A stretch of DNA of 64,000 nucleotides, taken from contig CP142736.1 in the NCBI GenBank assembly GCA_036630325.1, positions 806,001-870,000 on the forward strand. The letters run 5' to 3'. The notes beneath the pieces are model-generated. The model saw only the letters and a list, made by a program, of their open reading frames with translations, ran no database searches and was not told where the DNA came from. Below are positions 1 to 64,000 of the stretch, one piece after another; the first letter of the stretch is position 1, and each line of letters starts with the position of its first letter. Origin of the DNA: Vairimorpha necatrix (lineage: Eukaryota). The translations under genes were made by a program, and so were the position numbers.

Positions 1-122
1 AAAATTAAGCAAACAAAGACATAAAGTACAATAGCAAATATATTTTGTGGTGAAAAGACGATTTTGGTTAATTCCTTTTGACATGCAACTATCGCGAGCG
101 TAATTAGAAATGTAAGATTCAT
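1..122 (-). CDS. Small signal-peptide/membrane protein family member, 5' part only (runs off window edge)
   Basis: Not in ORF track. Manual translation from ATG at 122 gives MNLTFLITLAIVACQKELTKIVFSPQNIFAIVLYVFVCLI..., preceded by ttttacccat (CCC start motif). Same strand and layout as the downstream family members. Confidence 0.65.
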   Translation of the reverse strand, partial: MNLTFLITLAIVACQKELTKIVFSPQNIFAIVLYVFVCLI

Positions 123-3081
123 ATGGGTAAAATGTTGAAATTTATATACCCAGTTATTAATTAGCCATTTTAATTTATCTACTAGTAATGTAGAAATAAT
201 AGCAAGATGGCCAATATTTGTTCAGAATTTTTCCTTTAAAAAAGAACTTGTTCTGATTCCGATAAATAATTAAGATAAAATTAATTTATCATTAAAATGG
301 AGAATCTTATGCCGCTCACAATTGTAAAACATATAATAAAGATTTTATAACAATGATAAGAACGTATGTGAAAAAATGAATTGAGCTGCCGATCACAAGC
401 AGTAAATTTGCATATAGATATATATATATAGCAAAAGTTTCGATTTGTGAGCGGACAAAAAAAAACAAGTGCTAAAAGTCTATCATTATATGTAGTAAAA
501 AAAGCTAGAATTAAACAATTAAAGAAATAAATATTTTTAAAAATATATTGACGACGATTAATTAAAATCCCTGATAAAATTTAATAATACACCGAAAAAA
601 TTCATATAAATCAACCATAATAACATCTAACGAAAACAATTAAGAGGAAACATTAAGAAATGTAGAAGAAATTTACTAAATATGAATATATGTATAATTT
701 ATTAGAATATAAAAACAACATTGATATTATCTTTTTTTATGCTCAAATTTTAAAAAAGAAAATCAATTGTAAGATATTAAATATTTAAAGTTCATAAAAA
801 TAGGACATTTTCATTTATCTAAATCAAGAAAAATCATCATAAGACAATCCAATCAATACCGTTACCTAAAATCATCAATCTCTCAGGTAGAGTAAATATT
901 GTAGAGTATTCCGCCTTTTGTCGAAATTTCACAAATGGCAGATTGTAACTTGCACTCTAGTTTGTTCATTTTTTCAATTAAATGAATGGTTTATATAGAA
1001 ATAAAATTTTTATTTTTGAAAATTGTAATAAACAAATGATGTTTCTTTATTTCTCCATTAGCGATCTTAAGTTTTTATAAGAATATTAGAAATTTATTTT
1101 GTTTTTATCTTTTTATATGTTTCGTAACACATAAAACGGCCGTGTAAGGAAGGCATATAAACGAGATTTAATAGCTTTTTCTTCTATATATGCCTCATTT
1201 TAGCAGTTGCATTCACAGCCAACGCACTTACGGCTCTAGTCATTTCCCATTCGACATTTTTCATTTTGTTCTCTGGGACGTATTCTCCTCTTCGGTCTAA
1301 AGTGACATAATTTTAAGTTTTCTCAGAACAATGACTGGTTTTATATTTCATACAAGAGTCGTATTTCCAAATTCTCGACTTATTTTATGTGATATTTAGT
1401 AACTTTATATCATATATTGATACTTCAACTTTCCAGAATCTATGATAACAACTCAGTAATTTCTAGAAAGATACATGTCTTAAACTTTAACCGCCCAAAA
1501 AGTCGTCCTGGACATTTTAAAAACCTTTTATATATATATTTATACTTTCTTTTTAAATAAAAAAATATCGGTCAAATTATGGTCAGTTTTTATATTGATA
1601 TTTATATTCGTCTCTAATATTGTTCTGCTTATTAGTTTACTAGGATTTGGGTATTAATTACATACGTATCTTTTTTTGACTATCAGAAATATATTATAAT
1701 AATGTTAGAAGAGAAATATCTAACTATCTTGTTTCATTCATTCACAAGATCGACTCTAAACATTTTATCACACGTGGTAGCTAAAAAATTATCAGGCTTT
1801 TAATAGTTCAGCAATAAATACATTGTACCTCTTAAGTACGAAACTTTTTTTTATCCTGAACAAATCCATATAAAAAGTATGATTTTTAATATACTAGCAT
1901 CATTTTCGATTTTTCAAATCATATAAAGAAGAGACAATAGAAGATAAAGTCCTGCACCTATAAGTCATTGTGTCCAAAAGCACACTAATTTTATTCAATC
2001 ATGTATTTGATAAAATTAGCCGATAGTTTACAAACAAAACCCTATGCTTTACTAGTTTATGATCCTTATGATGTTTTTTTTTGAATATATTTTTTCGGAA
2101 TGTCAGTGAAATTAAAAAACGTTATCAGTGTGTTAAAATTATGAACTAAATTTATACATTTGTTTTGTCTATTGCGACAGATGTTCTCTTAAATGCTGGT
2201 TCTCTCGACCAACCTGTAACACCAAATTCTTCATTCGCCATATATTTTTTTAGTTTTTATTTCATGTTTAATAATAACCTCTTGAATATGTGTTTAACAT
2301 AGTCAAATAGGTATTTTTACTTCATATTATTTTCTAGAGTGTTGTTAATATTTTATTTGCACAATATGCCATAGCAATTTGCAATATGTAATGCAACACC
2401 AACTTTTTTATATATTTAACGATAATATGCGATCTAATTTTGTTATAGTTTGAGATTTGGGCCTTTATATGCTTACTTTAGCGTTTTAATATTCTCTTTG
2501 CTCGTTTCCAGTTAAATAGATTACAAATTTTCATTGTAATAGTCTGTTTTTTTACACATATCTTCTAGTATTCACTCTCATTTCACTTAAAAATATAGAA
2601 TATTTTTAATAAAATCAAAAAATTAATTAAGAAGATAATAACATACCAAAACAGTAGTAATCTCGATAATATAGCTTCAAATGCATTTGGCCAACAAAAG
2701 ACGCCGACCTAGTTTTGATTTACTTTAAATTCACTTTACCATACTGTCAGACATTAACGAACGACTTATATAAAATTTGAGTATCATATAGTAAAAAAAA
2801 GTTTTTTTTATTTAATAAAATGTTTTTTAATGTGATTTACGAATTTACTTTATAACAAAAACATAAAAGTCTCTAAATTAGTTTAGGAATAAATATCAAG
2901 GAAATACTAATAGCACGATCTTTGCAATTACTTAATTAATTTATAATAAATATAAATCATAAAATCGTAAGTGTATATTCTCTTACTACAAGTTTAGGTT
3001 TTTATATTTTGTAATCATTTTCATTTAGTTATATTTTATGACCTGGCTAAGGACTCCGCTGTCTTTACATGCTGTTAGTGC

Positions 3082-3117
<36 letters not shown>

Positions 3118-3303
3118 CGCCGATTACAGATTAAAATTTTTACTTTAGTTATTCATTTTTATTAAAATATTATTTACTTTTCATTTTTTAGACAAAAATA
3201 CATCTTACCTAAATTCTAAGAATTATAAATTTCGAAATACACGCATTGCATTATAAAAAAAAGGTTATAAAACGTGCTAAAGGTATAAAATAAAATTAAT
3301 GCT

Positions 3304-3588
3304 TTAATAATTGAAATATAATCCCATGATATTAATAATTATTACAACCGGCGAAATCATGGCAACCGAACACCATATAGTACTAGAAAACCAATAAAAT
3401 ACCTCAAGCCATTTACTTTTATCAACATAAGATTCTTGGCATTTTTTAATTGCATAGGGCACAGCTACAGCTATAGAACCGCCAATAAGTAGAAAATTCA
3501 ACAATCGAACTACTCCACAGATATCAAAAACTACCAGGCTTGAGAGAAAATTTCCAGTCTGCTGAATGTAATTTTGTAAAGAGGACAT
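3304..3588 (-). CDS. Small two-TM membrane protein (divergent family member), 94 aa
   Basis: Start re-assigned to ATG 3588 (MSSLQNY...), preceded by ttgccccat. Two hydrophobic segments separated by a K-rich loop. C-terminal MISPVVIIINIM resembles FSPFVLFYN of 6806..7087. Confidence 0.6.
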   Translation of the reverse strand: MSSLQNYIQQTGNFLSSLVVFDICGVVRLLNFLLIGGSIAVAVPYAIKKCQESYVDKSKWLEVFYWFSSTIWCSVAMISPVVIIINIMGLYFNY

Positions 3589-5010
3589 ATGGGGCAAGAT
3601 CAAAACATATTTATATCTATCAAACGTCAAAATCAATTTACAACACAATTTTTATTAAAAATAGATGTAAATTAAATTTTTGAAGGACTTTTTTAATTAA
3701 ATAACTAAGATCTACGTTTAATTTATTTTTGATAATATCCTAAGGCAAAGTTTCGGTTATAGGCGACCGATCAATACATTAACAGCATTTCTTAACTATA
3801 TTTTTACATAATTTTAACAAATTTATAGAATAAATTAAATTTTGGTGTTTATTAAACTTTAATTTATATTTTATTAATAATAGCTTTTAACTTCAAACCA
3901 CAACAAAATCTATGTTTCTTTGCTAAATTATATACATATGAGTGTAACAAAGATATTCTTATGACCCAGTTTCTTTGTCCTCTGTATAGCTTTTTTAATA
4001 AGTCTAAAGTTTGATTTTATATACCGTTATGATTAATACTCATGACTGTCAGATACGCAAAACTTTATTTTTTTAATTTAGTTTGAATAATGTCACAAAA
4101 TTGACTCGAGCTCAGACAATAATTCAAAGATTAATTGATCAATAAAAACCCGTCAATTATTAAATTTAGGGTTTTGTTTTGATAGAATCAAAAGAATATA
4201 CCATTCACAATTCGTTTAAATTTAAGAGTGCAATTTTCTAGGCTTGTATGACTTTACTTTTCAATTACATAGAAATGATTAAATAGTGTTTAATAAGTTG
4301 TTATAGGCAGATTAAGCAATATTCAATAAACATAGCACATAACTACATATATATGTTTAGATATTTGGAGGAAGTAAAGTGCCCATGCAAGTTTTTTTCT
4401 GAATTTTTATTTTTACCCAATTATTTTAAAAATTATCTAAACAAAACACGCCTTGTCAAGATATTTAATGTTTAATAACACGAATGTCATATAGATATTG
4501 AATCTTTTGTCTGAACTATATTAATATATTATTTATAAATGTTATAATTTTTTTGCCTCAACCCACACATTTTGTTCAATTATAACTCATCATATATTTC
4601 TAAGGATAATTGAACACCTCTTTATTGTCTAACAAAAAAGTATAACAATAAAATAAAAATTTAGTTTAAAATACTTTTTTTTAACAATTTACGTGGTACG
4701 AAATAACACAAAAATCTTAAATTTTTTACGGGTACATCATGATATAAAATGATTTTAAACGTTCATTTCTAAAAACAGAAACCTATTTTGAATAGCGAAT
4801 TATGTAATTATTATTATGCTTCCTCAGTGATACCGGCAAACAGGCAGATTGGTTCAATCACTTATATTTGAATTTAAATCAGAGAAATATGCTTATAAGT
4901 TAGACCTTATAATTCTTTGATAACAAAACGTGCTATTAATTACACACGATGATATACGAATAAAAAAAATTAAAAATACTGATTTACCATAATAAATTTA
5001 TTGAGATGCA

Positions 5011-5286
5011 TTATTTGCTTCCGCCAACTAGAATTACAACACCCATCCAGAAAACGATCATACTAGCACAAGAAGCCACATGATGCTTGATAATCTTGTT
5101 TCTATAATTCTTATTCTCGTCTTTATCTGGTCCATATATGTAATATAGACAAGAAATGGCATTAAAAATAATACTGACGATTATTCCACTGTGGCGTATC
5201 AAATGAGGCATATAGTTTATTTGCTGAACTATTTCTTTTGCTACGAATGAATCAGTACACAAAATCAGGTTCAGTAAGAAGAACAT
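5011..5286 (-). CDS. Small signal-peptide + two-TM protein, family member
   Basis: MFFLLNLILCTD..KEIV N-terminus, two TM segments, basic loop; tagcccttaATG start context. Confidence 0.75.
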   Translation of the reverse strand: MFFLLNLILCTDSFVAKEIVQQINYMPHLIRHSGIIVSIIFNAISCLYYIYGPDKDENKNYRNKIIKHHVASCASMIVFWMGVVILVGGSK

Positions 5287-6219
5287 TAAGGGCTAAATTA
5301 TGAAACGCATTTAAAAATCAGAACTGTCATTTTTAATAAAAATTTAAATATAAATTAAAAACCGACAACTTAATTTGACTTTTTAACATTTAATTAAACA
5401 CTATTGTCAAAGGCCAAAAATGGTCTTATTGCAACATCTCATTCATATGCTAAGTTCTTAACCTTTATAAAAAAGTAAATTTAAATGACGTCTAAAACAA
5501 GAAATTTATACTTTTGAAATATATGTTTGTAACTGTTTTAAATCATTTCTCTTTTGCTTTTAAACTTTCATTTAAATCTGATCTTACTATTTATTGTATC
5601 TTCCGTGCAAATTATACATGTTTTAAAAATAATAGAACTTATACTTCAGCATATATTTAATCTTCTATTGTAAAATATAAATATGTTTGCTGTTTATTAA
5701 ATCCGAAGTTTGAGAATAATATTTTTGACCATCAAAAAAAAGTAGGTTGATTTTTTTATGATCATTTTTTCACAGAGGTGACATAACGAATTTGTAATGT
5801 TTAAAAATTAATTCAAAGCTTATTAACTTTTCCGATGTTTTGTACATCTTTTAATTTTGTCGTGTTGTTCTAAAGAGACTAGCAAAAACTTTATAAAATT
5901 ACCAATTTGTCATAATAATTAGAATTATCAATTGTTTTTACTATGTCTTATAAAAGTTTTTTTTTTTATCATTAATTCACTAAAATAGATTAAAAATCTT
6001 TATAATAAAACAAAAGTTTCCATTTACTTAATTAAAACACTATATATAATGTGTTTATTTGCACCATCAAAATGATTTTTAAAAAGACTTGTGTCTTTTT
6101 TTGCCAAGATCTAAAAAAATAATGGTCTAAACACGTGAAAACATAGCAAAATAATAAATCTCAACCAAGAAAATAAAAATATAAACTCAATTATGAATAA
6201 TACGATAAAACTTAATAGT

Positions 6220-6510
6220 TTATTTAGTAAAAAATAAAGAATAGACTGTATTAATTATAACCACAATACTACACCAATAAAAAACAAACACACCATAAAA
6301 CTCAATGTGATTCTCTACTATTTTGTTTCTCTTTTTTCGTTTTTTTGTACGTCTTGGGTTGTATAAGTTGATTACACATGAAATAAAAAAAATAAAAAAT
6401 GCTACTAAAATTACTGGTCCTTCCCAATGATACGAAGAATCTACTTGTTTGACTATTTCAGTTTGATAAATTATCTTGTTACTTTCAATTGAGGTTAATA
6501 TGAAGAACAT
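6220..6510 (-). CDS. Small signal-peptide + two-TM protein, family member
   Basis: MFFILTSI...EIVKQ, TM1, very basic loop RRTKKRKKRNK, TM2; ttgccccaATG start context. Confidence 0.75.
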   Translation of the reverse strand: MFFILTSIESNKIIYQTEIVKQVDSSYHWEGPVILVAFFIFFISCVINLYNPRRTKKRKKRNKIVENHIEFYGVFVFYWCSIVVIINTVYSLFFTK

Positions 6511-6805
6511 TGGGGCAAATCTTCTAGATTAAACTTTATATTTAATAAATTATCAAATCTTATTGTAATATCTTAATAAAAATTACTTATTGATTTCTAT
6601 CAATATTACATTAATTAAAGAAAATGGTGTTTTACACATATCATAATATCATTAAGCAAAAAAAGTATATATTATACAAGAAAATACAGTATTATAACTA
6701 TTATTGAGTATTGTCTGTAAAAAGCAAATATATGAACTGATGTTCATAAATTATGACCATTGTAATAAAAATATGACTACTGATAAATTAAATTATAATT
6801 TAATA

Positions 6806-7087
6806 TTAAGAAAAGAAATTTGCAACCACATTATAAAACAGTACAAAAGGAGAAAAAATGCAAAAGTAATTGCCATACACTCTAAAATTGATGTTAAAAA
6901 TGTCGAACCAACTGTGATAATCTCGTCTCATAACCAACAGTTGAAGTAACAAATGAAATGCTGATCCAATTACAAAAAGACTTAACCAAAAAATATTAAT
7001 GAATGGGACCATAAGACAACTTTTTTTCACTATCTCGCTTGCAAGAATATTCTCAGCACATTTTATCATATTTATAAAGAAGAACAT
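6806..7087 (-). CDS. Small signal-peptide + two-TM protein, family member
   Basis: MFFFINMIKCAEN..SEIV; loop RRDYHSWFDIF; ttatcccatATG start context. Confidence 0.75.
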   Translation of the reverse strand: MFFFINMIKCAENILASEIVKKSCLMVPFINIFWLSLFVIGSAFHLLLQLLVMRRDYHSWFDIFNINFRVYGNYFCIFSPFVLFYNVVANFFS

Positions 7088-8469
7088 ATGGGATAAAATT
7101 CGATAGTTTTTATAATTATAAACGTCAAATTTTATTAAAAATTAAATATTATTAAAAAATGATATGTATTATATTTTGATAAATTCTAGATTAAAAAATA
7201 CGTTACAGCTTAGTTTGGAACTTTTGTACCATTTTTTATGTTTAAAAAATTAATTAAAAAAGAATGAGCAGAGGTACAAAACCACAGCCCACTTGTATAT
7301 TAAAGAGAAAGAAATCTCTTTTTTTGTTGTACTTGCAATATACTACGACCGAGGAAAAAAGTTACAATATATTCGAAATTTTGTATGAAATTTCTAGTTT
7401 TTAATTAAACGTATTGTTGAAAACCTCATATAATTACGTTAAATGATTAAAATCAGGTGTTTTAAATTAAATTTATTAAAACACTATTTTGTTAGAATTA
7501 TAAAAAAAAGAAGATATTAGATTTTTAAAAGTTATATCGACAAACGTGCACTATCATTTATTTCTTATACTTTAATTCAATTTTATCTCTTTTTTAGTTT
7601 GATTTTTATAAAATATTTATTTAAATACATATTTTCTATATGCAACAATAAATTTGATATAATTTAATAATTTTATGGCCATACATGCGCATACTTTATG
7701 TTAATACATTTTTAATTTGTTACTTTTTTGTAAAACTCAGTTTTAATGCTTGCCAGAATCATTTTCAAATATATTTAACCTCCTAACAAAAAAATGTAAA
7801 AATGTTGGTCAAATAAAATCACAAAAATGAGTCTAGGATCATAGATTTATGGATTATCTTTTGAAAACAATAACTTTTAAGGTTTTTTTTTACTATATGC
7901 GATATCTAAGAAAGCATAATTTTAACTTTTTAAATTCTTCCTTGCCAAGATAATAAGTCAAAAAACCAAAGAGGTCGCTATATATATTAAATTCTAATCT
8001 TAAAAAAATTTAAAAAAAGAAAGCTTAAATTAGTTATTTTAGAAATGCTATGCGTGTCAAATACATCGTATCGTACCTAGTTTTGATACATTTTACACAA
8101 TGATATTTTTAATATATTTTCGAAAATAGCCCCGTGTTTTCATTCCAATTAGTAAATACATAAAATTGCTTCATAAAAACAAATAATATGTAAAAAGAAC
8201 TGTATAAATGGCACAGACCTGTTTTTAAATATTACTATTACAGTTAGATTATATAAAGATTTTTTAAATAAAAAACAACATATATTTCATTGCATTTAAA
8301 TAATTTGTAAATGGACATAATCTCAAATATTCGGTAATGCGATAATGTTTAATACATATATTATAAATGAGAAAAATGAAGTTTAATTTCTAACGACGTT
8401 TAGACTTGGTGTGTGACCAAAAAACCTAATATATAAAGAGTTGGTATTCTAAACATATGGCATTATAGA

Positions 8470-8514
<45 letters not shown>

Positions 8515-10967
8515 TAATTACAAAAATTTCCGATGACCATAATATAGTTATGCCAAATTCTTGTATCGAAGTCGATTGTTTAGACCCGCGTATAATACGG
8601 CAATGAACACTTTAAAAGTTTCGAAATTTTGAATCCTTATATAAATTTAAACAATACAGAAATGTAACTGACTGATGTAGTGTGTTTTTCGTAAATATGC
8701 AACACTAAAAAATAGAATTTTTGCCTGTTTATATCGAAAATACGAATATGCTTTACTTAAGAAAAGTTTTATACTATGTTACGTTCTTAAAAGATGAAAT
8801 TAAATCAATATCTATTTTTTATGACTAAAAAAATTTGCAATCTTTTTGCTTCTACTTTTTTGTTTAATTTTATCTGCTAAAAATAAATCAATCGAAAGTC
8901 GATTTCACGATGAAATGTGGTAATTAGGTAATTTCATATAGCAATAACCATTTTAGAAAATTAGAAATTGAAATTTTATATTATAAGCTTTCAGTTGAAA
9001 TAACTTACTTAAACTAACTTCAATAATTTTAAGTTAATTACAAGAAAAAAATAAATTAAAATGGTAAAATAAAAATAAAACGTTGCGAACAAATTAAACC
9101 CACTCAAAAAATGTCAATACATTTTTAGATTCATGTCATTAAATTATTTAGACAAAGACACTAGCTCAACAATGTAATAAAAATGAAAAATCGATCCGAC
9201 TAAAAATTAGTATTTTTTTTCTTTTTCGCTCTTGATATTCCTTAGTACAATTATTCGGATTTATTTAAATAAATTTCTGATAATATTTACGAGGTTTTTA
9301 GGTTATAGACAACATCAAGTTAAATTTAAAAAATATATATTTAAAATATGTAATATATAGGTTATTTTAAGTGATTGTATATGCGAGCGCCTAATTTTTA
9401 ATTGTTCGATACGAGCTTAAATTAGATCAATCTTAAAGATTTGGGTCTATAGTCTTTTTTCATATAAGTTTAACTTTTATAAGCATGCAAATTAAATTAA
9501 TATTTGTGTCTCTTTACTTGTTTTGTACAGCTTTAGCATACTATATGAAAAATCTACAAGATATCTAAAAAATTTAAGTATTTAGACTCTCGGATTATCA
9601 AAAATGGATATTTAAACCAAGTTCTTAATTGGAATTAGTAAAAAACTAAATGAATCCGGGGAAAGAAATTTTTATAATGTATAAGTATGCTACAAAGTAT
9701 TTATTATAAATTTTGAGGCAAGAATGTAATAAATGCAATAGAATTAATTAAATACATCTAGCGACAAATATTATCTCTCATCTCAAATATTCTGTACTAT
9801 AACAACATGTGATTTGTTGGAATCGAGTATCTTAAATATTATTGTTTTCCAATTTTTTAGGTCACGAGTCCAGTTAAATTAGTCTAGAGTGTATAGGCCA
9901 TATTCCCTTTTGATTGTTATTGTGCGTTCCAATATTTTTTGGATCTTAGCTTGCATTTTTTGTGAATTTTGGATCATTTATTTCTTTTATCTTAATGTAT
10001 AATCGTTTATTGAAACGATAACTTTTATCTTTAATTCCCCAACCCCTTATCAGGCATTTATGTGTATGGTGTTATATCAAATTGTATTTTCATTCTTAAT
10101 GAATCGATTAAAAAATACAAGTTTACTTTCGTGTTGTTTTTTTACTTTTTCCGTTTTACTTAAAGTAATCTCTAGTTAAATTTTTTTTGGAAAAATACTT
10201 TTTTTAATAGCTGTATCAAAATTAATTAGGCAATTTGCCATAATTTCGTACTTTTCTCAAATATTTATTTTTTTAAAGATCTGCATATTTCCTCCTTAAA
10301 GATTGCATCCATACTGTAAATACGAAAACCACTACCTTTTGAATTTTTATTTAATATTCCAGCCTTGTTTGTTTTCTTCGAATATAAATACCGGCGCTAC
10401 TTGATCCATTATCTTCTTGGTGTTAACAAATTCTATATATGAATATTGTTTCCTGTATTTTAAACATTACTTGCAATGATTTTTTTTGGATGTATCCTTT
10501 TATCTATTATCAAAAGATTCGTTTAATCAATCGTAATATATTTTTTTCTTTGATAACCACATACAATATGAACATATAAAATTATAAATAAAGCTATTAA
10601 CTATTTGTTTACGATCTGTGAAATATAAACAAACTGTTTTTTTTAATGAAAGTATATGCGATGTTTTTTTTCTGGTTGGCATGTTAGTTTAAAAATAGAT
10701 ATATAAATTTTTATCAACATTAATAGCATATACTAACTATGTACTTCAAGTTATATAGTCCATACCTCGGGATACACATCTTTTTCTATCTTTATATACA
10801 TATTCCCTTTGAGCGTCAAAAAATTGTTTTAGGTCTAAAATCATAAACTATGTAAGTTAATTACGTTATACGCCCTATTGAGATTGTTTAATTATTTATT
10901 ATTTTACATTAAGTGTTTGGTACTTAATTATGGAGATCTAATCTAACACCTTTAACCAAATAATTTA

Positions 10968-11273
10968 TTAATTTATTAATAAATAATCAACTCGAAATAT
11001 CCAATATATTGTACTGTATATGAGAATCCATATCGCAAACAATAAAAATCTTTTACAACAATCAACAACTCCATCGGCAATAGCCGAATCTCTAACCTGA
11101 TCAGTTATTGTACGACGCCGATCATACAACTTGTAAAGACACTCAAGAATAGATATAGCAATTATACTGAAACCAATAATCCAAATTGCAGAAAAAAATG
11201 ATTTTTTTTGTATCACCACTTCTTTTGTAAGAATATTTTCTGTACACTTAATCATATTTAATAAGAAGATCAT
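10968..11273 (-). CDS. Small signal-peptide + two-TM protein, family member
   Basis: MIFLLNMIKCTEN..KEVV; two TM segments; ttatcccgaATG start context. Confidence 0.75.
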   Translation of the reverse strand: MIFLLNMIKCTENILTKEVVIQKKSFFSAIWIIGFSIIAISILECLYKLYDRRRTITDQVRDSAIADGVVDCCKRFLLFAIWILIYSTIYWIFRVDYLLIN

Positions 11274-12147
11274 TCGGGATAAAGGGATATTTATATATCA
11301 AATGAATATTTAATATATATACAAATCATGACTAAACAATATTATTGTATTTTTATATATTCATTCCAAAAGTTTGAAGTAGAAAATTGTAATGATTATA
11401 CTTGTAACCAATATAAACAGTGATATTTGTTGAAAGATTCAGAGAAACTAACATAATTACAAAAACACATTCATTGCAAAAATTTTGAGATCAGATAGTG
11501 ATTTATTTAATACCTCTAAGTACAAATTAAAATCGAACTTACTATTTATTACTTAGAAATACAATTTAAAACAATTCTGTTTAGTACGATGACACTTATC
11601 ATCCTAATAAATTCACCACAATCAAAGTCATATGGCATACAACTATAATTTGAGTAAGAGTATGCTTTCAAAATCAGCATGTGTAATAACAGTACCATTC
11701 CATAGCTCTTTTTTTAGAATAGTTGTAAAATCATATTTCATGATTTTCCAATTAACCAAAATGTAGCAAGAAACGGACTAGCGTTTACTTTTGTTTGACT
11801 AGCCCACACGTATTTATATTTTCATACACCACTCTAGATTTGAAAATAAATTTTGAAATATAGACCAATGTATAATATTGAAAACCTTAAATAGCTTGTA
11901 TAGAAATGCATTGGTACACCACCACTCCTTTAATTGCATTTTTAAATGAACATGGTAAATAAAAATGCGCGTTTTCGTTGCAATTTAAGATTAGCTACGA
12001 TATTATTTTTCGCATAGTAAAAATATTTTTGTAATTGTATACGTATATATTTATAGGGTAGAGTCTGTATTTTTTGTTTGTTGTAAAAGAATTGTAAAGT
12101 ATAGATCACTTTGGTTAAATGATAATGGTCTTAATTGCACAAATATT

Positions 12148-13251
12148 GGTGCATCTTTAGTAACGGGCCAGAAGGTAAGGGTCCCCCCTTATAAACAAAA
12201 AATTTAGAAAAAATACATAAAAAACATATAAAAAGGCAGTTTTAATTCAATAACTTAGATAATAGATCAAGAAATCCATGATAAAAGCCGTTTATGTCGT
12301 CTTCTCGCAACATTTTCTTTCTAAACATAAACTCGTCTAGCCAAGTATCTATTTCAGACCGTTTTACTCCATGTTCTTTTGTCATCTCTGATTTTAATTG
12401 TGGCCAGACGTTTTCAATGTTATTTGTATGTATGCCATCAGTTGATAAGAATCCTATAGAATGATTAACGACATGATGATCCAAACATAAGTTCTCGGCA
12501 ACACGAGGATAACTCGGATGCCCGTCACTGTGTAGCACCGAACCCACGCCAATTTTTCCCTCTAAAGCGGCTGTAAGGCATTCAACCGTTCTATTTTCTA
12601 CTCTCGTAATGTAAAAATTTGAAGGGTTTTGTGTATCAATTATGCCTACGATCCAAACGGTGTCCCTTATGTAATCATCGGCGCTTGTAGGGGACCGTAT
12701 TTTACCCCTTCTGCAAATTACGGATTCGTCTACTTGGATAACTTGACCCGGTCCACCTATTACCATTCTATTTCGGATGGTTTCCCTAAAAATACTTCTT
12801 AACCTTGCTTTAGCCGATGAAATTGTAGCAGTAGAAATACCTAATCTCGCCATTATCTGAAAGTAAGAGTCCCTACACAGTATCATAAAGATAAGATCGC
12901 AAAAAGTAAATAATGGCAGTTTGCAGCCTTTATTAATAGCTTACCTGACATTGCATTTGTAATTCATGCAACGATACGCTCCTCTAGTAACGACTACTTC
13001 TCTTCTAGGCCCTAACTTCATTATAGAGCCACACTTGGTGCATGGTTTTTCTTCTTTTAGAACTTCTAAATACACTAAAGACTCTAAACAGGCGTCTAAG
13101 TCATTAAAAAGTCTTTGTATTAGCACAAGCTGCATTTTGGTGCTTTTCTTTAGTAACGGGCCAGAGTTTTCAAAATTTGTATTCTCCATTTAGGGGGGTA
13201 AAAATTATTTTTTAAAACTGTAAAATTCTGGCCCGTTACTAAAGATGCACC
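12148..13251 (-). mobile_element. Merlin (IS1016/IS1595-like) DNA transposon, 1104 bp
   Basis: Perfect 26-bp TIRs GGTGCATCTTTAGTAACGGGCCAGAA (12148-12173 and reverse complement 13226-13251). 8-bp TSD CAAATATT (12140-12147 and 13252-13259). Encodes a DDE transposase. Confidence 0.95.
12242..13189 (-). pseudogene. Merlin/ISXO2-like transposase with one in-frame stop
   Basis: ORFs 12941..13189 (Zn ribbon CTKC..CMNYKC) and 12242..12886 (VIQVDES, LHSDG, VNHS, HTNNIENVW motifs) share one frame. They are joined by a TAA at 12941-12943 and 18 open codons (AINKGCKLPLFTFCDLIF). Start context ttacccccctaaATG. Confidence 0.9.
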
Positions 13252-15044
13252 CAAATATTTGTATAGAAACAATTAACCCGTAAGTACATAAACTGGAAAG
13301 TTTAATTCAGATACACGTATTAAAATCATTACAGATACTTTTGCAATTTAATAGATCATAAATCTAATATTATTTACAGATATTTAAAGAAATATTATCT
13401 GATTTATATCATAGTTACTGTTCCATACAACAAAAAATTCTCAAGACAGAGTACTTTGGCTGATTTTACATCTTATTTGGTTTCCACAGAAATATTAGAT
13501 TAAGTGAGTAGAGAGTTTCATTGGTAAAGAGATATGAACCTATAATATTAAGCAAACAACCACTAAGTAGATCAATTGTGTGATATAAATATCTGTCTGA
13601 AAAAAAATTAAAATGTATGTCTTGTCATACATTTGTATCAAATTAAGTTAATTAAAATTGTTTGTAATATGTGTATGTAATTATAAAACATAACATATAG
13701 ACTTAAAATTGTTTTTTAGCATATAGTATGTAATTAGTACTTTTATTGAATCTATAATTTGTTCATAATAATTGAATTTTTATAATCATTGTACCAAGTT
13801 TAGTTTTTGTTTAGGTTTATTGTCCAGCTTTGCATTATGTATAAATTTTTCCATTTAATTGCTTTTATCAGTTAAGTGATTGACAAATTTTTTTTTGGTA
13901 GGAAATGTATAGAAGATGATCCTTTCATGTAGTATATAATTTCTCTGGTCAATGTATGATAAATTATAACTATGCGTAAAAACTCAATATAACACGTCCA
14001 GAAAACCTGCAGGTTTCAAATAATAACCACTATATCCATTTGTTGAATTTTAAAACGCGTTTTTTGTGCAAAAAAAAAACAAGTTTAGATTAAAGATCAA
14101 AACTGCAAATGGCGATATAAATATATAATGATTTCCCATCATACATGACGCTATGACTTTCATCGATTCTATATAAATTATTATTCGTTGATACCTAGCT
14201 TTGTAATTTTTTCTGAAATATGTATCATAATAAAAAAAAAATTGTTCTAGTTTTCCCTCCATTTTTCTTGTCCGGTAACAATCAAATGAACTTTTGTTGG
14301 CTTTTAAAATATATTTGCTATAATTGCGATAAGTTTGCAGTCAAAAAAAATTTGTTTTCTTTTACTTTTAAGCAAAAAGAATTTATGAAGCTTATTTTGT
14401 TGAAACAAATTTTTAGAAGATAATTTTTCTAGTCAAGACAATAAAAAAAAATCATAGATATGATTTGAAAAGGGAAAATAAATTGCTTGTGGATATTCAG
14501 ATAAATAAATAAAAACACAAAAAATTATGTAATTTTCTTGTTAAAAATTACATATATTTAGATATTAATCAAAAAGTATTGTTTTATAATTTATTAAATA
14601 ATGTCAATATGTAATATTTATCGTTATCCTGAATTTGAAATTATACAACAAAACATTATTATACTTTTCCGCTTCTGATATTTAAATAAACATGTAAGTG
14701 AAATAGGGTTGCTCTTACAGCAACCGATCATAATCAAATAATTTCAAATTAATAGGCTCTAAGTCAATTTGAGTTTTAATATAAATTTTAAATCATCTTT
14801 AATCTTATAAAGTCTGTGATATAAATATCTATCTAACGATGACATCTAAAAAAGACTAAAATGTTGGAATTTAAAGGGTTTAGTAGTAATATATCCTGTT
14901 TTCTTCTTACTCAAATCAAGAATTACTTGATGTAAAAATAAAGTAGCAGTTACTTTTTTTATGTTTAACTGTAGAATATTAGAGATTTATTTTTATTATT
15001 TGTTGAATAACTATAAATAGCTATAATATTATTAAATACCCCTT

Positions 15045-18000
15045 ATGTCTACTATTCTCAACATGGCTCCCGGTACGGAAAACTCGTATAGAAGGATGGA
15101 AGCACCCAACTTCAGTTTAAAAAGTGCACTTGTAGATTGCATGAAGTTTGAGATATATTTTAAAGACAAAAATATAATTGTAGATGAGGAAAAAATAAAC
15201 ACCGTCTTATTATTTTCAGACGATGAAGCCGCTTATTTCTTATACACAAACAAAGAAAATTTTACAAAAATTACATGGCGAACATTTAAGGGAAGAATTA
15301 AAAAATACATGGAAAGGAATGCTTTAGAGAAAATTTTAAAATCAAAACAAAAATATAATGAAGCAACAGCAACTTGGATAAAAAGAGTTCTTCCCCTGGC
15401 AAGTGCAGCCAACTTGCCTCAAGAATTTACTAAAATGCTTATTAAGAATACATGTGTTAACTTAGATTCAATGTTGATTATCCAAGAATGTTTGATGGAA
15501 CGTAATATTTACAAAGAGAAAGAAATGATACTAAAAGATAAGATGAAGTGGAATATATTAAGAAAACTGTAAAAAAGATAAGAGCTAATAGAGAGACAGT
15601 AATGAGAAGAAAAGGCGTTTCAGAGCCAAGACATAAAGAACCCATTAAACAAACTGACAAAACTGAAATGAAAAAATTTAATCAATTAGTAAAAGAGCCT
15701 ATAGATAACAACAAAAGTGATAATGTAACTGAGATAAAACTAAACAGTGTAAATATCTCCGCTTTTATGGATGAAGGATCAGATGTGAACATCATCAATG
15801 AAAAGAAGGTAGAAGAAAGAGGACTTATTGCATTACCCTGTGAACATACAACAATAAAAAACGTGTTTGGGGTAGTAACAGAACTGACTAAAAAGGTAGA
15901 GGTAACATTAAAAATCAATGATATTATACTTACTCAGGAATGTTATGTAGGAGCTTTTAAGAATTCCAATGAAGATATAGTTATCGGCAGGCCAACTTTA
16001 AATAAAGTAAAAAAACTTAAAAATGAACTTTCGGAGCTTGTAAGAAAATTTCCAAAGGTTTTTGATGGAAAGACAAGTAAAGGATACACGGATATAATGT
16101 GTGAGATAAACACACCGATAGGTAAAAAAGTTAATATAAAATACAGAAACATACCACAGGCCCTAATAAAAGGAGCACAAGAAACAATTAACAAATTATT
16201 AGAACAAGGATATATAGAATGTTCGACATCAGCTTGGTGTAATCCCATAAGACCAGTATTGAAACCAGATGGCACTGTTAGAATTACAAACAATATGCAA
16301 TTTCTGAATAACCTAGTTGAAGATAATAACTATACAATACCTGTAATTCAAAACATAGTAGATGCCACGCGAGGCAAAAGATTTTTTACAGTTATAGATC
16401 TGACAGATGCCTACTATCAAATACACCTGAAACCTGAACATAAATATAAAACCGCATTTTATTTTAAAAATAAACTATATCAATACACACGGATGCCACA
16501 AGGCTTTAAGAATTCACCTGGCATGTTTCAAATGATAATGGATAGATTACTAGAAAACCACCTTGAAACTGCTTGTTGCGTCTATTTAGACGACATAATA
16601 ATTTTTGGAACAACAGAAGAAGAACATGACAATAACCTAGCTAATGTTTTGACGATACTTGAAAAATACAACTTCAAGGTTAACCCAACTAAATTACAAT
16701 TTAAACAAGAAACTATTAAATTATTAGGAATGATGATCGATGGAAAGAAACAATATCCAATAGAACAACATCAAAAAAAGGTATTAGATTTTAAAGTACC
16801 AACTACAATTAATGAGGTACAACGATTTCTAGGATTAGCCAATTATTACAGAAGGTTTATCTCAAACCTAGCTACAATATCTGCTCCGCTTTATGAATTA
16901 CTTAAAAAGAAGAATGAGTTTATATGGAAGGAGGAGCAACAAAAAGCATTTGATATTATTAAAGAAAGAATCAACAGTAAGATTGCTAGACATATTCCTG
17001 ACTACGACAAACTCTTTATACTATCCACCGACGCATCAAATACAGGAATCGGCGCATGCCTACAACAAGAGCACAATAAAGAAATTGCAGTTGTAGATTG
17101 GGCATCAAAGAAACTGACAGATGCCGAGAAAAAATATGGAATTACAGAAAAAGAATTTCTGGCGATGGCTTGGAGTATTACACACTTTGATTATTATCTA
17201 CGAGGAAGAAAGTTTAAAGTAATAACAGATCATTCTGCAATTTTATCTATGAAGGATAAACACATTTTTGGAAACCTACGACTAGAACGAATGAGAGAAA
17301 AATTACAGGATTACGATTTCGAAATTGAATATCGAAAAGGCAAAGAACTAATAGACGCCGATGCAATTAGCAGGATTTATGAGGATCCAAAAGGAGTTGA
17401 AGAACTTAGAACTAAAAATAAAAACGTATAAATCGATTCTGATGGGAAGTGGTACTATAAAGTAAATGAAAATGAAATTAGATATTTCCCCGAAGTTCTT
17501 GAAAGAAAAGATATTTTATATAAAGCACACGAAGTAAACACCGTGCATGGTGGAATAAGTGCCATGACTTACGAATTGAAAAAGAACTATTATTGGCCAA
17601 AAATGACAGAATCGATAACAAATTATATAAAAAACTGTGAATCATGTGTCCGAAACGATCAAAAAAGCTTAGGAGGTGAAGAATTTGTAGAAACACAAAG
17701 GCCGTTAGAAATATTTGGAATGGACCTAATGTTTATTGACCAGAAGACGACACTTATGACTTGTATAGATTACTTTACACGTAGATGTATGATAAAGCCC
17801 TTAAAATCAAAGAAAGCTAGCGTTTGTAGAAATGCAATAACAGAAATGTTTCAAGAGATTGGAGTTCCTGAGAAAATTATTACAGACAATGGAAAAGAAT
17901 TTACAGCTACAACTATAAAAGAAATCATGTCTAATATGTTAGTAAATCACCATAAAATATCTATAGACAAGCATCAGTCTAATGGTAGAATAGAAAGATT

Positions 18001-18412
18001 ACATAGGAAAATTTGGCAAGCATTAAAAAAAATAGAATGTAATCAAAAGGAAACATTAGAAGAAATTTTATATGATGTAGAAAATAAAATTAATAATACA
18101 TTTAATAGAGCAATAGGTTGTACCCCGAACGAAGCATGGGATGATCCTGATAATAAAACATTGAAAGAATTGAATAAAAAAGATTCAAAATACGGAAAAG
18201 AATTTAAAAAACTTCCACGTGAAAAATTTAGAATTGGAGAACAAGTGTTTATTCAACAAAACCCAATGCAGGCACAGGACAAGCTCAACGATAAATACAT
18301 TGAAGAGGGAATGATACATACTGTGTTAGAAAATGACTCTTACTTAGTAAAAGTAAACGATAAACTGATCAAAAAGAGCCATTCTCAGCTCAAATCAGTA
18401 CCAACTATATGA
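15045..18412 (+). pseudogene. Element A gag-pol polyprotein, disrupted
   Basis: Gag-like 15045..15572. Frame change plus TAA at 15539-15541. Protease-like FMDEGSDVNII, RT YLDD, RNase H TDAS/EFLA/TDH. In-frame TAA at 17429-17431, then open frame into the integrase (H..H..C..C, TDNG, SNGRIER) ending at 18412. Confidence 0.9.
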
Positions 18413-18460
18413 TTGCTTGTATAAAACCAAAATACATAAATTTTTATTTTTTACCCTCAA

Positions 18461-19017
18461 ATGGAAACAGAAACTAGTCAAAGAACTAAAAGTATATGTA
18501 GATCAACTTTAAATATGGAAATAAGACTCTTGAACCTGCAGTCCAATCTAAAAGACGAAGAAAAATTCAATTATATAATTAGGAATGCAAGTACAGATTT
18601 GGGAGAGTATATATTACAAGAAGGTTTACAACATGGAAGGGCATCGAAAAATGTGCCGAAGACCAAAAACTCACAGCTGACACCGTTTTAAAAGTATGTG
18701 CAAACACAAGGAAAAGCACTGAAACAGTAACTGAATATCTAGGCAGACTTGGAAAGGACTTAAAACGGCTTGGAGCCACGGATAAAATGATAATAAAATA
18801 TTTAAGCCTTACTGTTGCTATGGGAAATGTGGAAGTCCACATGATGTTAAGCCTACACACTGATATGGAGGAATTTTTGGCCCACACTTCTAAAATACTT
18901 ACAAGCAGAACAAGAAGGAATAAGCTCACCAATAAGAAAAATTGCAGTTTTTGTAAACAACAGGGACATGAATCAGAAAAATGTTTCAAAAAGCCAAATT
19001 TTAAAAAAGATCAGTAG
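18461..19017 (+). pseudogene. Element A second ORF: gag-like protein with C-terminal CCHC zinc knuckle (one frameshift near 18628)
   Basis: Own start context aaatttttattttttaccctcaaATG. Switching to the -1 frame near 18628 gives an open frame TTWKGIEKC...ETVTEYLGRLGKDL...CSFCKQQGHESEKC (CX2CX4HX4C) to TAG at 19017. Confidence 0.75.
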
Positions 19018-21694
19018 ACCGCAGTCGTATTTTCGGGCGGGATGTTGAATAACTATAAATAGCTATAATATTATTAAATACCCCTTATGTCTACTATTCT
19101 CAACATTATTGTTACTATTATTTTAATACACATTACATTTATTTTATTGTGTATGTTTCTTTTTTTTATCAGTTTATTACTTTGATTTAACACTATATTT
19201 AGTAGATTAAATTATGAAAATTTTCAAAAGTCAAATAAAATGTTTTGATCAAATATTCGTTCTAAAAAAATTTAACTTTTTATCAAGTGATCCTTCAATT
19301 TAAACTAAGTGTCGTTGTAGAAAATATTATTTTTAAAACTAAAATTAAATAAATTCAAAAAAATTTGCTAATCAAAACTATACATATATACTCAATAATA
19401 TTAATGACGATATAATTATCGAAAATCATGTAAAATTATACTGGACACGAAAAACAATACACACGAACCATGTCGTTTCCCCCTAATAATTATTTGATAA
19501 ATTGAGAATATATACATGTTTTTTATTTACTTTATGCGGGTTATTTGTTACAAACAAAAATAAATATATAAAATCTTGTGCCATTTGATATTAAACTGAG
19601 TGACATAAAAAATGAAGCATAAAACACATCATTTATTAGGTCAAAGCAAAAGAAACCACCACCAAGGTTCTTTATTTTTTTGACAAATATTATATTGGAC
19701 CTAGTTCAATCTGTTCAAGATTATCTGTGCAGGTTTTTTAAAAACAAAATGCTCAATTAAGTATATGTTTAATGTATAATAAATGTGATTATCTAATATT
19801 GTTTCCGGGATTCCTTTGCCACAGTATTAATCTCATTTAATTGCCTTCGTAAGTTATTTTTTCTTTGATCATGATTTACCTTCATTATCGCTGAACTGAT
19901 TTTTATTCTACTATTTTGTTTCAGTTTAATGTAATTTATCTTTGTATCCATATAAACTCTTATTGCATAATTTAAATTATAACTATATTAACATACAGGG
20001 ATATATCGAGAAATTTACGTTTTTGTTTATTTTAAGAAAAAAACGAGGAATGTTTATTCGTTAAATTATTAATGATATATTTTTTTCTATCAAAACATGA
20101 ACGACAATCGCTTCGACCCTATTATATTTTTTGCAAAACATTCGGCTTTATTATATCAACTAGTCTGAGTGATTTATAATTCCATTGAATATAATTAAAA
20201 AATATATAAAAAATAAGGGGTTTATTAAGAAACAAAAAATTGAGGGGTTCATGAAATTATTAAATAACTTTGAATGAGTACGTTATAAAAAAATAATACC
20301 GGCGTTTTCGGGTTAAGAGATCCACCCTAGAAGAGACCATGGATCTCTTAAACTAGTGTAAAATAATTTCTTTTGAAAAAGTCGCAAAATTTGACTTTTA
20401 ATGTGGATCTCTTAACCGGGTAGTAACATTTTTAATGAATTTAATACAAAAAAATTATTGTAAAATCAAAAGTTTCACGTATTTTTAATAGCTTGCAAGT
20501 ACAAAACACCACATAGAAATAAGAATGAAAGATTGCAGTGTTAGATTTATGTGGGCTGACCCATACAATATCTATTTATGCATTATGATTTTATTATTCA
20601 ATAAACGTATGCAGAAAATTTATCTTTGGGTGTAAATTTTTGATTGTGACTAAAGTATATTCAATTAATATCATATTTTTTTTTGTAAATTATTAGTTTA
20701 AATTTTGAAATTGTTTATCTTATATTATTTTCTTTTATGATAATTACCGTAATATCTTAAGCTTCGAATATCCGTTTTTATGTATTGAAATAAATTGTTC
20801 GTCAATTTAATTTTAAGTTTGTCAAATGTATAAATAAGAATCTATGTGCTTATAATCAGTTAATTTATTGTGTAAAACAATAATTGGCAAAATTAATATA
20901 ATGAATAATAGAAGATTTTAGTAAGTCTCGGCCATAACTCATAATAAATAGAGGGGTTGGAATAACCAATACTAAATTATTAAAAAAAAAAAAAATACTC
21001 ACGTAAATTTCATTTTTATTTTTTTTTACTAATTATTTTTAACCTTTTAACACAATATCCCATTGAGGTTTTGTTGGATATTTTACAAACAACAAAGTGT
21101 AGTTCTTCGATAATTTTTTTAGTTCAAATATGAATATTTTACGGTATATATTTCATATGCCACTGCATGGGATGTGAATTCAGAACAACTTCACCAAATA
21201 TTATAATCTTAAAATTTCCTAACAAATAACAAGTTTTTTTTACATACAATCATCATAAAAAGAAGTAAACAAAAAATTATGCCTTGAGCGCAAATAAGGC
21301 CTGCAATGCCAATATTTTGTGTAAAAAAACATAATAGAAGTATCTGGAGGTGTATAAGTCTTTGGAGAGAGCCAAAAATAACATATGAGTTATTAGAATA
21401 AAAATTTTATACATATTAATAATGCTTTCCGTCAAAACACTTACAAAACAATAAATTCTTTTATAAACAAGAAAAAAGAGATTTAGTACTGATCATAAAA
21501 AGGATATATGACTGCACACTTTCCAATTTATAAAATTCATATTAATTTTAATTTTTAATACTAGAAAAAAAACAATTATTACATGTAGAAAGTGTTTTTA
21601 AATAAAAAAAACTAATAATATTAAATATAACAGTGATTGAAGATTAAAATTATCTAGATACTAAAGAAAACGTAATAATAAATTGAGATTGATA

Positions 21695-21976
21695 TTATTT
21701 TAATATGTAGCTTGCTAAATTGGCAATGCAAAGAACTCCTCCAATTGCGGTTGCAGTACGACAATATGCTAATGTAGATATTATCACAATATCTTTAGTG
21801 CTTTTATATTTATTTCTTTTTGTTACGATTTCATACCCGGTATGGAGTATAAACATTGAAACTAGACCGATTGGGTATGCTCGGTTCATAATGTACAACA
21901 CTGGCAAGCTACTATCTTTTATTTCTTGACTAACAACATTTTGAGTACACTTTATCAGATTTAATAAGATTATCAT
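21695..21976 (-). CDS. Small signal-peptide + two-TM protein, family member
   Basis: MIILLNLIKCTQN..SQEI; loop KRNKYKSTKDI; ttaccccacATG start context. Confidence 0.78.
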   Translation of the reverse strand: MIILLNLIKCTQNVVSQEIKDSSLPVLYIMNRAYPIGLVSMFILHTGYEIVTKRNKYKSTKDIVIISTLAYCRTATAIGGVLCIANLASYILK

Positions 21977-22863
21977 GTGGGGTAAATTTTTTTTTTAAAA
22001 AAACATCGATAAATTCTTTTTGGGTAAATGAAAAAATTTATATTTTAAAAAAAAAATTTCTCGTTAAAATGTATTATTACTCTTCAGAAGTTGAATAAAT
22101 TCTTTCTGTGTGTTTATAAGATTTATAGCAAAAAGTTTATTATGATAAAATTTCAAAGGGAAATAATGTCATTAGAAGTTGAAAAAATTAATCAAGATCG
22201 ACTTTATATAGTCAACCAATAGAGTTTATAAGGTAATAATCTAAATAATATTTGTATAAATATACCATGCTCGCAAAGCAATTATTTAATGTGTCATGGT
22301 ATTTAAGACCAAAATAAAGAAGTGAATTGGATTTTTGAAACTACAAAACTAAAGATTCTGAAGGAATATCCGGCCTGTTACTCTTAGAGGTTTTTGAATT
22401 CTGTTTTCGGAATCGAAGACGAGAATATAACCAAGAAGATAAAGGAAAGTTAAATGATAGATCTATGAGTATTTTAGCAGCCAATACACTTTAGAAGCAA
22501 AAGAGTTATGAATGAAAAGATATGATTTTTGTTTTTTTACTTTGCAAGTAAAAATTTTTTTACACTTACACAAATCTCTGATATGCCAATTCCCGTTATT
22601 AAAACAGGACTCCGTATATTTACGACATCTAAAATAATAAGATAAGTCATTTTTTACAGTATTATGATGGCAACTTGTTAAAAAACATTTCCAGAATAAA
22701 ATTAGATACAAATAAAAAAAACATGATTTATAGATAAAATTTTTGTCGTAGGAGCTCAAGGCTTCTACATATTTGACACGTTTGACATTTCTCAATATTT
22801 TATTATTTAAAACTTTTATATTTTACCCCCAAGCAAAATGGAAGGAAGAGAAGAAAAAACTAA

Positions 22864-25800
22864 TGTTATATATCCTTATTATTTTTACCCCTCATTATGG
22901 AAAATAAACACATGGGGGCGATACCAGAAAATGGGTCTACAAAGGAGGACCGTGGCCAAGAGGCTAGAATATTATTAAAAGAGGTTAAAAGGATTGTTTA
23001 TGAGTTGTTTTTAGAGAAAATTGATGAGTGTGGATTTAAATTAGAAATTTTTAGGAGAGGTTCTATTTTATTGAGAAATTTTATTGTTGAGAGGATCTCG
23101 CAAGAGGGTAGTTGGAAGGAAATTGAGGAAAAATTAGAGTTGCTAGCTATTCAGGAGGAAAAGGAACAAGTGAGAAAAAAAGAATTTGAAGAGTTGTCCC
23201 TAGCGTTATGGGCTAAATTTGAGGAGAAGAATAAGTTGTCTCGTGAGGAAAATAAAAAGAATATGCGTTGCTACAATTGTGGGAAGTTAGGCCATAGTGT
23301 TAGATTTTGTAGGGGAATGAGGCGAGATTCTGAAGACAGAAGAAATAAAAGTAGTTTTAATTATGTTGGTAAATGTAAAGTGCAATTAGACTTAGGGGGT
23401 AAATGTGATGACGATTCCAATTCGGACAAATGTGATTATTATAATGTTGATGGTGGAAAACGTAAGAAGAAAAATTTAGGGGATATACAAGATTATAGCA
23501 AAAGGGACAATAATAAGAGAGTTCTGTTGAGAAGGGATGTAAGAGGCATCGCGTATTTAGAGGAGATTATTTCACGGGTAGGAGGAAGAGAGGATGAAGA
23601 TATTAGTTTTTGTAAGGTTGAAAAATGTATTATCAAGACTCAAGAAGGCAAGAAAGTTGTTAAAAAAGGGCAGGCTATAGCTCAGGCTTTGTTGAAGAAG
23701 ACGGAAGATTATATTAATAGTTTGGAAAGAAGAAAGATAATTAGAAGGTCGACATCTGACTGGAGAAATCCCATTAGAGCGATTGAGAACCCGAATGGTG
23801 ATATAAGATTAGTAAGTAATTTAATTGCTCTTAATGACATTGTAGAGAAGGATCCTTATGAGTTAACTAGGATAAGAGATGTTATTAGAAGTACACAGGG
23901 ATCTGAATTTTTTACCGTGATAGATCTAAAGGAGGGGTTTTATAGTATTGAGATTGAAGAGAAGGATAGGTTTAAGACGGCTTTTGAGTTTAATAAAAAG
24001 GTATACGAGTGGAATTCGATGGTCATGGGGTTTAAAAACTCTCCGCAGATATTACAAAGAATAATGAATGGGATTTTTGAAAAATTTATTGGTAAGGGAA
24101 TCGAAATTTATATGGACGATATTGTGATTCATAGTAAGACAAGAGAGGGTCACGACAAATTGTTGAAAGAGGCTGTGGATATATTAGAGGAGAATAATAT
24201 GAAAATTAATTTGGCTAAGGTTCAATTATGTAAACGAGAGGTGATGTTGTTAGGAGTAACAGTTAATGGCAAGGAGATACTGCCATCTGAAATAAAGCAA
24301 AATGAAGCGTTAGAATTTCCCAAACCGGGGTGTGTATCAGATGTTAGGAAGTTTCTTGGGCTGGCTGGATGGTTTAGAAATCATATTGATAATTATGCAA
24401 AACGTACATTGGCGTTGACGGATTCTCTTAAAGGACGAGGAAGTAATTGGAAATGGACAGAAGAAATGGAAAAAGAATATATTAGTTTAAGGGAAGTGAT
24501 TAGGGATTTAAAAGGTTTAGCAATTGTTAATTATAATAAGGAATTTTTGTTACGCACGGATGCGAGTAATGTTGGAATGGGTGCTGTTTTAATGCAGGAA
24601 GATGATCAAGGTAATTGGGTACCAGTACAGTGGGCATCAAAAAAGTTTACGCCTACGGAAACGAGATATGGAATCAGTGAGAAGGAGATGTATGCAGTCT
24701 TTTGGGGAATTAAAAAGTTTGAATATGAACTACGCGGAAGAAGATTTAGGGTAGAAACTGATCATAAGGCATTGATCGAGATTAGAAATAAACCAGCATT
24801 TAACAATAGTAGAATTAACAGGTGGATTGAAAAGATTCAAGAGTTCGACTTTAGCATTGAATATAGAGAGCCTAGTACCATGGTTGTAGCAGATGCACTG
24901 AGTAGGGTACATGAAAATGAGAAAACGCTAATGAATAAGGAGAGAAGTATTAAACAGGCACAGGGTAAATGGGACAAGCATGTTAAAGTTGTTGATGGGA
25001 AGGAAATTTGGGTATTTGACTCTGGTAGAGAAGCGGAGATTCCAAAGAAAGAATTGCGTGAAGGTTTAATTGTCAATGCTCATGAAAATTTGGGACATAG
25101 AAGTTTAGGATCAGTGTACTATGCAATGAAGTTTGAATTTTATTGGCCGGGTATGAAGAAGGATATCGAGGATGTTTTAAAGAAGTGTGAAGTTTGCCAA
25201 ATATATAATAGGAAAAAGAGTGGTGGTTGTGATTTTGTTAGTTCAAGATTTTATTTGGAAAAGGTTGCTTTGGATTTGATTGAGTTTAGAGATTTAGGGA
25301 AATATGTGTTGGTCGTGATTGATTATTATACTAGGATCGTTTGGGGAAAAGTAATAGAGTACAAACGCGGAAGCTCGGTTGTAGGGTTTTTAAAACAGTT
25401 GTGTGGATCAGGAATGAAACCGGTAGAAATAATTACTGACAACGGTAAAGAATTTAGTAATGAATATATGAGGAATTGGTGTTCAGAGGAAAATGTATTA
25501 CATAGGAAAGTAAGCGTAGAAAGTCATAGAAGTAATGGAAGAGTGGAAAGGGTAATAGGAACCATAAGAGAAGGAATATTGAAAGATGATGCTGTGGATT
25601 TTGAAGCCAAGGTTAATAGATGTATATGGCGTTATAATAACAGCTATCATGAAGGGTTGAGATGTACACCGTTTGAGGCCTCAAGAGACGAAACGGGCCA
25701 TGATATGATCGAGAATGGGCCTGAAGGATTTTATAGTAGGAGGTTTGTGGCTCGCAAAAGAGAGAAATTCTATAAAGGTCAGAGAGTTAGGGTAGCGAAG

Positions 25801-26046
25801 AAAGAGAACTTATCGGGTTGTAGTAAGTATGAGAAAGGAAGGTTTTTAGGATATGGTGTTATCAAGGAAGTTTGCGGAGGTGACTCGTCTTAGTTAGTTT
25901 GGAAAATGGTAGGATCGTGAAAAAGCGGCATTATGATTTAAAAGGTCTGCTTGGGATTAATGAGTTCTAGTATGAGACTACCGTCTTGGAGGGGGGATGT
26001 TATATATCCTTATTATTTTTACCCCTCATTATGGAAAATAAACACA
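22864..26046 (+). mobile_element. Ty3/Gypsy LTR retrotransposon C (3183 bp, 49-bp LTRs) nested in the 5' LTR of B
   Basis: Identical LTRs 22864-22912 and 25998-26046 (TGTT...CACA). TSD ACTAA (22859-22863, 26047-26051). PBS TGGGGGCGATACCAG at 22913. PPT GGAGGGGGGA. Confidence 0.95.
22897..25893 (+). CDS. Element C single polyprotein: short Gag + CCHC knuckle, RT, RNase H, integrase; no recognisable protease
   Basis: CYNCGKLGHSVRFC, YMDD, TDAS, HHCC and TDNG/SNGRVER motifs. A probable 1-nt deletion near 25888 truncates the tail: the alternate frame reads LVSLENGRIVKKRHYDLK..., ends at 25970, and matches the C-terminus of element A. Confidence 0.88.
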   Translation: MENKHMGAIPENGSTKEDRGQEARILLKEVKRIVYELFLEKIDECGFKLEIFRRGSILLRNFIVERISQEGSWKEIEEKLELLAIQEEKEQVRKKEFEELSLALWAKFEEKNKLSREENKKNMRCYNCGKLGHSVRFCRGMRRDSEDRRNKSSFNYVGKCKVQLDLGGKCDDDSNSDKCDYYNVDGGKRKKKNLGDIQDYSKRDNNKRVLLRRDVRGIAYLEEIISRVGGREDEDISFCKVEKCIIKTQEGKKVVKKGQAIAQALLKKTEDYINSLERRKIIRRSTSDWRNPIRAIENPNGDIRLVSNLIALNDIVEKDPYELTRIRDVIRSTQGSEFFTVIDLKEGFYSIEIEEKDRFKTAFEFNKKVYEWNSMVMGFKNSPQILQRIMNGIFEKFIGKGIEIYMDDIVIHSKTREGHDKLLKEAVDILEENNMKINLAKVQLCKREVMLLGVTVNGKEILPSEIKQNEALEFPKPGCVSDVRKFLGLAGWFRNHIDNYAKRTLALTDSLKGRGSNWKWTEEMEKEYISLREVIRDLKGLAIVNYNKEFLLRTDASNVGMGAVLMQEDDQGNWVPVQWASKKFTPTETRYGISEKEMYAVFWGIKKFEYELRGRRFRVETDHKALIEIRNKPAFNNSRINRWIEKIQEFDFSIEYREPSTMVVADALSRVHENEKTLMNKERSIKQAQGKWDKHVKVVDGKEIWVFDSGREAEIPKKELREGLIVNAHENLGHRSLGSVYYAMKFEFYWPGMKKDIEDVLKKCEVCQIYNRKKSGGCDFVSSRFYLEKVALDLIEFRDLGKYVLVVIDYYTRIVWGKVIEYKRGSSVVGFLKQLCGSGMKPVEIITDNGKEFSNEYMRNWCSEENVLHRKVSVESHRSNGRVERVIGTIREGILKDDAVDFEAKVNRCIWRYNNSYHEGLRCTPFEASRDETGHDMIENGPEGFYSRRFVARKREKFYKGQRVRVAKKENLSGCSKYEKGRFLGYGVIKEVCGGDSS

Positions 26047-26070
26047 ACTAATAAACATTTTAATATCGAC

Positions 26071-29000
26071 ATGGCGACAGTGGCAAAAGCAATTAGTGAA
26101 TTTAATGGCGATCGAGGCGAAGACACTGAAATGTGGTTAAAGAAGGTGAACATCTTGGCTCAGAGTGCCGGACTTTCAGAGAACTCCATTTTAGGGTTAA
26201 TCATAATTAAACTGACAGGAGTTGCCCAGACATATTTGATATCTTTGACCAATGGGAACATTGCTAATATTACCTTAGGGAGTTTAATAATAAGTTTAAA
26301 AAAACGGTTTGGTAACCAAACGAATACAGATGAGATTCTTGATCATTTTTTAGCAATTAAATCAGTGAATTCCTACGAAGAATATTCAGAACTACTCAAA
26401 GAAGCCACCACTTTATTCGAAAGAGACTGCATTGCACTTAAATCACTAATAAGGATGACTATATCTAAGTCTCCGCGGGAACTTAAAACATTGCTGTATC
26501 AATATTCATGCTGCGCTTCAAACTGGAATAACTTTGTCCAACAAGCGGAGGAGGCGGCCTGGATGGCTTTTCCCGAGAGAATCAACAATAGATTAGCCTC
26601 TACTGGAACTAAGACATTATATCAGAAAAGAGAAAGACTGCCTCAGAATATTTAAGGAAAAAAATTGTTCTGCATTATTCACAAGCAAGGGAGCCACACA
26701 ACAGATGATTGTTTCATTGTTAAGCAATTGGAAGATAAAGGCTGGAGAAAAGGGAAATCAGCAAATGCGTTAGAAGAAATAAATAAAGCCGATAGCAACA
26801 TTGACCAAGAAAATAAAGACTTCAACGTTTACACTTCTAATTCTCTTAGTTATAAAAGAAACCCTTTCTTTATATATTCCACCCTTTCAAAAGCTGCCCC
26901 TCACCTGACACTACTAGATACAGGTGCCGACATCTCTTTGATAAACATAAATCAAATATTAGATAAAAATAAAATAACATCAACAAGTGCTAAAATTAGA
27001 TCGGCTTCGGGCTCCTTCATCAATATTATAGGTGAAATTAAGAACCTCAGATTGAGAGTATTCGATGAAGAAATTATATTCTCCCCGTTAGTATGTAAAG
27101 GTTTACCTGACTATTCTATTCTCGGAACGGATGTTATTATAAAATACCCACGCTTGGTCCAAAAAATTCTCCGAAATTTCTTACCTTCAACGAAAATAAA
27201 TTGTATTCCATTAACGCAGGAGATTGGAACGAAAAGTAAAACGGACCTTACAGAAAGAAAGATTAGGTCTAATACTATTTGTAAAAGTGAGAATATGGGT
27301 CAACCAATCACTTCAGAAATTCGTCCCAAAGAGAACGAAATAATTACTAAATTTTCCGGATGCTTTGGAGAAACCATCGCACCAGAACCCATTAAAGGTG
27401 CAACATTGCATTTCATTGACACAGGAGACCATCCTCCTATAAACCAAAAAAACTATCGAATCCCGATACATTATGAACAAGAAATTTCTGAAGACATTTG
27501 AAGGAATCTACAATTGGGTGTTTTAATAGAATCTAATAGCCCATGGTGTTCAAGACTCGTCCCCGTTCAAAAGCCTGATAAATCTTTAAGATTATGCATT
27601 GACTTCCGAGCTCTGAATAAAATAACAATAAGAGATAAATCCCCGTTACCCCGAATTGATGAAATACTAGACAGACTAGCTGGGGCAAAGACGTTTTCGA
27701 CCTTAGATGCAACATCTGGATACTACCAGATCGGTATGAATGAATCAGATAAACAGAAAACAGCGTTTGCATGGAAGGGCGGGCTATATGAATATAACAG
27801 AATGCCTTTCGGATTATGTAATGCTCCCGCTACTTTTCAAAGAGCTATGGATAAACTTATCGGAAATCCATGTAATGATTTTGTTATCCCGTATCTAGAC
27901 GATATAATCATATTCTCAAAAAACGAAAAAGAACATGGGAAACATCTTCTCATTGTTTTAGAGAAATTAAAAGAAACAGGAATAGTGCTAAAAAAATCAA
28001 AATGCACATTTTTTAAAGACGAAATTAAAATACTAGGCAATATTGTTTCAAGGGGATACTTAAAACTTGATCCCACGAAGATTGATACAATTCAAAAATA
28101 CCCATTTCCAGAGAACCTAAAAAGCTTACGATCATTCTTGGGGTTAGTGAATTACTGCCGCGAATATGTAGCATCTTATGCATAGTTAACAGGACCATTC
28201 TTTAGTCTTCTTAAGGGAGAAACGAAAAATAGTGTAAAAAGAGTACACTGGTCAGAAGATTTACAGATAAAGTTTTCAAAGTTAAAGCAAGCTCTTGCCG
28301 GCGAGATAAAATTGAAACAACCAGACTTTAAAAAAAAATTTATCTTAATCACAGACGCGTCTGAAATTGGAATTGGTGCAGTCCTTGCACAAGCTGACGA
28401 TAATGGTGTAGAAGAGGCCATCTCCTTATTTAGTAAAAGATTCGACGATTGTCAAATGAATTACTCAGTTACAGATAAAGAACTTCTGGCTGTCGTTAAA
28501 GGCATAAATAACTTTAGACATTACCTTTTGGGGAAAGAATTTACGTTAAGAACTGACCATAAAGCGCTAACGTACTTATGGGAATCAAAAAATCCTACAA
28601 GTCGGATCCTAAGATGGTCAATGATGTTACAAGAATATAAATTTGACGTTGAATACATAAAGGGAGAAGACAATATTGCTGACGGCTGTAGTAGAATATT
28701 TAACAAGGAAATAAGAATTTCAAGTATCATTAAAGATTTTTCAAAAGAAGAAAAAGAGGAAATACTTAAAGCATATCATATAGAAACTGGGCATGGATCT
28801 ATTAACAACATGAAATTCGCAATCAAAGGAAAATATTTCTGGGAAGACATATATAAAGACATCGAAAAGCTGGTTACTGAATGTGTTATCTGTTTAAAGA
28901 ACGGAAATAAAATAAGAAATACAAAACACAGGGTAATTGAAACTTATAACCATAATGAACTTTGGGAGGTTGATTTGATAGGACGGATCCCATATAATGG

Positions 29001-29751
29001 CACTAACCATTTCATTTTAGTAGCAATCGACCACTACAGTAAATGGATAGAGACAAAACATTTGAAAAATAAGGAAGCTGAAACCATTAGAGATTCTATT
29101 GAAGAGCTAATAATCAAGAAACATGGTACTCCAAAAACAATTTTGTCGGATTGCGGGCTCGAGTTTAAAAACAAACAAATAACGGATCTAAAAGCAAAAT
29201 ATGGGTTTGAATGGAAATACTCATCACCAGAACACCATAATACAGTGGGATGTGTTGAGAGAGTGAACCAAACACTTTGGATAAATTTAAAAAAACTCAC
29301 CAATTACGGAGAATCTTCATGGAGAAGCGCATTAGAAAAAGCAACACACGCTGTGAATGTTTCATTTAATAGAGCCATAGGAACTTCCCCATTTATTTTT
29401 AAATACGCGAGATCCCCTGATTTTGAGATTGACAAGAAATTTGATAGGAAGCCCATAAAATTCCAAAGAATGTCTCTGACTAAGAAGAGAAATGAAAATT
29501 TTGCTAAATATAGAAAAAGCATAGAAAAGGGTACGATAACGGCCCCGTCAAATTTTTCAATTGGTGATAAAGTTCTTATATACAGAGAAAACAAAAATAA
29601 TAAAATGAAAGCTAATTGGTCTCCTGGTTATGAAATAACGGATAGAATACTACCGGATGGGTTTATGGTTAAAAATAACAAAAGTTTAATTAGAGTTAAT
29701 AAAGCTCATATCAAACAAGACCTTTCTTTTGGGGGGAGGGAGATGTCGTAG
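26071..29751 (+). pseudogene. Element B gag-pol single frame with three in-frame stops
   Basis: All track ORFs from 25951 to 29751 share one frame, broken by TAA 26653-55, TGA 27499-501 and TAG 28183-85. Motifs: CIIHKQGSHTTDDC knuckle, LLDTGAD protease, YLDD RT, RNase H, integrase. The original ATG at 22838 in the 5' LTR is now separated by element C. Confidence 0.9.
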
Positions 29752-29927
29752 GAGCTCAAGGCTTCTACATATTTGACACGTTTGACATTTCTCAATATTT
29801 TATTATTTAAAACTTTTATATTTTACCTCCAAGCAAAATGGAAGGAAGAGAAGAAAAAACTAATAAACATTTTAATATCGACAATTTTATTGCAAAAATT
29901 AATCTATATTCGTATTAATATTTATTT

Positions 29928-30209
29928 TCATTGAAGCGTGTAGCATATTAAAGTGCCAAGGAATTGAAATCCCAGAAAAAAGATAGCACTACGAAAATAT
30001 GCCCTTACACATTCGTAATAAATCTCTTTATTGCTTTTATATTCTTTTCTTTTAGATATGAATATATAGCCTAAATTAACAATAAACATGCTTATATGAA
30101 CGTAAAAGCAAATTAGGTTAAAACTGTACATCAATGATCGTCCCAATATAAATAGTCGTTCTGTAACACTACTTTGAGTAAAGTTCGTCGGATTCAATGA
30201 GAATATCAT
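29928..30209 (-). CDS. Small two-TM protein, family member
   Basis: MIFSLNPTNFTQ; loop KRKEYKSNKEI; ttaccccacATG start context. Confidence 0.75.
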   Translation of the reverse strand: MIFSLNPTNFTQSSVTERLFILGRSLMYSFNLICFYVHISMFIVNLGYIFISKRKEYKSNKEIYYECVRAYFRSAIFFLGFQFLGTLICYTLQ

Positions 30210-33079
30210 GTGGGGTAATTTGTTTGAACAAAATGAAGAAAATATAGTAAAAAGTAATAAAATTTGTACAAAACTATAAAATTAAGCTAAAAATGCTCTA
30301 GAAATATACAGGTAAAAAAAGTTCTTTGCACATTATAAATAAAACAAATATATTATATTATCCTACAATTTAAAAATCGTTAATTGAGCAGTTCCTGTTA
30401 TCCTTTATATATAACTTTTTACTGTTTTAGTGATATAAAAAAATCATAAAATTTCTCAAAAATCTGATGATGGTTACACCTTTGTTTGAGAATATATTTA
30501 AATGCATAATTAAAAAATAATTCTGATTCTATTTATCATTAATGAATTCATTTTAGAATATATTACAATCAAATGTAAGTTAATACGGAAATCTTTAAGT
30601 GTCTCAGATAATAAAAAGTTCCGTTGATGAATCAAAACTACTGTAATTTAACAAATCATGAGTAATAATATCATACGAAATGGCTTATTGCATTTAGAAA
30701 GCCCAAAATTAACACATTGAAGCATAATTACATCGGAGGTTGATCTCCAGATCTAAAAAAATGATTAAAATGCTTGCATGTTTATGACGCTCAAATGTCC
30801 ATCCATAAACTGTACAGGAAAATGTCAACGTTAAAAAACTACAAATAGAATACAATTTTTAAGATGATTTACTTCACAGCTTGTTTTAAATGCCTGTTAA
30901 ATAATGATAATTTTCCGAAATTAACTTAATTAAATAATAGATCATATGAGGGGTTAAATTATGATTTATTCAAAAGATCCTTATTTTTTAAGCAAACGAT
31001 TATAATTAATAGTTAAATATTATCTGACATGGTGTTATAGGCCGAATATCTACAACGTGTCGTTATCATTTTTACAAAAAATTGATTTTTATGAAAAATG
31101 TTTTCTATAGTTTATTTTTTTAAAGGAGTTCACTTAAAAAAGACAATGAGAGACAGAGGAATGATGAGATCAAAAAACATGTAAAATATTAATAAAGTTT
31201 TTTATTCAAAGATTTTACATAGAGGCATTTACTCGCGGCCCCGCCCATAAACATACAGATATTTTACCATATAAGTTAAAAATTTTGTTCAGTTCGCATA
31301 ATCTGTTGCAAAATATTCTAAATGATTTTGCTTTCATTGTTTATTGGGTACATTTGTTGTTGATTTTTTTATAAACAACGGGGGATTATTTGTTTTATAA
31401 TAAGTTTTCATAATTTGAATTGTGAATCTGTAGAAATATACTTAAAGATAGTTTACTTGATAATCTACTTAACGTGCGAAGATTTTTGTATTATTAGGTG
31501 TGTATTGTTATAATACATGATGTCAGGAGATATTTTTGATGTGTATTTATACTTTTCTGCCTAATATTAATTAGATATTATGGCCACTTTGTAATAATGA
31601 AAAAATCGTTAAATCTATAATTTAGAAATCATAATGAACTATTAATATGGAGATAAATACGCCATAAACTACGAAATAGATAGAAATAAAGCCACAATGT
31701 TATATTTTCAGAAAAGACAACAATGACGAATTTCACGAATCCTCTTAAAAAGGGCTCAAAAGTGATATACCATAGTTCTATGGCGCCGCACACAATCTAA
31801 TTGAAACAATTAAGATTATCAGTATACTTAATTATATATATTTGTGCGAATTTAGATACTATAGATCTCATTTTCATTTATAATTATTATCATCATTACT
31901 CAAAATAAGGAGTAAAAAAATTTAGTATTTGACCAACTTTTTTAAAAATGAGTCTAGGATAGAAGGTAATTCAATGACAGCATTTTTTATGTAATAAACA
32001 GAATACTACTTTTTATATATCTATTCTTACACATTTCAGAATCCCTAACGACCGTTTTGTTATTATTTTTTTATTTCTTTTTTTTTTGTTTTTTCTTACT
32101 TAAAAAATAAATTAAAAACTAAATTAAATGATCAACTCATTAGTTAAATTTAAAATAAAGATATATTATGGCATTAATATATGCAAAATATGCTTTAAAC
32201 CCATTTTCAAACTACGACCTCTTACAACTAACGTTCCTATTTAGTTGAGTGCAATAATTGTAATAAAATATAATTTAAAGCTATATAAATTACAGTTGCA
32301 TGTGTAAAAACTTAAATTAAATTATTTAATTTATGGTACAAATCGCCTTATTAAATTAAATGTCATTATTAAAGGTACAGTGAAATATAAATTACGAACT
32401 GATCGATTCCAAGACTCAACAACAATTATTAAAATACTTGGATATCTACGGCGATTGTATTACCATTCGTAAAGCACTCGACCAAATGTTAAACTTACTA
32501 AACTAAGCAACATAGTACAATTTATAATGTGCATTATATCATCTTTTTTTGTAACTACCCGACGACTATAAAACTGTTGACTAAAAATCTGCTCATCACA
32601 AATAATCAAATCCATAAAGAAGAACTATAGGGGACAGTTTTTTTCTTTGTACTCCTTTTGGAACATAACTGTTAAGTCCAAAAATCTATAGCAAATAATA
32701 AACATCTTTACTATTTGATTTAGAAAAGATTAAAAAATTTTCATTAAATTTATGCATACATAACACTAAGTAACTATATTATTACCTATATTATCAGGAT
32801 ATCCATGTAGATCAGTTCGCCGTTAGATAATTTGCAGTAAAAATACAAAAATCTTCAATAAAAAGTTGATATTGATTAAGTTATTAAAAAAAAACTTTAT
32901 GGATTCAATTGCTTGTATTAATTATAACAAAGATGTTAGCTAAATAATCACCAACGTAATTTTTTAATGCCTCCTAGAATGGATTGACACACTAATGGTA
33001 TTATAATGAAAAAATTATCATAAAAATATGAGTGTTATAATAGATAATATTTGATGCATAAAAATCGAAAATAATGCTA

Positions 33080-33373
33080 TCAATTGCAATTTTGTGTTAT
33101 AAAAACTCTTAATAGATTAAAAAAAAGCAACATAGGGCAACTGAAGTAAAAATTCAAGACGGACCGAATACCAGAATCAATAAAAATATCATAAACGCTT
33201 TTATATTTATGACGATTAAAATAGTACTCAAAACCCGTACGACCAAAAGTCAAAATTACTAGACTATACCCCGAAGTACGATTTATGATATCAAGTTCAT
33301 TGTAATTTTTTGTAACTATCTGTTGACTGTGTATCTGCTCACCATATTTAATCAAATTTAAAAAGAAGAACAT
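33080..33373 (-). CDS. Small signal-peptide + two-TM protein, family member
   Basis: MFFFLNLIKY..SQQIV; loop RHKYKSVYDIF; aagccccatATG start context. Confidence 0.78.
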   Translation of the reverse strand: MFFFLNLIKYGEQIHSQQIVTKNYNELDIINRTSGYSLVILTFGRTGFEYYFNRHKYKSVYDIFIDSGIRSVLNFYFSCPMLLFFNLLRVFITQNCN

Positions 33374-33504
33374 ATGGGGCTTAAATTTTTTTTTGTTTTA
33401 CACATCTTTAAGAATAATTTTATATTAACCAGAAAAAATTGTAAAAATTTTTAAAATAGACTTTACTAAAATTTATTCGTTAAATTCATAGATTGTTACA
33501 ATTA

Positions 33505-35259
33505 TCAAAAACTATCTTCACACAACTTATCATATTCTTCAGGAGGACAGCTTTTAACTTTACAAACTTTTTTCGGGACACATTTTCTTTTTTTCTTTTT
33601 TGATATTGTTTTTTTAAATATTTTTTGCTTACTTTTTTTATTTCTATGAGTCTCTGGTCTACGTAGTGTACTGCTTTTTAATAATTCTTTGATTAAAGGT
33701 ATAATGTCTTCGTCGCAATCTTCCTTGGGCTTGGGAGGTGGAACAGATGTTGTATGAGGAATAAGAAGCGGATTTGGTGTTTCTTGACTTGGCTGCAAAT
33801 AAACTGTGCTGACCTTATCTTCGTTTGGTACTAAAAATACTGTACTGACTTTCTCTGGTTCTTTATTCATATACACTGTACTGACTTTCTCGGGTTCTTT
33901 ATTCATAAACACCGTGCTAGCTTTTTCTGGTTCTTTAGTTATGAACACTGTGCTAACTTTTATTGGTTCTTTTGTTATGAACACTGTGCTTACTGGTTCT
34001 TTAACAGGTTCACTTGTCTTTTTGCTTGCTGTTTCTGGTTCTTTAGTTATGAACACTGTGCTGACAGGTTCTTTTGCCGGTTCACTTGTCTTTTTACTAG
34101 CTGTTTCTGGGACTGGTTCTTTTGTTATATAAACTGTACTAATCTTCTCCTTTTCTACTGTTTCGGTCGATGGTACATATACTGTACTGACATTGTCTTC
34201 TTTTTTATCTGGTGTTGTTGATGATGGTCTGTAAATTGTACTGGTCTTTTCGCTTGGCTGAGTTTCTGATAGACTAGGTTTAAAAACACTTACTACGTTT
34301 TCTAGTCCTATACTAGGTGCAGATCCTATGGTAGTTGTTTTTAATATTTCGGTAGTATAAGTCGATGTCTTTAAAACTTCTGAAGTTACAGTTGATGTTT
34401 TAAAAAATGTTTCAGTAATTGTATCTCGTTCTGTAAAAGTTGTTAATGAATAATTAACAATTGGCACTTTAGAAATAGAAGTAGTAGTATGTTCCCTATA
34501 AAGAGTAAGAGGCACTTCTACTGTTACAGTGGTAGGTATTTCTCTTATGACTGTTGTGATACCTTCGTCATTTTTTGATTTTGGTTTTTTTATTTTACCT
34601 TTTGGATGATCATCACGATCTGAAGAGTCTGTATCTTTTTTTGATACACCGTCTTCATCATCTTTTTCCTCTTTACATTCATTTTTATCTTTAGATTGCT
34701 TACATTTTTTTTTATCTTTTTTTTCATCACAATCACATTTACCTTTAGATTCCTTACATTTGCATTTGTTTTTCTCTTCATTACATTCCTTACCTCCTTC
34801 ACATTCCGTTTTATCTTTCTTCTCTTTTTTATCTGTAGGTTCTTTATTGGTTACTGTTTGTTTAGGCACATTTATTATTACTGTACTGGTCATGGTACTA
34901 GTGTATGTCAGTGTATTAATAGCAGATTGTTGAGCATTAGTTATTTGTGTGTTCGTTGGCGCCGCAGGTTGAGTATTTATCGGCGGCGCGGGCTGTGCAT
35001 TTCCTTGTTGCACTGTAGTAGTCATTATAATTGTCTGCGGGTTCATGTTTTCATTTCCATTTACCACTACACATTTAGTTTTGTTGCAGTTATCTTCTTT
35101 TAGTTGCAAATTCTGCCTATTCATAAATGCTTTATACTCCGAACTAGGTATAAATGATGAATTTATACATTCATTATCTTTAATATTAAAAATTTTACAT
35201 TTGTTAAGTAGATCTAGATTGGTAAGAGTAAAGACAAGTAGGCAGTGTAAAAGTATCAT
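33505..35259 (-). CDS. Secreted Thr/Ser/Pro-rich mucin-like repeat protein with Cys/Lys-rich segments (possible spore-wall/surface protein)
   Basis: Hydrophobic N-terminus, T-rich tracts, KEP(E/V)KVSTVF repeats, C/K-rich block, basic Cys-containing C-terminus. Confidence 0.75.
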   Translation of the reverse strand: MILLHCLLVFTLTNLDLLNKCKIFNIKDNECINSSFIPSSEYKAFMNRQNLQLKEDNCNKTKCVVVNGNENMNPQTIIMTTTVQQGNAQPAPPINTQPAAPTNTQITNAQQSAINTLTYTSTMTSTVIINVPKQTVTNKEPTDKKEKKDKTECEGGKECNEEKNKCKCKESKGKCDCDEKKDKKKCKQSKDKNECKEEKDDEDGVSKKDTDSSDRDDHPKGKIKKPKSKNDEGITTVIREIPTTVTVEVPLTLYREHTTTSISKVPIVNYSLTTFTERDTITETFFKTSTVTSEVLKTSTYTTEILKTTTIGSAPSIGLENVVSVFKPSLSETQPSEKTSTIYRPSSTTPDKKEDNVSTVYVPSTETVEKEKISTVYITKEPVPETASKKTSEPAKEPVSTVFITKEPETASKKTSEPVKEPVSTVFITKEPIKVSTVFITKEPEKASTVFMNKEPEKVSTVYMNKEPEKVSTVFLVPNEDKVSTVYLQPSQETPNPLLIPHTTSVPPPKPKEDCDEDIIPLIKELLKSSTLRRPETHRNKKSKQKIFKKTISKKKKRKCVPKKVCKVKSCPPEEYDKLCEDSF

Positions 35260-35699
35260 GTATTCTTATTTATTTATAAATTACTTATTGATTTATTTAT
35301 ATTTTAAAACATATGTTTCATTAGCACGATTTAGAAAATGAAAAAAAAAATACATTAAAATTTAAATGAGTTCATACACAAATGTATTTTAAGTTACAAA
35401 TATTTATTAAAAATTCATATTTGATTTTTTTTTGCTATATTTTTATAACTTAGTTTTAGGTTAAAATTACAACTAAAATCAATATATTGTGTGTCTTACA
35501 TTCTATAATATATTGTGCATCTATTATTTATAATATCGTATATCTATTGCTTTAAGTGTGTTGTATGGCTTAAATTTTATAGATTTATGTCTTACACTCC
35601 TTATAGTTTTTTACAACTTGCATTATATAGCTTATACATTTATTTATAATGTCTTATATTTTTTTTAAATATATATTGATGTTTTTTTATACCCTCTAT

Positions 35700-35993
35700 A
35701 TGACTAACAGTAAACCGGACAGAGTTAAATTAATATCCTCAGATGGACAAGAATTTACAATTAAGAAAGAAATAGCAGTATTTTCTAAAACACTGAACAT
35801 GTTGTTTAATTCCAGTTCTAATTATATTGAAAGTGAAGCCGAGGCCATTTGTTTACCAATACACAGTAAATGTATGAGAAGAATAGTAGAATTTTTAGAA
35901 TATAAAGCGAGTGATAAAAATGTGGATGAGTTTGTAATTACAGATGAGGAGACAGTGGATTTGTTAGATGCTGCGGCATATCTGAGAATATAA
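35700..35993 (+). CDS. ELC1: Elongin C (Skp1/BTB-fold)
   Basis: VKLISSDGQEF...SKTL...LLDAAAYL motifs. Start re-assigned to ATG 35700 after ataccctctat. Confidence 0.85.
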   Translation: MTNSKPDRVKLISSDGQEFTIKKEIAVFSKTLNMLFNSSSNYIESEAEAICLPIHSKCMRRIVEFLEYKASDKNVDEFVITDEETVDLLDAAAYLRI

Positions 35994-36073
35994 AAATGTA
36001 AAACTTTTATAAATATAAATTTTTATATATTTTCTTATGTATAAATTAATATATTAATAGTATCCTTTTTTAA

Positions 36074-36145
36074 GGACACATAGCTCAACGGCAGAGCATC
36101 GGTCTTCGGAACCGAAGGTTAGGGGTTCGAATCCTCTTGTGTTCG
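36074..36145 (+). tRNA. tRNA-Arg(TCG)
   Basis: Cloverleaf: GGACACA/TGTGTTC acceptor, GCTC/GAGC D stem, TCGGT-CT-TCG-GA-ACCGA anticodon arm, AGGGG-TTCGAAT-CCTCT T arm, followed by a T-run. Confidence 0.95.
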
Positions 36146-36236
36146 ACTTTTTTATATTGTCATGATTTTATTTATGCAATAAAATAAGACACAAAAAACT
36201 TACATAATAAATACTTCATTTGAGTTTTATTTACAG

Positions 36237-37193
36237 TTAATCATAAAGATTAAGTTTAATCATCTTCTCATACCCGCTCATTTCTGGACAATAAGGACAT
36301 TTAAATACATTCATAGACCCATACTTGCTCAAAATATTAGCCGCACTAGAAGATATCACATGATTACACTCCAATAAAACTGGATTATTTTCATCACAAC
36401 AAACTTCTTTAATAACAGGACACACGAAAAGTGAATGAAACTGTCTCGTATTTATTATTGGTATTTCTATAGGCATAACATTATCTTCGAAATTATTAAG
36501 CATAAATTTATTCTCTTGTAAAAGTTTATAACCATAACTTCCTTGTTTAAAAACTATAGGCAAAAAATCGCCATTTATAAAATCTCGTAATTTACAAAAT
36601 TCCTTTTTAAAAATGTATTCTAGTTTCAATTTGACTTTCTGTTTTTTACATTCCAAATATTTAGGAAAGACAAGACATTTTAAATATTCTTTGAGTTCAG
36701 ACAAATAAGAAGAAGAAATCTTGTTGATAGTTAGACGGAGATTTTTGATACATGAAGATGTGTCACAATTTGTTAAGAAGAGGTAGATGTTGTAGTAAAA
36801 AATTAAGTCGTCTGATATGCCAAGTTGATTGACGAAATTTTGCATGTTGAAGTCGTCTTCTTTGAATTTGTTTGTGTAACAAACAAATTCCTTATAATTA
36901 TTTATGCAAAAAAGTATAAATTTCCTGAATTTTGCATGATATTCATTAGAAAATGTATTGACAACATCTTCATTATTTGTAGAAAAAAGATGATAGATAA
37001 TCATGTACAGAGTTGTTTCCTCTGAATATTTGTATGTTTTTATTTCATTTTCTTTTTGTATATTTTCTGAAGGAATGTTTTTCCAAAGTGATGTTATTTT
37101 TTCTTTTAAAACTTCTTGGTTTTTAGAATGTTTTAGTTCTTCCAAGAGTGCGTTAGTCTGAGATCTCAGATTCTCGAAGTCGAAGTCTGTCAT
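36237..37193 (-). CDS. RMD5: Rmd5/Gid2-like CTLH/GID E3 ligase RING subunit
   Basis: C-terminal FHSLFVCPV...NPVLLECNHVIS...FKCPYCP degenerate RING signature. Confidence 0.8.
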   Translation of the reverse strand: MTDFDFENLRSQTNALLEELKHSKNQEVLKEKITSLWKNIPSENIQKENEIKTYKYSEETTLYMIIYHLFSTNNEDVVNTFSNEYHAKFRKFILFCINNYKEFVCYTNKFKEDDFNMQNFVNQLGISDDLIFYYNIYLFLTNCDTSSCIKNLRLTINKISSSYLSELKEYLKCLVFPKYLECKKQKVKLKLEYIFKKEFCKLRDFINGDFLPIVFKQGSYGYKLLQENKFMLNNFEDNVMPIEIPIINTRQFHSLFVCPVIKEVCCDENNPVLLECNHVISSSAANILSKYGSMNVFKCPYCPEMSGYEKMIKLNLYD

Positions 37194-37697
37194 GAGGGGA
37201 AGAAGAATGAAAATAAAGACAAGAGAGTCATAAAAGAAGAGGCTAAAGTAAGCATTAGCTACAAAAAATCGATATAGGGGGTTTTGTAGCTATTGCAACT
37301 TTAGCCGAAGAAGAATATTATTGAGATTACTGAAATTCATGTATTTGGATCTTATAAAAGTTACTCTAAAGATCCAAATAGTTGTAAATTTAAATATTTT
37401 AAATATACTTAGAAATATGTATAGATTTATTTAATTACAGTGGATTTAAATGTTGTACAAGATTGTTCTTTATGAGAGATCTACATATGATTTACTAGAT
37501 TTATTTTTTCCCCTATATTTTGAATATAGTAGATTTATTTACAATGTATACACTATCTTGTATTAGACAAGATTGTTTATCATAAATAGTACATATTTAA
37601 TCTTGTACAAGATTGTTTATTATGGGTGCTTTAGATATAATTGACCAGATTTATTTTTCATATACAAAATTATTTTTTTATAAATTCTACCCCTAAA

Positions 37698-38297
37698 ATG
37701 GAAAGGAATTTTCTAGATTATGAAAATTTAGGAGAAAGTTCTGTAGAAAACAGGTCAGGGATAATCCCAGTCTTACAAAATGTGGTAGCCACAGTAAATC
37801 TGAATTGTAAACTAGATCTTAAAAATATAGCCCTTAGGGCTCGTAATGCGGAATACAATCCCAAGAGATTTGCTGCTGTCATTATGAGGATAAGGGAGCC
37901 CAAGACCACTGCTCTGATTTTCGCCTCAGGGAAGGTTGTCATTACAGGCGCCAAGTCTGAGAAGCAGAGTAAGCTTGCGGCCCAGAGATATTCTAAGATT
38001 ATAAATAAATTGGGATTTAATGCAGATTTCAATGATTTTAAGATTCAGAATATTGTGTCGAGTTGTGATACTAAGTTCAGTATAAGACTTGAAGGGTTGG
38101 CTTATGCCCACTCTAATTATTGCTCGTATGAGCCTGAGTTATTCCCGGGGTTGATTTATAGGATGGTGAAGCCTAAGATCGTATTATTGATTTTTGTAAG
38201 TGGGAAGATTGTTCTGACAGGAGCTAAAGTCAGGGATGATATTTATCAAGCATTTGAGAATATTTACCCAGTACTGACACAATATAAAAAAGGGTAA
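37698..38297 (+). CDS. TBP: TATA-box binding protein
   Basis: [50 protein letters not shown]. Start re-assigned to ATG 37698 after taccccta. Confidence 0.98.
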
Positions 38298-38530
38298 ATT
38301 AACAAATAAATACTTATAAATATAAAAAAAATGTATAAAAAATATTTACATAATATTTAAATAATATTTAAATAATATTTAGATTTATTTAAATTTAGAC
38401 TTATTTTATAGGCTTTAGATTATTTTTAGGCTTCAGATTTATTTTGTAAGCTTTGAATTTATAAGAAGATGCTAAATCCTTTTCTCTACCTACCATTGCT
38501 TTAAATATTATTGATTATTTTAGGGATCCC

Positions 38531-38647
38531 ATGGATGATAAAAATTTGATCCAAAATTTAATACAAATGATAGATTCCCTAGACACGGAGCAAGAAGAAT
38601 GGAGTACGAGTAAAATAGACTTTTTAAAGAGATATGGTCATATTTAA
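38531..38647 (+). CDS. Candidate 38-aa microprotein
   Basis: Not in ORF track. GGGATCCC directly before ATG. MDDKNLIQNLIQMIDSLDTEQEEWSTSKIDFLKRYGHI*; coding-like composition within an AT-rich spacer. Confidence 0.5.
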   Translation: MDDKNLIQNLIQMIDSLDTEQEEWSTSKIDFLKRYGHI

Positions 38648-38768
38648 AAATATACCATCAAATTATAAAGTAAACATTTTTATATATATTACATACTATT
38701 AAATCTATATATATATATAATAAATTTATCTCTAATTTATTCTATTAATTTTTATTATTATTCTAATT

Positions 38769-39935
38769 CTATAGTATTAGTATGTACAGTTTCTTAAATA
38801 TTCTGTATAATAAAATGCTCACTCCGTGGACACACACACTCAGTAAGACGATCTTACTCGCGTAATAATACAGTCCATTATGATAATCTATATCTACCAT
38901 CATACTGTAATATATCGCCCCCACACCTATAGGACCAAACCAGCCTATAAATAAAGCTTCTTTCTTACTCCTAATATTCTCTATACACTTCCTTAATACA
39001 TAGCATATTACTGGTCTTCTTATACAAATTATTATTAAACTAATTAATAACTCCTTAACGGTAAATTGTAAATCTAGTGTACTACCAAATATAACGAAGA
39101 AAGTGGTAGACACTAGTAGATCTACTGTCTCCTGCATATTTCTATCATATTCTATTGATATAAACTCGTCAGATGAGAACTGTATCCCACACATGAAGAT
39201 ACAAATAAACTCTGAACCTTCTAGTATCTCCATGATGCCTATAGAGACTAATACTAGTAAGAATGTGTGGATTATAAAAGAATCCATGCCTACTAAAGAC
39301 TTCCTATAACAAAACTTGAAGAATGTCTTGGCAGTCATACCTAATATAATACCACAAGTGGTAGATAATAATATTTTATGATATAAAATATTATAAAGAA
39401 ATCTACTAATACTCGTATTATTAGGTATACTTAGTAATATAATACCTAATCCATCATTTATACCACTTTCCGCTAGTAGTAGAAGTCTCAACCTATTTGG
39501 TATTTTCAATCTGCTTTTTATAATACTAGAACACAAGATAGGATCAGTAGGAGTCAAGGCAGAAGCGAGTTGCCAGCATTGTAAAACACTCAGAGATCTA
39601 AAGAAATGTAATAATAGAAATGTGAAAATGCATTTTATAAACCCTACTAGTATGACTAGTACTAGTAGAGATTTATAATTAAGAAATACGTAGCGCATTG
39701 GTAAAGAAAGTGCTACATTCATCGTCTGAAGACAGAGAATCATCCTTGAGATTGAAAAAAGACCGTATGGGTTTACTTTCAAAATGTATAAAAAATTTTT
39801 GCCTACTAGTATGCCGAATATTAAAGAAATGAAAGATTCCGGGAGGTGAAGTTTATCTTTGGTGTATTTTGAGACTAGAGTGAAGACTAAGACGAAGGAA
39901 GAGAGGACAGTTATTTGTAAGTAGAAAGATGACAT
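38769..39935 (-). CDS. CPA1 Na+/H+ antiporter (Nha1/Sod2-like)
   Basis: Multi-TM protein with LTPTDP, AESGINDG and FIGWFGPIGVGA motifs. Confidence 0.9.
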   Translation of the reverse strand: MSSFYLQITVLSSFVLVFTLVSKYTKDKLHLPESFISLIFGILVGKNFLYILKVNPYGLFSISRMILCLQTMNVALSLPMRYVFLNYKSLLVLVILVGFIKCIFTFLLLHFFRSLSVLQCWQLASALTPTDPILCSSIIKSRLKIPNRLRLLLLAESGINDGLGIILLSIPNNTSISRFLYNILYHKILLSTTCGIILGMTAKTFFKFCYRKSLVGMDSFIIHTFLLVLVSIGIMEILEGSEFICIFMCGIQFSSDEFISIEYDRNMQETVDLLVSTTFFVIFGSTLDLQFTVKELLISLIIICIRRPVICYVLRKCIENIRSKKEALFIGWFGPIGVGAIYYSMMVDIDYHNGLYYYASKIVLLSVCVHGVSILLYRIFKKLYILIL

Positions 39936-40188
39936 AAAAATAATAGAGAGAAAAATATTAATTTATTATTGTTTAACTGATGATCATGTTTTATAACGAC
40001 CAAAATAATGACATAATAAAAGACAATGAAATTGTAGATATAAGTCTATACATATTATAATATTAGACAATGAAATTGTAGATATAAGTCTAAATAAACT
40101 AATAAAAGACAATGAAATTGTAGATATAAGTCTATACATATTATAATATTAAACTTTATATTAAAATATTATAAATTTTCCATTTGTT

Positions 40189-40776
40189 TTATTGTAAATA
40201 CTCGTGTGTTACAAATGAATCATTAAATTCTTCTATAGGACAATTCTGCATCTCATAAATTCCTCTATCTCTCAATCCAACTCTACTACTTCCATCTTTA
40301 TCTTCTATTCTCATATAAAACTTCGGCTCATCTTTAATTCCTTTTAATATTTCCATAATCTTCATCATTTCTCCTCTATCTCCAAACACAGTATTATTCT
40401 GTAGCGCATCAAGTGCTTGATCAATAATTCCTTCTACACTAATCACAATAGGCAAGGAACTCTCATGCTCATATTTAACACTTTTGTATTCTAAAAACAA
40501 CTGCGTATTCATATTCAGATTTACTTCTCTTTTTAAATCATCTTTATTTTTAAAAAAACATGTAATAACAAGCCTTTTAGTATTAGATTTCTCATTGAAA
40601 ATACTGGTATTTTTAATATTACAAGTCTTGCATTCGAAGACTACAAGAACTATTTCTGGGTGGACATCAGTGATTTTGATGTATTTTATAGATGCACTTT
40701 GTTTGCAAGACAAACAAAGTGTGTCTGTAGATTGAGAATTTTGTAAAATGAGATCGTTATAATCAGAACAAGACAT
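40189..40776 (-). CDS. ZPR1: ZPR1 zinc-finger protein (single-domain type)
   Basis: CLSC...FECKTC, DDLKREV, SVEGII and IEDKDGSS (EDPxGNS-like) motifs. Confidence 0.75.
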   Translation of the reverse strand: MSCSDYNDLILQNSQSTDTLCLSCKQSASIKYIKITDVHPEIVLVVFECKTCNIKNTSIFNEKSNTKRLVITCFFKNKDDLKREVNLNMNTQLFLEYKSVKYEHESSLPIVISVEGIIDQALDALQNNTVFGDRGEMMKIMEILKGIKDEPKFYMRIEDKDGSSRVGLRDRGIYEMQNCPIEEFNDSFVTHEYLQ

Positions 40777-41867
40777 GAAAGGGGGATATAAAAAAGAAGC
40801 TTATATAAAATTGTAGCTCATATAACCTTATAGCATAATATTGAAGATCATATTGAAGCTAATATGAAAAATAAAGTTTAACGGTCAATAGAATAGAGTT
40901 TATATTGAAATTTAACGGTCGTTGAAATATGAAATTACATTAAGATTTGGTGACTGAGAAAAATAGGAGTTTATGTAGAACATGCGGTTTATTTAATAGA
41001 TTTTATATTATAAATAAAATTATATTAAGATTTTACGGGTAATAAATATGAAATATAAATTGAGAGTTGATGGTTGAATATATAGAAGTTATATTAAGAT
41101 TTGACGGCAGAGAAATAGAAGTTTGTGGCAAAATATGAAGTGTAAATTACAAAAGAAGTTATATTAAGATTTGACGGCAGAGAAAATAGAAGTTTGTGGC
41201 AGATTATGAGGTGTATATTACAAAAGAAGTTATATTAAGATTTGACGGCATTCATTTTTTTTAATTCTTATAAAAGTTTTTTATAAGAATAAAGAGGGTA
41301 CAAATATTGTAAAAAGTACAAGAAGCCTAAAATAGATCATAAATGTAGTACATACACAAATTTATTACTATATTACAATATAGTACATAAATACACATTA
41401 AAAATGTCTAAGGTACACATTAAAAATTTCTTTGGTACACATTTATTTATAATGACACATTTCTCATATACAAGAATAATACATCACTTTTCATTCTAGT
41501 ACAAATTATTTCTTTACAAATTTAAAAAAAAATATTCCTTTCAAAATTCCACCTGTCAAAACTTTCGATTTTTTGACATTTATTTTACAAAAAAAAACAC
41601 AAATTTGTATTAAATACTAAAATTTACATTTTTAATCCAAGAAAAATATACTTAAATTTATCTTTATTTTAATTTTATTAATTTGTTTGTTCATACAAAC
41701 AAATTCGCATAAATTTATGCAAAAAAGCATAAATAGACAAATTTCCGCATAAAAATAAGATGATGAAATACTATAATATTTTCTAGAAACTAAATAATAC
41801 TCCAATAATTATTATTTTTTTACAATATTACAAACTCAGAATTTTTACCCTTCTCAATAGATTTATA

Positions 41868-43532
41868 ATGAAGACTCATTTTACTCCTAAAAAGAAAGAT
41901 CTTAACATTATTAATTCATTAAATACTCTAATTTATGATTATTTGTTAAAAATGAAATTTGACAAGACAGCTCAAGTTTTTATTACTGAAGCTTATATTG
42001 GCGAGAAAGTTGCCAATGAATTACCTCCTGCTTTATTTGAGTGGTATTTAGCTTTCCATGAGATTAGTAATATAAGATGTGGAATAACAAATAATTCGGG
42101 AGATGTGGCCCGGATAGAAGGAATAATGTTGAAACTTGAGAATGAAAAGAAGAGGTATCAGCATATGGGTAGACTTGATGGATATTATGGGAAACAAGAA
42201 GGGAATGATGTGTATGGATATAATGCTCAGTATTATGGGACAAGTCCTAGGATGAATAGGACTAGATATGAGGATGTGAATTATAAAGTGGCTTATGGTA
42301 AATATAGTAGTGATGAGTCACAGTATTCTAAATATAGTAGTGATGACTTAACATATGGTAAATTTGATCCACAATATTTAACTAATGAAGAATATAAATC
42401 AAGGCCTCATAAAGAGTATATAAGGAATCAAGATATTACGAGAAATGATAATACGAGGAATGAGGAATATATTTCTAAGTCAAGGGACATTACAAGAAAT
42501 CAAGACTTTACAAGGAAAGAAGATTACAATCAAGAATACAAAGATTACAATCAAGATTACAATCAAGATTACATTAGAAATGTCGTAAGAAATAAAGATA
42601 AGGTAAAAAATGAATACTTATTTAAAAATGATGACTCAATCTCCCCAAATGTCTTTGACCCCCTGCTCTCTAATGATGACTTCATAATTAAGACTATTAG
42701 TTCCTTAAGATTATCTGACAGAGAAGTCATCACTTCTTGTGTCTCAAGAGATCATAAAAGATTATTTAATGTTTACAATAATAAGACCATAGGCTCTTTT
42801 AATTATGTCTTGTTTAAGAATGAGTGTATAGTAGAAACAAATGGTAAACAAATTACAATGATGAAGATTAAAGACACCCCTGATTTTATATGGATAGTCG
42901 CCACATTTGATACTAATGAATTAATGGTCATAAGATATTTAATTAATGATCTCAAGTTCGAGATGGCCGGGTATTTAAGAGACCATAAAAATAAGATATC
43001 TTGTTTTGATATTAGTGAATATATTGTCAGTCTAGATATTAAAGGAAATTTAAAAAGATGGAATTTTAAAGGGCAAATTGAGAAAGAAGAGAAATATGGT
43101 GAATTTATAAATTCATTATATATTTATAATGAGAGTAAATATATATTATCAGATAGTACTAGGACTTATTTATATGATCATAATGAACATAAAGAAATAT
43201 CAGAAATATCTAAAGGATATTTACTTAATCTTAAATATTATGATGGATTATTTATATTTGTATTTACAGATAAAGTCCTTATATGTGATAAGTCATTAAA
43301 TAAGATTAAGAATTTATTAATTCCTGATATAAAGGGGGCTACAGTAGTAGAAGGGAAGATACTAGTAGTGACGTCACAAGTACTGTGGTATGAGTCACCA
43401 GTGAGATTAAGTAAGTGTAGTATTTTAGATAAAGATGAGATAATAAATATAGAGAGTATAAATAATTATAAGGCGGGTCATTTCTTAATATTGACAAAGA
43501 AGGGAGAATTAAAGATACTTAGTAAATCTTAA
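41868..43532 (+). CDS. LisH/LUFS-domain protein with low-complexity linker and WD40-like C-terminus (Flo8/LEUNIG-like architecture)
   Basis: LNTLIYDYLLKMKFDKTAQVFITEA (LisH) followed by PPALFEWY..F (LUFS). C-terminal beta-rich region with DHKNKISCFD...LKRWN. Confidence 0.7.
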   Translation: MKTHFTPKKKDLNIINSLNTLIYDYLLKMKFDKTAQVFITEAYIGEKVANELPPALFEWYLAFHEISNIRCGITNNSGDVARIEGIMLKLENEKKRYQHMGRLDGYYGKQEGNDVYGYNAQYYGTSPRMNRTRYEDVNYKVAYGKYSSDESQYSKYSSDDLTYGKFDPQYLTNEEYKSRPHKEYIRNQDITRNDNTRNEEYISKSRDITRNQDFTRKEDYNQEYKDYNQDYNQDYIRNVVRNKDKVKNEYLFKNDDSISPNVFDPLLSNDDFIIKTISSLRLSDREVITSCVSRDHKRLFNVYNNKTIGSFNYVLFKNECIVETNGKQITMMKIKDTPDFIWIVATFDTNELMVIRYLINDLKFEMAGYLRDHKNKISCFDISEYIVSLDIKGNLKRWNFKGQIEKEEKYGEFINSLYIYNESKYILSDSTRTYLYDHNEHKEISEISKGYLLNLKYYDGLFIFVFTDKVLICDKSLNKIKNLLIPDIKGATVVEGKILVVTSQVLWYESPVRLSKCSILDKDEIINIESINNYKAGHFLILTKKGELKILSKS

Positions 43533-43811
43533 CAAAAACCAGAACTACTTCAAAACATTATAAATTAAAAAGATTTATAATATATTAGTAAATATAATAT
43601 ATTAATATTATATGTAGTATATGTTATAGTATATATGTAGTATAATATATATACATTTTAGTATGTTTTAGTATATTTTATTTTTTTAATTTAAAACAAA
43701 CAAAGTTTGAACAAATTAATATAACTTAAAATACTCTATAATACATCAATACTACATATATAATACTACATATATAACACAATATAATTTAGATTTTAAC
43801 TCTAATGTGGT

Positions 43812-44894
43812 TTATTTGGTTATTACTATTGTGAAATTACTCCCCACTGAGAAATCTTCTATTTCGCCAAATTCAAAGGGTATTTTCTTGGGCTCAAATA
43901 TTTCTATATCTTCATACCCTGTAGCCCCATTAAATGTCATCCCAAAACTATACAAATCATTCCCCACTTGTACTATACTAAAATTCTGATATGATCTTAC
44001 TTTACTTACATTTTCCATTATAAATTCAGGCTCAAAACATTTCTTCTTATTTTTCAGACCAAGTTGCCCTTCATCATTTTTCCCACTACCATACAATTTA
44101 TCTTTACATAAAAATAAGGAGTGGTGTTCTCCTCCTGTACAATCTTCTACATCTTCCAGATCTATTAAATGTTTCATTTTTGTAATTTTATCATGTCCTA
44201 TTCCCAATTGACCATAAATATTTGATCCCCATGTGTATACTTCATTATTCTCATTAATAGCCATCCCATGATGCATTCCACTTCTTATTTTCTTTATTTT
44301 ATAATTCTGTGTCTTATTTCTCAGATTAAAAATCTGATTTGGGAATAATGATGACTCTTTAAATCTTTCACTTGTTCGTCTACCAAGTTCATTAAACTCA
44401 TTTGATCCGAATGTCCATACAGATTTGTCATTATTTAGTAACATGATGAAATTAGCACCACAGTGGACATTTGTAGTCTTAAAATTCGTGAAATTTATTT
44501 TTATCTTTTTTGGTTTTTTTTGTATCTTCGTGTTTTCGTCTAATCCGAAGACACCATTGAAATCCCTGAATGTTCCCCAGACATAAATATAATGATTAGA
44601 AGTTAAACAGACAGAGATTGATGCACCACAAGAGATGTCAATGACAGGGTAAGGGATTTCTACTTCTAGTGGGATAGATTCGTCTCCTTCTCTTCCTAGA
44701 GCGTATTCGTCATTACATCCCCATGAGTAAAGGGCGGAGTCAGTGAGAGCGAGAGTGTGGATTGTGCCACAGTGGATTTTTATGACTTTTTTATTATTAA
44801 AGAAATCGAGAAGTTTAGGGATGTGTGTAGAATCTTCGTGTTCTCCCAGGCCTAATTGAGCAGTAGCATTTGAACCAAAGACATAGACCGGCAT
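43812..44894 (-). CDS. RCC1 (Ran GEF) repeat protein
   Basis: Repeated VYxWGxN..GQLG and CGxxHT motifs. Start likely ATG 44894, after a CCCCC motif. Confidence 0.88.
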   Translation of the reverse strand: MPVYVFGSNATAQLGLGEHEDSTHIPKLLDFFNNKKVIKIHCGTIHTLALTDSALYSWGCNDEYALGREGDESIPLEVEIPYPVIDISCGASISVCLTSNHYIYVWGTFRDFNGVFGLDENTKIQKKPKKIKINFTNFKTTNVHCGANFIMLLNNDKSVWTFGSNEFNELGRRTSERFKESSLFPNQIFNLRNKTQNYKIKKIRSGMHHGMAINENNEVYTWGSNIYGQLGIGHDKITKMKHLIDLEDVEDCTGGEHHSLFLCKDKLYGSGKNDEGQLGLKNKKKCFEPEFIMENVSKVRSYQNFSIVQVGNDLYSFGMTFNGATGYEDIEIFEPKKIPFEFGEIEDFSVGSNFTIVITK

Positions 44895-45201
44895 AAAAGG
44901 GGGTAAGAAATTCATTTAATTTATAAGTTATAAGTTATAAGTTATAATTAATTATAAATTGCATATTACTTTATAAATTATTTATTTAATGCATATTTAT
45001 GGGATTCATAAATTATAATCTGCATAAAGAACCAAGAGAAAATAATTTCAACTAAGAGACAATCTTCAACTAAGAGACAATAATTAGTTTTAGAGAAAAT
45101 ACATCTATATTAGATTTATATCTGGTTATTGAAGAAGGCTTTTTAATTTTGAAGATGATCATCCATTTTATAAATAATGATTTATTAGACCCCCCTTTCT
45201 T

Positions 45202-46137
45202 ATGATCCTCAAATATTCTGAAGATTCCCTTGACATTATTTTCGCCCTACAAATTCTCAAGCCCGACTTAATTTGTGAATCAACTAAATTAGATACAATA
45301 ACTTATAAATTAGATACAATAACTACTAATAAATTAGATACAATAACTACTACTAAATTAGATAATATAACTAATATGGATATAATAATAAATACAGTAC
45401 TGGAGACACAGTCTTCATACATGAAAGATATAAAAAGAATAAGAAATACTCTTGAGTCTAAATTAGACAATGAGTTCTTGTCTCTCATTTCTCTCTACAA
45501 TATTATCAAGGATCTTATAATAAGACCAAATCTGAAGAATATTAAATATATACAAGAGATGATAGAGAAATACAAGATAGAATATATATTATTCAATATT
45601 CTGAATATACAAGTAGGAGAAATTATGAGTATAGAAGAAGTAGAGGGGTCTAATAAACTCTACAAAGAGAGAGTCAGATTTCTAGAAGATGACAAGATTA
45701 TAGTAAGCGGACTAAGAGATCAATATAAGAAAGAAGATCTCATTGGTAAGAAAGAAGATCTCATTGGTAAGAAAGAAGATTTCATTGGTAAGAAAGAAGA
45801 TCTCATTGGTAAGAAGTGCTTATTTATTACAAATATCAAAAAGAGTAAAATAATGGGACATGAGTCACATGGGATGATCTTGTGTGGGAAAAACGAGGAC
45901 ACAGTGCGGGTACTCAGCGTAGAAGACGCAGTCCACTCGGGGACAAGAGTCAACTTAAAGAAGAATGAAATGTTTAAGAATATACCAGTGGGGATGATAG
46001 ACTTAAAGAAGAAGTTTTATAAAGATTTAATAGAGAAGATGAGGATTGAGGAAGGAATAGTGAAATATCAAGGAGAAGAACTAGTAGTGGGGGAAGAAAT
46101 AATCAAGAGTGAGATACAAGAAGGAACAATAAGCTAA
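45202..46137 (+). CDS. Arc1p/EMAP-II-like tRNA-binding OB-fold protein
   Basis: IQVGEI...SNKLY...IVSGL...NIKKSKIMGHESHGMILC motif; contains in-frame tandem repeats. Confidence 0.8.
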   Translation: MILKYSEDSLDIIFALQILKPDLICESTKLDTITYKLDTITTNKLDTITTTKLDNITNMDIIINTVLETQSSYMKDIKRIRNTLESKLDNEFLSLISLYNIIKDLIIRPNLKNIKYIQEMIEKYKIEYILFNILNIQVGEIMSIEEVEGSNKLYKERVRFLEDDKIIVSGLRDQYKKEDLIGKKEDLIGKKEDFIGKKEDLIGKKCLFITNIKKSKIMGHESHGMILCGKNEDTVRVLSVEDAVHSGTRVNLKKNEMFKNIPVGMIDLKKKFYKDLIEKMRIEEGIVKYQGEELVVGEEIIKSEIQEGTIS

Positions 46138-46250
46138 AAAATAAAGACTTATTATATTTGTTATAGTACACTACCATAAAGACATAACCTTAATATTTTA
46201 AAGAAAAGTTTAAGATATAATAAGTCTAATGTTTTACATATAATCCCATT

Positions 46251-49200
46251 TGTGGTATCCACCACTGAGGAAAGTATTTAGAAGATTTTTATTATTGATT
46301 TCATTCTTTCTTTCCATCATTTCGTACCCCTCTCCGGATAAAATATTTAAATAAATGTTGGAGGGAAAACTGAACGAATTTGGAGGGAAAGATTTTAAAA
46401 ATATATTTTATGATATTTGGTATATCATAATCTACCTCTCCTTAGATTTCAAAGTTTAGTATCACCTAGGTGAATCCACTCGTAGACTCCCTTAACTTTG
46501 ACCCATCGGTTATTCCTGCTGACAAATTCTACTAGGTGTGGACCCGTAAATGCCTTCTCCCATTTTTTCCCATTAAAGTTCTTTACATACACCATATCAC
46601 CTATTTTAACTGCATTAATCTTTTTCTTAGCCAAACTCTTTTTCTTTCTCCTATGTATCTTCTTAAAATGAGATCTGCCTTCAGGATCAAATTGATTAGT
46701 CCCTGCAACTAATTCTTCTGGTGCGCAACCTATTGATCTTCGATAGTTTTGGTTTAATCGGATTTCTATATTTTTCATTATATTTTCTAGGGGTTCCCTT
46801 TTATATAGCCTGATTATTTCCGAAATAGTACTGTTTGTCCTCTCACAGATACCATTGCTCTGGGGATGATACTTCGGTACATGTACTAATTTTATGTTGT
46901 GTCTATAAGAGAAGTCTTTCACTAAGTTACTAGTGTACTGTGTTCCATTATCTGTAATTATTGTTTTGGGGTATGGGAATTCATTGATCCATTGTTCGAA
47001 ACACTCTACCACCTTTTTATCTGTAATTTCTTTTAGTTTATACACCTTTGTATATCTAGTGTGGACATCAATAATCGTCATAATATACCATTTTTTATTC
47101 TTTATTTTTGTAGGACCGTATATATCCGAACAAATTTTTTCAAAGGCTGTACTTGCGGTAATTTCCATTTTGTTTTCGAATCTATGGTAGCTAAATTTTT
47201 TATTAAATTTACAATCCTGACAACTGTTTACTACGCTTCTGATAGTTTCCTTAATCTTATGGATGTAGTAGTAATTTTTTAAATTATTGTATAATACGAA
47301 CATCCCCGCATGCTTACTTTTTAAATGCATATTTTTAATGAACAATTCACTTTCACATGGCTTTATGTAAAGTTTACCGTTCTTCTTGGTTTCTGTAACA
47401 TGAGGTATCTCTTTTATTACTTTCTTTGCTTGATTTTCTGTATTCACTGCCACTTGTAATACTTCGTCTGGTGGTATTCGTGATAAATGGTCAGCAATTA
47501 CATTTTTCTTTCCTTCGATGCCTTTTAATGTAAAGTTATATTCGTTAAGCATTAATTTCCATCTTATCATTCTGCTGTTATCATTTTTAGTGTCGAACAA
47601 GCAATTTCTATTATCACACATTACTTTAACTTGGTACCCCATGATAATTCCTTTAAAAAATCTTAAGCTTTGTAAGATTGCGAACATTTCCTTTTCGACA
47701 ATCGTATAGTTTACTTCAGTATTAGTAAATTTCTTGCTATAATGTCCTATGCATCCATGCTTTTGAAATAACACTGCACCCATGGCTTTGTCAGATGCGT
47801 CGGTCTGTAAACAGAACTCTTCGTCATATTTCGGAGACACTAATTTTCCGTTTTCTTTAATTTCATTAATTAACTCCTTTATCTTTTGCTTTTCTTGCTC
47901 GTTTAATTCAATCTTTTGTTCAACTCCTTTTAATTTATCTGTTAACGTCATAACTTTAATACTGAAATTTGGCATAAATTCTCGATACCAATTTAATACT
48001 CCTAAAATTTTTTGCAATTCACGACGTTTTGATATATTTAGTTTTGCTAATAATTTGTCAATACTTCTTAGATTTGGTCTAATTTCCCTTTCATTTATAA
48101 TCAGTCCTAACATCTCCACTTCTTTAACTGCAAATATGCTTTTTTCAAAGTTGATTTTTATTTCATAACTAGACAATCTATCTAGTACTTGGTTTAAAAT
48201 CTCATTGTGTTCTTCTTTGGTTAGAGTGTATATTAGAATGTCGTCGATATATACTACTACGTTATGTATTTCGGCTAGAATTTTGTTTATGGTCCTTTGA
48301 AATAATTTGGGACCGGATTTAATGCCAAATGGGATTCTTGTATACTTGTATACATTTCCTAAAATTTTAAAACTTGTAAGATTCATATTATTTTCTTCTA
48401 TAGGTACTTGATTGAATCCGTTTTTAAGATCAATTTTTGTAAAATACTTTGCTCCTTTGACCTCATTAATCATATCTTTAATTTTTGGTAATAAATCTAT
48501 TTCGTCAACTATATTTTTATTCAATTCTCTATAATCTTAATCTACCACTAACCGGATTTCGTGATTTTTCTTAGCAATTACAAAGGCCGGACTGCTGTAC
48601 TTACTATCACTGTATTTAATGATTTTTTCTCTCAAAAGTCTTTGTATCTCTCGTTTAGTTGCATCTAGGTATTTATGTGGAATCGTGTATTTCTTATTTG
48701 TTAGCCTTAAATCCTCTTTTGTTGTAGTTTCAAAACCAACTTTCTTAACTTTCATCTCTTTATATAACTCGTTGTTTTTTATGTATTGAAGTATTTTTTC
48801 TCTATTTTGAATGCTGACATTTTCCTCACTTATGGAAAAGCATTTCTGCAGTAACAAATCTTTATTTTCCTCATATGGTTGAGGTGATCCATCAATCATA
48901 TTAATAATCTTTTGATTATGATTAATTGTTAGGGTTGCAAAGTTTAGAATTATTTGATTCTCACATAAAAATTCTACCCCTAAAATTATATCTGCTGATA
49001 ATTCTTTTATAACGTGTAATCTTGTAAACTGTTTAATGCTAAGGCTATTTATCGAAATATATTCTTCTATAATATCTTCTGACCTTTCCTGATAGCCGTT
49101 TCCGAAAACAAAACTCACTGTTCTATTCTTTTTGGCTATAAGTCCTAACTTTTCTACCTTCTCTGCACTTATCAAATTTTCAGTGCATCCTGTATCTAAA

Positions 49201-50271
49201 ATGGCGATTACAGTGTGACCATTAATTGAAACTGGAAGTTTTACTGTTAAATATTCAGACTTTTCTTTTAAAACTACCTTACAGTGAGAAAACTTAAGAT
49301 CTTTATTAGTTTTTAATTCATCCGTTTTGATCTTACTATTTTTATTCTCAATTCTTTTATTTTTACTGTAACACTCACTGGTGTTATGAGTTCTTGATTT
49401 GTGTAAGCTACACCATCGATTCATCTCATTTCTCAGTCTTGGTTCATTGACCTCGGCTTGAGAATTCTTAGTTAGCTCTAAGTCATTCAGAATTCTGACT
49501 ACTAATTCTTTCTCCAGGTTTATCAATAAGTATATAATGTCTTTAACACTCTTGGTATTAGATTTCATGACATAATCTTTGGTAGCGTCAGATAAAGCGT
49601 TCAAACAAATTTCATTAAACCTACGCTCATACTCACTCTTGGTATATTTTTCTATAAAGGATGCCACTTCAAGTTTGGCATCGATATCGGCAAACATATC
49701 CTCTATTAAATCATAATTTTCTTGTTTAATATCTAGCACTCTAACTCCTAAATTTGAGAATAAGTGATGCGGATATGAAATATTTAGTATTTCCTCCTTA
49801 AATTTTAAATAATTTTTAGAATTATCTTTTCCTTTCCATTCTTCACTTTCGATCAAACTTTGTAAAACTAGAAGAGTCTCTTCCTCGTCCCATTCCAATT
49901 TATTTTTTAGTTCTTCGAATTTTCGAAACCATGCTAACATATTGGTTTTCTCGATATTAGTTATAATCTCTAATTGCTTAATTATAGGCTGCTTTAGGCC
50001 TTTGACATTGATCTCAAAGCTGATCATGTTCCCTTGGTTTTTAATTTCTATCCTTTTATTAAGTTTAGGATACATCTTTGTTAAATTTAACTTGTGGTAT
50101 CCACCACTGAGGAAAGTATTTAGAAGATTTTTATTATTGATTTCATTCTTTCTTTCCATCATTTCGTACCCCTCTCCGGATAAAATATTTAAATAAATGT
50201 TGGAGGGAAAACTGAACGAATTTGGAGGGAAAGATTTTAAAAATATATTTTATGATATTTGGTATATCATA
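46251..50271 (-). mobile_element. Ty3/Gypsy LTR retrotransposon D (4021 bp, 179-bp LTRs)
   Basis: Direct repeats 46251-46429 and 50093-50271 with no mismatch seen. TSD CCATT (46246-46250, 50272-50276). PPT AAGGAGAGGTAGA on the minus strand. Inserted between two convergent host genes. Confidence 0.95.
46449..50162 (-). pseudogene. Element D gag-pol single frame with one in-frame stop
   Basis: CSLHKSRTHNTSEC knuckle, ILDTGC protease, YIDD RT, TDAS RNase H, HHCC/TDNG integrase. The stop at 48537-39 arises from a 6-bp tandem duplication (RLVVD*DYREL). Confidence 0.9.
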
Positions 50272-50337
50272 CCATTTAATAATAAAATAAATTTAAAACA
50301 AATTTATAATATTTAAATTATTTTATAACAAATTTAT

Positions 50338-51474
50338 TTAAAGACTTTTATTGTGCGTCATCTTAAAATACTCTCTAAATCCTAGTATACTTAGTAAAAT
50401 ACTCCCTAATACTAAATATATCCACACATGACTCGTCTTCTCTTCTTTCTGCTCAAACTTGTGTATCAAATCTGTCATATTCTTCTGTATACTCTGTAAT
50501 CTTATATCCATATCATTTACTCTCTCACTAATATGCTGTGATATCCCTTCTGATAACTTCTTATTAATTCCTTCTACCTTCTCTAATATTTTATTAGAGA
50601 AGTATTTTATACTCGGATTATCTGTATCTCCTAATACAGACTTAATATATTCCTGGAAATATTGGAAATTAGCAATAAAATGTCTCATTTCTTTATCTGA
50701 GTGTAAAATTTCATCAGGAGTGGGTATCTTTATACTTTCTGAATTTATTTTATCTGAGTCATAATCGTCATGTTCTTGTCTGGAATATAATTGCGCTTTA
50801 ATCAATTTAAAAGCTTTCTCTGATGACGTATACTTATAATAACTTGTTATAGAAAACCTTTTATCAATACCTAATAACTTATGTGGTTGTACACTAACTA
50901 TCCTCATATGATCATAAATCAACTTCGTGTCATTATACAACTCAATCTTGAAATTATTTCTTGTTACGATAACTTTAATTGTAAGATCTTTTACATTTTT
51001 AAGTCTATCAGGACTAAAAGAGTCTCTGTACAAACTAGTAGTATCTTTTAAATCTTCACCAGAATTAAAAGCGAAAACTAGTTCGGGACTAAGACCTTTA
51101 AACTCAATACCAGCCATCATGCCGTGGAAAATATTGTGGCCGCCTCTGAAATCCCCGAAATCCTGGTCATCTTGTGTGTACCAAAGGTAGACACCACCTT
51201 CTTCAGGGAAATGAAGATTTAGATCTGTGATGGTGTAAGAGAAAGACCATTCTGGGTATTTATTGTCAGCTAAGAAGTAGACGATGCCGCCTTGGTCTAA
51301 AGATCTTCTGAGGATTAAACCGTCAGGTGAGGATTTGAGACCTTTGACACCTACTAAATCATTAGAAGAATTTGGGATGTATTTGATGGAAGAAGAAGGT
51401 GTTTCAGTGTAAGAGGAACAAATGGATGGAGATAAGAGGTGGATGAATAAAAGAAGGAAGGTTTTTGAGAACAT
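50338..51474 (-). CDS. L-type lectin cargo receptor (Emp47/ERGIC-53/VIP36-like)
   Basis: Signal peptide, GGVYLWY...FRGG..FHGMMAGI lectin core, coiled coil, C-terminal TM and short tail. Confidence 0.8.
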   Translation of the reverse strand: MFSKTFLLLFIHLLSPSICSSYTETPSSSIKYIPNSSNDLVGVKGLKSSPDGLILRRSLDQGGIVYFLADNKYPEWSFSYTITDLNLHFPEEGGVYLWYTQDDQDFGDFRGGHNIFHGMMAGIEFKGLSPELVFAFNSGEDLKDTTSLYRDSFSPDRLKNVKDLTIKVIVTRNNFKIELYNDTKLIYDHMRIVSVQPHKLLGIDKRFSITSYYKYTSSEKAFKLIKAQLYSRQEHDDYDSDKINSESIKIPTPDEILHSDKEMRHFIANFQYFQEYIKSVLGDTDNPSIKYFSNKILEKVEGINKKLSEGISQHISERVNDMDIRLQSIQKNMTDLIHKFEQKEEKTSHVWIYLVLGSILLSILGFREYFKMTHNKSL

Positions 51475-52200
51475 TAATTGTTTGTTTATTATGAAAAAAA
51501 TTTATTTAAACAAAACCTGAAACATAAGACAACAAACAACCTAAAACGAACCAAAATAAAGTGTAGAAAAAAGATTCTATAGGAGTAAATTGCATATTAA
51601 ACATTCTTGTACTTTTTATAAAAATACTTGTTGAATATTCATGTTTTATTTAATAAATCTGATATTGAATATATTTTTTATAGAAATCTGCTTATTAATT
51701 TATTTTTATAGAAATATTCTGCTTCTTTATTGAATGTATTTTTAGAAATTTTCGTGGTGCTTTTTAAGTTCAATATATATTTAATTATCTTATTTAAACA
51801 TTGTATAAAGCTACTTATAAATTCTTAATTTTAATTAAACTGCTTTTTATACATAAAGTAATCTATATTAATATTCTATAACCCTGTTTTTTATAAATAT
51901 TGTATAATAAGACTTTCTTGTTCAAGTAATCTATTATATGTAATATTTGTGGTTTTATATCTTATAAGCTTATTTTCATATTATATAAAACCTTTTTATT
52001 ATAAATTCATGTGTTTTTAATTTTTAATAAATCTTTTAATATATTTAGTACTTAAATTTATAAATGTTTATTTAAACAGGGCATGCCTTTTAATTTGATC
52101 AATATAATTTAATCTTTAATAAATACATGTAAACAATACGCACAATATTAAATTTAAAAAGTATATTATATAGATTTAATACAAAAATAAAATCAATTAC

Positions 52201-52436
52201 TAAATTATATTTTTATGTATTATAAATTATATTTTCATGTATTATTAATTATATTTTCATGTATTATAAATTATATTTTTATGTATTATAAATTATATTT
52301 TTATGTATTATAAATTATATTTTTATGTATTATTAATTTTATTTTTATGTATTATTAATTATATTTTAATGTATTAAGTTATATTTTAATGTATTAAGTT
52401 ATATTTTTATGTATTATTAATTATATTTTTATGTAT
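52201..52436. repeat. AT-rich minisatellite (~21-23-bp unit TAAATTATATTTTTATGTATTA)
   Basis: About ten imperfect tandem copies read directly. Confidence 0.85.
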
Positions 52437-53080
52437 TGTTTACATGATGGTCAAAGAAAAAAACTTTAACATCAACTAACCTTAACAAACAATTGAATTT
52501 TAACAAACAATTAGAACAAATATTAAAATTTTATTATAAATTTTATTGTAAATTATATTGTTTTTAATAATAATACTATTAGTTTATTTTTTAATTTATC
52601 CTGCCAAGACTATTTGAATTATAATTATGTATAATTATAAAAAACGATTTGTTTGACACTTACAAAAACAACTAAAAGATTCTGGATTTTTTATAAGTAA
52701 AATTATCGAATTTTTAAAAAAAATCAAAAAGTTTATAAATTTATGGTTGTTTATAAACAGATAAAAAAAAACAATACTTTTGTTTGTTTGGCTTTATTTA
52801 CAAACAAACTTAATCAGTATAAATAGAAGAAAAAAACAATATAAAACAAAATAAAAAATATTTTTTTTTTATTTTTTTAGGAGGGATAATTTGTTTATTT
52901 TTTTAAATTAATAAAAAAAACAATACAAACTCATATTCTTATATTTTTTCTCCTATATAATGATTTTTCTCTCCTATATAATGATTTTTTTCTCCTATAT
53001 AATCATTTTTTTCTCCTATATTATGTTTTCTCCTTAATTAAAAATATAAAAAAAAATTATTTATTAAAGGGTATCTTAAA

Positions 53081-53611
53081 ATGTTATCATTAGACCAAAT
53101 AGAAAAATCTATTCTTTTTATGGATGACACTTATGACGCAAATTTCGGCGAATGGATTAGAAACGAAGATAATTGTAGAATAATAGCTTTTAATATGAAA
53201 AAATATTTAGACAAATATCCTGTATCTAATATGATAGTTGTTATTAAATGGATAGTAAAAGATTGGACTTTAAAGTCAATAATAATATTTACAAAAAAAA
53301 TGTTATTTGAAGATATAATAAATATTAATAATATTAAGATTGTTAGTGGGTTGATTCATACATGGAATCCACTTTTTATAAGTGAATTTATATTGGCTAC
53401 TACTAAATATTTTAGTAGTGAAGAGAAATTGAGGATATTGAAGATTTTATTGGAGAGTTTTGAAGATAAAAAGTTGAATGAAATATTTTTACATCTTGAT
53501 AATAAATTGGAAAGTGGAATAAAAAAAGATTTAGTTGATAAAAATGGGAGTATGAGAAGAAAAAGGAATAAGAGATCTAGAAGTATAATAGAAGCTTATA
53601 ATATATCATAA
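53081..53611 (+). CDS. Hypothetical protein, 176 aa
   Basis: Uninterrupted ORF with aaggggtatcttaaaATG (GGG-type) start context; no recognised motif. Confidence 0.75.
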   Translation: MLSLDQIEKSILFMDDTYDANFGEWIRNEDNCRIIAFNMKKYLDKYPVSNMIVVIKWIVKDWTLKSIIIFTKKMLFEDIININNIKIVSGLIHTWNPLFISEFILATTKYFSSEEKLRILKILLESFEDKKLNEIFLHLDNKLESGIKKDLVDKNGSMRRKRNKRSRSIIEAYNIS

Positions 53612-54254
53612 GAAAAAAAAACACATATTAATAACTCATTTATACCTTAAGTTTAGGTATAAATTGTAACTTATAGAGTTATAAGTTAAATGAAGTAAAA
53701 AAATAAAATGTATTATTTATAAACAAATTTATGGATTTATTATTTATAAAAACAAGTTTGTTTGTTTAGAAAAAAAAAACTATAAATAGAAATAATTTAG
53801 CATAAAAAAATAAAAAAAATTTTAAAGGGAACTGCCAGAGGTTTAAGTGTATCTTGTGAAAAAAATAAGACCAAAATAAATTATATAAGTTGGTTAAAAC
53901 TAGTAATAGAATATGGCCCGTACTGAGGCATATATACAGACAAAAGCACCCAACATGACATCTAAAAGGCTATTTATGACCAACACACGAAATCTAAATC
54001 GAGATCGTAAGATAAAACTAAGGACTAGATTTAATCTCGTTAGAAGATACCTGTAAAAATCCAAGACATATATATATATATATATATAATATATATATAC
54101 TTGAGCCTTGTTGAAATTCTTAAGGCATGAATCTATATGTTTATATTAATTATAAATATTTATTCAATGTCAAGATACTCTTCAATTTCATCGAATATAT
54201 ACTTGAGCCTTGTAGAAATTCTTGAGACATGAATCTATTATTTATTATAAATAT

Positions 54255-54725
54255 TTATTCAATGTCAAGATACTCTTCAATTTCATTCATCTCCCCCATA
54301 AATTCCTTATTCAAACTCTCAACCACTTCCTCAAAATTCATAGGCGGATCTTTCACAATCTTAGTTTTTATCTCAGGGAACCCTGACACAAGAAATCCTA
54401 TAGGCTTATTTTGGTCATCAAATACTATTTTTATATTGTTCTTGTATTTGTAGATCTTACTATTCCTTTCTATAGATAGTTCATCTACTATAGATTTACC
54501 AATAGATTTCTTGTTATTGTCGAGGATATCCTTAAGGATGTTGTGTGACTGATTTATCTTTTTTATTACACGTCTGCCGCCCACTTTCAAAACAGTAAGA
54601 TTTTTTTTATTGTCAGTAAGATTCTTAGAGTTGTCAGTAAGATTCTTAGAATTGTCCATAGAATTATCTATGAGATTCTTAGAATTGTCCATAGAATTAT
54701 CCATGAGATTCTTAGAGCTGGTCAT
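54255..54725 (-). CDS. Hypothetical protein with N-terminal SKNLxDN repeats
   Basis: Start re-assigned to ATG 54725 after atcccccttaaaaaa; continuous ORF. Confidence 0.65.
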   Translation of the reverse strand: MTSSKNLMDNSMDNSKNLIDNSMDNSKNLTDNSKNLTDNKKNLTVLKVGGRRVIKKINQSHNILKDILDNNKKSIGKSIVDELSIERNSKIYKYKNNIKIVFDDQNKPIGFLVSGFPEIKTKIVKDPPMNFEEVVESLNKEFMGEMNEIEEYLDIE

Positions 54726-54875
54726 TTTTTTAAGGGGGATAAGAAAATCACAGTAATACATTTTACTTTTTTATGATGTTTTAAATTAATAGAATTATAA
54801 AATAATGGTAACATATACGTCAAATTGATAACAAACCTAGTCTATGTTTAAGTTGATGTAATATTAATTAATACT

Positions 54876-55511
54876 TTATTCTTCTATCTGAGCTTGTCTC
54901 GCGAAGTCATAATCTTCATCTACTTCATTAGTCACATCATAATTGACATTAGTAGGTCTCAAATCCACATTAGATACAAACACTAAGCTACTATTATTAC
55001 TCAATTTCCTAGCTAATAACAAAAAGGGCTGCGCGAAATTATGAGTTGTTTTAGCACTGACTTCACAGTAGTCGTAGTCATACATTTTCAGATTATTAAG
55101 AATATTCTTCTTATTGACTTTTCTATCAACATTGTCTACTTTATTAGCCACTACTATTATAGGCTTATCTTCCCCGGCCGCAGTTTTAAAGTTCTTAATC
55201 CAAGTATTGAGATTATTGGCTGATATTCTACTAGTTACATCGTAGAAGAACATTGCCCCGTCTGCTCCTAGATAATATAAATCTTTTAGACCTGCTTTCT
55301 TTTCCTGGCCTGCTGTATCCCATACGTCGAAGATTATAGAGTGTTCAGTTGAGACCCAGAATGTAGCTTTATGGACTACTACACCTTGAGTGGCGATATA
55401 TTCCTTACAGAATGGGCCGTCTAAGACTCTATTTATGTAAGTTGTTTTTCCTACACCCCCGTCACCAATTAGACAGATTTTAAATTTTCTTGAATTTTCT
55501 TCCTTTGCCAT
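54876..55511 (-). CDS. GSP1: Ran GTPase
   Basis: GDGGVGKTT, WDTAGQEK, NKVD, SAK, NF.QPFL.LARKL motifs and an acidic tail. Confidence 0.92.
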   Translation of the reverse strand: MAKEENSRKFKICLIGDGGVGKTTYINRVLDGPFCKEYIATQGVVVHKATFWVSTEHSIIFDVWDTAGQEKKAGLKDLYYLGADGAMFFYDVTSRISANNLNTWIKNFKTAAGEDKPIIVVANKVDNVDRKVNKKNILNNLKMYDYDYCEVSAKTTHNFAQPFLLLARKLSNNSSLVFVSNVDLRPTNVNYDVTNEVDEDYDFARQAQIEE

Positions 55512-55755
55512 AAGGGGGTATAAAAAAAAACCAAATGTAATTCTTTAATATTTTCTTATAGATTTATGTATAGAATGTTTTATGTTTAGATTTAAGTATA
55601 GAATTTTTTAAGTATAGAAATATTTAGATTTAAATATTCAGATTGAAGTTTAGATTTAAGTATAAGTTTAGATATAAGTATAAGTTTAGATTTAATTCAA
55701 GTCAATATCTTACACATTTAATATTATATTCAATATTCAAAGCAATATTTAGTAT

Positions 55756-56442
55756 TTAATTATTTAGTATGTTCATTTTAGTGAAGGTTGTTATAAATTC
55801 CTCTACTTTATAATTCAGATCTTCTACTTCTATTTCTATTTCATAAGTCACTTCTTTATTCTTCCTTACTACTGTGAAGTCATAATTGAACCACTTGTCT
55901 GTGAAAGTGTCTCTGTCTCTGTGTCTTACAAATTCCACTGGGCTTTGAGTGTGTCTCTGCATTTGCTTCTCTTCTGTCATGATACTTATTCTTACATCAT
56001 ATTTATAATCTGGAAGATACAAGTCCAGGACTTGTATCTTACACTTCTTCTCACAGAATCTGTACTCATTATTTATGAATCTTATTCTGTTACCATTTCT
56101 AAGATATTTAAAAGAGTCTTCTATGTGTTCCTTAAAGATGATAGTAAAGTCTTTATCTAATTTAGTTGAAGATGACGATATTGTGTCTTTATCCACTTTT
56201 TTAAAACTTGAATTAGTTAAATCTTTTTTTAAGCTCTTGAAGTCCCATAAGTCCACCCCAGGGACAAATGAATGTTGACTTGGTAATTTAGAGAAGACTA
56301 CTGGGACAAGAGAGAGTAACTTCATCCTTGACTCTGTCTCCTTATTGTAGATTCTTCCTATACGGGCTTCTATCTCGTATTTTATAGAAGAGTATTTTAG
56401 TAGACTGGATTTTATAACTGAGAACCACTCAAATTTATCCAT
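55756..56442 (-). CDS. CET1: mRNA 5'-triphosphatase (TTM/CYTH fold)
   Basis: Motif A YEIEARIG, YDVRIS, R.RDRDTF, DFTVV, motif C YEIEIE. Start ATG 56442 follows a CCCCCC motif (alternative start 56466). Confidence 0.88.
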   Translation of the reverse strand: MDKFEWFSVIKSSLLKYSSIKYEIEARIGRIYNKETESRMKLLSLVPVVFSKLPSQHSFVPGVDLWDFKSLKKDLTNSSFKKVDKDTISSSSTKLDKDFTIIFKEHIEDSFKYLRNGNRIRFINNEYRFCEKKCKIQVLDLYLPDYKYDVRISIMTEEKQMQRHTQSPVEFVRHRDRDTFTDKWFNYDFTVVRKNKEVTYEIEIEVEDLNYKVEEFITTFTKMNILNN

Positions 56443-56462
56443 CAAAAAACAAGGGGGGATCT

Positions 56463-57017
56463 TCATATATATATTTTATTGTATTTATAGTGTATGTCAT
56501 CACATAAGCCCATAATATACTCCATAAGTCTCTCCACATTCTTCTCATGGACTTCTAATACACACTCTTTATTCTTCCCCATCTTGAGTCTGGTCTCCTG
56601 TCTCTTATCTCCTTTATACTGGTAGATCATCACATCATAAATCTTACTAGGAAGATAAATATAATTTATAGACACAGGCTCCACTAAATCAGGAGTGTAA
56701 GAAGAAGAGACACTCTTGGTCAATATCTCCTTATTCTTGACTCTGAATTTGTAGAGAGAAGGAAGACGGGAGAGAATGATGGGATTGAGGATATTGAGAG
56801 AAAAGGCGTGTTCAGTGACCTTGTGGACAATCTTACCGAAGAAGAGAGAGAGATTATTATCATTTAGAATGAGATCAGAGAAAACAGACTTGAAAGATTT
56901 ATTATCATGATTTTTATCATGAAGTACAAACTTATTATCATGATGTACAAACTTATTATCATGATGTATAGTTTTATTAGTGGGATGTATAGTTTTATTA
57001 GTGTGATTATTATCCAT
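56463..57017 (-). CDS. Degenerate Cet1-like paralog lacking the catalytic glutamate motifs
   Basis: Manual alignment to the adjacent Cet1: FGKIVHKVTE..LNPIILSRLPS vs IGRIYNKETE..LVPVVFSKLPS; YLPSKIYDVMI vs YLPDYKYDVRI. Start ATG 57017 after ttatcccc. Confidence 0.7.
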   Translation of the reverse strand: MDNNHTNKTIHPTNKTIHHDNKFVHHDNKFVLHDKNHDNKSFKSVFSDLILNDNNLSLFFGKIVHKVTEHAFSLNILNPIILSRLPSLYKFRVKNKEILTKSVSSSYTPDLVEPVSINYIYLPSKIYDVMIYQYKGDKRQETRLKMGKNKECVLEVHEKNVERLMEYIMGLCDDIHYKYNKIYI

Positions 57018-57376
57018 GGGGATAAAAATAATAAACATAGATCTACAGATGATAAAGAAATAAACATAGATCTATAGATGATAAATTTTAAAACATAGAT
57101 CTACAGAATAAAGTTGAGAGAAATATAGAAGAGTAAATATAAATTACAGAACGAGTTATGGAATTGATTCATTCAGTAAATATGAGAGATCATAGTACAC
57201 ATTATCTTTATGAACCCCAAAAACGAAGTGCAAAAAAAGATGAGTTTTTATATAACAGAATCAAACACTCTACATTGTTTTATACATTGTATTATACATT
57301 CTACATTGTATTATACATAAAAAGAATATATGTCATTATTATATATTAGTACATTTATTATATATTAGTACATTTA

Positions 57377-57910
57377 TTATATATTAGTACATTTATTACT
57401 CTTAAATATTCCTACTATAGACATCACCAAGTAACTTATCATAAATGTCATCACTCCATTAATAACCCACAGTGGTATATTCTCAATATATTCTGCCAAA
57501 TACTCCACCACATAGTAAAACTTAACATACACAAATGCATAAATCTTAGTAAAATATGTATCAGGATTCAGAAACCTGTACATTGGCTTAATATTCCTCC
57601 ATTCTTCATTATTCACAATATTAAACAAGTCATCTACTGTCTCAGCCTGGACTCTGTAAGATCTCAACTTGGATCTTATAATAAAAGAAGGGAACTCGTA
57701 CACATAGAAATGTGAACTAATAAGCGGGTCAGAATGAAAATTCAGTCTCTTGATGGGTATATTTAACTCGGAGATTTTATTATTAAACTTAGTGCAGAGT
57801 GGGCAGTCTAAGTCGGGTTTATTGTAATAAATGTAGATTAGGAATGTAGAAGGATCAGAGAAGTCTGAGTAAGAAAGAGAAGAGAAAATAGAGAGAAAAT
57901 GTATAAACAT
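57377..57910 (-). CDS. Thioredoxin-like ER membrane protein (TMX-like)
   Basis: Signal peptide, CPLC (CxxC), F.VYEFPSF cis-Pro region, C-terminal TM. Start ATG 57910 after acaccccttctt. Confidence 0.7.
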   Translation of the reverse strand: MFIHFLSIFSSLSYSDFSDPSTFLIYIYYNKPDLDCPLCTKFNNKISELNIPIKRLNFHSDPLISSHFYVYEFPSFIIRSKLRSYRVQAETVDDLFNIVNNEEWRNIKPMYRFLNPDTYFTKIYAFVYVKFYYVVEYLAEYIENIPLWVINGVMTFMISYLVMSIVGIFKSNKCTNI

Positions 57911-60900
57911 AAGAAGGGGTGTAAAATACAAGTGAAGATTAATATAATAAGAAAGAAACTAACGACATATTAAGAAATAAGACAAGTTTAATAATATAGC
58001 ACATATTTAAAAAGTATATTTTTTAAACTAAAGTGAGTGTTTTATATACATGGTATGTAAAATATATGGTGCATTTTTATGTCACACGACATCCTTCCTT
58101 TACCTTATTAAGACTCCATTGAACTTCCACATGTCATCGCAATAGCAGCCGAGTCATAGGCGTAAACAAACAAATGACGAATAAAAAAATGTCTATTCTA
58201 GTGAATAATGTCAGAATATGGAAAGCTGTACCAGAGGCCAGATTTCCATTAAAAAATGAAATGTTTGACATTTATTAAAAATAAAACATAAAAGGACGAA
58301 ATTCTAGCCACTCACCGAGCAAGAAAAACACAAGAAGCAATAAACATTATAAAAACAAGCCGAGCGTCCAGGGAGGCAGCTCGCACTATGTCCGCACACA
58401 AGATGGGCTTTTATTAATAATAAACAAGTGAAAGACTATTGAAAAGAGGTTATCGTCCATGTATAAATTGAACAGCGGGAAAAATCTGTGCCTGCTTATT
58501 ATGTCACCTTTACAATAAGAAATAATATGATACAAAAAGGCTGTATCTACCTATTATAGATTATTAGATGGGCTGTCATTTATATTAAGGAAATATGTCT
58601 TGTCTTTAAAATACTAACAAAAATTTAATACATTTTTATAAACCTATAAAAGAATTAATAGGTTTGTATGAATCGTGTATAGTCTATCAAATTGATGTAG
58701 TCATTTGTGATTATTTATTATAGTTAAGGCAAGATGTCATTGCAGACTTGAAAAGATACAAAAAAACTAGAATAATTGAGAATATTAATAAATCTGTAGA
58801 GTAAGAAGCAATGTCACGACATAATAAAAAATATAATAATTAAGATGGGAAGTTGGATTGAAAATGAGAAGCCGAATTAAATTAATATATCAAAGAAAAA
58901 TGTAAAAAATCATACAATGAATAATATGTGTTGATAATGCATTTTATAAGATCCGATAGAATAAAAAAGTTCATAAAATTAAAAGTTATGTAAGAACGAA
59001 ACTTGCAGCCGAAAATCTTTAATTTCAAATTTAAAATTTGTTATAAGAACTTTTAGGTGTATTCAGCGCAGTGATTTAAAATAGAGCTCTATATTGGTTC
59101 AAATTACAAAGACACCAAAAAGAATCTGATTTCTATGATGCAGATGGAACAAGTTAGACGATTCACATGTCTACTATATTCAAAAAGTTGAATTTATGAA
59201 ATTATGTGCATTCGGCCACAGGGGGGAATATCATCTATGTAGAAATCCAAATTTACCTCAAAAAAAACTGTCTTCCTTTAGTTATAACTTATTTATACAC
59301 AAAAGTATCTGAAGATACGGTCTAGTTTGAGCCCATGACTAGTGCACTCTAGAGTGGGATTGCAGAATTAACTAAAAGATTGGACATAGTAGGGCAACGA
59401 AGATTTCGTGGACCCTTTTCTATAAAATTCTGTTACACTATGGTCAGAACTGGTGGTCAATGCAGTCCAATAAAAATACCAAGAACTGGATGTTAAGTTA
59501 AAAAAAAGTTTCTGTAGATGCAGATAATTATTGGGATTTTGGGGCTAGTACGATGATATCGCTGCTCGGGCTATTAAAACCATGTCAAAAAAATATATCC
59601 GCTGCGGGGCCACACTGTACGTGATTTGAGGTATAAATGGAAAGTGTTCTTTTGGAGACAAAGTCCATTAGGGCGTGGCGCTGTACTGACAAGTTTATAG
59701 TGGGAGTTTAATAAGTAAGAGTTTCACAGTATAAAGTGGAAAAGATGTACTTCAAAATTTCCTTTCTTATGTAAAGTTTCCTCTACCTCTTGCTTGCAAA
59801 AATAATAGATTTATTTTATTATGGCAAAATACAACCAGCTAAACTTTCTAGATACCGTTTTGTGTTACACCAAAAATTTTTATACGCAAATATGAAAGTA
59901 AACCTTACTTTTACCGAGTTTTATAAAACATCATCAAATATTTCTGTTTATTTTAAACAGTTTCTCATTATATTGTACAAAAAAATTACAATCATCTTTA
60001 AAGACCTACTTGGTACTTCGTGGGGTTCTAGTTACATTAATTATTTATTCAAACAACATAATTGATTTTACAAAGTCTATAATAGTAATATTTATAGTGT
60101 TTAAATACCTGTTAGAATAGTAAAGTCTGTAAAGAGTTAAAATGTCTTGTGTTTCATTTCTATTTGCAAAGTCGAAAATTAAAAAATTTTAACATGGGAA
60201 AATAAAAATATGCGGAGAGTTTATTTTAAAATTTTCTATTCTTTTTAAATAAGAATATCTTGATATCGAACGACGAAATACTCCTAATATTTACGCATAA
60301 CGTCTTTAAAATCCGCATTGAAAATTTTCGGTTATTCGCATATTTGAATTTCCGAACAGCTATACCTATTAATTTCTAAGCCGGCGCCTGTTCGACACAA
60401 ATAGGCCTTCGTATGTCTCAATGATCTCGGGCTAACATAAATTTTCTTGCTATGCGTATCGATCAGAACTATTTATGTTTCGCCGTTAAATTTTAGATAC
60501 AAGATCGGGTGTAAATTAATTTTTTAAACTGGTATGATGCTTGTTCTTTTAATAAAAATTTTGAACAAAACTATCTTCTGAATAATTAAATATTTTCATG
60601 TTTCTGCATTTCTAAAATTAATACTATCGCTGCTAGACATTATACGTCTCAAAATCTTATGACTTTTCAATATTAATTCTAGACGACGCAATCTGGACAA
60701 ATACGAATAGTAATTAGATCAACGGAACATTAATATCGAGTTAATGTTTCATATATTAATATAAATTTACCATAATCATTTTAAAAAAGGTAAAAAACAA
60801 ATAAAATGCAACAAATACTTTACTGAGCTTTACGTCAACACTAATATATTTTTAGAATCTGAACGTTATAAAAATTATAAACTTCTAAGCAATTGTATAA

Positions 60901-60953
60901 ATCAATTTTAAAAATAAAATAATGAAATGGTTTAATATTGTAATTTTATAGAG

Positions 60954-61874
60954 TTAAAATTTTTTCTTAAATTTACATTTTAACATAGCTCGTTCCACGA
61001 TTTTAATAATATTATTGGATTTTATAGTTATCCAATATAGATCATCAAAATAATATTTCAAATTCATATGAATTTCATCCAATGCAATCTGTATTAACTT
61101 TTTATCATTTTTACTAATATTTAAAAGATATTTGTATTCTAAAAAAATTTTGAATGCCTCGAATCTATCAACTATTTGGAATTTTTTATCAAAAGTGTCA
61201 ATTCTGATGGGTAAAATTTTAAAAAATTCGATCACTTTGTGACAATCAATTTTGTTACAATCATATTTAGTTCCAGTATAGTAATGTAAAATTTTAAAGG
61301 CTTGCTCAAAAAAATCTAATTGATCTTTTAAATTATCTGTATACTCGTCTGTAGGAATATTTTGCACTGCTACTATGATAGTATTAAAATGTTCATTTAA
61401 TTTAGTATACAACCTTTTCCTTATATAATTTATAGCTTCTCTTTCCTTTTTATAATTACATATTCTATTTTGACGCGAATTTACAATAAAAAATTGTTTC
61501 ATATTCTCTTTATTGTTTTTTGCTTCCAAATCCCAAGTCTCAGTTTGTTTTTTTAATTTTTGCATCAAAGATTTATAATCAGTTAGATCTTGCAAATTTT
61601 TACCGTCAATAGTAGTTGTATTGTTGTTTTCGTCGTCAAAATCTAAGTATAATTTATTATCATTATTGAGAAAGAAAGAGAAAGACTCTTGTTTATTATC
61701 TTTTTTATTAGTAGTTACAGTTTCATGATGAAGATTTTCATCATGTATACCGCACTTTTTTTCTCTTATTCTTTTTAATCTGTTTTTTTTATGAATAGTA
61801 ATTGGAGATAAGTCTGTATCATCAGTTTGCATTGTAATTTCTGTACAAATTATGAAAAAAATAGATTGTAACAT
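60954..61874 (-). CDS. Lineage-specific putative secreted protein, 306 aa
   Basis: Hydrophobic N-terminus, ttacccatacATG start context, K/N-rich helical body; no recognised domain. Confidence 0.7.
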   Translation of the reverse strand: MLQSIFFIICTEITMQTDDTDLSPITIHKKNRLKRIREKKCGIHDENLHHETVTTNKKDNKQESFSFFLNNDNKLYLDFDDENNNTTTIDGKNLQDLTDYKSLMQKLKKQTETWDLEAKNNKENMKQFFIVNSRQNRICNYKKEREAINYIRKRLYTKLNEHFNTIIVAVQNIPTDEYTDNLKDQLDFFEQAFKILHYYTGTKYDCNKIDCHKVIEFFKILPIRIDTFDKKFQIVDRFEAFKIFLEYKYLLNISKNDKKLIQIALDEIHMNLKYYFDDLYWITIKSNNIIKIVERAMLKCKFKKKF

Positions 61875-64000
61875 GTATGGGTAATTAAAGATTAATTTTG
61901 TATGTTAATCTATATCTAAAAATATTTTTTTGATCAAATAATAGCTGATATAATTAAAAATTAAGTTCCAAAAGTGACACATAACAAAAATACAAACACT
62001 TAAATACATTATTATTATATAACGTTTTTTTAGCAAATTTAATGTAAAAGTGAAGAATAAATGTATACGAACTAAGTTAAACCATATGGTTTTTACAACT
62101 TAATCTACAATTAGACGATAAATATTGAATAAATAGAGCACAACGAAATGTGCGTTTTTCAAAATTAAGAACAAAATCCCCATGACTTTAATTTGGCTAG
62201 ATCAAATTTTTGTATATAATACAGTATAGAGTTATAAAATCCGGTGATTATGTCATAATGTTCAAACCCCCTTTGTTTTTATCATATAAATTTACGAGTA
62301 TTTGTATGCAAAATACTATAATATGTAGCAAAATATTTTTTTTATTTTGATTAAAAATTAGTACAATAATTTTAATTGATCAAATTACTGATATCAAATA
62401 GTTTACTCATAACAAATTTGATCTTTGAATAGCGAAGAACTTCACGAAATTGTATCGCGCCCCAACAGAGCAAACAGCGTAATCACCTTCTTGAAGGTAC
62501 ATAATATGGCTTTTAACGTTACACTATTAACAGCACTTACAATACTGTGTAATGCGCTTATAAATGTAATGTATTACGGGCATCCCGTATTCATAAATCT
62601 ATAGTTCATTTAAACAAGTTCATCGGATAATAATTATGCTCTTGGTTGTTTATGTTTCTATCAATTTCTACAATTGTCGTTTAGTTTCATAAAATATCAA
62701 GAAATATGTATTTATATCGATCTTTTGATTTGACTCGTAGACAAAATAAATATCTGTAATCGTATGAATATAAATTACTAAAAGAAGAAACATTTGCCTA
62801 AAACTAGTACAAATCCTTCTAATAGATACCTTATATATAAGATTGACAAAATGGTTGTAATGTATAAACATATTTTAAACAACTTAATATAATTTTTTAT
62901 AAAATCGACTCGATTTGGCTATTATTTAATCTATACAATAATAACTATGGTATTTTATTAATTAAAAGGATTGAATAAGGAATATATAGTAATAAATTGT
63001 TGTTTTCTATACCTTTGAAGAGAAGGTGTTGAATCTACATCGTATTATTATAAATTTTATTCATAAGGCAATTATATAATTCAGATTTATGAAATAAAGC
63101 TAAAAAGAATATTGTTTTTTGTTTGCTTCAAATTAATAGTAGATATATTTCTGTTCCTCATTGTTGAATATTAAAACATTAATAAATAAAGCCTTTAGAG
63201 GTTAAACGTCTTTTAAAGTTCCATCGTATATCTTATTGTGCTTAATGAACACTAATAACAATATTATTCAATTTTGTTCATCGCGTTTTGTATATGAACT
63301 TTGAAAAATAATTTAATCCAGAAATATTATTACGAGTGAAAAAAATTCTACATGGCTCGAAATTTTTTATTAACTTGGATTTTTTCCTATTAGTTTTTTA
63401 TCTATAAAAATACTACATACATCTTTTTTTTTAAACAATCAATTTAATTGAAAGATAAATAAAAGAAAATAATCTTTTTTACAGAATGTATTGCTTGTAT
63501 AAAAAAAAACTAGTGTATTCGTCTCGAAGCTTCTTTGCTGCAGCTGTCTTATTTATATAAATGTTTTTAACAATAAAAAAACACACAACAAATATTTATT
63601 TAGTTATTTGCGTTTCTGTTATCATTTATTTCTTATATTTTTGTATCTTAAGTATACTTGTAAATTCTTTTTTTTTGTCTTCTAAATTTCACGCATTAAT
63701 AAAATCATACAATTTTTAGTTCAATGTTCTGTATCCCGTTAATTTGTTTGAATCGATAATATGCATGCTGATCGTATTATTTTCGAAGTTAATACACTGT
63801 AAAATAAATTTAGTTTTAACACAAAAGCCAGAACCCAAGGCGATTGTTTTCAAATGGTTTAGTAAAAGTATTATATTTATACGTATTCTCTTATTGATAT
63901 CCAATTTTCTATTTTATTATATAAAATGAGGAATTGGCATGTATTAGTTTGGAGCGTTCAAGAACAATTTGACATTTGAACAGAATTAGACTAACAACAA

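Follow-up and report, generated by a model that had tools for sequence, protein, structure and literature searches.

A Ty3/gypsy element of the microsporidian Vairimorpha necatrix with a probable stand-alone Gag gene and a putative promoter behind pol

Introduction

Drosophila copia has a single ORF and makes a spliced gag RNA, and fission-yeast Tf1, also a single-ORF element, relies on Pol turnover. Like the elements described here, both need another route to Gag excess; both rely on one 5′ gag, whereas here a second gene appears to serve. To our knowledge, it is established in only a handful of model elements how single-ORF LTR elements keep Gag in excess over enzyme.

Microsporidian Ty3/gypsy elements have been described as single-polyprotein elements (PMC4202319; Parisot et al., 2014), a design that leaves no frameshift to set the Gag excess, and the accessible text of that article makes no mention of an extra ORF. 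These elements, which include family D of the V. necatrix genome, share with the families A and B described below one Gag-PR-RT-RH-IN frame, the order of its domains, and short LTRs that carry the start codon, but A and B have a knuckle-less 5′ Gag plus a stand-alone Gag after pol with its own start signal. Other LTR elements carry an ORF3 after pol, including env-bearing gypsy elements and bdelloid elements with env, GDSL, or DEDDy ORF3s (PMC5408684), and resemble A and B in having a family-specific extra ORF before the 3′ LTR as a separate expression unit; the ORF3 described here, however, encodes a capsid, with or without a knuckle, rather than an Env protein or an enzyme, and is probably expressed from an internal promoter rather than by splicing. 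Ty1 p22/p18 (PMC4599808, PMC8458377) offer a likeness of another kind, a Gag-derived protein made from an internally initiated element RNA, as we infer here, although p22 is encoded within the gag gene itself, as its C-terminal half, and ORF3 is a separate, two-lobed, and highly diverged paralogue after pol. Statements on cited articles, here and below, refer to their accessible portions. The literature listings searched yielded no element with a separate gag placed 3′ of pol under a host-type promoter, and the supplement of PMC4202319 may hold an earlier mention.

Results

A genuine but damaged Ty3/gypsy element

The window, a 64,000-nucleotide stretch of V. necatrix contig CP142736.1, contains a genuine but broken Ty3/gypsy-type element (element A) at 15001-19105, with the following features in window coordinates:

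14996-15000, no strand: target-site duplication, left copy (right copy at 19106-19110)
15001-15063, plus strand: 5′ LTR, 63 bp, TG..CA, with a CCCC motif at 15039-15042 and the first in-frame ATG at 15045
15064-15075, plus strand: candidate primer-binding-site-like stretch (TGG..), also codons of the 5′ Gag
15045-15572, plus strand: 5′ Gag-like domain without a knuckle, ended here by the frame break and running on into PR in a sister copy
15731-16009, plus strand: aspartic protease (PR; Pfam Asp_protease, E 0.003, below the curated cut-off)
16280-16738, plus strand: reverse transcriptase core (RVT_1, E 4e-33)
16925-17314, plus strand: RNase H (RT_RNaseH, E 2e-29), with an in-frame stop downstream in this copy (17429-17431)
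17501-18412, plus strand: integrase, to the pol stop (H2C2 zinc finger and rve, Pfam)
18413-18460, plus strand: 48-nt spacer with a putative internal promoter and start signal (AAATTT at 18438-18443, CCC at 18454-18456)
18461-19017, plus strand: ORF3, a very probable stand-alone Gag with two-lobed capsid and CCHC knuckle; frame broken near 18625 in this copy
18943-18984, plus strand: CX2CX4HX4C zinc knuckle of ORF3 (sequence motif)
19035-19042, plus strand: short purine-rich, PPT-like tract 5′ of the 3′ LTR, kept in family-A copies
19043-19105, plus strand: 3′ LTR, with ATTAAA at 19073 as a putative shared poly(A) signal

The 5′ and 3′ LTRs are identical over 63/63 positions and a 5-bp target duplication, TTATT, borders the element on both sides. 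These direct LTRs with TG..CA ends, the duplication, and the PBS-like and PPT-like tracts are those of a Ty3/gypsy LTR element, and the PR-RT-RH-IN order (Pfam, the PR match lying under the curated cut-off) fits this class. Pfam matches to TusA and DUF915 were under the cut-off and were rejected. The original prediction of an LTR element with PR-RT-RH-IN was therefore correct, as were its claims of a 48-nt spacer after pol (between the last base of the pol stop, 18412, and the ATG at 18461), of a 3′ ORF with an ETVTEYLGRL segment and a CX2CX4HX4C knuckle that ends 25 nt before the 3′ LTR (stop at 19017), and of a 5′ Gag region without a zinc knuckle (neither the 5′ Gag frame nor the linker that joins it to PR contains one). 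This copy is damaged at three places: ORF3 is split over two frames (18461-18691 and 18583-19017, with the break near 18625), pol has a premature stop at 17429-17431, and a frame break near 15540 divides the 5′ Gag from pol.

One Gag′-Pol frame with a diverged 5′ Gag

The break near 15540 is common to 1/5 sister copies compared. Because 4/5 are unbroken at that place and one of these, on contig C1, has 349 open codons running from Gag into PR, Gag′ and Pol natively form a single frame of ~1,120 codons (Gag′-PR-RT-RH-IN); a contig of run X1 also lacks the break. Gag and pol thus share one frame, as in single-polyprotein elements, but in A and B the polyprotein is not the only ORF, since ORF3 follows pol. 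A programmed gag-pol frameshift near 15540 was considered and rejected; most copies lack the break, and no slippery heptamer was seen by eye in the overlap.

The region 15045-15540 was originally described as capsid-like. A profile of the 5′ Gag matched that of ORF3 weakly and end to end, over 130 columns (HH probability 61%, P 8e-5, 8% identity; 5′ Gag alignment shallow, Neff under 2). The structural model was of low confidence (pLDDT 54), and the lack of a capsid among the matches listed in two fold searches with it is uninformative. No match was obtained between the 5′ Gag and the 5′ Gag of family D (HH probability 0.5%, again with a 5′ Gag Neff under 2). From its weak profile match to ORF3, the 5′ Gag may be a capsid. 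It is itself under purifying selection (dN/dS 0.28-0.61; p 0.0004 and 0.02) and could still be the main capsid.

ORF3 resembles retrotransposon capsids

An AlphaFold model of a natural 168-codon family-A ORF3 frame, taken from a sister copy, had a pLDDT of 90. With this model, Foldseek placed Arc capsids at ranks 1-6 (best probability 0.95, E 0.054), and in a structure search of 48,161 chains the top 7 were capsids of Arc, MOAP1, copia, PNMA2, and PEG10. Arc matched with a Z of 9.7 (130 aligned, rmsd 12.5) and the C-lobe with a Z of 8.2 (rmsd 4.0); Z values under ~13 are common for helical models, and the case rests on one protein class filling the top 7 rows. Residues 1-133 of 168 align to capsids, covering both lobes, and the remainder is modeled as helix plus knuckle, an arrangement that appears to leave no place for the fusion glycoprotein, with ectodomain and membrane anchor, of an env-like ORF3. 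Set against retrotransposon capsids, the 3′ ORF behaves as the capsid-plus-knuckle Gag originally proposed, in the AlphaFold model, Foldseek, and the structure search alike. The model suggests that ORF3 shares a minimal two-lobed helical capsid fold with the Arc, PNMA2, MOAP1, PEG10, and copia structures in the PDB. Arc, PNMA2, MOAP1, and PEG10 are domesticated host genes; ORF3, unlike these, is still within its element.

Language-model features pointed to Retrotrans_gag clusters, even where ORF3 has no knuckle, as in family B (0.92), and Pfam gave no gag match above cut-off for the ORF3 family, with Retrotrans_gag at E ≤ 0.1 in 3/33 members. Annexins headed a PDB sequence search with ORF3 (E 1e-4, repeated short helical matches) and were rejected because the fold searches point to capsids; nucleocapsids were also matched, weakly, in the same search. 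The predicted complex of ORF3 with the 5′ Gag scored 0.28 against a mark of 0.34.

Beyond this genome, a protein search with ORF3 returned 35 hits, 22 of them of 155-209 aa (21/22 Met-started), and alignment left out four of the 35, namely P0018, P0023, and P0031 (long proteins with 34-51-residue matches) and P0033 (70 aa). About 30 are short stand-alone relatives; of 30 looked up, four carry a species label, which is microsporidian in 4/4. The CCHC nucleocapsid knuckle of family-A ORF3 is complete in 11/22 full-length relatives and absent from family-B ORF3, which has a basic tail instead; the zinc knuckle is optional in the ORF3 family. Word-based protein searches with ORF3 near its own length, and with the Gag-PR frame against longer proteins, returned nothing, and neither did the ORF3 alignment against longer proteins (word-based, 7,997 scored), which is weak evidence against a fused form. 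Context searches of metagenome and viral contigs gave no match placing the relatives. The longest contigs of relatives measured 3.9-4.1 kb in five cases, about the size of the element, which is a hint only.

ORF3 belongs to the element lineage and is dispensable in cis

In an RT-RH tree that holds elements of this genome only, families A and B form one clade (54-61% RT-RH identity between them) and D is its sister. ORF3 lies at the same place, after pol, in A and B and is 28% identical between them. The expectation that other copies carry the 3′ ORF held in part. Seven of the 10 family-A elements have ORF3, and the other three are deletions retaining its last codons; among the 14 family-B loci, two have a full ORF3, seven have the tail only, and the other five are not classed. 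All copies with a resolved 3′ end keep ORF3 or its last codons. None of the seven family-A copies, however, is unbroken from ATG to stop (pol is broken too in every family-A copy among the frames listed), and ORF3-less derivatives occur in both families.

Selection on ORF3 was assessed in five pairs, with dN/dS of 0.21-0.66; purifying selection was supported in 3/5 (Fisher p < 0.003) and was not significant in 2/5 (p 0.20 and 0.38). ORF3 is part of the element lineage rather than a stray insertion, and we consider it very probably a real, selected Gag gene. The idea that the 3′ ORF is a fragment of some other inserted element, which would have overturned the original prediction, is contradicted by its shared place in A and B, by selection, and by a conserved start signal. 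A functionless captured fragment could account for the broken state of ORF3 in 7/7 family-A copies and for its resemblance to family-D Gag, but this explanation is hardly tenable given one position in two families as diverged as A and B in RT-RH, dN/dS below 1 in diverged pairs, the retained start signal, and the existence of 22 stand-alone relatives of full length; moreover, none of the largest repeats listed bounds ORF3.

ORF3-less derivatives are found on several contigs (family A on C1 and C3; family B on C5, twice, and on C6, C12, and C2), and contigs of run X1 show the ORF3-less joint as well; ORF3 is therefore dispensable in cis, and such derivatives have spread in both families. Family D, with a single ORF of 1,121-1,125 codons and no ORF3, persists in the same genome, which shows that an element can do without a separate gag; for the same reason, the very short host UTRs that the A/B layout was suggested to suit do not force it. 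ORF3 matched the conventional 5′ Gag of family D end to end (HH probability 97%, E 2e-11), better than it matched the 5′ Gag of its own element, and by these profiles it appears closer to that Gag than the element's own knuckle-less 5′ Gag is.

These observations also bear on whether the element encodes in ORF3 a restriction or competition factor of the Ty1 p22 kind, in which case an internally transcribed capsid would poison particles of its own family or of rival families and the 5′ Gag would be the working capsid. Dispensability in cis, the spread of deletion derivatives in both families, the likeness of ORF3 to the Gag of rival family D, continued selection on the 5′ Gag, and the origin of p22 from an internal transcript (PMC4599808, PMC8458377) are all compatible with such a role. 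However, both capsid lobes are present in ORF3, whereas p22 corresponds to the C-terminal half of the Gag that Ty1 itself encodes (PMC4599808, PMC8458377), ORF3 is only 8% identical to its own 5′ Gag over 130 columns, and the 5′ Gag has no knuckle. In addition, ORF3-less B copies have dN/dS of 0.4-1.6 among themselves, no sign of a long independent life, although post-insertion decay gives the same pattern. We regard a restriction role as unlikely.

A host-type start signal precedes ORF3

A host-type start signal before the 3′ ORF, as originally proposed, is present (AAATTT at 18438, CCC at 18454) and is retained by 6/7 copies of family A and by the two full copies of family B. In the window, AAATTT plus CCC precedes 6/2271 ATGs, that of ORF3 among them, and in the element 3/101 plus-strand ATGs follow a CCC with an upstream AT content of 80% or more, namely the gag start in each of the two LTRs and the ATG at 18461. 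CCC stands before 12/17 host frames, a count that accepted any in-frame ATG within the first 45 codons, compared to 114/2271 ATGs in the window. Of the 12 host CCC genes in the window, none has a preceding AAATTT; one of the two family-D LTR starts has it, and at the LTR starts of A and B there is CCC alone. The AAATTT plus CCC class has been described for ribosomal-protein and highly expressed genes (PMC2803860). The ORF3 start signal exceeds chance expectation, and ORF3 is likely to be driven by its own, putative internal promoter.

Alternatively, a structural or nucleocapsid Gag could be made from ORF3 with no internal promoter, by reinitiation after the pol stop on full-length RNA or from a spliced RNA. 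In family B, whose signal lies within the last codons of pol, the ATG is 2 nt after the pol stop, as reinitiation might favor, and the ORF3s of other LTR elements typically come from spliced messages (PMC5408684). Yet the family-A spacer is 48 nt, AAATTT plus CCC is kept in both families despite this unlike spacing, and reinitiation would be expected to yield less ORF3 than Pol. A simple pattern scan, furthermore, found its first donor-like splice motif at 16040, none near the 5′ LTR, and no branch-AG motif at 18301-18500. Expression by either route is, in our judgment, distinctly improbable. Contigs of run X1 had no cover at 18424-18574, which carries no weight for or against ORF3.

The signal also weighs on a lesser role for ORF3, as an accessory nucleic-acid chaperone or co-capsid, with the polyprotein-released 5′ Gag forming the main shell and its excess arising by Pol turnover, as in Tf1. 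The single-ORF design of family D, selection on the 5′ Gag, and the commonness of ORF3-less copies are consistent with this role, but the ORF3 start bears the stronger-class signal, and the canonical Gag features lost from the 5′ copy are retained in ORF3; we give this role slightly less credence than reinitiation or splicing.

Discussion

Our results establish the layout LTR - Gag′-PR-RT-RH-IN - ORF3 - LTR, with ORF3 a complete capsid. As a whole, we lean modestly toward a reading in which a single Gag′-Pol polyprotein is made from the LTR and excess Gag from an internal promoter. The LTR promoter would give genomic RNA and the polyprotein, and the host-type AAATTT/CCC promoter at the end of pol would give an mRNA of ~600 nt with the same 3′ LTR end and ORF3 in excess. 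ORF3, reasonably likely to be the main structural Gag, would build the particle and bind RNA, and the diverged, knuckle-less 5′ capsid domain would mainly tether Pol into the shell, after which PR would free RT and IN. If ORF3 acts in trans, derivatives that lose it by template-switch deletion would still be movable. ORF3 may have arisen when an ancestral gag was copied to a place behind pol, or by capture from an element resembling family D; the Pol-fused copy would then have diverged and lost its knuckle.

More broadly, and tentatively, a Ty3/gypsy lineage across several microsporidian genera may have a reversed gene order, with the working gag behind pol under a borrowed promoter of the ribosomal-protein class and the Pol-fused capsid reduced to a packaging tag. 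Retroelement capsids would account for a family of about 30 small 'hypothetical' proteins, part of which are annotated as if they were ordinary genes of microsporidia. ORF3 is also a very compact capsid, useful for structural work, and the pair would be a naturally occurring example of duplicated capsids that divide their labor. A 3′ gag with a host-type promoter offers a concrete, testable answer to the problem of Gag excess for one lineage and, if true, would add to frameshifting, read-through, splicing, and Pol turnover another means of setting the Gag:Pol ratio.

Structure and state of the element

Features noted in the window are as follows:

15001–19105: LTR element with identical 63-bp LTRs, TG..CA ends and a 5-bp target duplication (family A)
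12138–13261, minus strand: transposase-like frame (12242–12940) between 36-nt inverted arms
22744–29864: LTR element with 121-bp repeats, holding a second, 1,009-codon frame directly after the left repeat
33505–35265, minus strand: frame of 586 codons, rich in Thr, Pro and Lys, that contains 36-nt repeats and begins with a hydrophobic stretch
46250–50271, minus strand: a third LTR element, whose 180-bp repeats are identical and whose two long frames are separated by one stop

In the structural tests run, the element at 15001–19105 works like a Ty3/gypsy element, with the Pfam domain order PR (a weak match), RT, RNase H and integrase. LTRs, domain order and the fold of ORF3 (the ORF after pol, 18461–19017 in the window copy) confirm the original prediction of an LTR element with a second gag after pol. 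The window copy is dead because it contains two frame breaks (near 15540 and, in ORF3, near 18625) and a stop at 17429–17431. The native family-A form is one Gag'-Pol frame, with a knuckle-less Gag-like domain (5′ Gag) fused to Pol, as the window copy shares the break near 15540 with just one of five compared copies, one copy has a Gag-into-PR frame open for 349 codons, and one contig of run X1 also lacks the break. PMC4202319, and again PMC13174016, describe microsporidian elements with one Gag-Pol frame. Because the 63-bp LTR contains the first in-frame ATG, the LTR end and PBS-like stretch (window 15001–15075) are coding; families B and D share this layout.

Elsewhere in the window, 12138–13261 resembles a Merlin/IS1595-type DNA transposon, no protease was seen between knuckle and RT in the 1,009-codon frame, and 33505–35265 looks like a gene for a surface or spore protein. 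Positions 61002–61038, just outside the 60954–61904 frame, match the first 37 nt of the family-A LTR in inverted orientation (84%), a match that could reflect chance or a remnant of an LTR.

ORF3 as a Gag

The identification of ORF3 used natural open frames only. A profile built from five such frames matched 35 of 1.84 billion representative proteins; 32 are at most 210 aa long and 22 are 155–209 aa. Of these 22 full-length relatives, 21 begin with Met; in 11, a complete CCHC ends 3–15 residues before the stop. Species labels, found for 4 of 30 relatives looked up, were V. necatrix (nearly identical to family-B ORF3), Nosema granulosis, Pancytospora philotis and Glugoides intestinalis, all four microsporidian. 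One match, P0001, is a family-B ORF3 annotated as an ordinary host gene; its UniRef name, 'Regulatory protein zeste', seems to be a mislabel.

The predicted model of the family-A frame (pLDDT 90, pTM 0.69, from a 33-row alignment) bore out the proposed likeness to retrotransposon capsids: among 48,161 chains, the top seven were capsids of Arc, MOAP1, copia, PNMA2 and PEG10, and the highest-scoring one (Z 9.7) covered residues 1–133 with both lobes. Because helical models often reach such Z-scores, the fold argument rests on agreement among the top rows rather than on Z. Arc capsids also headed the Foldseek ranking (probability 0.95, with no match at E ≤ 0.001), and language-model features placed family-A ORF3 in Retrotrans_gag and zf-CCHC clusters and the knuckle-less family-B ORF3 in the Retrotrans_gag cluster. 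On this evidence, ORF3 is a Gag; its knuckle is optional.

Conservation and loss of ORF3

The expectation that other copies carry ORF3 held for its presence but not, in family A, for its integrity. Genome assembly G000 contains at least 10 family-A elements, and ORF3 is present in 7 of 10 but unbroken from ATG to stop in none of the seven; the other three are internal deletions joining pol or RT to the last ORF3 codons at short shared words, joints that look as template switching would make them. In family B (RT-RH 54–61% identical to the window copy), ORF3 directly follows the pol stop, is 28% identical to family-A ORF3 and lacks the knuckle. Fourteen B or B-like loci comprise two with full ORF3 (one uninterrupted), seven with the last 10–27 codons only and five without a resolved 3′ end. 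All resolved 3′ ends of both families hold ORF3 or its tail, and ORF3 was already present in their common ancestor. Across six family-A comparisons ORF3 dN/dS ranged from 0.21 to 0.63; the family-B value was 0.66. Five pairs were examined by Fisher test, with p values of 6e-7, 3e-4 and 2e-3 in three and 0.20 and 0.38 in two.

ORF3 is dispensable in cis, because ORF3-less copies sit on several contigs. The C1 and C3 copies share a right flank (1125/1361 aligned) and may be one insertion; the ORF3-less joint also occurs in contigs of X1, which may not be independent of the G000 assembly. Pol dN/dS was 0.4–1.6 among ORF3-less B copies and 0.08–0.41 against ORF3-bearing copies, a pattern that fits passive spread in trans and also simple decay. 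In the ORF3-less C1 copy, one part of the integrase (L004:4260–4500; 208/240 identical) is more diverged than the remainder of the copy (dS 0.23 versus 0.08 in RT-RH), which suggests recombination between subfamilies.

On contig C5, two ORF3-less family-B copies carry a family-A solo LTR within their 3′ LTR (L018:547–609, L019:399–461); it is identical to the window-copy LTR (63/63) and has a 5-bp duplication. Two near-identical 1.3-kb family-B derivatives, L077:717–1980 (C2) and L078 (C4), retain only 5′ Gag, the PR start and the ORF3 tail.

Relationship of the two Gags

Family D, which lacks ORF3, has a single ORF of 1,121–1,125 codons that begins with capsid and knuckle; it shows that the host does not need a separate-gag design. 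A midpoint-rooted RT-RH tree of 19 elements, all from this genome, joined A and B, with D as sister. ORF3 and family-D Gag matched over their full lengths (probability 97%, E 2e-11), whereas 5′ Gag did not match family-D Gag (0.5%, profile comparison of shallow alignments); on this basis ORF3 has retained the features of a canonical Gag, and it is the copy fused to Pol that is probably derived. ORF3 matched its own element's 5′ Gag weakly (61%, 130 columns, 8% identity, shallow alignment). The 5′ Gag is under purifying selection too (dN/dS 0.28–0.61). These data do not distinguish a duplicated gag from one captured from a D-like element as the origin of the second gag.

Expression of ORF3

PMC2803860 describes a CCC-type start signal, and reports AAATTT paired with CCC for highly expressed genes and those of ribosomal proteins, whose 5′ UTRs are very short. 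In the window, 12/17 non-TE frames have CCC no more than 14 nt from an early in-frame ATG, compared with 114/2271 ATGs overall, which points to a microsporidian host. The pair precedes 6/2271 ATGs. AAATTT occurs in none of 12 host CCC genes of the window and in one of two family-D LTRs. The pair before ORF3 is retained in 6/7 family-A copies, where it sits in the 48-nt spacer, and in the two full family-B copies, where the final pol codons encode it 2 nt before the ATG; LTR starts of both families have CCC without AAATTT. A motif scan found no donor-like splice motif near the 5′ LTR, and ATTAAA occurs in the LTR at 19073. These motifs fit an internal promoter for ORF3 stronger than the LTR promoter, and production of the major Gag from it would be a likely mechanism, if modestly so.

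For an internally transcribed Gag product, the closest functional parallel is Ty1 p22; internal transcription of ORF3 is inferred from motifs. A literature search, with subscription papers mostly outside its coverage, found no precedent for gag 3′ of pol. Known ORF3s after pol are env-like or enzymes (PMC5408684), unlike the Gag here. Microsporidian single-ORF elements encode one polyprotein, and families A and B depart from that plan by a second gag after pol, whose presence is established.

What the first reader, a model, noticed from the sequence alone, without database searches (positions are those of the whole stretch)
22864..26046. Minimal 3.2-kb, apparently protease-less LTR retrotransposon with 49-bp LTRs
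Seen: a single 998-aa ORF runs from a short (~120 aa) Gag and CCHC knuckle through a D/K/N-rich linker straight into the RT pre-domain. There is no D(T/S)G protease motif and little room for one. RT, RNase H and integrase look intact, the LTRs are identical and the TSD is perfect, so it transposed in this form. Its coding strand is conspicuously G/T-rich compared with the A/C-rich neighbours. Established: Ty3/Gypsy elements need an aspartic protease for maturation. Inference: it either uses protease in trans from a helper (its RT shares NPIR..P.G..R...N and WASKK signatures with element A) or functions as an unprocessed polyprotein.
Basis: partly seen in the sequence, partly recalled or inferred. 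Interest (0 to 1): 0.72.

Follow-up and report, generated by a model that had tools for sequence, protein, structure and literature searches.

The report
Compact protease-less microsporidian LTR retrotransposon
This is a slightly damaged copy of a 3.2-kb jumping gene from a widespread microsporidian family that has lost the protease all its known relatives carry and has shrunk its terminal repeats to about 50 bases, so it can test whether such elements need a protease at all.

Summary
The element is real. It spans 22864-26046 (3183 bp) and has identical 49-bp TG..CA LTRs and a 5-bp ACTAA duplication. It sits inside the 5' LTR of an older element, whose intact 3' LTR shows the empty site. One ORF encodes a helical domain, a CCHC knuckle, a disordered linker, RT, RNase H and integrase.

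No aspartic protease was found by Pfam, by a profile of the sister clade's protease, by hhalign, by AlphaFold2 plus fold search, or in other reading frames. The same methods did find proteases in neighbouring elements.

This is a family trait, not a one-off deletion. A 52-row RT clade of ~1000-aa proteins from Nosema, Vairimorpha, Enteropsectra and Nematocida lacks the protease. Its sister clade keeps a retropepsin fold. A member from Anncaliia algerae ("Aalg retro L", 3127 bp, 50-bp LTR) was catalogued in 2014 without comment on the protease.

This copy is defective. A one-base frameshift removes 27 conserved C-terminal residues, and an otherwise invariant RT lysine is changed.

The strand is G-rich and C-poor, not G/T-rich, and relatives share this.

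How the family does without a protease is untested. My favoured reading is that the polyprotein works uncleaved. The scan had not noted this family on other DNA.

The parts
22859..22863 (+). 5' copy of the target-site duplication, ACTAA
   Evidence: The empty site with a single ACTAA is at 29859-29863.
22864..22912 (+). 5' LTR, 49 bp, TG..CA. It holds a T-rich stretch (22876-22887), a CCCC motif (22888-22891), an in-LTR ATG (22897) and AATAAA (22903-22908).
   Evidence: The layout matches the microsporidian 'T-rich + CCC just upstream of ATG' signal described in PMC2803860.
22913..22927 (+). PBS-like TGGGGGCGATACCAG directly after the LTR. The family-conserved Met codon is formed by the last LTR base plus TG (22912-22914).
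   Evidence: M6 is nearly invariant. The primer tRNA was not identified.
22897..25893 (+). Single polyprotein ORF of 998 aa, cut short in this copy
22942..23262 (+). N-terminal helical, Gag-like domain (residues 16-122): three short helices and one ~50-residue helix
   Evidence: AlphaFold2 pLDDT is 87-94 in the 10-residue blocks covering residues 21-110. There are only weak, tied matches to the Arc C-lobe and the RSV CA-CTD, Z 5.3-6.0.
23266..23310 (+). CCHC zinc knuckle (residues 124-138)
   Evidence: Pfam zf-CCHC E=0.0041, below its cut-off. C125, C128, H133 and C138 are invariant. There are local fold matches to HIV and RSV NC knuckles, all non-significant (Foldseek E 1.1-4.3, prob 0.25-0.54).
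23311..23532 (+). Variable, predicted-disordered linker (residues 139-212) where relatives outside the family have the protease. It contains an NKxxxNY motif and a basic KRKKK patch.
23533..24453 (+). Pre-RT helix and reverse transcriptase (Pfam RVT_1 at residues 294-456; YMDD present)
24455..24846 (+). RNase H (residues 520-650)
25045..25506 (+). Integrase zinc-binding domain (residues 717-772) and DDE core (residues 792-870)
25888..25889 (+). One-base frameshift private to this copy
   Evidence: All 4 of 4 runs have one more base here (table 4). P0001 reads on for 27 aa.
25890..25969 (+). Out-of-frame remainder of the integrase C-terminal module (..LV..GRIVKKRHYDLKG..), up to the family's stop codon
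25988..25997 (+). Polypurine tract GGAGGGGGGA abutting the 3' LTR
   Evidence: The same layout is seen in L003 and in element A.
25998..26046 (+). 3' LTR, identical to the 5' LTR
26047..26051 (+). 3' copy of the target-site duplication, ACTAA

Best explanation
SHOWN (my confidence about 0.9). This is a copy of a conserved, microsporidia-wide lineage of very compact Ty3/gypsy-type LTR retrotransposons.
- Members are about 3.1-3.2 kb long with LTRs of about 39-50 bp.
- The single ORF starts inside the 5' LTR and runs over the primer-binding site.
- The lineage lost the retropepsin domain once, after it split from a sister clade that still has the fold.
- This copy landed in the 5' LTR of an older element and made a 5-bp duplication.
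- It has since picked up a frameshift and several replacement changes, so it is probably no longer autonomous.

INFERRED (the figure below covers this part).
- The family replicates without any element-encoded protease.
- The ~120-kDa polyprotein acts uncleaved, or at most trimmed by host enzymes. The knuckle would hold the RNA that encoded it, the long N-terminal helix would multimerise the protein, and the fused RT-RNase H-integrase would copy and insert the DNA.
- The 49-bp LTR works as a minimal microsporidian promoter (T-rich stretch plus CCC, start a few bases upstream of the ATG) with an AATAAA. That leaves an R region of only about 15-20 bases for strand transfer.
For: Anatomy of the element.

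Insertion and mobility:
- The empty site is present in the same window.
- 2 of 4 laid runs hold a contig that skips 3188 bases.
- Contigs of runs X2 and X3 show several different flanks at both LTR edges (table 7).
- Parisot et al. count 19, 20 and 45 copies of the A. algerae member in three strains (Table S2).

Protease absence:
- The precomputed Pfam lists of P0001-P0060 hold no protease family. Such families appear only from P0061 down.
- 14 of 14 aligned members have no protease family at E<=1.
- Of 41 rows with both landmarks (the window ORF and 40 proteins), 2 have a D[TS]G motif between the knuckle and the RT N-terminus. One of those sits 37 aa before the RT.
- Profile searches were negative.
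- There is no other frame of 81 aa or more inside the element.
- The N-terminal model has no beta domain, and the fold searches were empty.

Positive controls with the same tools:
- Pfam finds RVP in window 26665-27498 (2.2e-5) and Asp_protease_2 in 48540-50162 on the minus strand (1.2e-10).
- Element A's protease-like piece folds at pLDDT 84.9 and gives 30 retropepsin hits at E<=1e-3.

Phylogeny:
- The C family is one clade, 98 SH-aLRT over 52 rows and 100/94.
- It is sister to the A clade (100/98), with P0058 (a DSG protease plus a knuckle) next out (100/100).

Long persistence under constraint:
- 28 of 51 family proteins are 976-1188 aa long.
- RT, RNase H and integrase catalytic columns are invariant.

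Family traits at the DNA level:
- L003 has 39-bp LTRs spaced 3124 bp apart and a TTATA duplication.
- Aalg retro L has a 50-bp LTR, an ORF at 32-3049 and a total length of 3127 bp.

Promoter reading: PMC2803860 (abstract and passages) reports 5' UTRs under 7 nt and a CCC motif just upstream of the ATG, preceded by a T-rich signal.

From recalled knowledge, tested by no call: RT-integrase fusions can be active (the avian retroviral RT beta subunit), and hepadnaviral P protein and LINE ORF2p work without a retroviral protease.
Against: - There is no protein, RNA or transposition data. No listed holder run is on record as RNA.
- Every studied Ty3/gypsy element needs its protease (established knowledge).
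- Protease-bearing elements lie in the same window (B and D, plus A with an altered D-x-G motif), so a helper is at hand.
- A small conserved motif, NKxxxNY, sits about 12 residues after the knuckle. It could be a cleavage site, which would favour processing by some protease.
- Multimerisation of the N-terminal helix is untested, because the complex predictor was not available.
- AATAAA lies only 4 bases before the LTR end. The position of the poly(A) site, and so the extent of R, is guesswork.
- This copy itself is defective.
Confidence: 0.5

Rival explanations
1. The family is non-autonomous for proteolysis. Its polyprotein is cut by the retropepsin of protease-bearing Ty3/gypsy elements living in the same genome, so it is a streamlined parasite of those elements.
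For: - Protease-bearing elements lie within the same 64 kb.
- The sister lineage, element A, keeps a retropepsin fold.
- A conserved NKxxxNY motif in an otherwise variable linker could be a cleavage site.
- Recalled precedent: plant elements that lack one gene and rely on a partner family.
Against: - The state has lasted through divergence down to 44% identity across distant genera, with full-length ORFs. That would require a compatible helper in every host.
- There are no conserved columns at the domain borders between C138 and C244.
- The nearest protease-bearing relatives have a non-canonical D-[E/R/P/A]-G in place of D-T/S-G, so their own activity is uncertain.
Confidence: 0.25
2. A host (microsporidian) protease processes the polyprotein. 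The element has handed maturation over to the cell.
For: The long disordered linker is accessible. It holds a conserved short motif.
Against: No candidate enzyme was examined, because no genome of the organism is held. There is no precedent known to me among LTR retrotransposons.
Confidence: 0.12
3. A cryptic or novel protease is hidden in the N-terminal domain, in the linker or in another reading frame.
For: None found. Only weak Peptidase_A17 hits in 3 of 14 members (E about 0.05).
Against: - Those hits lie at residues 483-615, in the RT connection/RNase H region, and are below the cut-off.
- The N-terminal domain is all-helical and the linker is at low confidence.
- No column is invariant between C138 and C244.
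- The linker can be as short as 28 aa.
- No alternative frame reaches 81 aa.
- Profile tests were negative.
Confidence: 0.03
4. This is a one-off internal deletion derivative or an assembly artefact of a normal protease-bearing element.
For: None beyond the short length.
Against: - The same structure is in contigs of 4 of 4 laid runs.
- It is also in dozens of ~3.0-3.3-kb contigs from other sources.
- A consensus from another genus, published in 2014, has the same structure.
Confidence: 0.01

Closest known systems
'Aalg retro L' consensus of Anncaliia algerae (Parisot et al. 2014, PMC4202319; I saw Table S1, File S1 and Table S2)
   Same: - 50-bp LTR beginning TGTTATATAT, with AATAAA and a CCC motif followed by ATG.
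- ORF from base 32, inside the LTR.
- Total length 3127 bp.
- LTR ends in ACA and is followed by TGG.
- By eye, the N-terminal protein has the same GQE.. helix, a coiled stretch, a CCHC knuckle and an NK..S.Y motif.
   Different: - It comes from a different genus and its PBS sequence differs.
- It was not put into my alignments or trees.
- The paper's main text never mentions protease (0 occurrences). It comments only that microsporidian elements have one polyprotein ORF.
Ty3/gypsy LTR retrotransposons (Metaviridae), e.g. Ty3 and Tf1/Tf2
   Same: - TG..CA LTRs, a 5-bp duplication, a PBS starting TGG and a PPT.
- Knuckle-bearing Gag-like N-terminus.
- RT-RNase H-integrase order with an H2C2 zinc domain.
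- Single gag-pol ORF, as in Tf1 (recalled).
   Different: - No retropepsin.
- No recognisable capsid domain.
- LTRs are roughly 3- to 10-fold shorter than the 105-272 bp listed for most A. algerae elements.
- Total length is 3.2 kb.
Sister clade in the same genome: element A (window 15001-19105) with P0051, P0054 and P0055
   Same: - Mini-LTR of 63 bp with a CCC motif followed by ATG.
- A Met codon spanning the LTR/PBS junction.
- A 5-bp duplication.
- RT sister group, support 100/98.
   Different: - It keeps a ~100-aa retropepsin fold, but with D-[E/R/P/A]-G-S in place of D-T/S-G.
- The polyprotein has no knuckle.
- Proteins are about 1090-1163 aa.
Retroelements that work without a retroviral protease (hepadnavirus P protein, LINE ORF2p, DIRS/Ngaro); named from recalled knowledge
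   Same: The RT-containing protein is used without retropepsin maturation. This is what the family would work like under my best reading.
   Different: They are not related lineages. None combines LTRs, a PBS and PPT, and a DDE integrase in this way.

Membership tests
Ty3/gypsy (Metaviridae) LTR retrotransposon | Direct LTRs with TG..CA ends, flanked by a short target-site duplication | tested here: met
   49-bp identical LTRs, an ACTAA duplication and the empty site.
Ty3/gypsy (Metaviridae) LTR retrotransposon | PBS next to the 5' LTR and a polypurine tract next to the 3' LTR | tested here: met
   TGGGGGCGATACCAG at 22913 and GGAGGGGGGA at 25988. The primer tRNA could not be identified: the only tRNA in the window is Arg, and no genome is held.
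Ty3/gypsy (Metaviridae) LTR retrotransposon | pol order RT - RNase H - integrase | tested here: met
   Pfam RVT_1 at 294-456, RT_RNaseH at 520-650, Integrase_H2C2 at 717-772 and rve at 792-870.
Ty3/gypsy (Metaviridae) LTR retrotransposon | Retropepsin (D-T/S-G aspartic protease) between Gag and RT | tested here: not met
.
Ty3/gypsy (Metaviridae) LTR retrotransposon | Gag with a capsid fold plus a nucleocapsid knuckle | tested here: inconclusive
   The knuckle is present. For the capsid there are only tied weak matches to the Arc C-lobe (Z 6.0, rmsd 2.5, 64 aa) and the RSV CA-CTD (Z 5.3) within helical noise. The Atlas feature neighbours are small Gag/knuckle clusters at 0.89-0.94.
Compact protease-less microsporidian family ('Aalg retro L' type) | Total length about 3.1 kb with LTRs of about 40-50 bp | tested here: met
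   3183 bp with 49-bp LTRs here. L003 has LTR spacing of 3124 bp and 39-bp LTRs. Retro L is 3127 bp with a 50-bp LTR.
Compact protease-less microsporidian family ('Aalg retro L' type) | ORF starts inside the 5' LTR and reads through the PBS | tested here: met
   ATG at LTR position 34. The retro L ORF starts at base 32 of a 50-bp LTR.
Compact protease-less microsporidian family ('Aalg retro L' type) | RT groups with the ~1000-aa proteins of Nosema, Vairimorpha, Enteropsectra and Nematocida | tested here: met
   A 52-row clade at 98 SH-aLRT and 100/94. Retro L itself was not in the tree.
Non-autonomous LTR elements (LARD, TRIM, TR-GAG) | No RT or integrase coding capacity | tested here: not met
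   RT, RNase H and integrase are encoded.

The most novel reading that the evidence does not exclude
This family is a naturally minimal, fully autonomous LTR retrotransposon. In this reading, a single uncleaved knuckle-RT-RNase H-integrase protein and ~50-bp LTRs with an R region of about 15-20 bases are enough for the whole cycle. Proteolytic maturation and a true capsid shell would then not be obligatory for LTR retrotransposition.
Probability: 0.4. Interest if true: 0.8.

Novelty: new variant of a known kind. Interest (0 to 1): 0.6.

Why it matters
Protease-driven maturation is treated as a fixed part of the Ty3/gypsy and retroviral life cycle.

A lineage that dropped the protease, kept intact ORFs while diverging across distant microsporidian genera, and still leaves fresh insertions makes that assumption directly testable. 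It may also mark the lower size limit of an autonomous LTR retroelement, at about 3.1 kb with 39-50-bp LTRs.

The stepwise series found here gives a concrete path for the loss. The outgroup has DSG, the sister clade has D-x-G, and the family has no protease domain.

Microsporidia lack genetic tools, so a 3-kb self-contained integrating element with a 30-base promoter could also be of practical interest.

Sequences of this type have sat in catalogues since 2014. The new point is the reading, not the existence of the sequences.

Tried and rejected
- **Own genome:** none is held. Copy census, tRNA set and helper co-occurrence could not be done.
- **RNA evidence:** no RNA holder is listed. The four laid runs are contigs only, so transcript ends could not be seen.
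- **Complex prediction** on two copies of residues 15-145: the queue was full, and the tool was declared unavailable. No result.
- **PBS 14-mer scan of genome contigs:** 120+ chance hits in bacterial genomes, nothing useful.
- **The search of protein representatives** with the N-terminal profile: 5918 hits at E<=1e-3, 428 at <=1e-10 and 24 at <=1e-30. The list is swamped by multi-knuckle proteins and fragments, so it was not used.
- **Loci L001, L002, L004, L005:** no terminal repeats of 25 nt or more were found in L001, L002 or L004 (L005 was not scanned). All four loci were used only for composition.
That is not significant. Element B gave z = -2.66.
- **Fold of the N-terminal domain:**
  - Foldseek against PDB and BFVD gave 0 hits at E<=1e-3.
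  - The VIA wide search gave a top Z of 6.4, within the range the tool calls common for helical models.
- **Strand-biased mutation:** I considered reading the excess of window-G versus other-A differences this way. I dropped it because base composition plus an ordinary GC-to-AT bias can give the same ratio.
- **Literature:**
  - Searches found no text describing a protease-less LTR retrotransposon in microsporidia or elsewhere. One search was a search for the CCC-motif paper, not for this question.
  - Xu et al. 2006 (N. bombycis Nbr elements) is not held. A passage in PMC2474625 quotes it as saying 'nearly all' Nbr elements have five domains including protease. An exception may therefore already be in print, and I could not see it.
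  - The figure of element structure in Parisot et al. is not held.
Full report
**1. The observation**

The region 22864-26046 is a complete LTR retrotransposon of 3183 bp.
- Two identical 49-bp repeats (TGTTAT...AACACA) lie at 22864-22912 and 25998-26046. None of 100 shuffles of the window gave any match.
- ACTAA flanks both sides.
- The element sits inside the 5' LTR of an older element, B. B spans 22744-29883 and has 140-bp LTRs.
- B's 3' LTR (29744-29883) is uninterrupted and carries a single ACTAA at 29859-29863. The empty target site is therefore visible in the same window.
- Contigs in 2 of the 4 public runs laid on the region skip exactly 3188 bases, which is the element plus one ACTAA (table 5).
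- Directly after the 5' LTR comes TGGGGGCGATACCAG, which looks like a primer-binding site. Directly before the 3' LTR comes GGAGGGGGGA, a polypurine tract.

**2. Coding content**

One ORF (22897-25893, 998 aa) starts at an ATG inside the LTR.
- Pfam gives a CCHC knuckle (residues 124-138, weak), RT (294-456), RNase H (520-650), the integrase zinc domain (717-772) and the integrase core (792-870). It gives no protease family even at E<=1.
- No other frame on either strand of the element is open for more than 80 codons.

**3. Is a protease hidden?**

I aligned the ORF with 13 full-length relatives (A1).
- No column is invariant between the last knuckle cysteine (C138) and C244 at the RT N-terminus.
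- The stretch between the knuckle and the pre-RT helix is 28-103 residues long in the 14 sequences, with mean pairwise identity 0.22.
- 41 rows have both landmarks (the window ORF and 40 proteins among P0001-P0057). The knuckle-to-RT gap is 54-133 residues (one has 193). A D[TS]G motif occurs in that gap in 2 of the 41, and in one of those it lies 37 residues before the RT.
- Pfam on all 14 members finds no retropepsin family. Weak Peptidase_A17 hits in 3 of 14 lie at residues 483-615, over the RT connection/RNase H region, and are below the cut-off.
- AlphaFold2 on residues 1-292 with a 12-row alignment gives a confident helical domain: helices at 16-39, 44-54 and 57-66, a long helix at 73-122, then the knuckle. 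Residues 145-255 have pLDDT under 50 and no beta-rich domain.
- Foldseek against PDB and BFVD gives 0 matches at E<=1e-3. Only the knuckle matches retroviral NC locally.

**4. Positive controls**

The same Pfam scan finds proteases in neighbouring elements:
- RVP in 26665-27498 (2.2e-5).
- Asp_protease_2 in 48540-50162 on the minus strand (1.2e-10).

Element A (15001-19105) has a stretch, FMDEGSDVNII...IVIGRPTL, that is missed by Pfam when the whole ORF is scanned at E<=0.001.
- Scanned alone, it hits four aspartic protease families over their full length at E 1e-4 to 7e-3, all below their cut-offs.
- It folds at pLDDT 84.9.
- It gives 30 retropepsin matches at E<=1e-3, including Ddi1 RVP and the EIAV, FIV and HIV proteases, with probability 1.00 and TM 0.55-0.70.

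An HMM of that region from five sequences finds proteases in distant outgroups (P0068 at 1.6e-7, P0105 at 7.6e-5, and others). Its best hit in the compact family is E=0.31, on the RT N-terminus of P0004. hhalign between the two profiles gives probability 0.1%. The absence is therefore not a sensitivity problem.

**5. A family trait**

The search for homologous proteins returned 124 proteins.
- The top ~57 are 42-98% identical. Most are about 1000 aa, and many sit on contigs of 3.0-3.3 kb.
- The sources' own names are Nosema granulosis, Vairimorpha necatrix, Vairimorpha apis, Enteropsectra breve and Nematocida ausubeli. One MAG is labelled Clostridium.
- None of P0001-P0060 carries a protease Pfam family. 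Such families start at P0061, at identities under 30%.

I built an RT-RNase H tree.
- The quick tree used 112 of 124 rows. The other 12 were dropped for covering fewer than 330 profile positions.
- It puts the window ORF in a 52-row clade (SH-aLRT 98).
- That clade is sister (98) to element A plus P0051, P0054 and P0055.
- P0058 is next out (100).
- All 18 rows with a Pfam protease are on the other side of one branch.
- A careful tree of 41 of those rows, chosen by hand, gives 100/94 for the compact family, 100/99 for the A clade, 100/98 for the pair, and 100/100 with P0058.

The protease state changes in steps:
- P0058 has a knuckle and a DSG protease.
- The A clade keeps the fold but has D-[E/R/P/A]-G-S.
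- The compact family has no protease domain.

One loss on the stem of the family is the simplest reading. The rooting is by midpoint only.

**6. DNA-level family traits**

- A degenerate metagenome relative, L003 (52% protein identity), has 39-bp LTRs (TGTTG..GACA, 1 mismatch) spaced 3124 bp apart. It has a TTATA duplication, a TGG-initiated PBS and a PPT.
- Parisot et al. 2014 (PMC4202319) list 'Aalg retro L' in Table S1 as complete, with a 50-bp LTR, an ORF at 32-3049 and a total length of 3127 bp.
- The start of that sequence in File S1 has the same layout as here. Its translated N-terminus has the same features by eye. Table S2 lists 19, 20 and 45 copies in three strains.
- The paper's main text has 0 occurrences of 'protease'. 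It remarks only on the single polyprotein ORF.
- G-richness and C-poverty are shared. The element is G .275 and C .087 (third codon positions G .263, C .072). L001-L005 are G .25-.27 and C .09-.11. Other ORFs in the window are G .13-.22 and C .10-.18. The cause is unexplained.

**7. State of this copy**

- All 4 of 4 laid runs carry one more base behind 25888 (table 4).
- With that base the frame reads on as in P0001 (1024 aa, 98% identical) through a C-terminal module conserved in 13 of 13 relatives.
- Nine substitutions separate the window copy from the contigs of at least 3 of the 4 runs. Six are replacements and three are silent.
- One replacement puts N where 13 of 13 relatives have K, in the RT fingers.
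- The copy looks like a once-active insertion that is now decaying.
- Different flanks at both LTR edges in contigs of X2 and X3 show several insertion sites (table 7).

**8. How it probably works**

*Shown:*
- The LTR contains TTATTATTTTTACCCCTCATT followed by ATG.
- In microsporidia, 5' UTRs are under 7 nt. A CCC motif preceded by a T-rich or AAATTT signal sits just upstream of the start codon. This is from PMC2803860, where I saw the abstract and passages, including N. ceranae examples.

*Inferred:*
- The first ~30 bases of the LTR are the promoter (U3).
- Transcription starts just before 22897.
- AATAAA at 22903-22908 (26037-26042 in the 3' LTR) directs 3' end formation at or just beyond the LTR end. 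That leaves an R region of about 15-20 bases.
- The nearly invariant Met at alignment position 6 is made from the last LTR base plus the TG of the PBS. The PBS is therefore translated.
- Without a protease, the polyprotein most likely acts uncleaved. The knuckle and basic linker bind the RNA, the ~50-residue helix multimerises the protein, and the fused RT-RNase H-integrase does the rest.
- The basic KRKKK patch may serve nuclear entry.
- None of these inferred steps has been tested.

*Rivals:*
- A helper protease from co-resident elements.
- Processing by a host protease.
- The small conserved NKxxxNY motif after the knuckle is the best hint that some cleavage might occur.

**9. Comparison and novelty**

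By every tested feature except the protease, this is a Ty3/gypsy-type element. The capsid fold is inconclusive.
- It belongs to a compact microsporidian family that has been catalogued as sequence.
- As far as my seven full-text searches reach, the family has not been described as protease-less or as having mini-LTRs.
- Xu et al. 2006 could not be read. A secondary quotation, 'nearly all' Nbr elements have five domains, leaves room for an earlier mention.
- The scan's own records hold nothing on this family.

**10. Verdict**

- The mechanism remains open.

Noticed in passing
window 15001-19105 (+): Element A is a 4105-bp relative with 63-bp LTRs, a TTATT duplication, and the PBS-like sequence TGGCTCCCGGTACGG right after the 5' LTR. 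It has a retropepsin fold whose catalytic triplet reads D-E-G. About 630 bp between the integrase end (18412) and the PPT carry a separate CCHC-containing ORF (18583-19017). The polyproteins of its clade lack a knuckle.
   Followed up: partly
window 22744-29883 (+): Element B has 140-bp LTRs that are 99% alike. It has a weak Retrotrans_gag hit, an RVP protease, and an in-frame stop in the RT (28183-28185). It is the host of the nested insertion.
   Followed up: partly
window 46452-50162 (-): Element D is a fourth Ty3/gypsy element with a clear protease (Asp_protease_2, 1.2e-10). It sits on a long branch in the RT tree.
   Followed up: no
window 23000-26000; L001-L005: GC skew is +0.46 to +0.57, and G is about three times C, also at third codon positions. 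Relatives from metagenomes share this, but the other elements in the window do not. The cause is unknown.
   Followed up: partly
window 12245-12886 (-): An ORF with a DDE_Tnp_IS1595 domain (3.4e-13). This is the Merlin-type transposase family that is abundant in microsporidia.
   Followed up: no
runs X1-X20: 20 runs from 13 studies, under a dozen different organism labels, hold part of the stretch. Most hold about 0.4-0.5 of the sampled words. Only four runs were laid.
   Followed up: partly
P0022: A 911-aa member of this eukaryotic family is filed under a Clostridium MAG on a 3024-bp contig. It is probably a binning contaminant.
   Followed up: no
window 52001-53000: GC drops to 0.14, the lowest in the window.
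   Followed up: no
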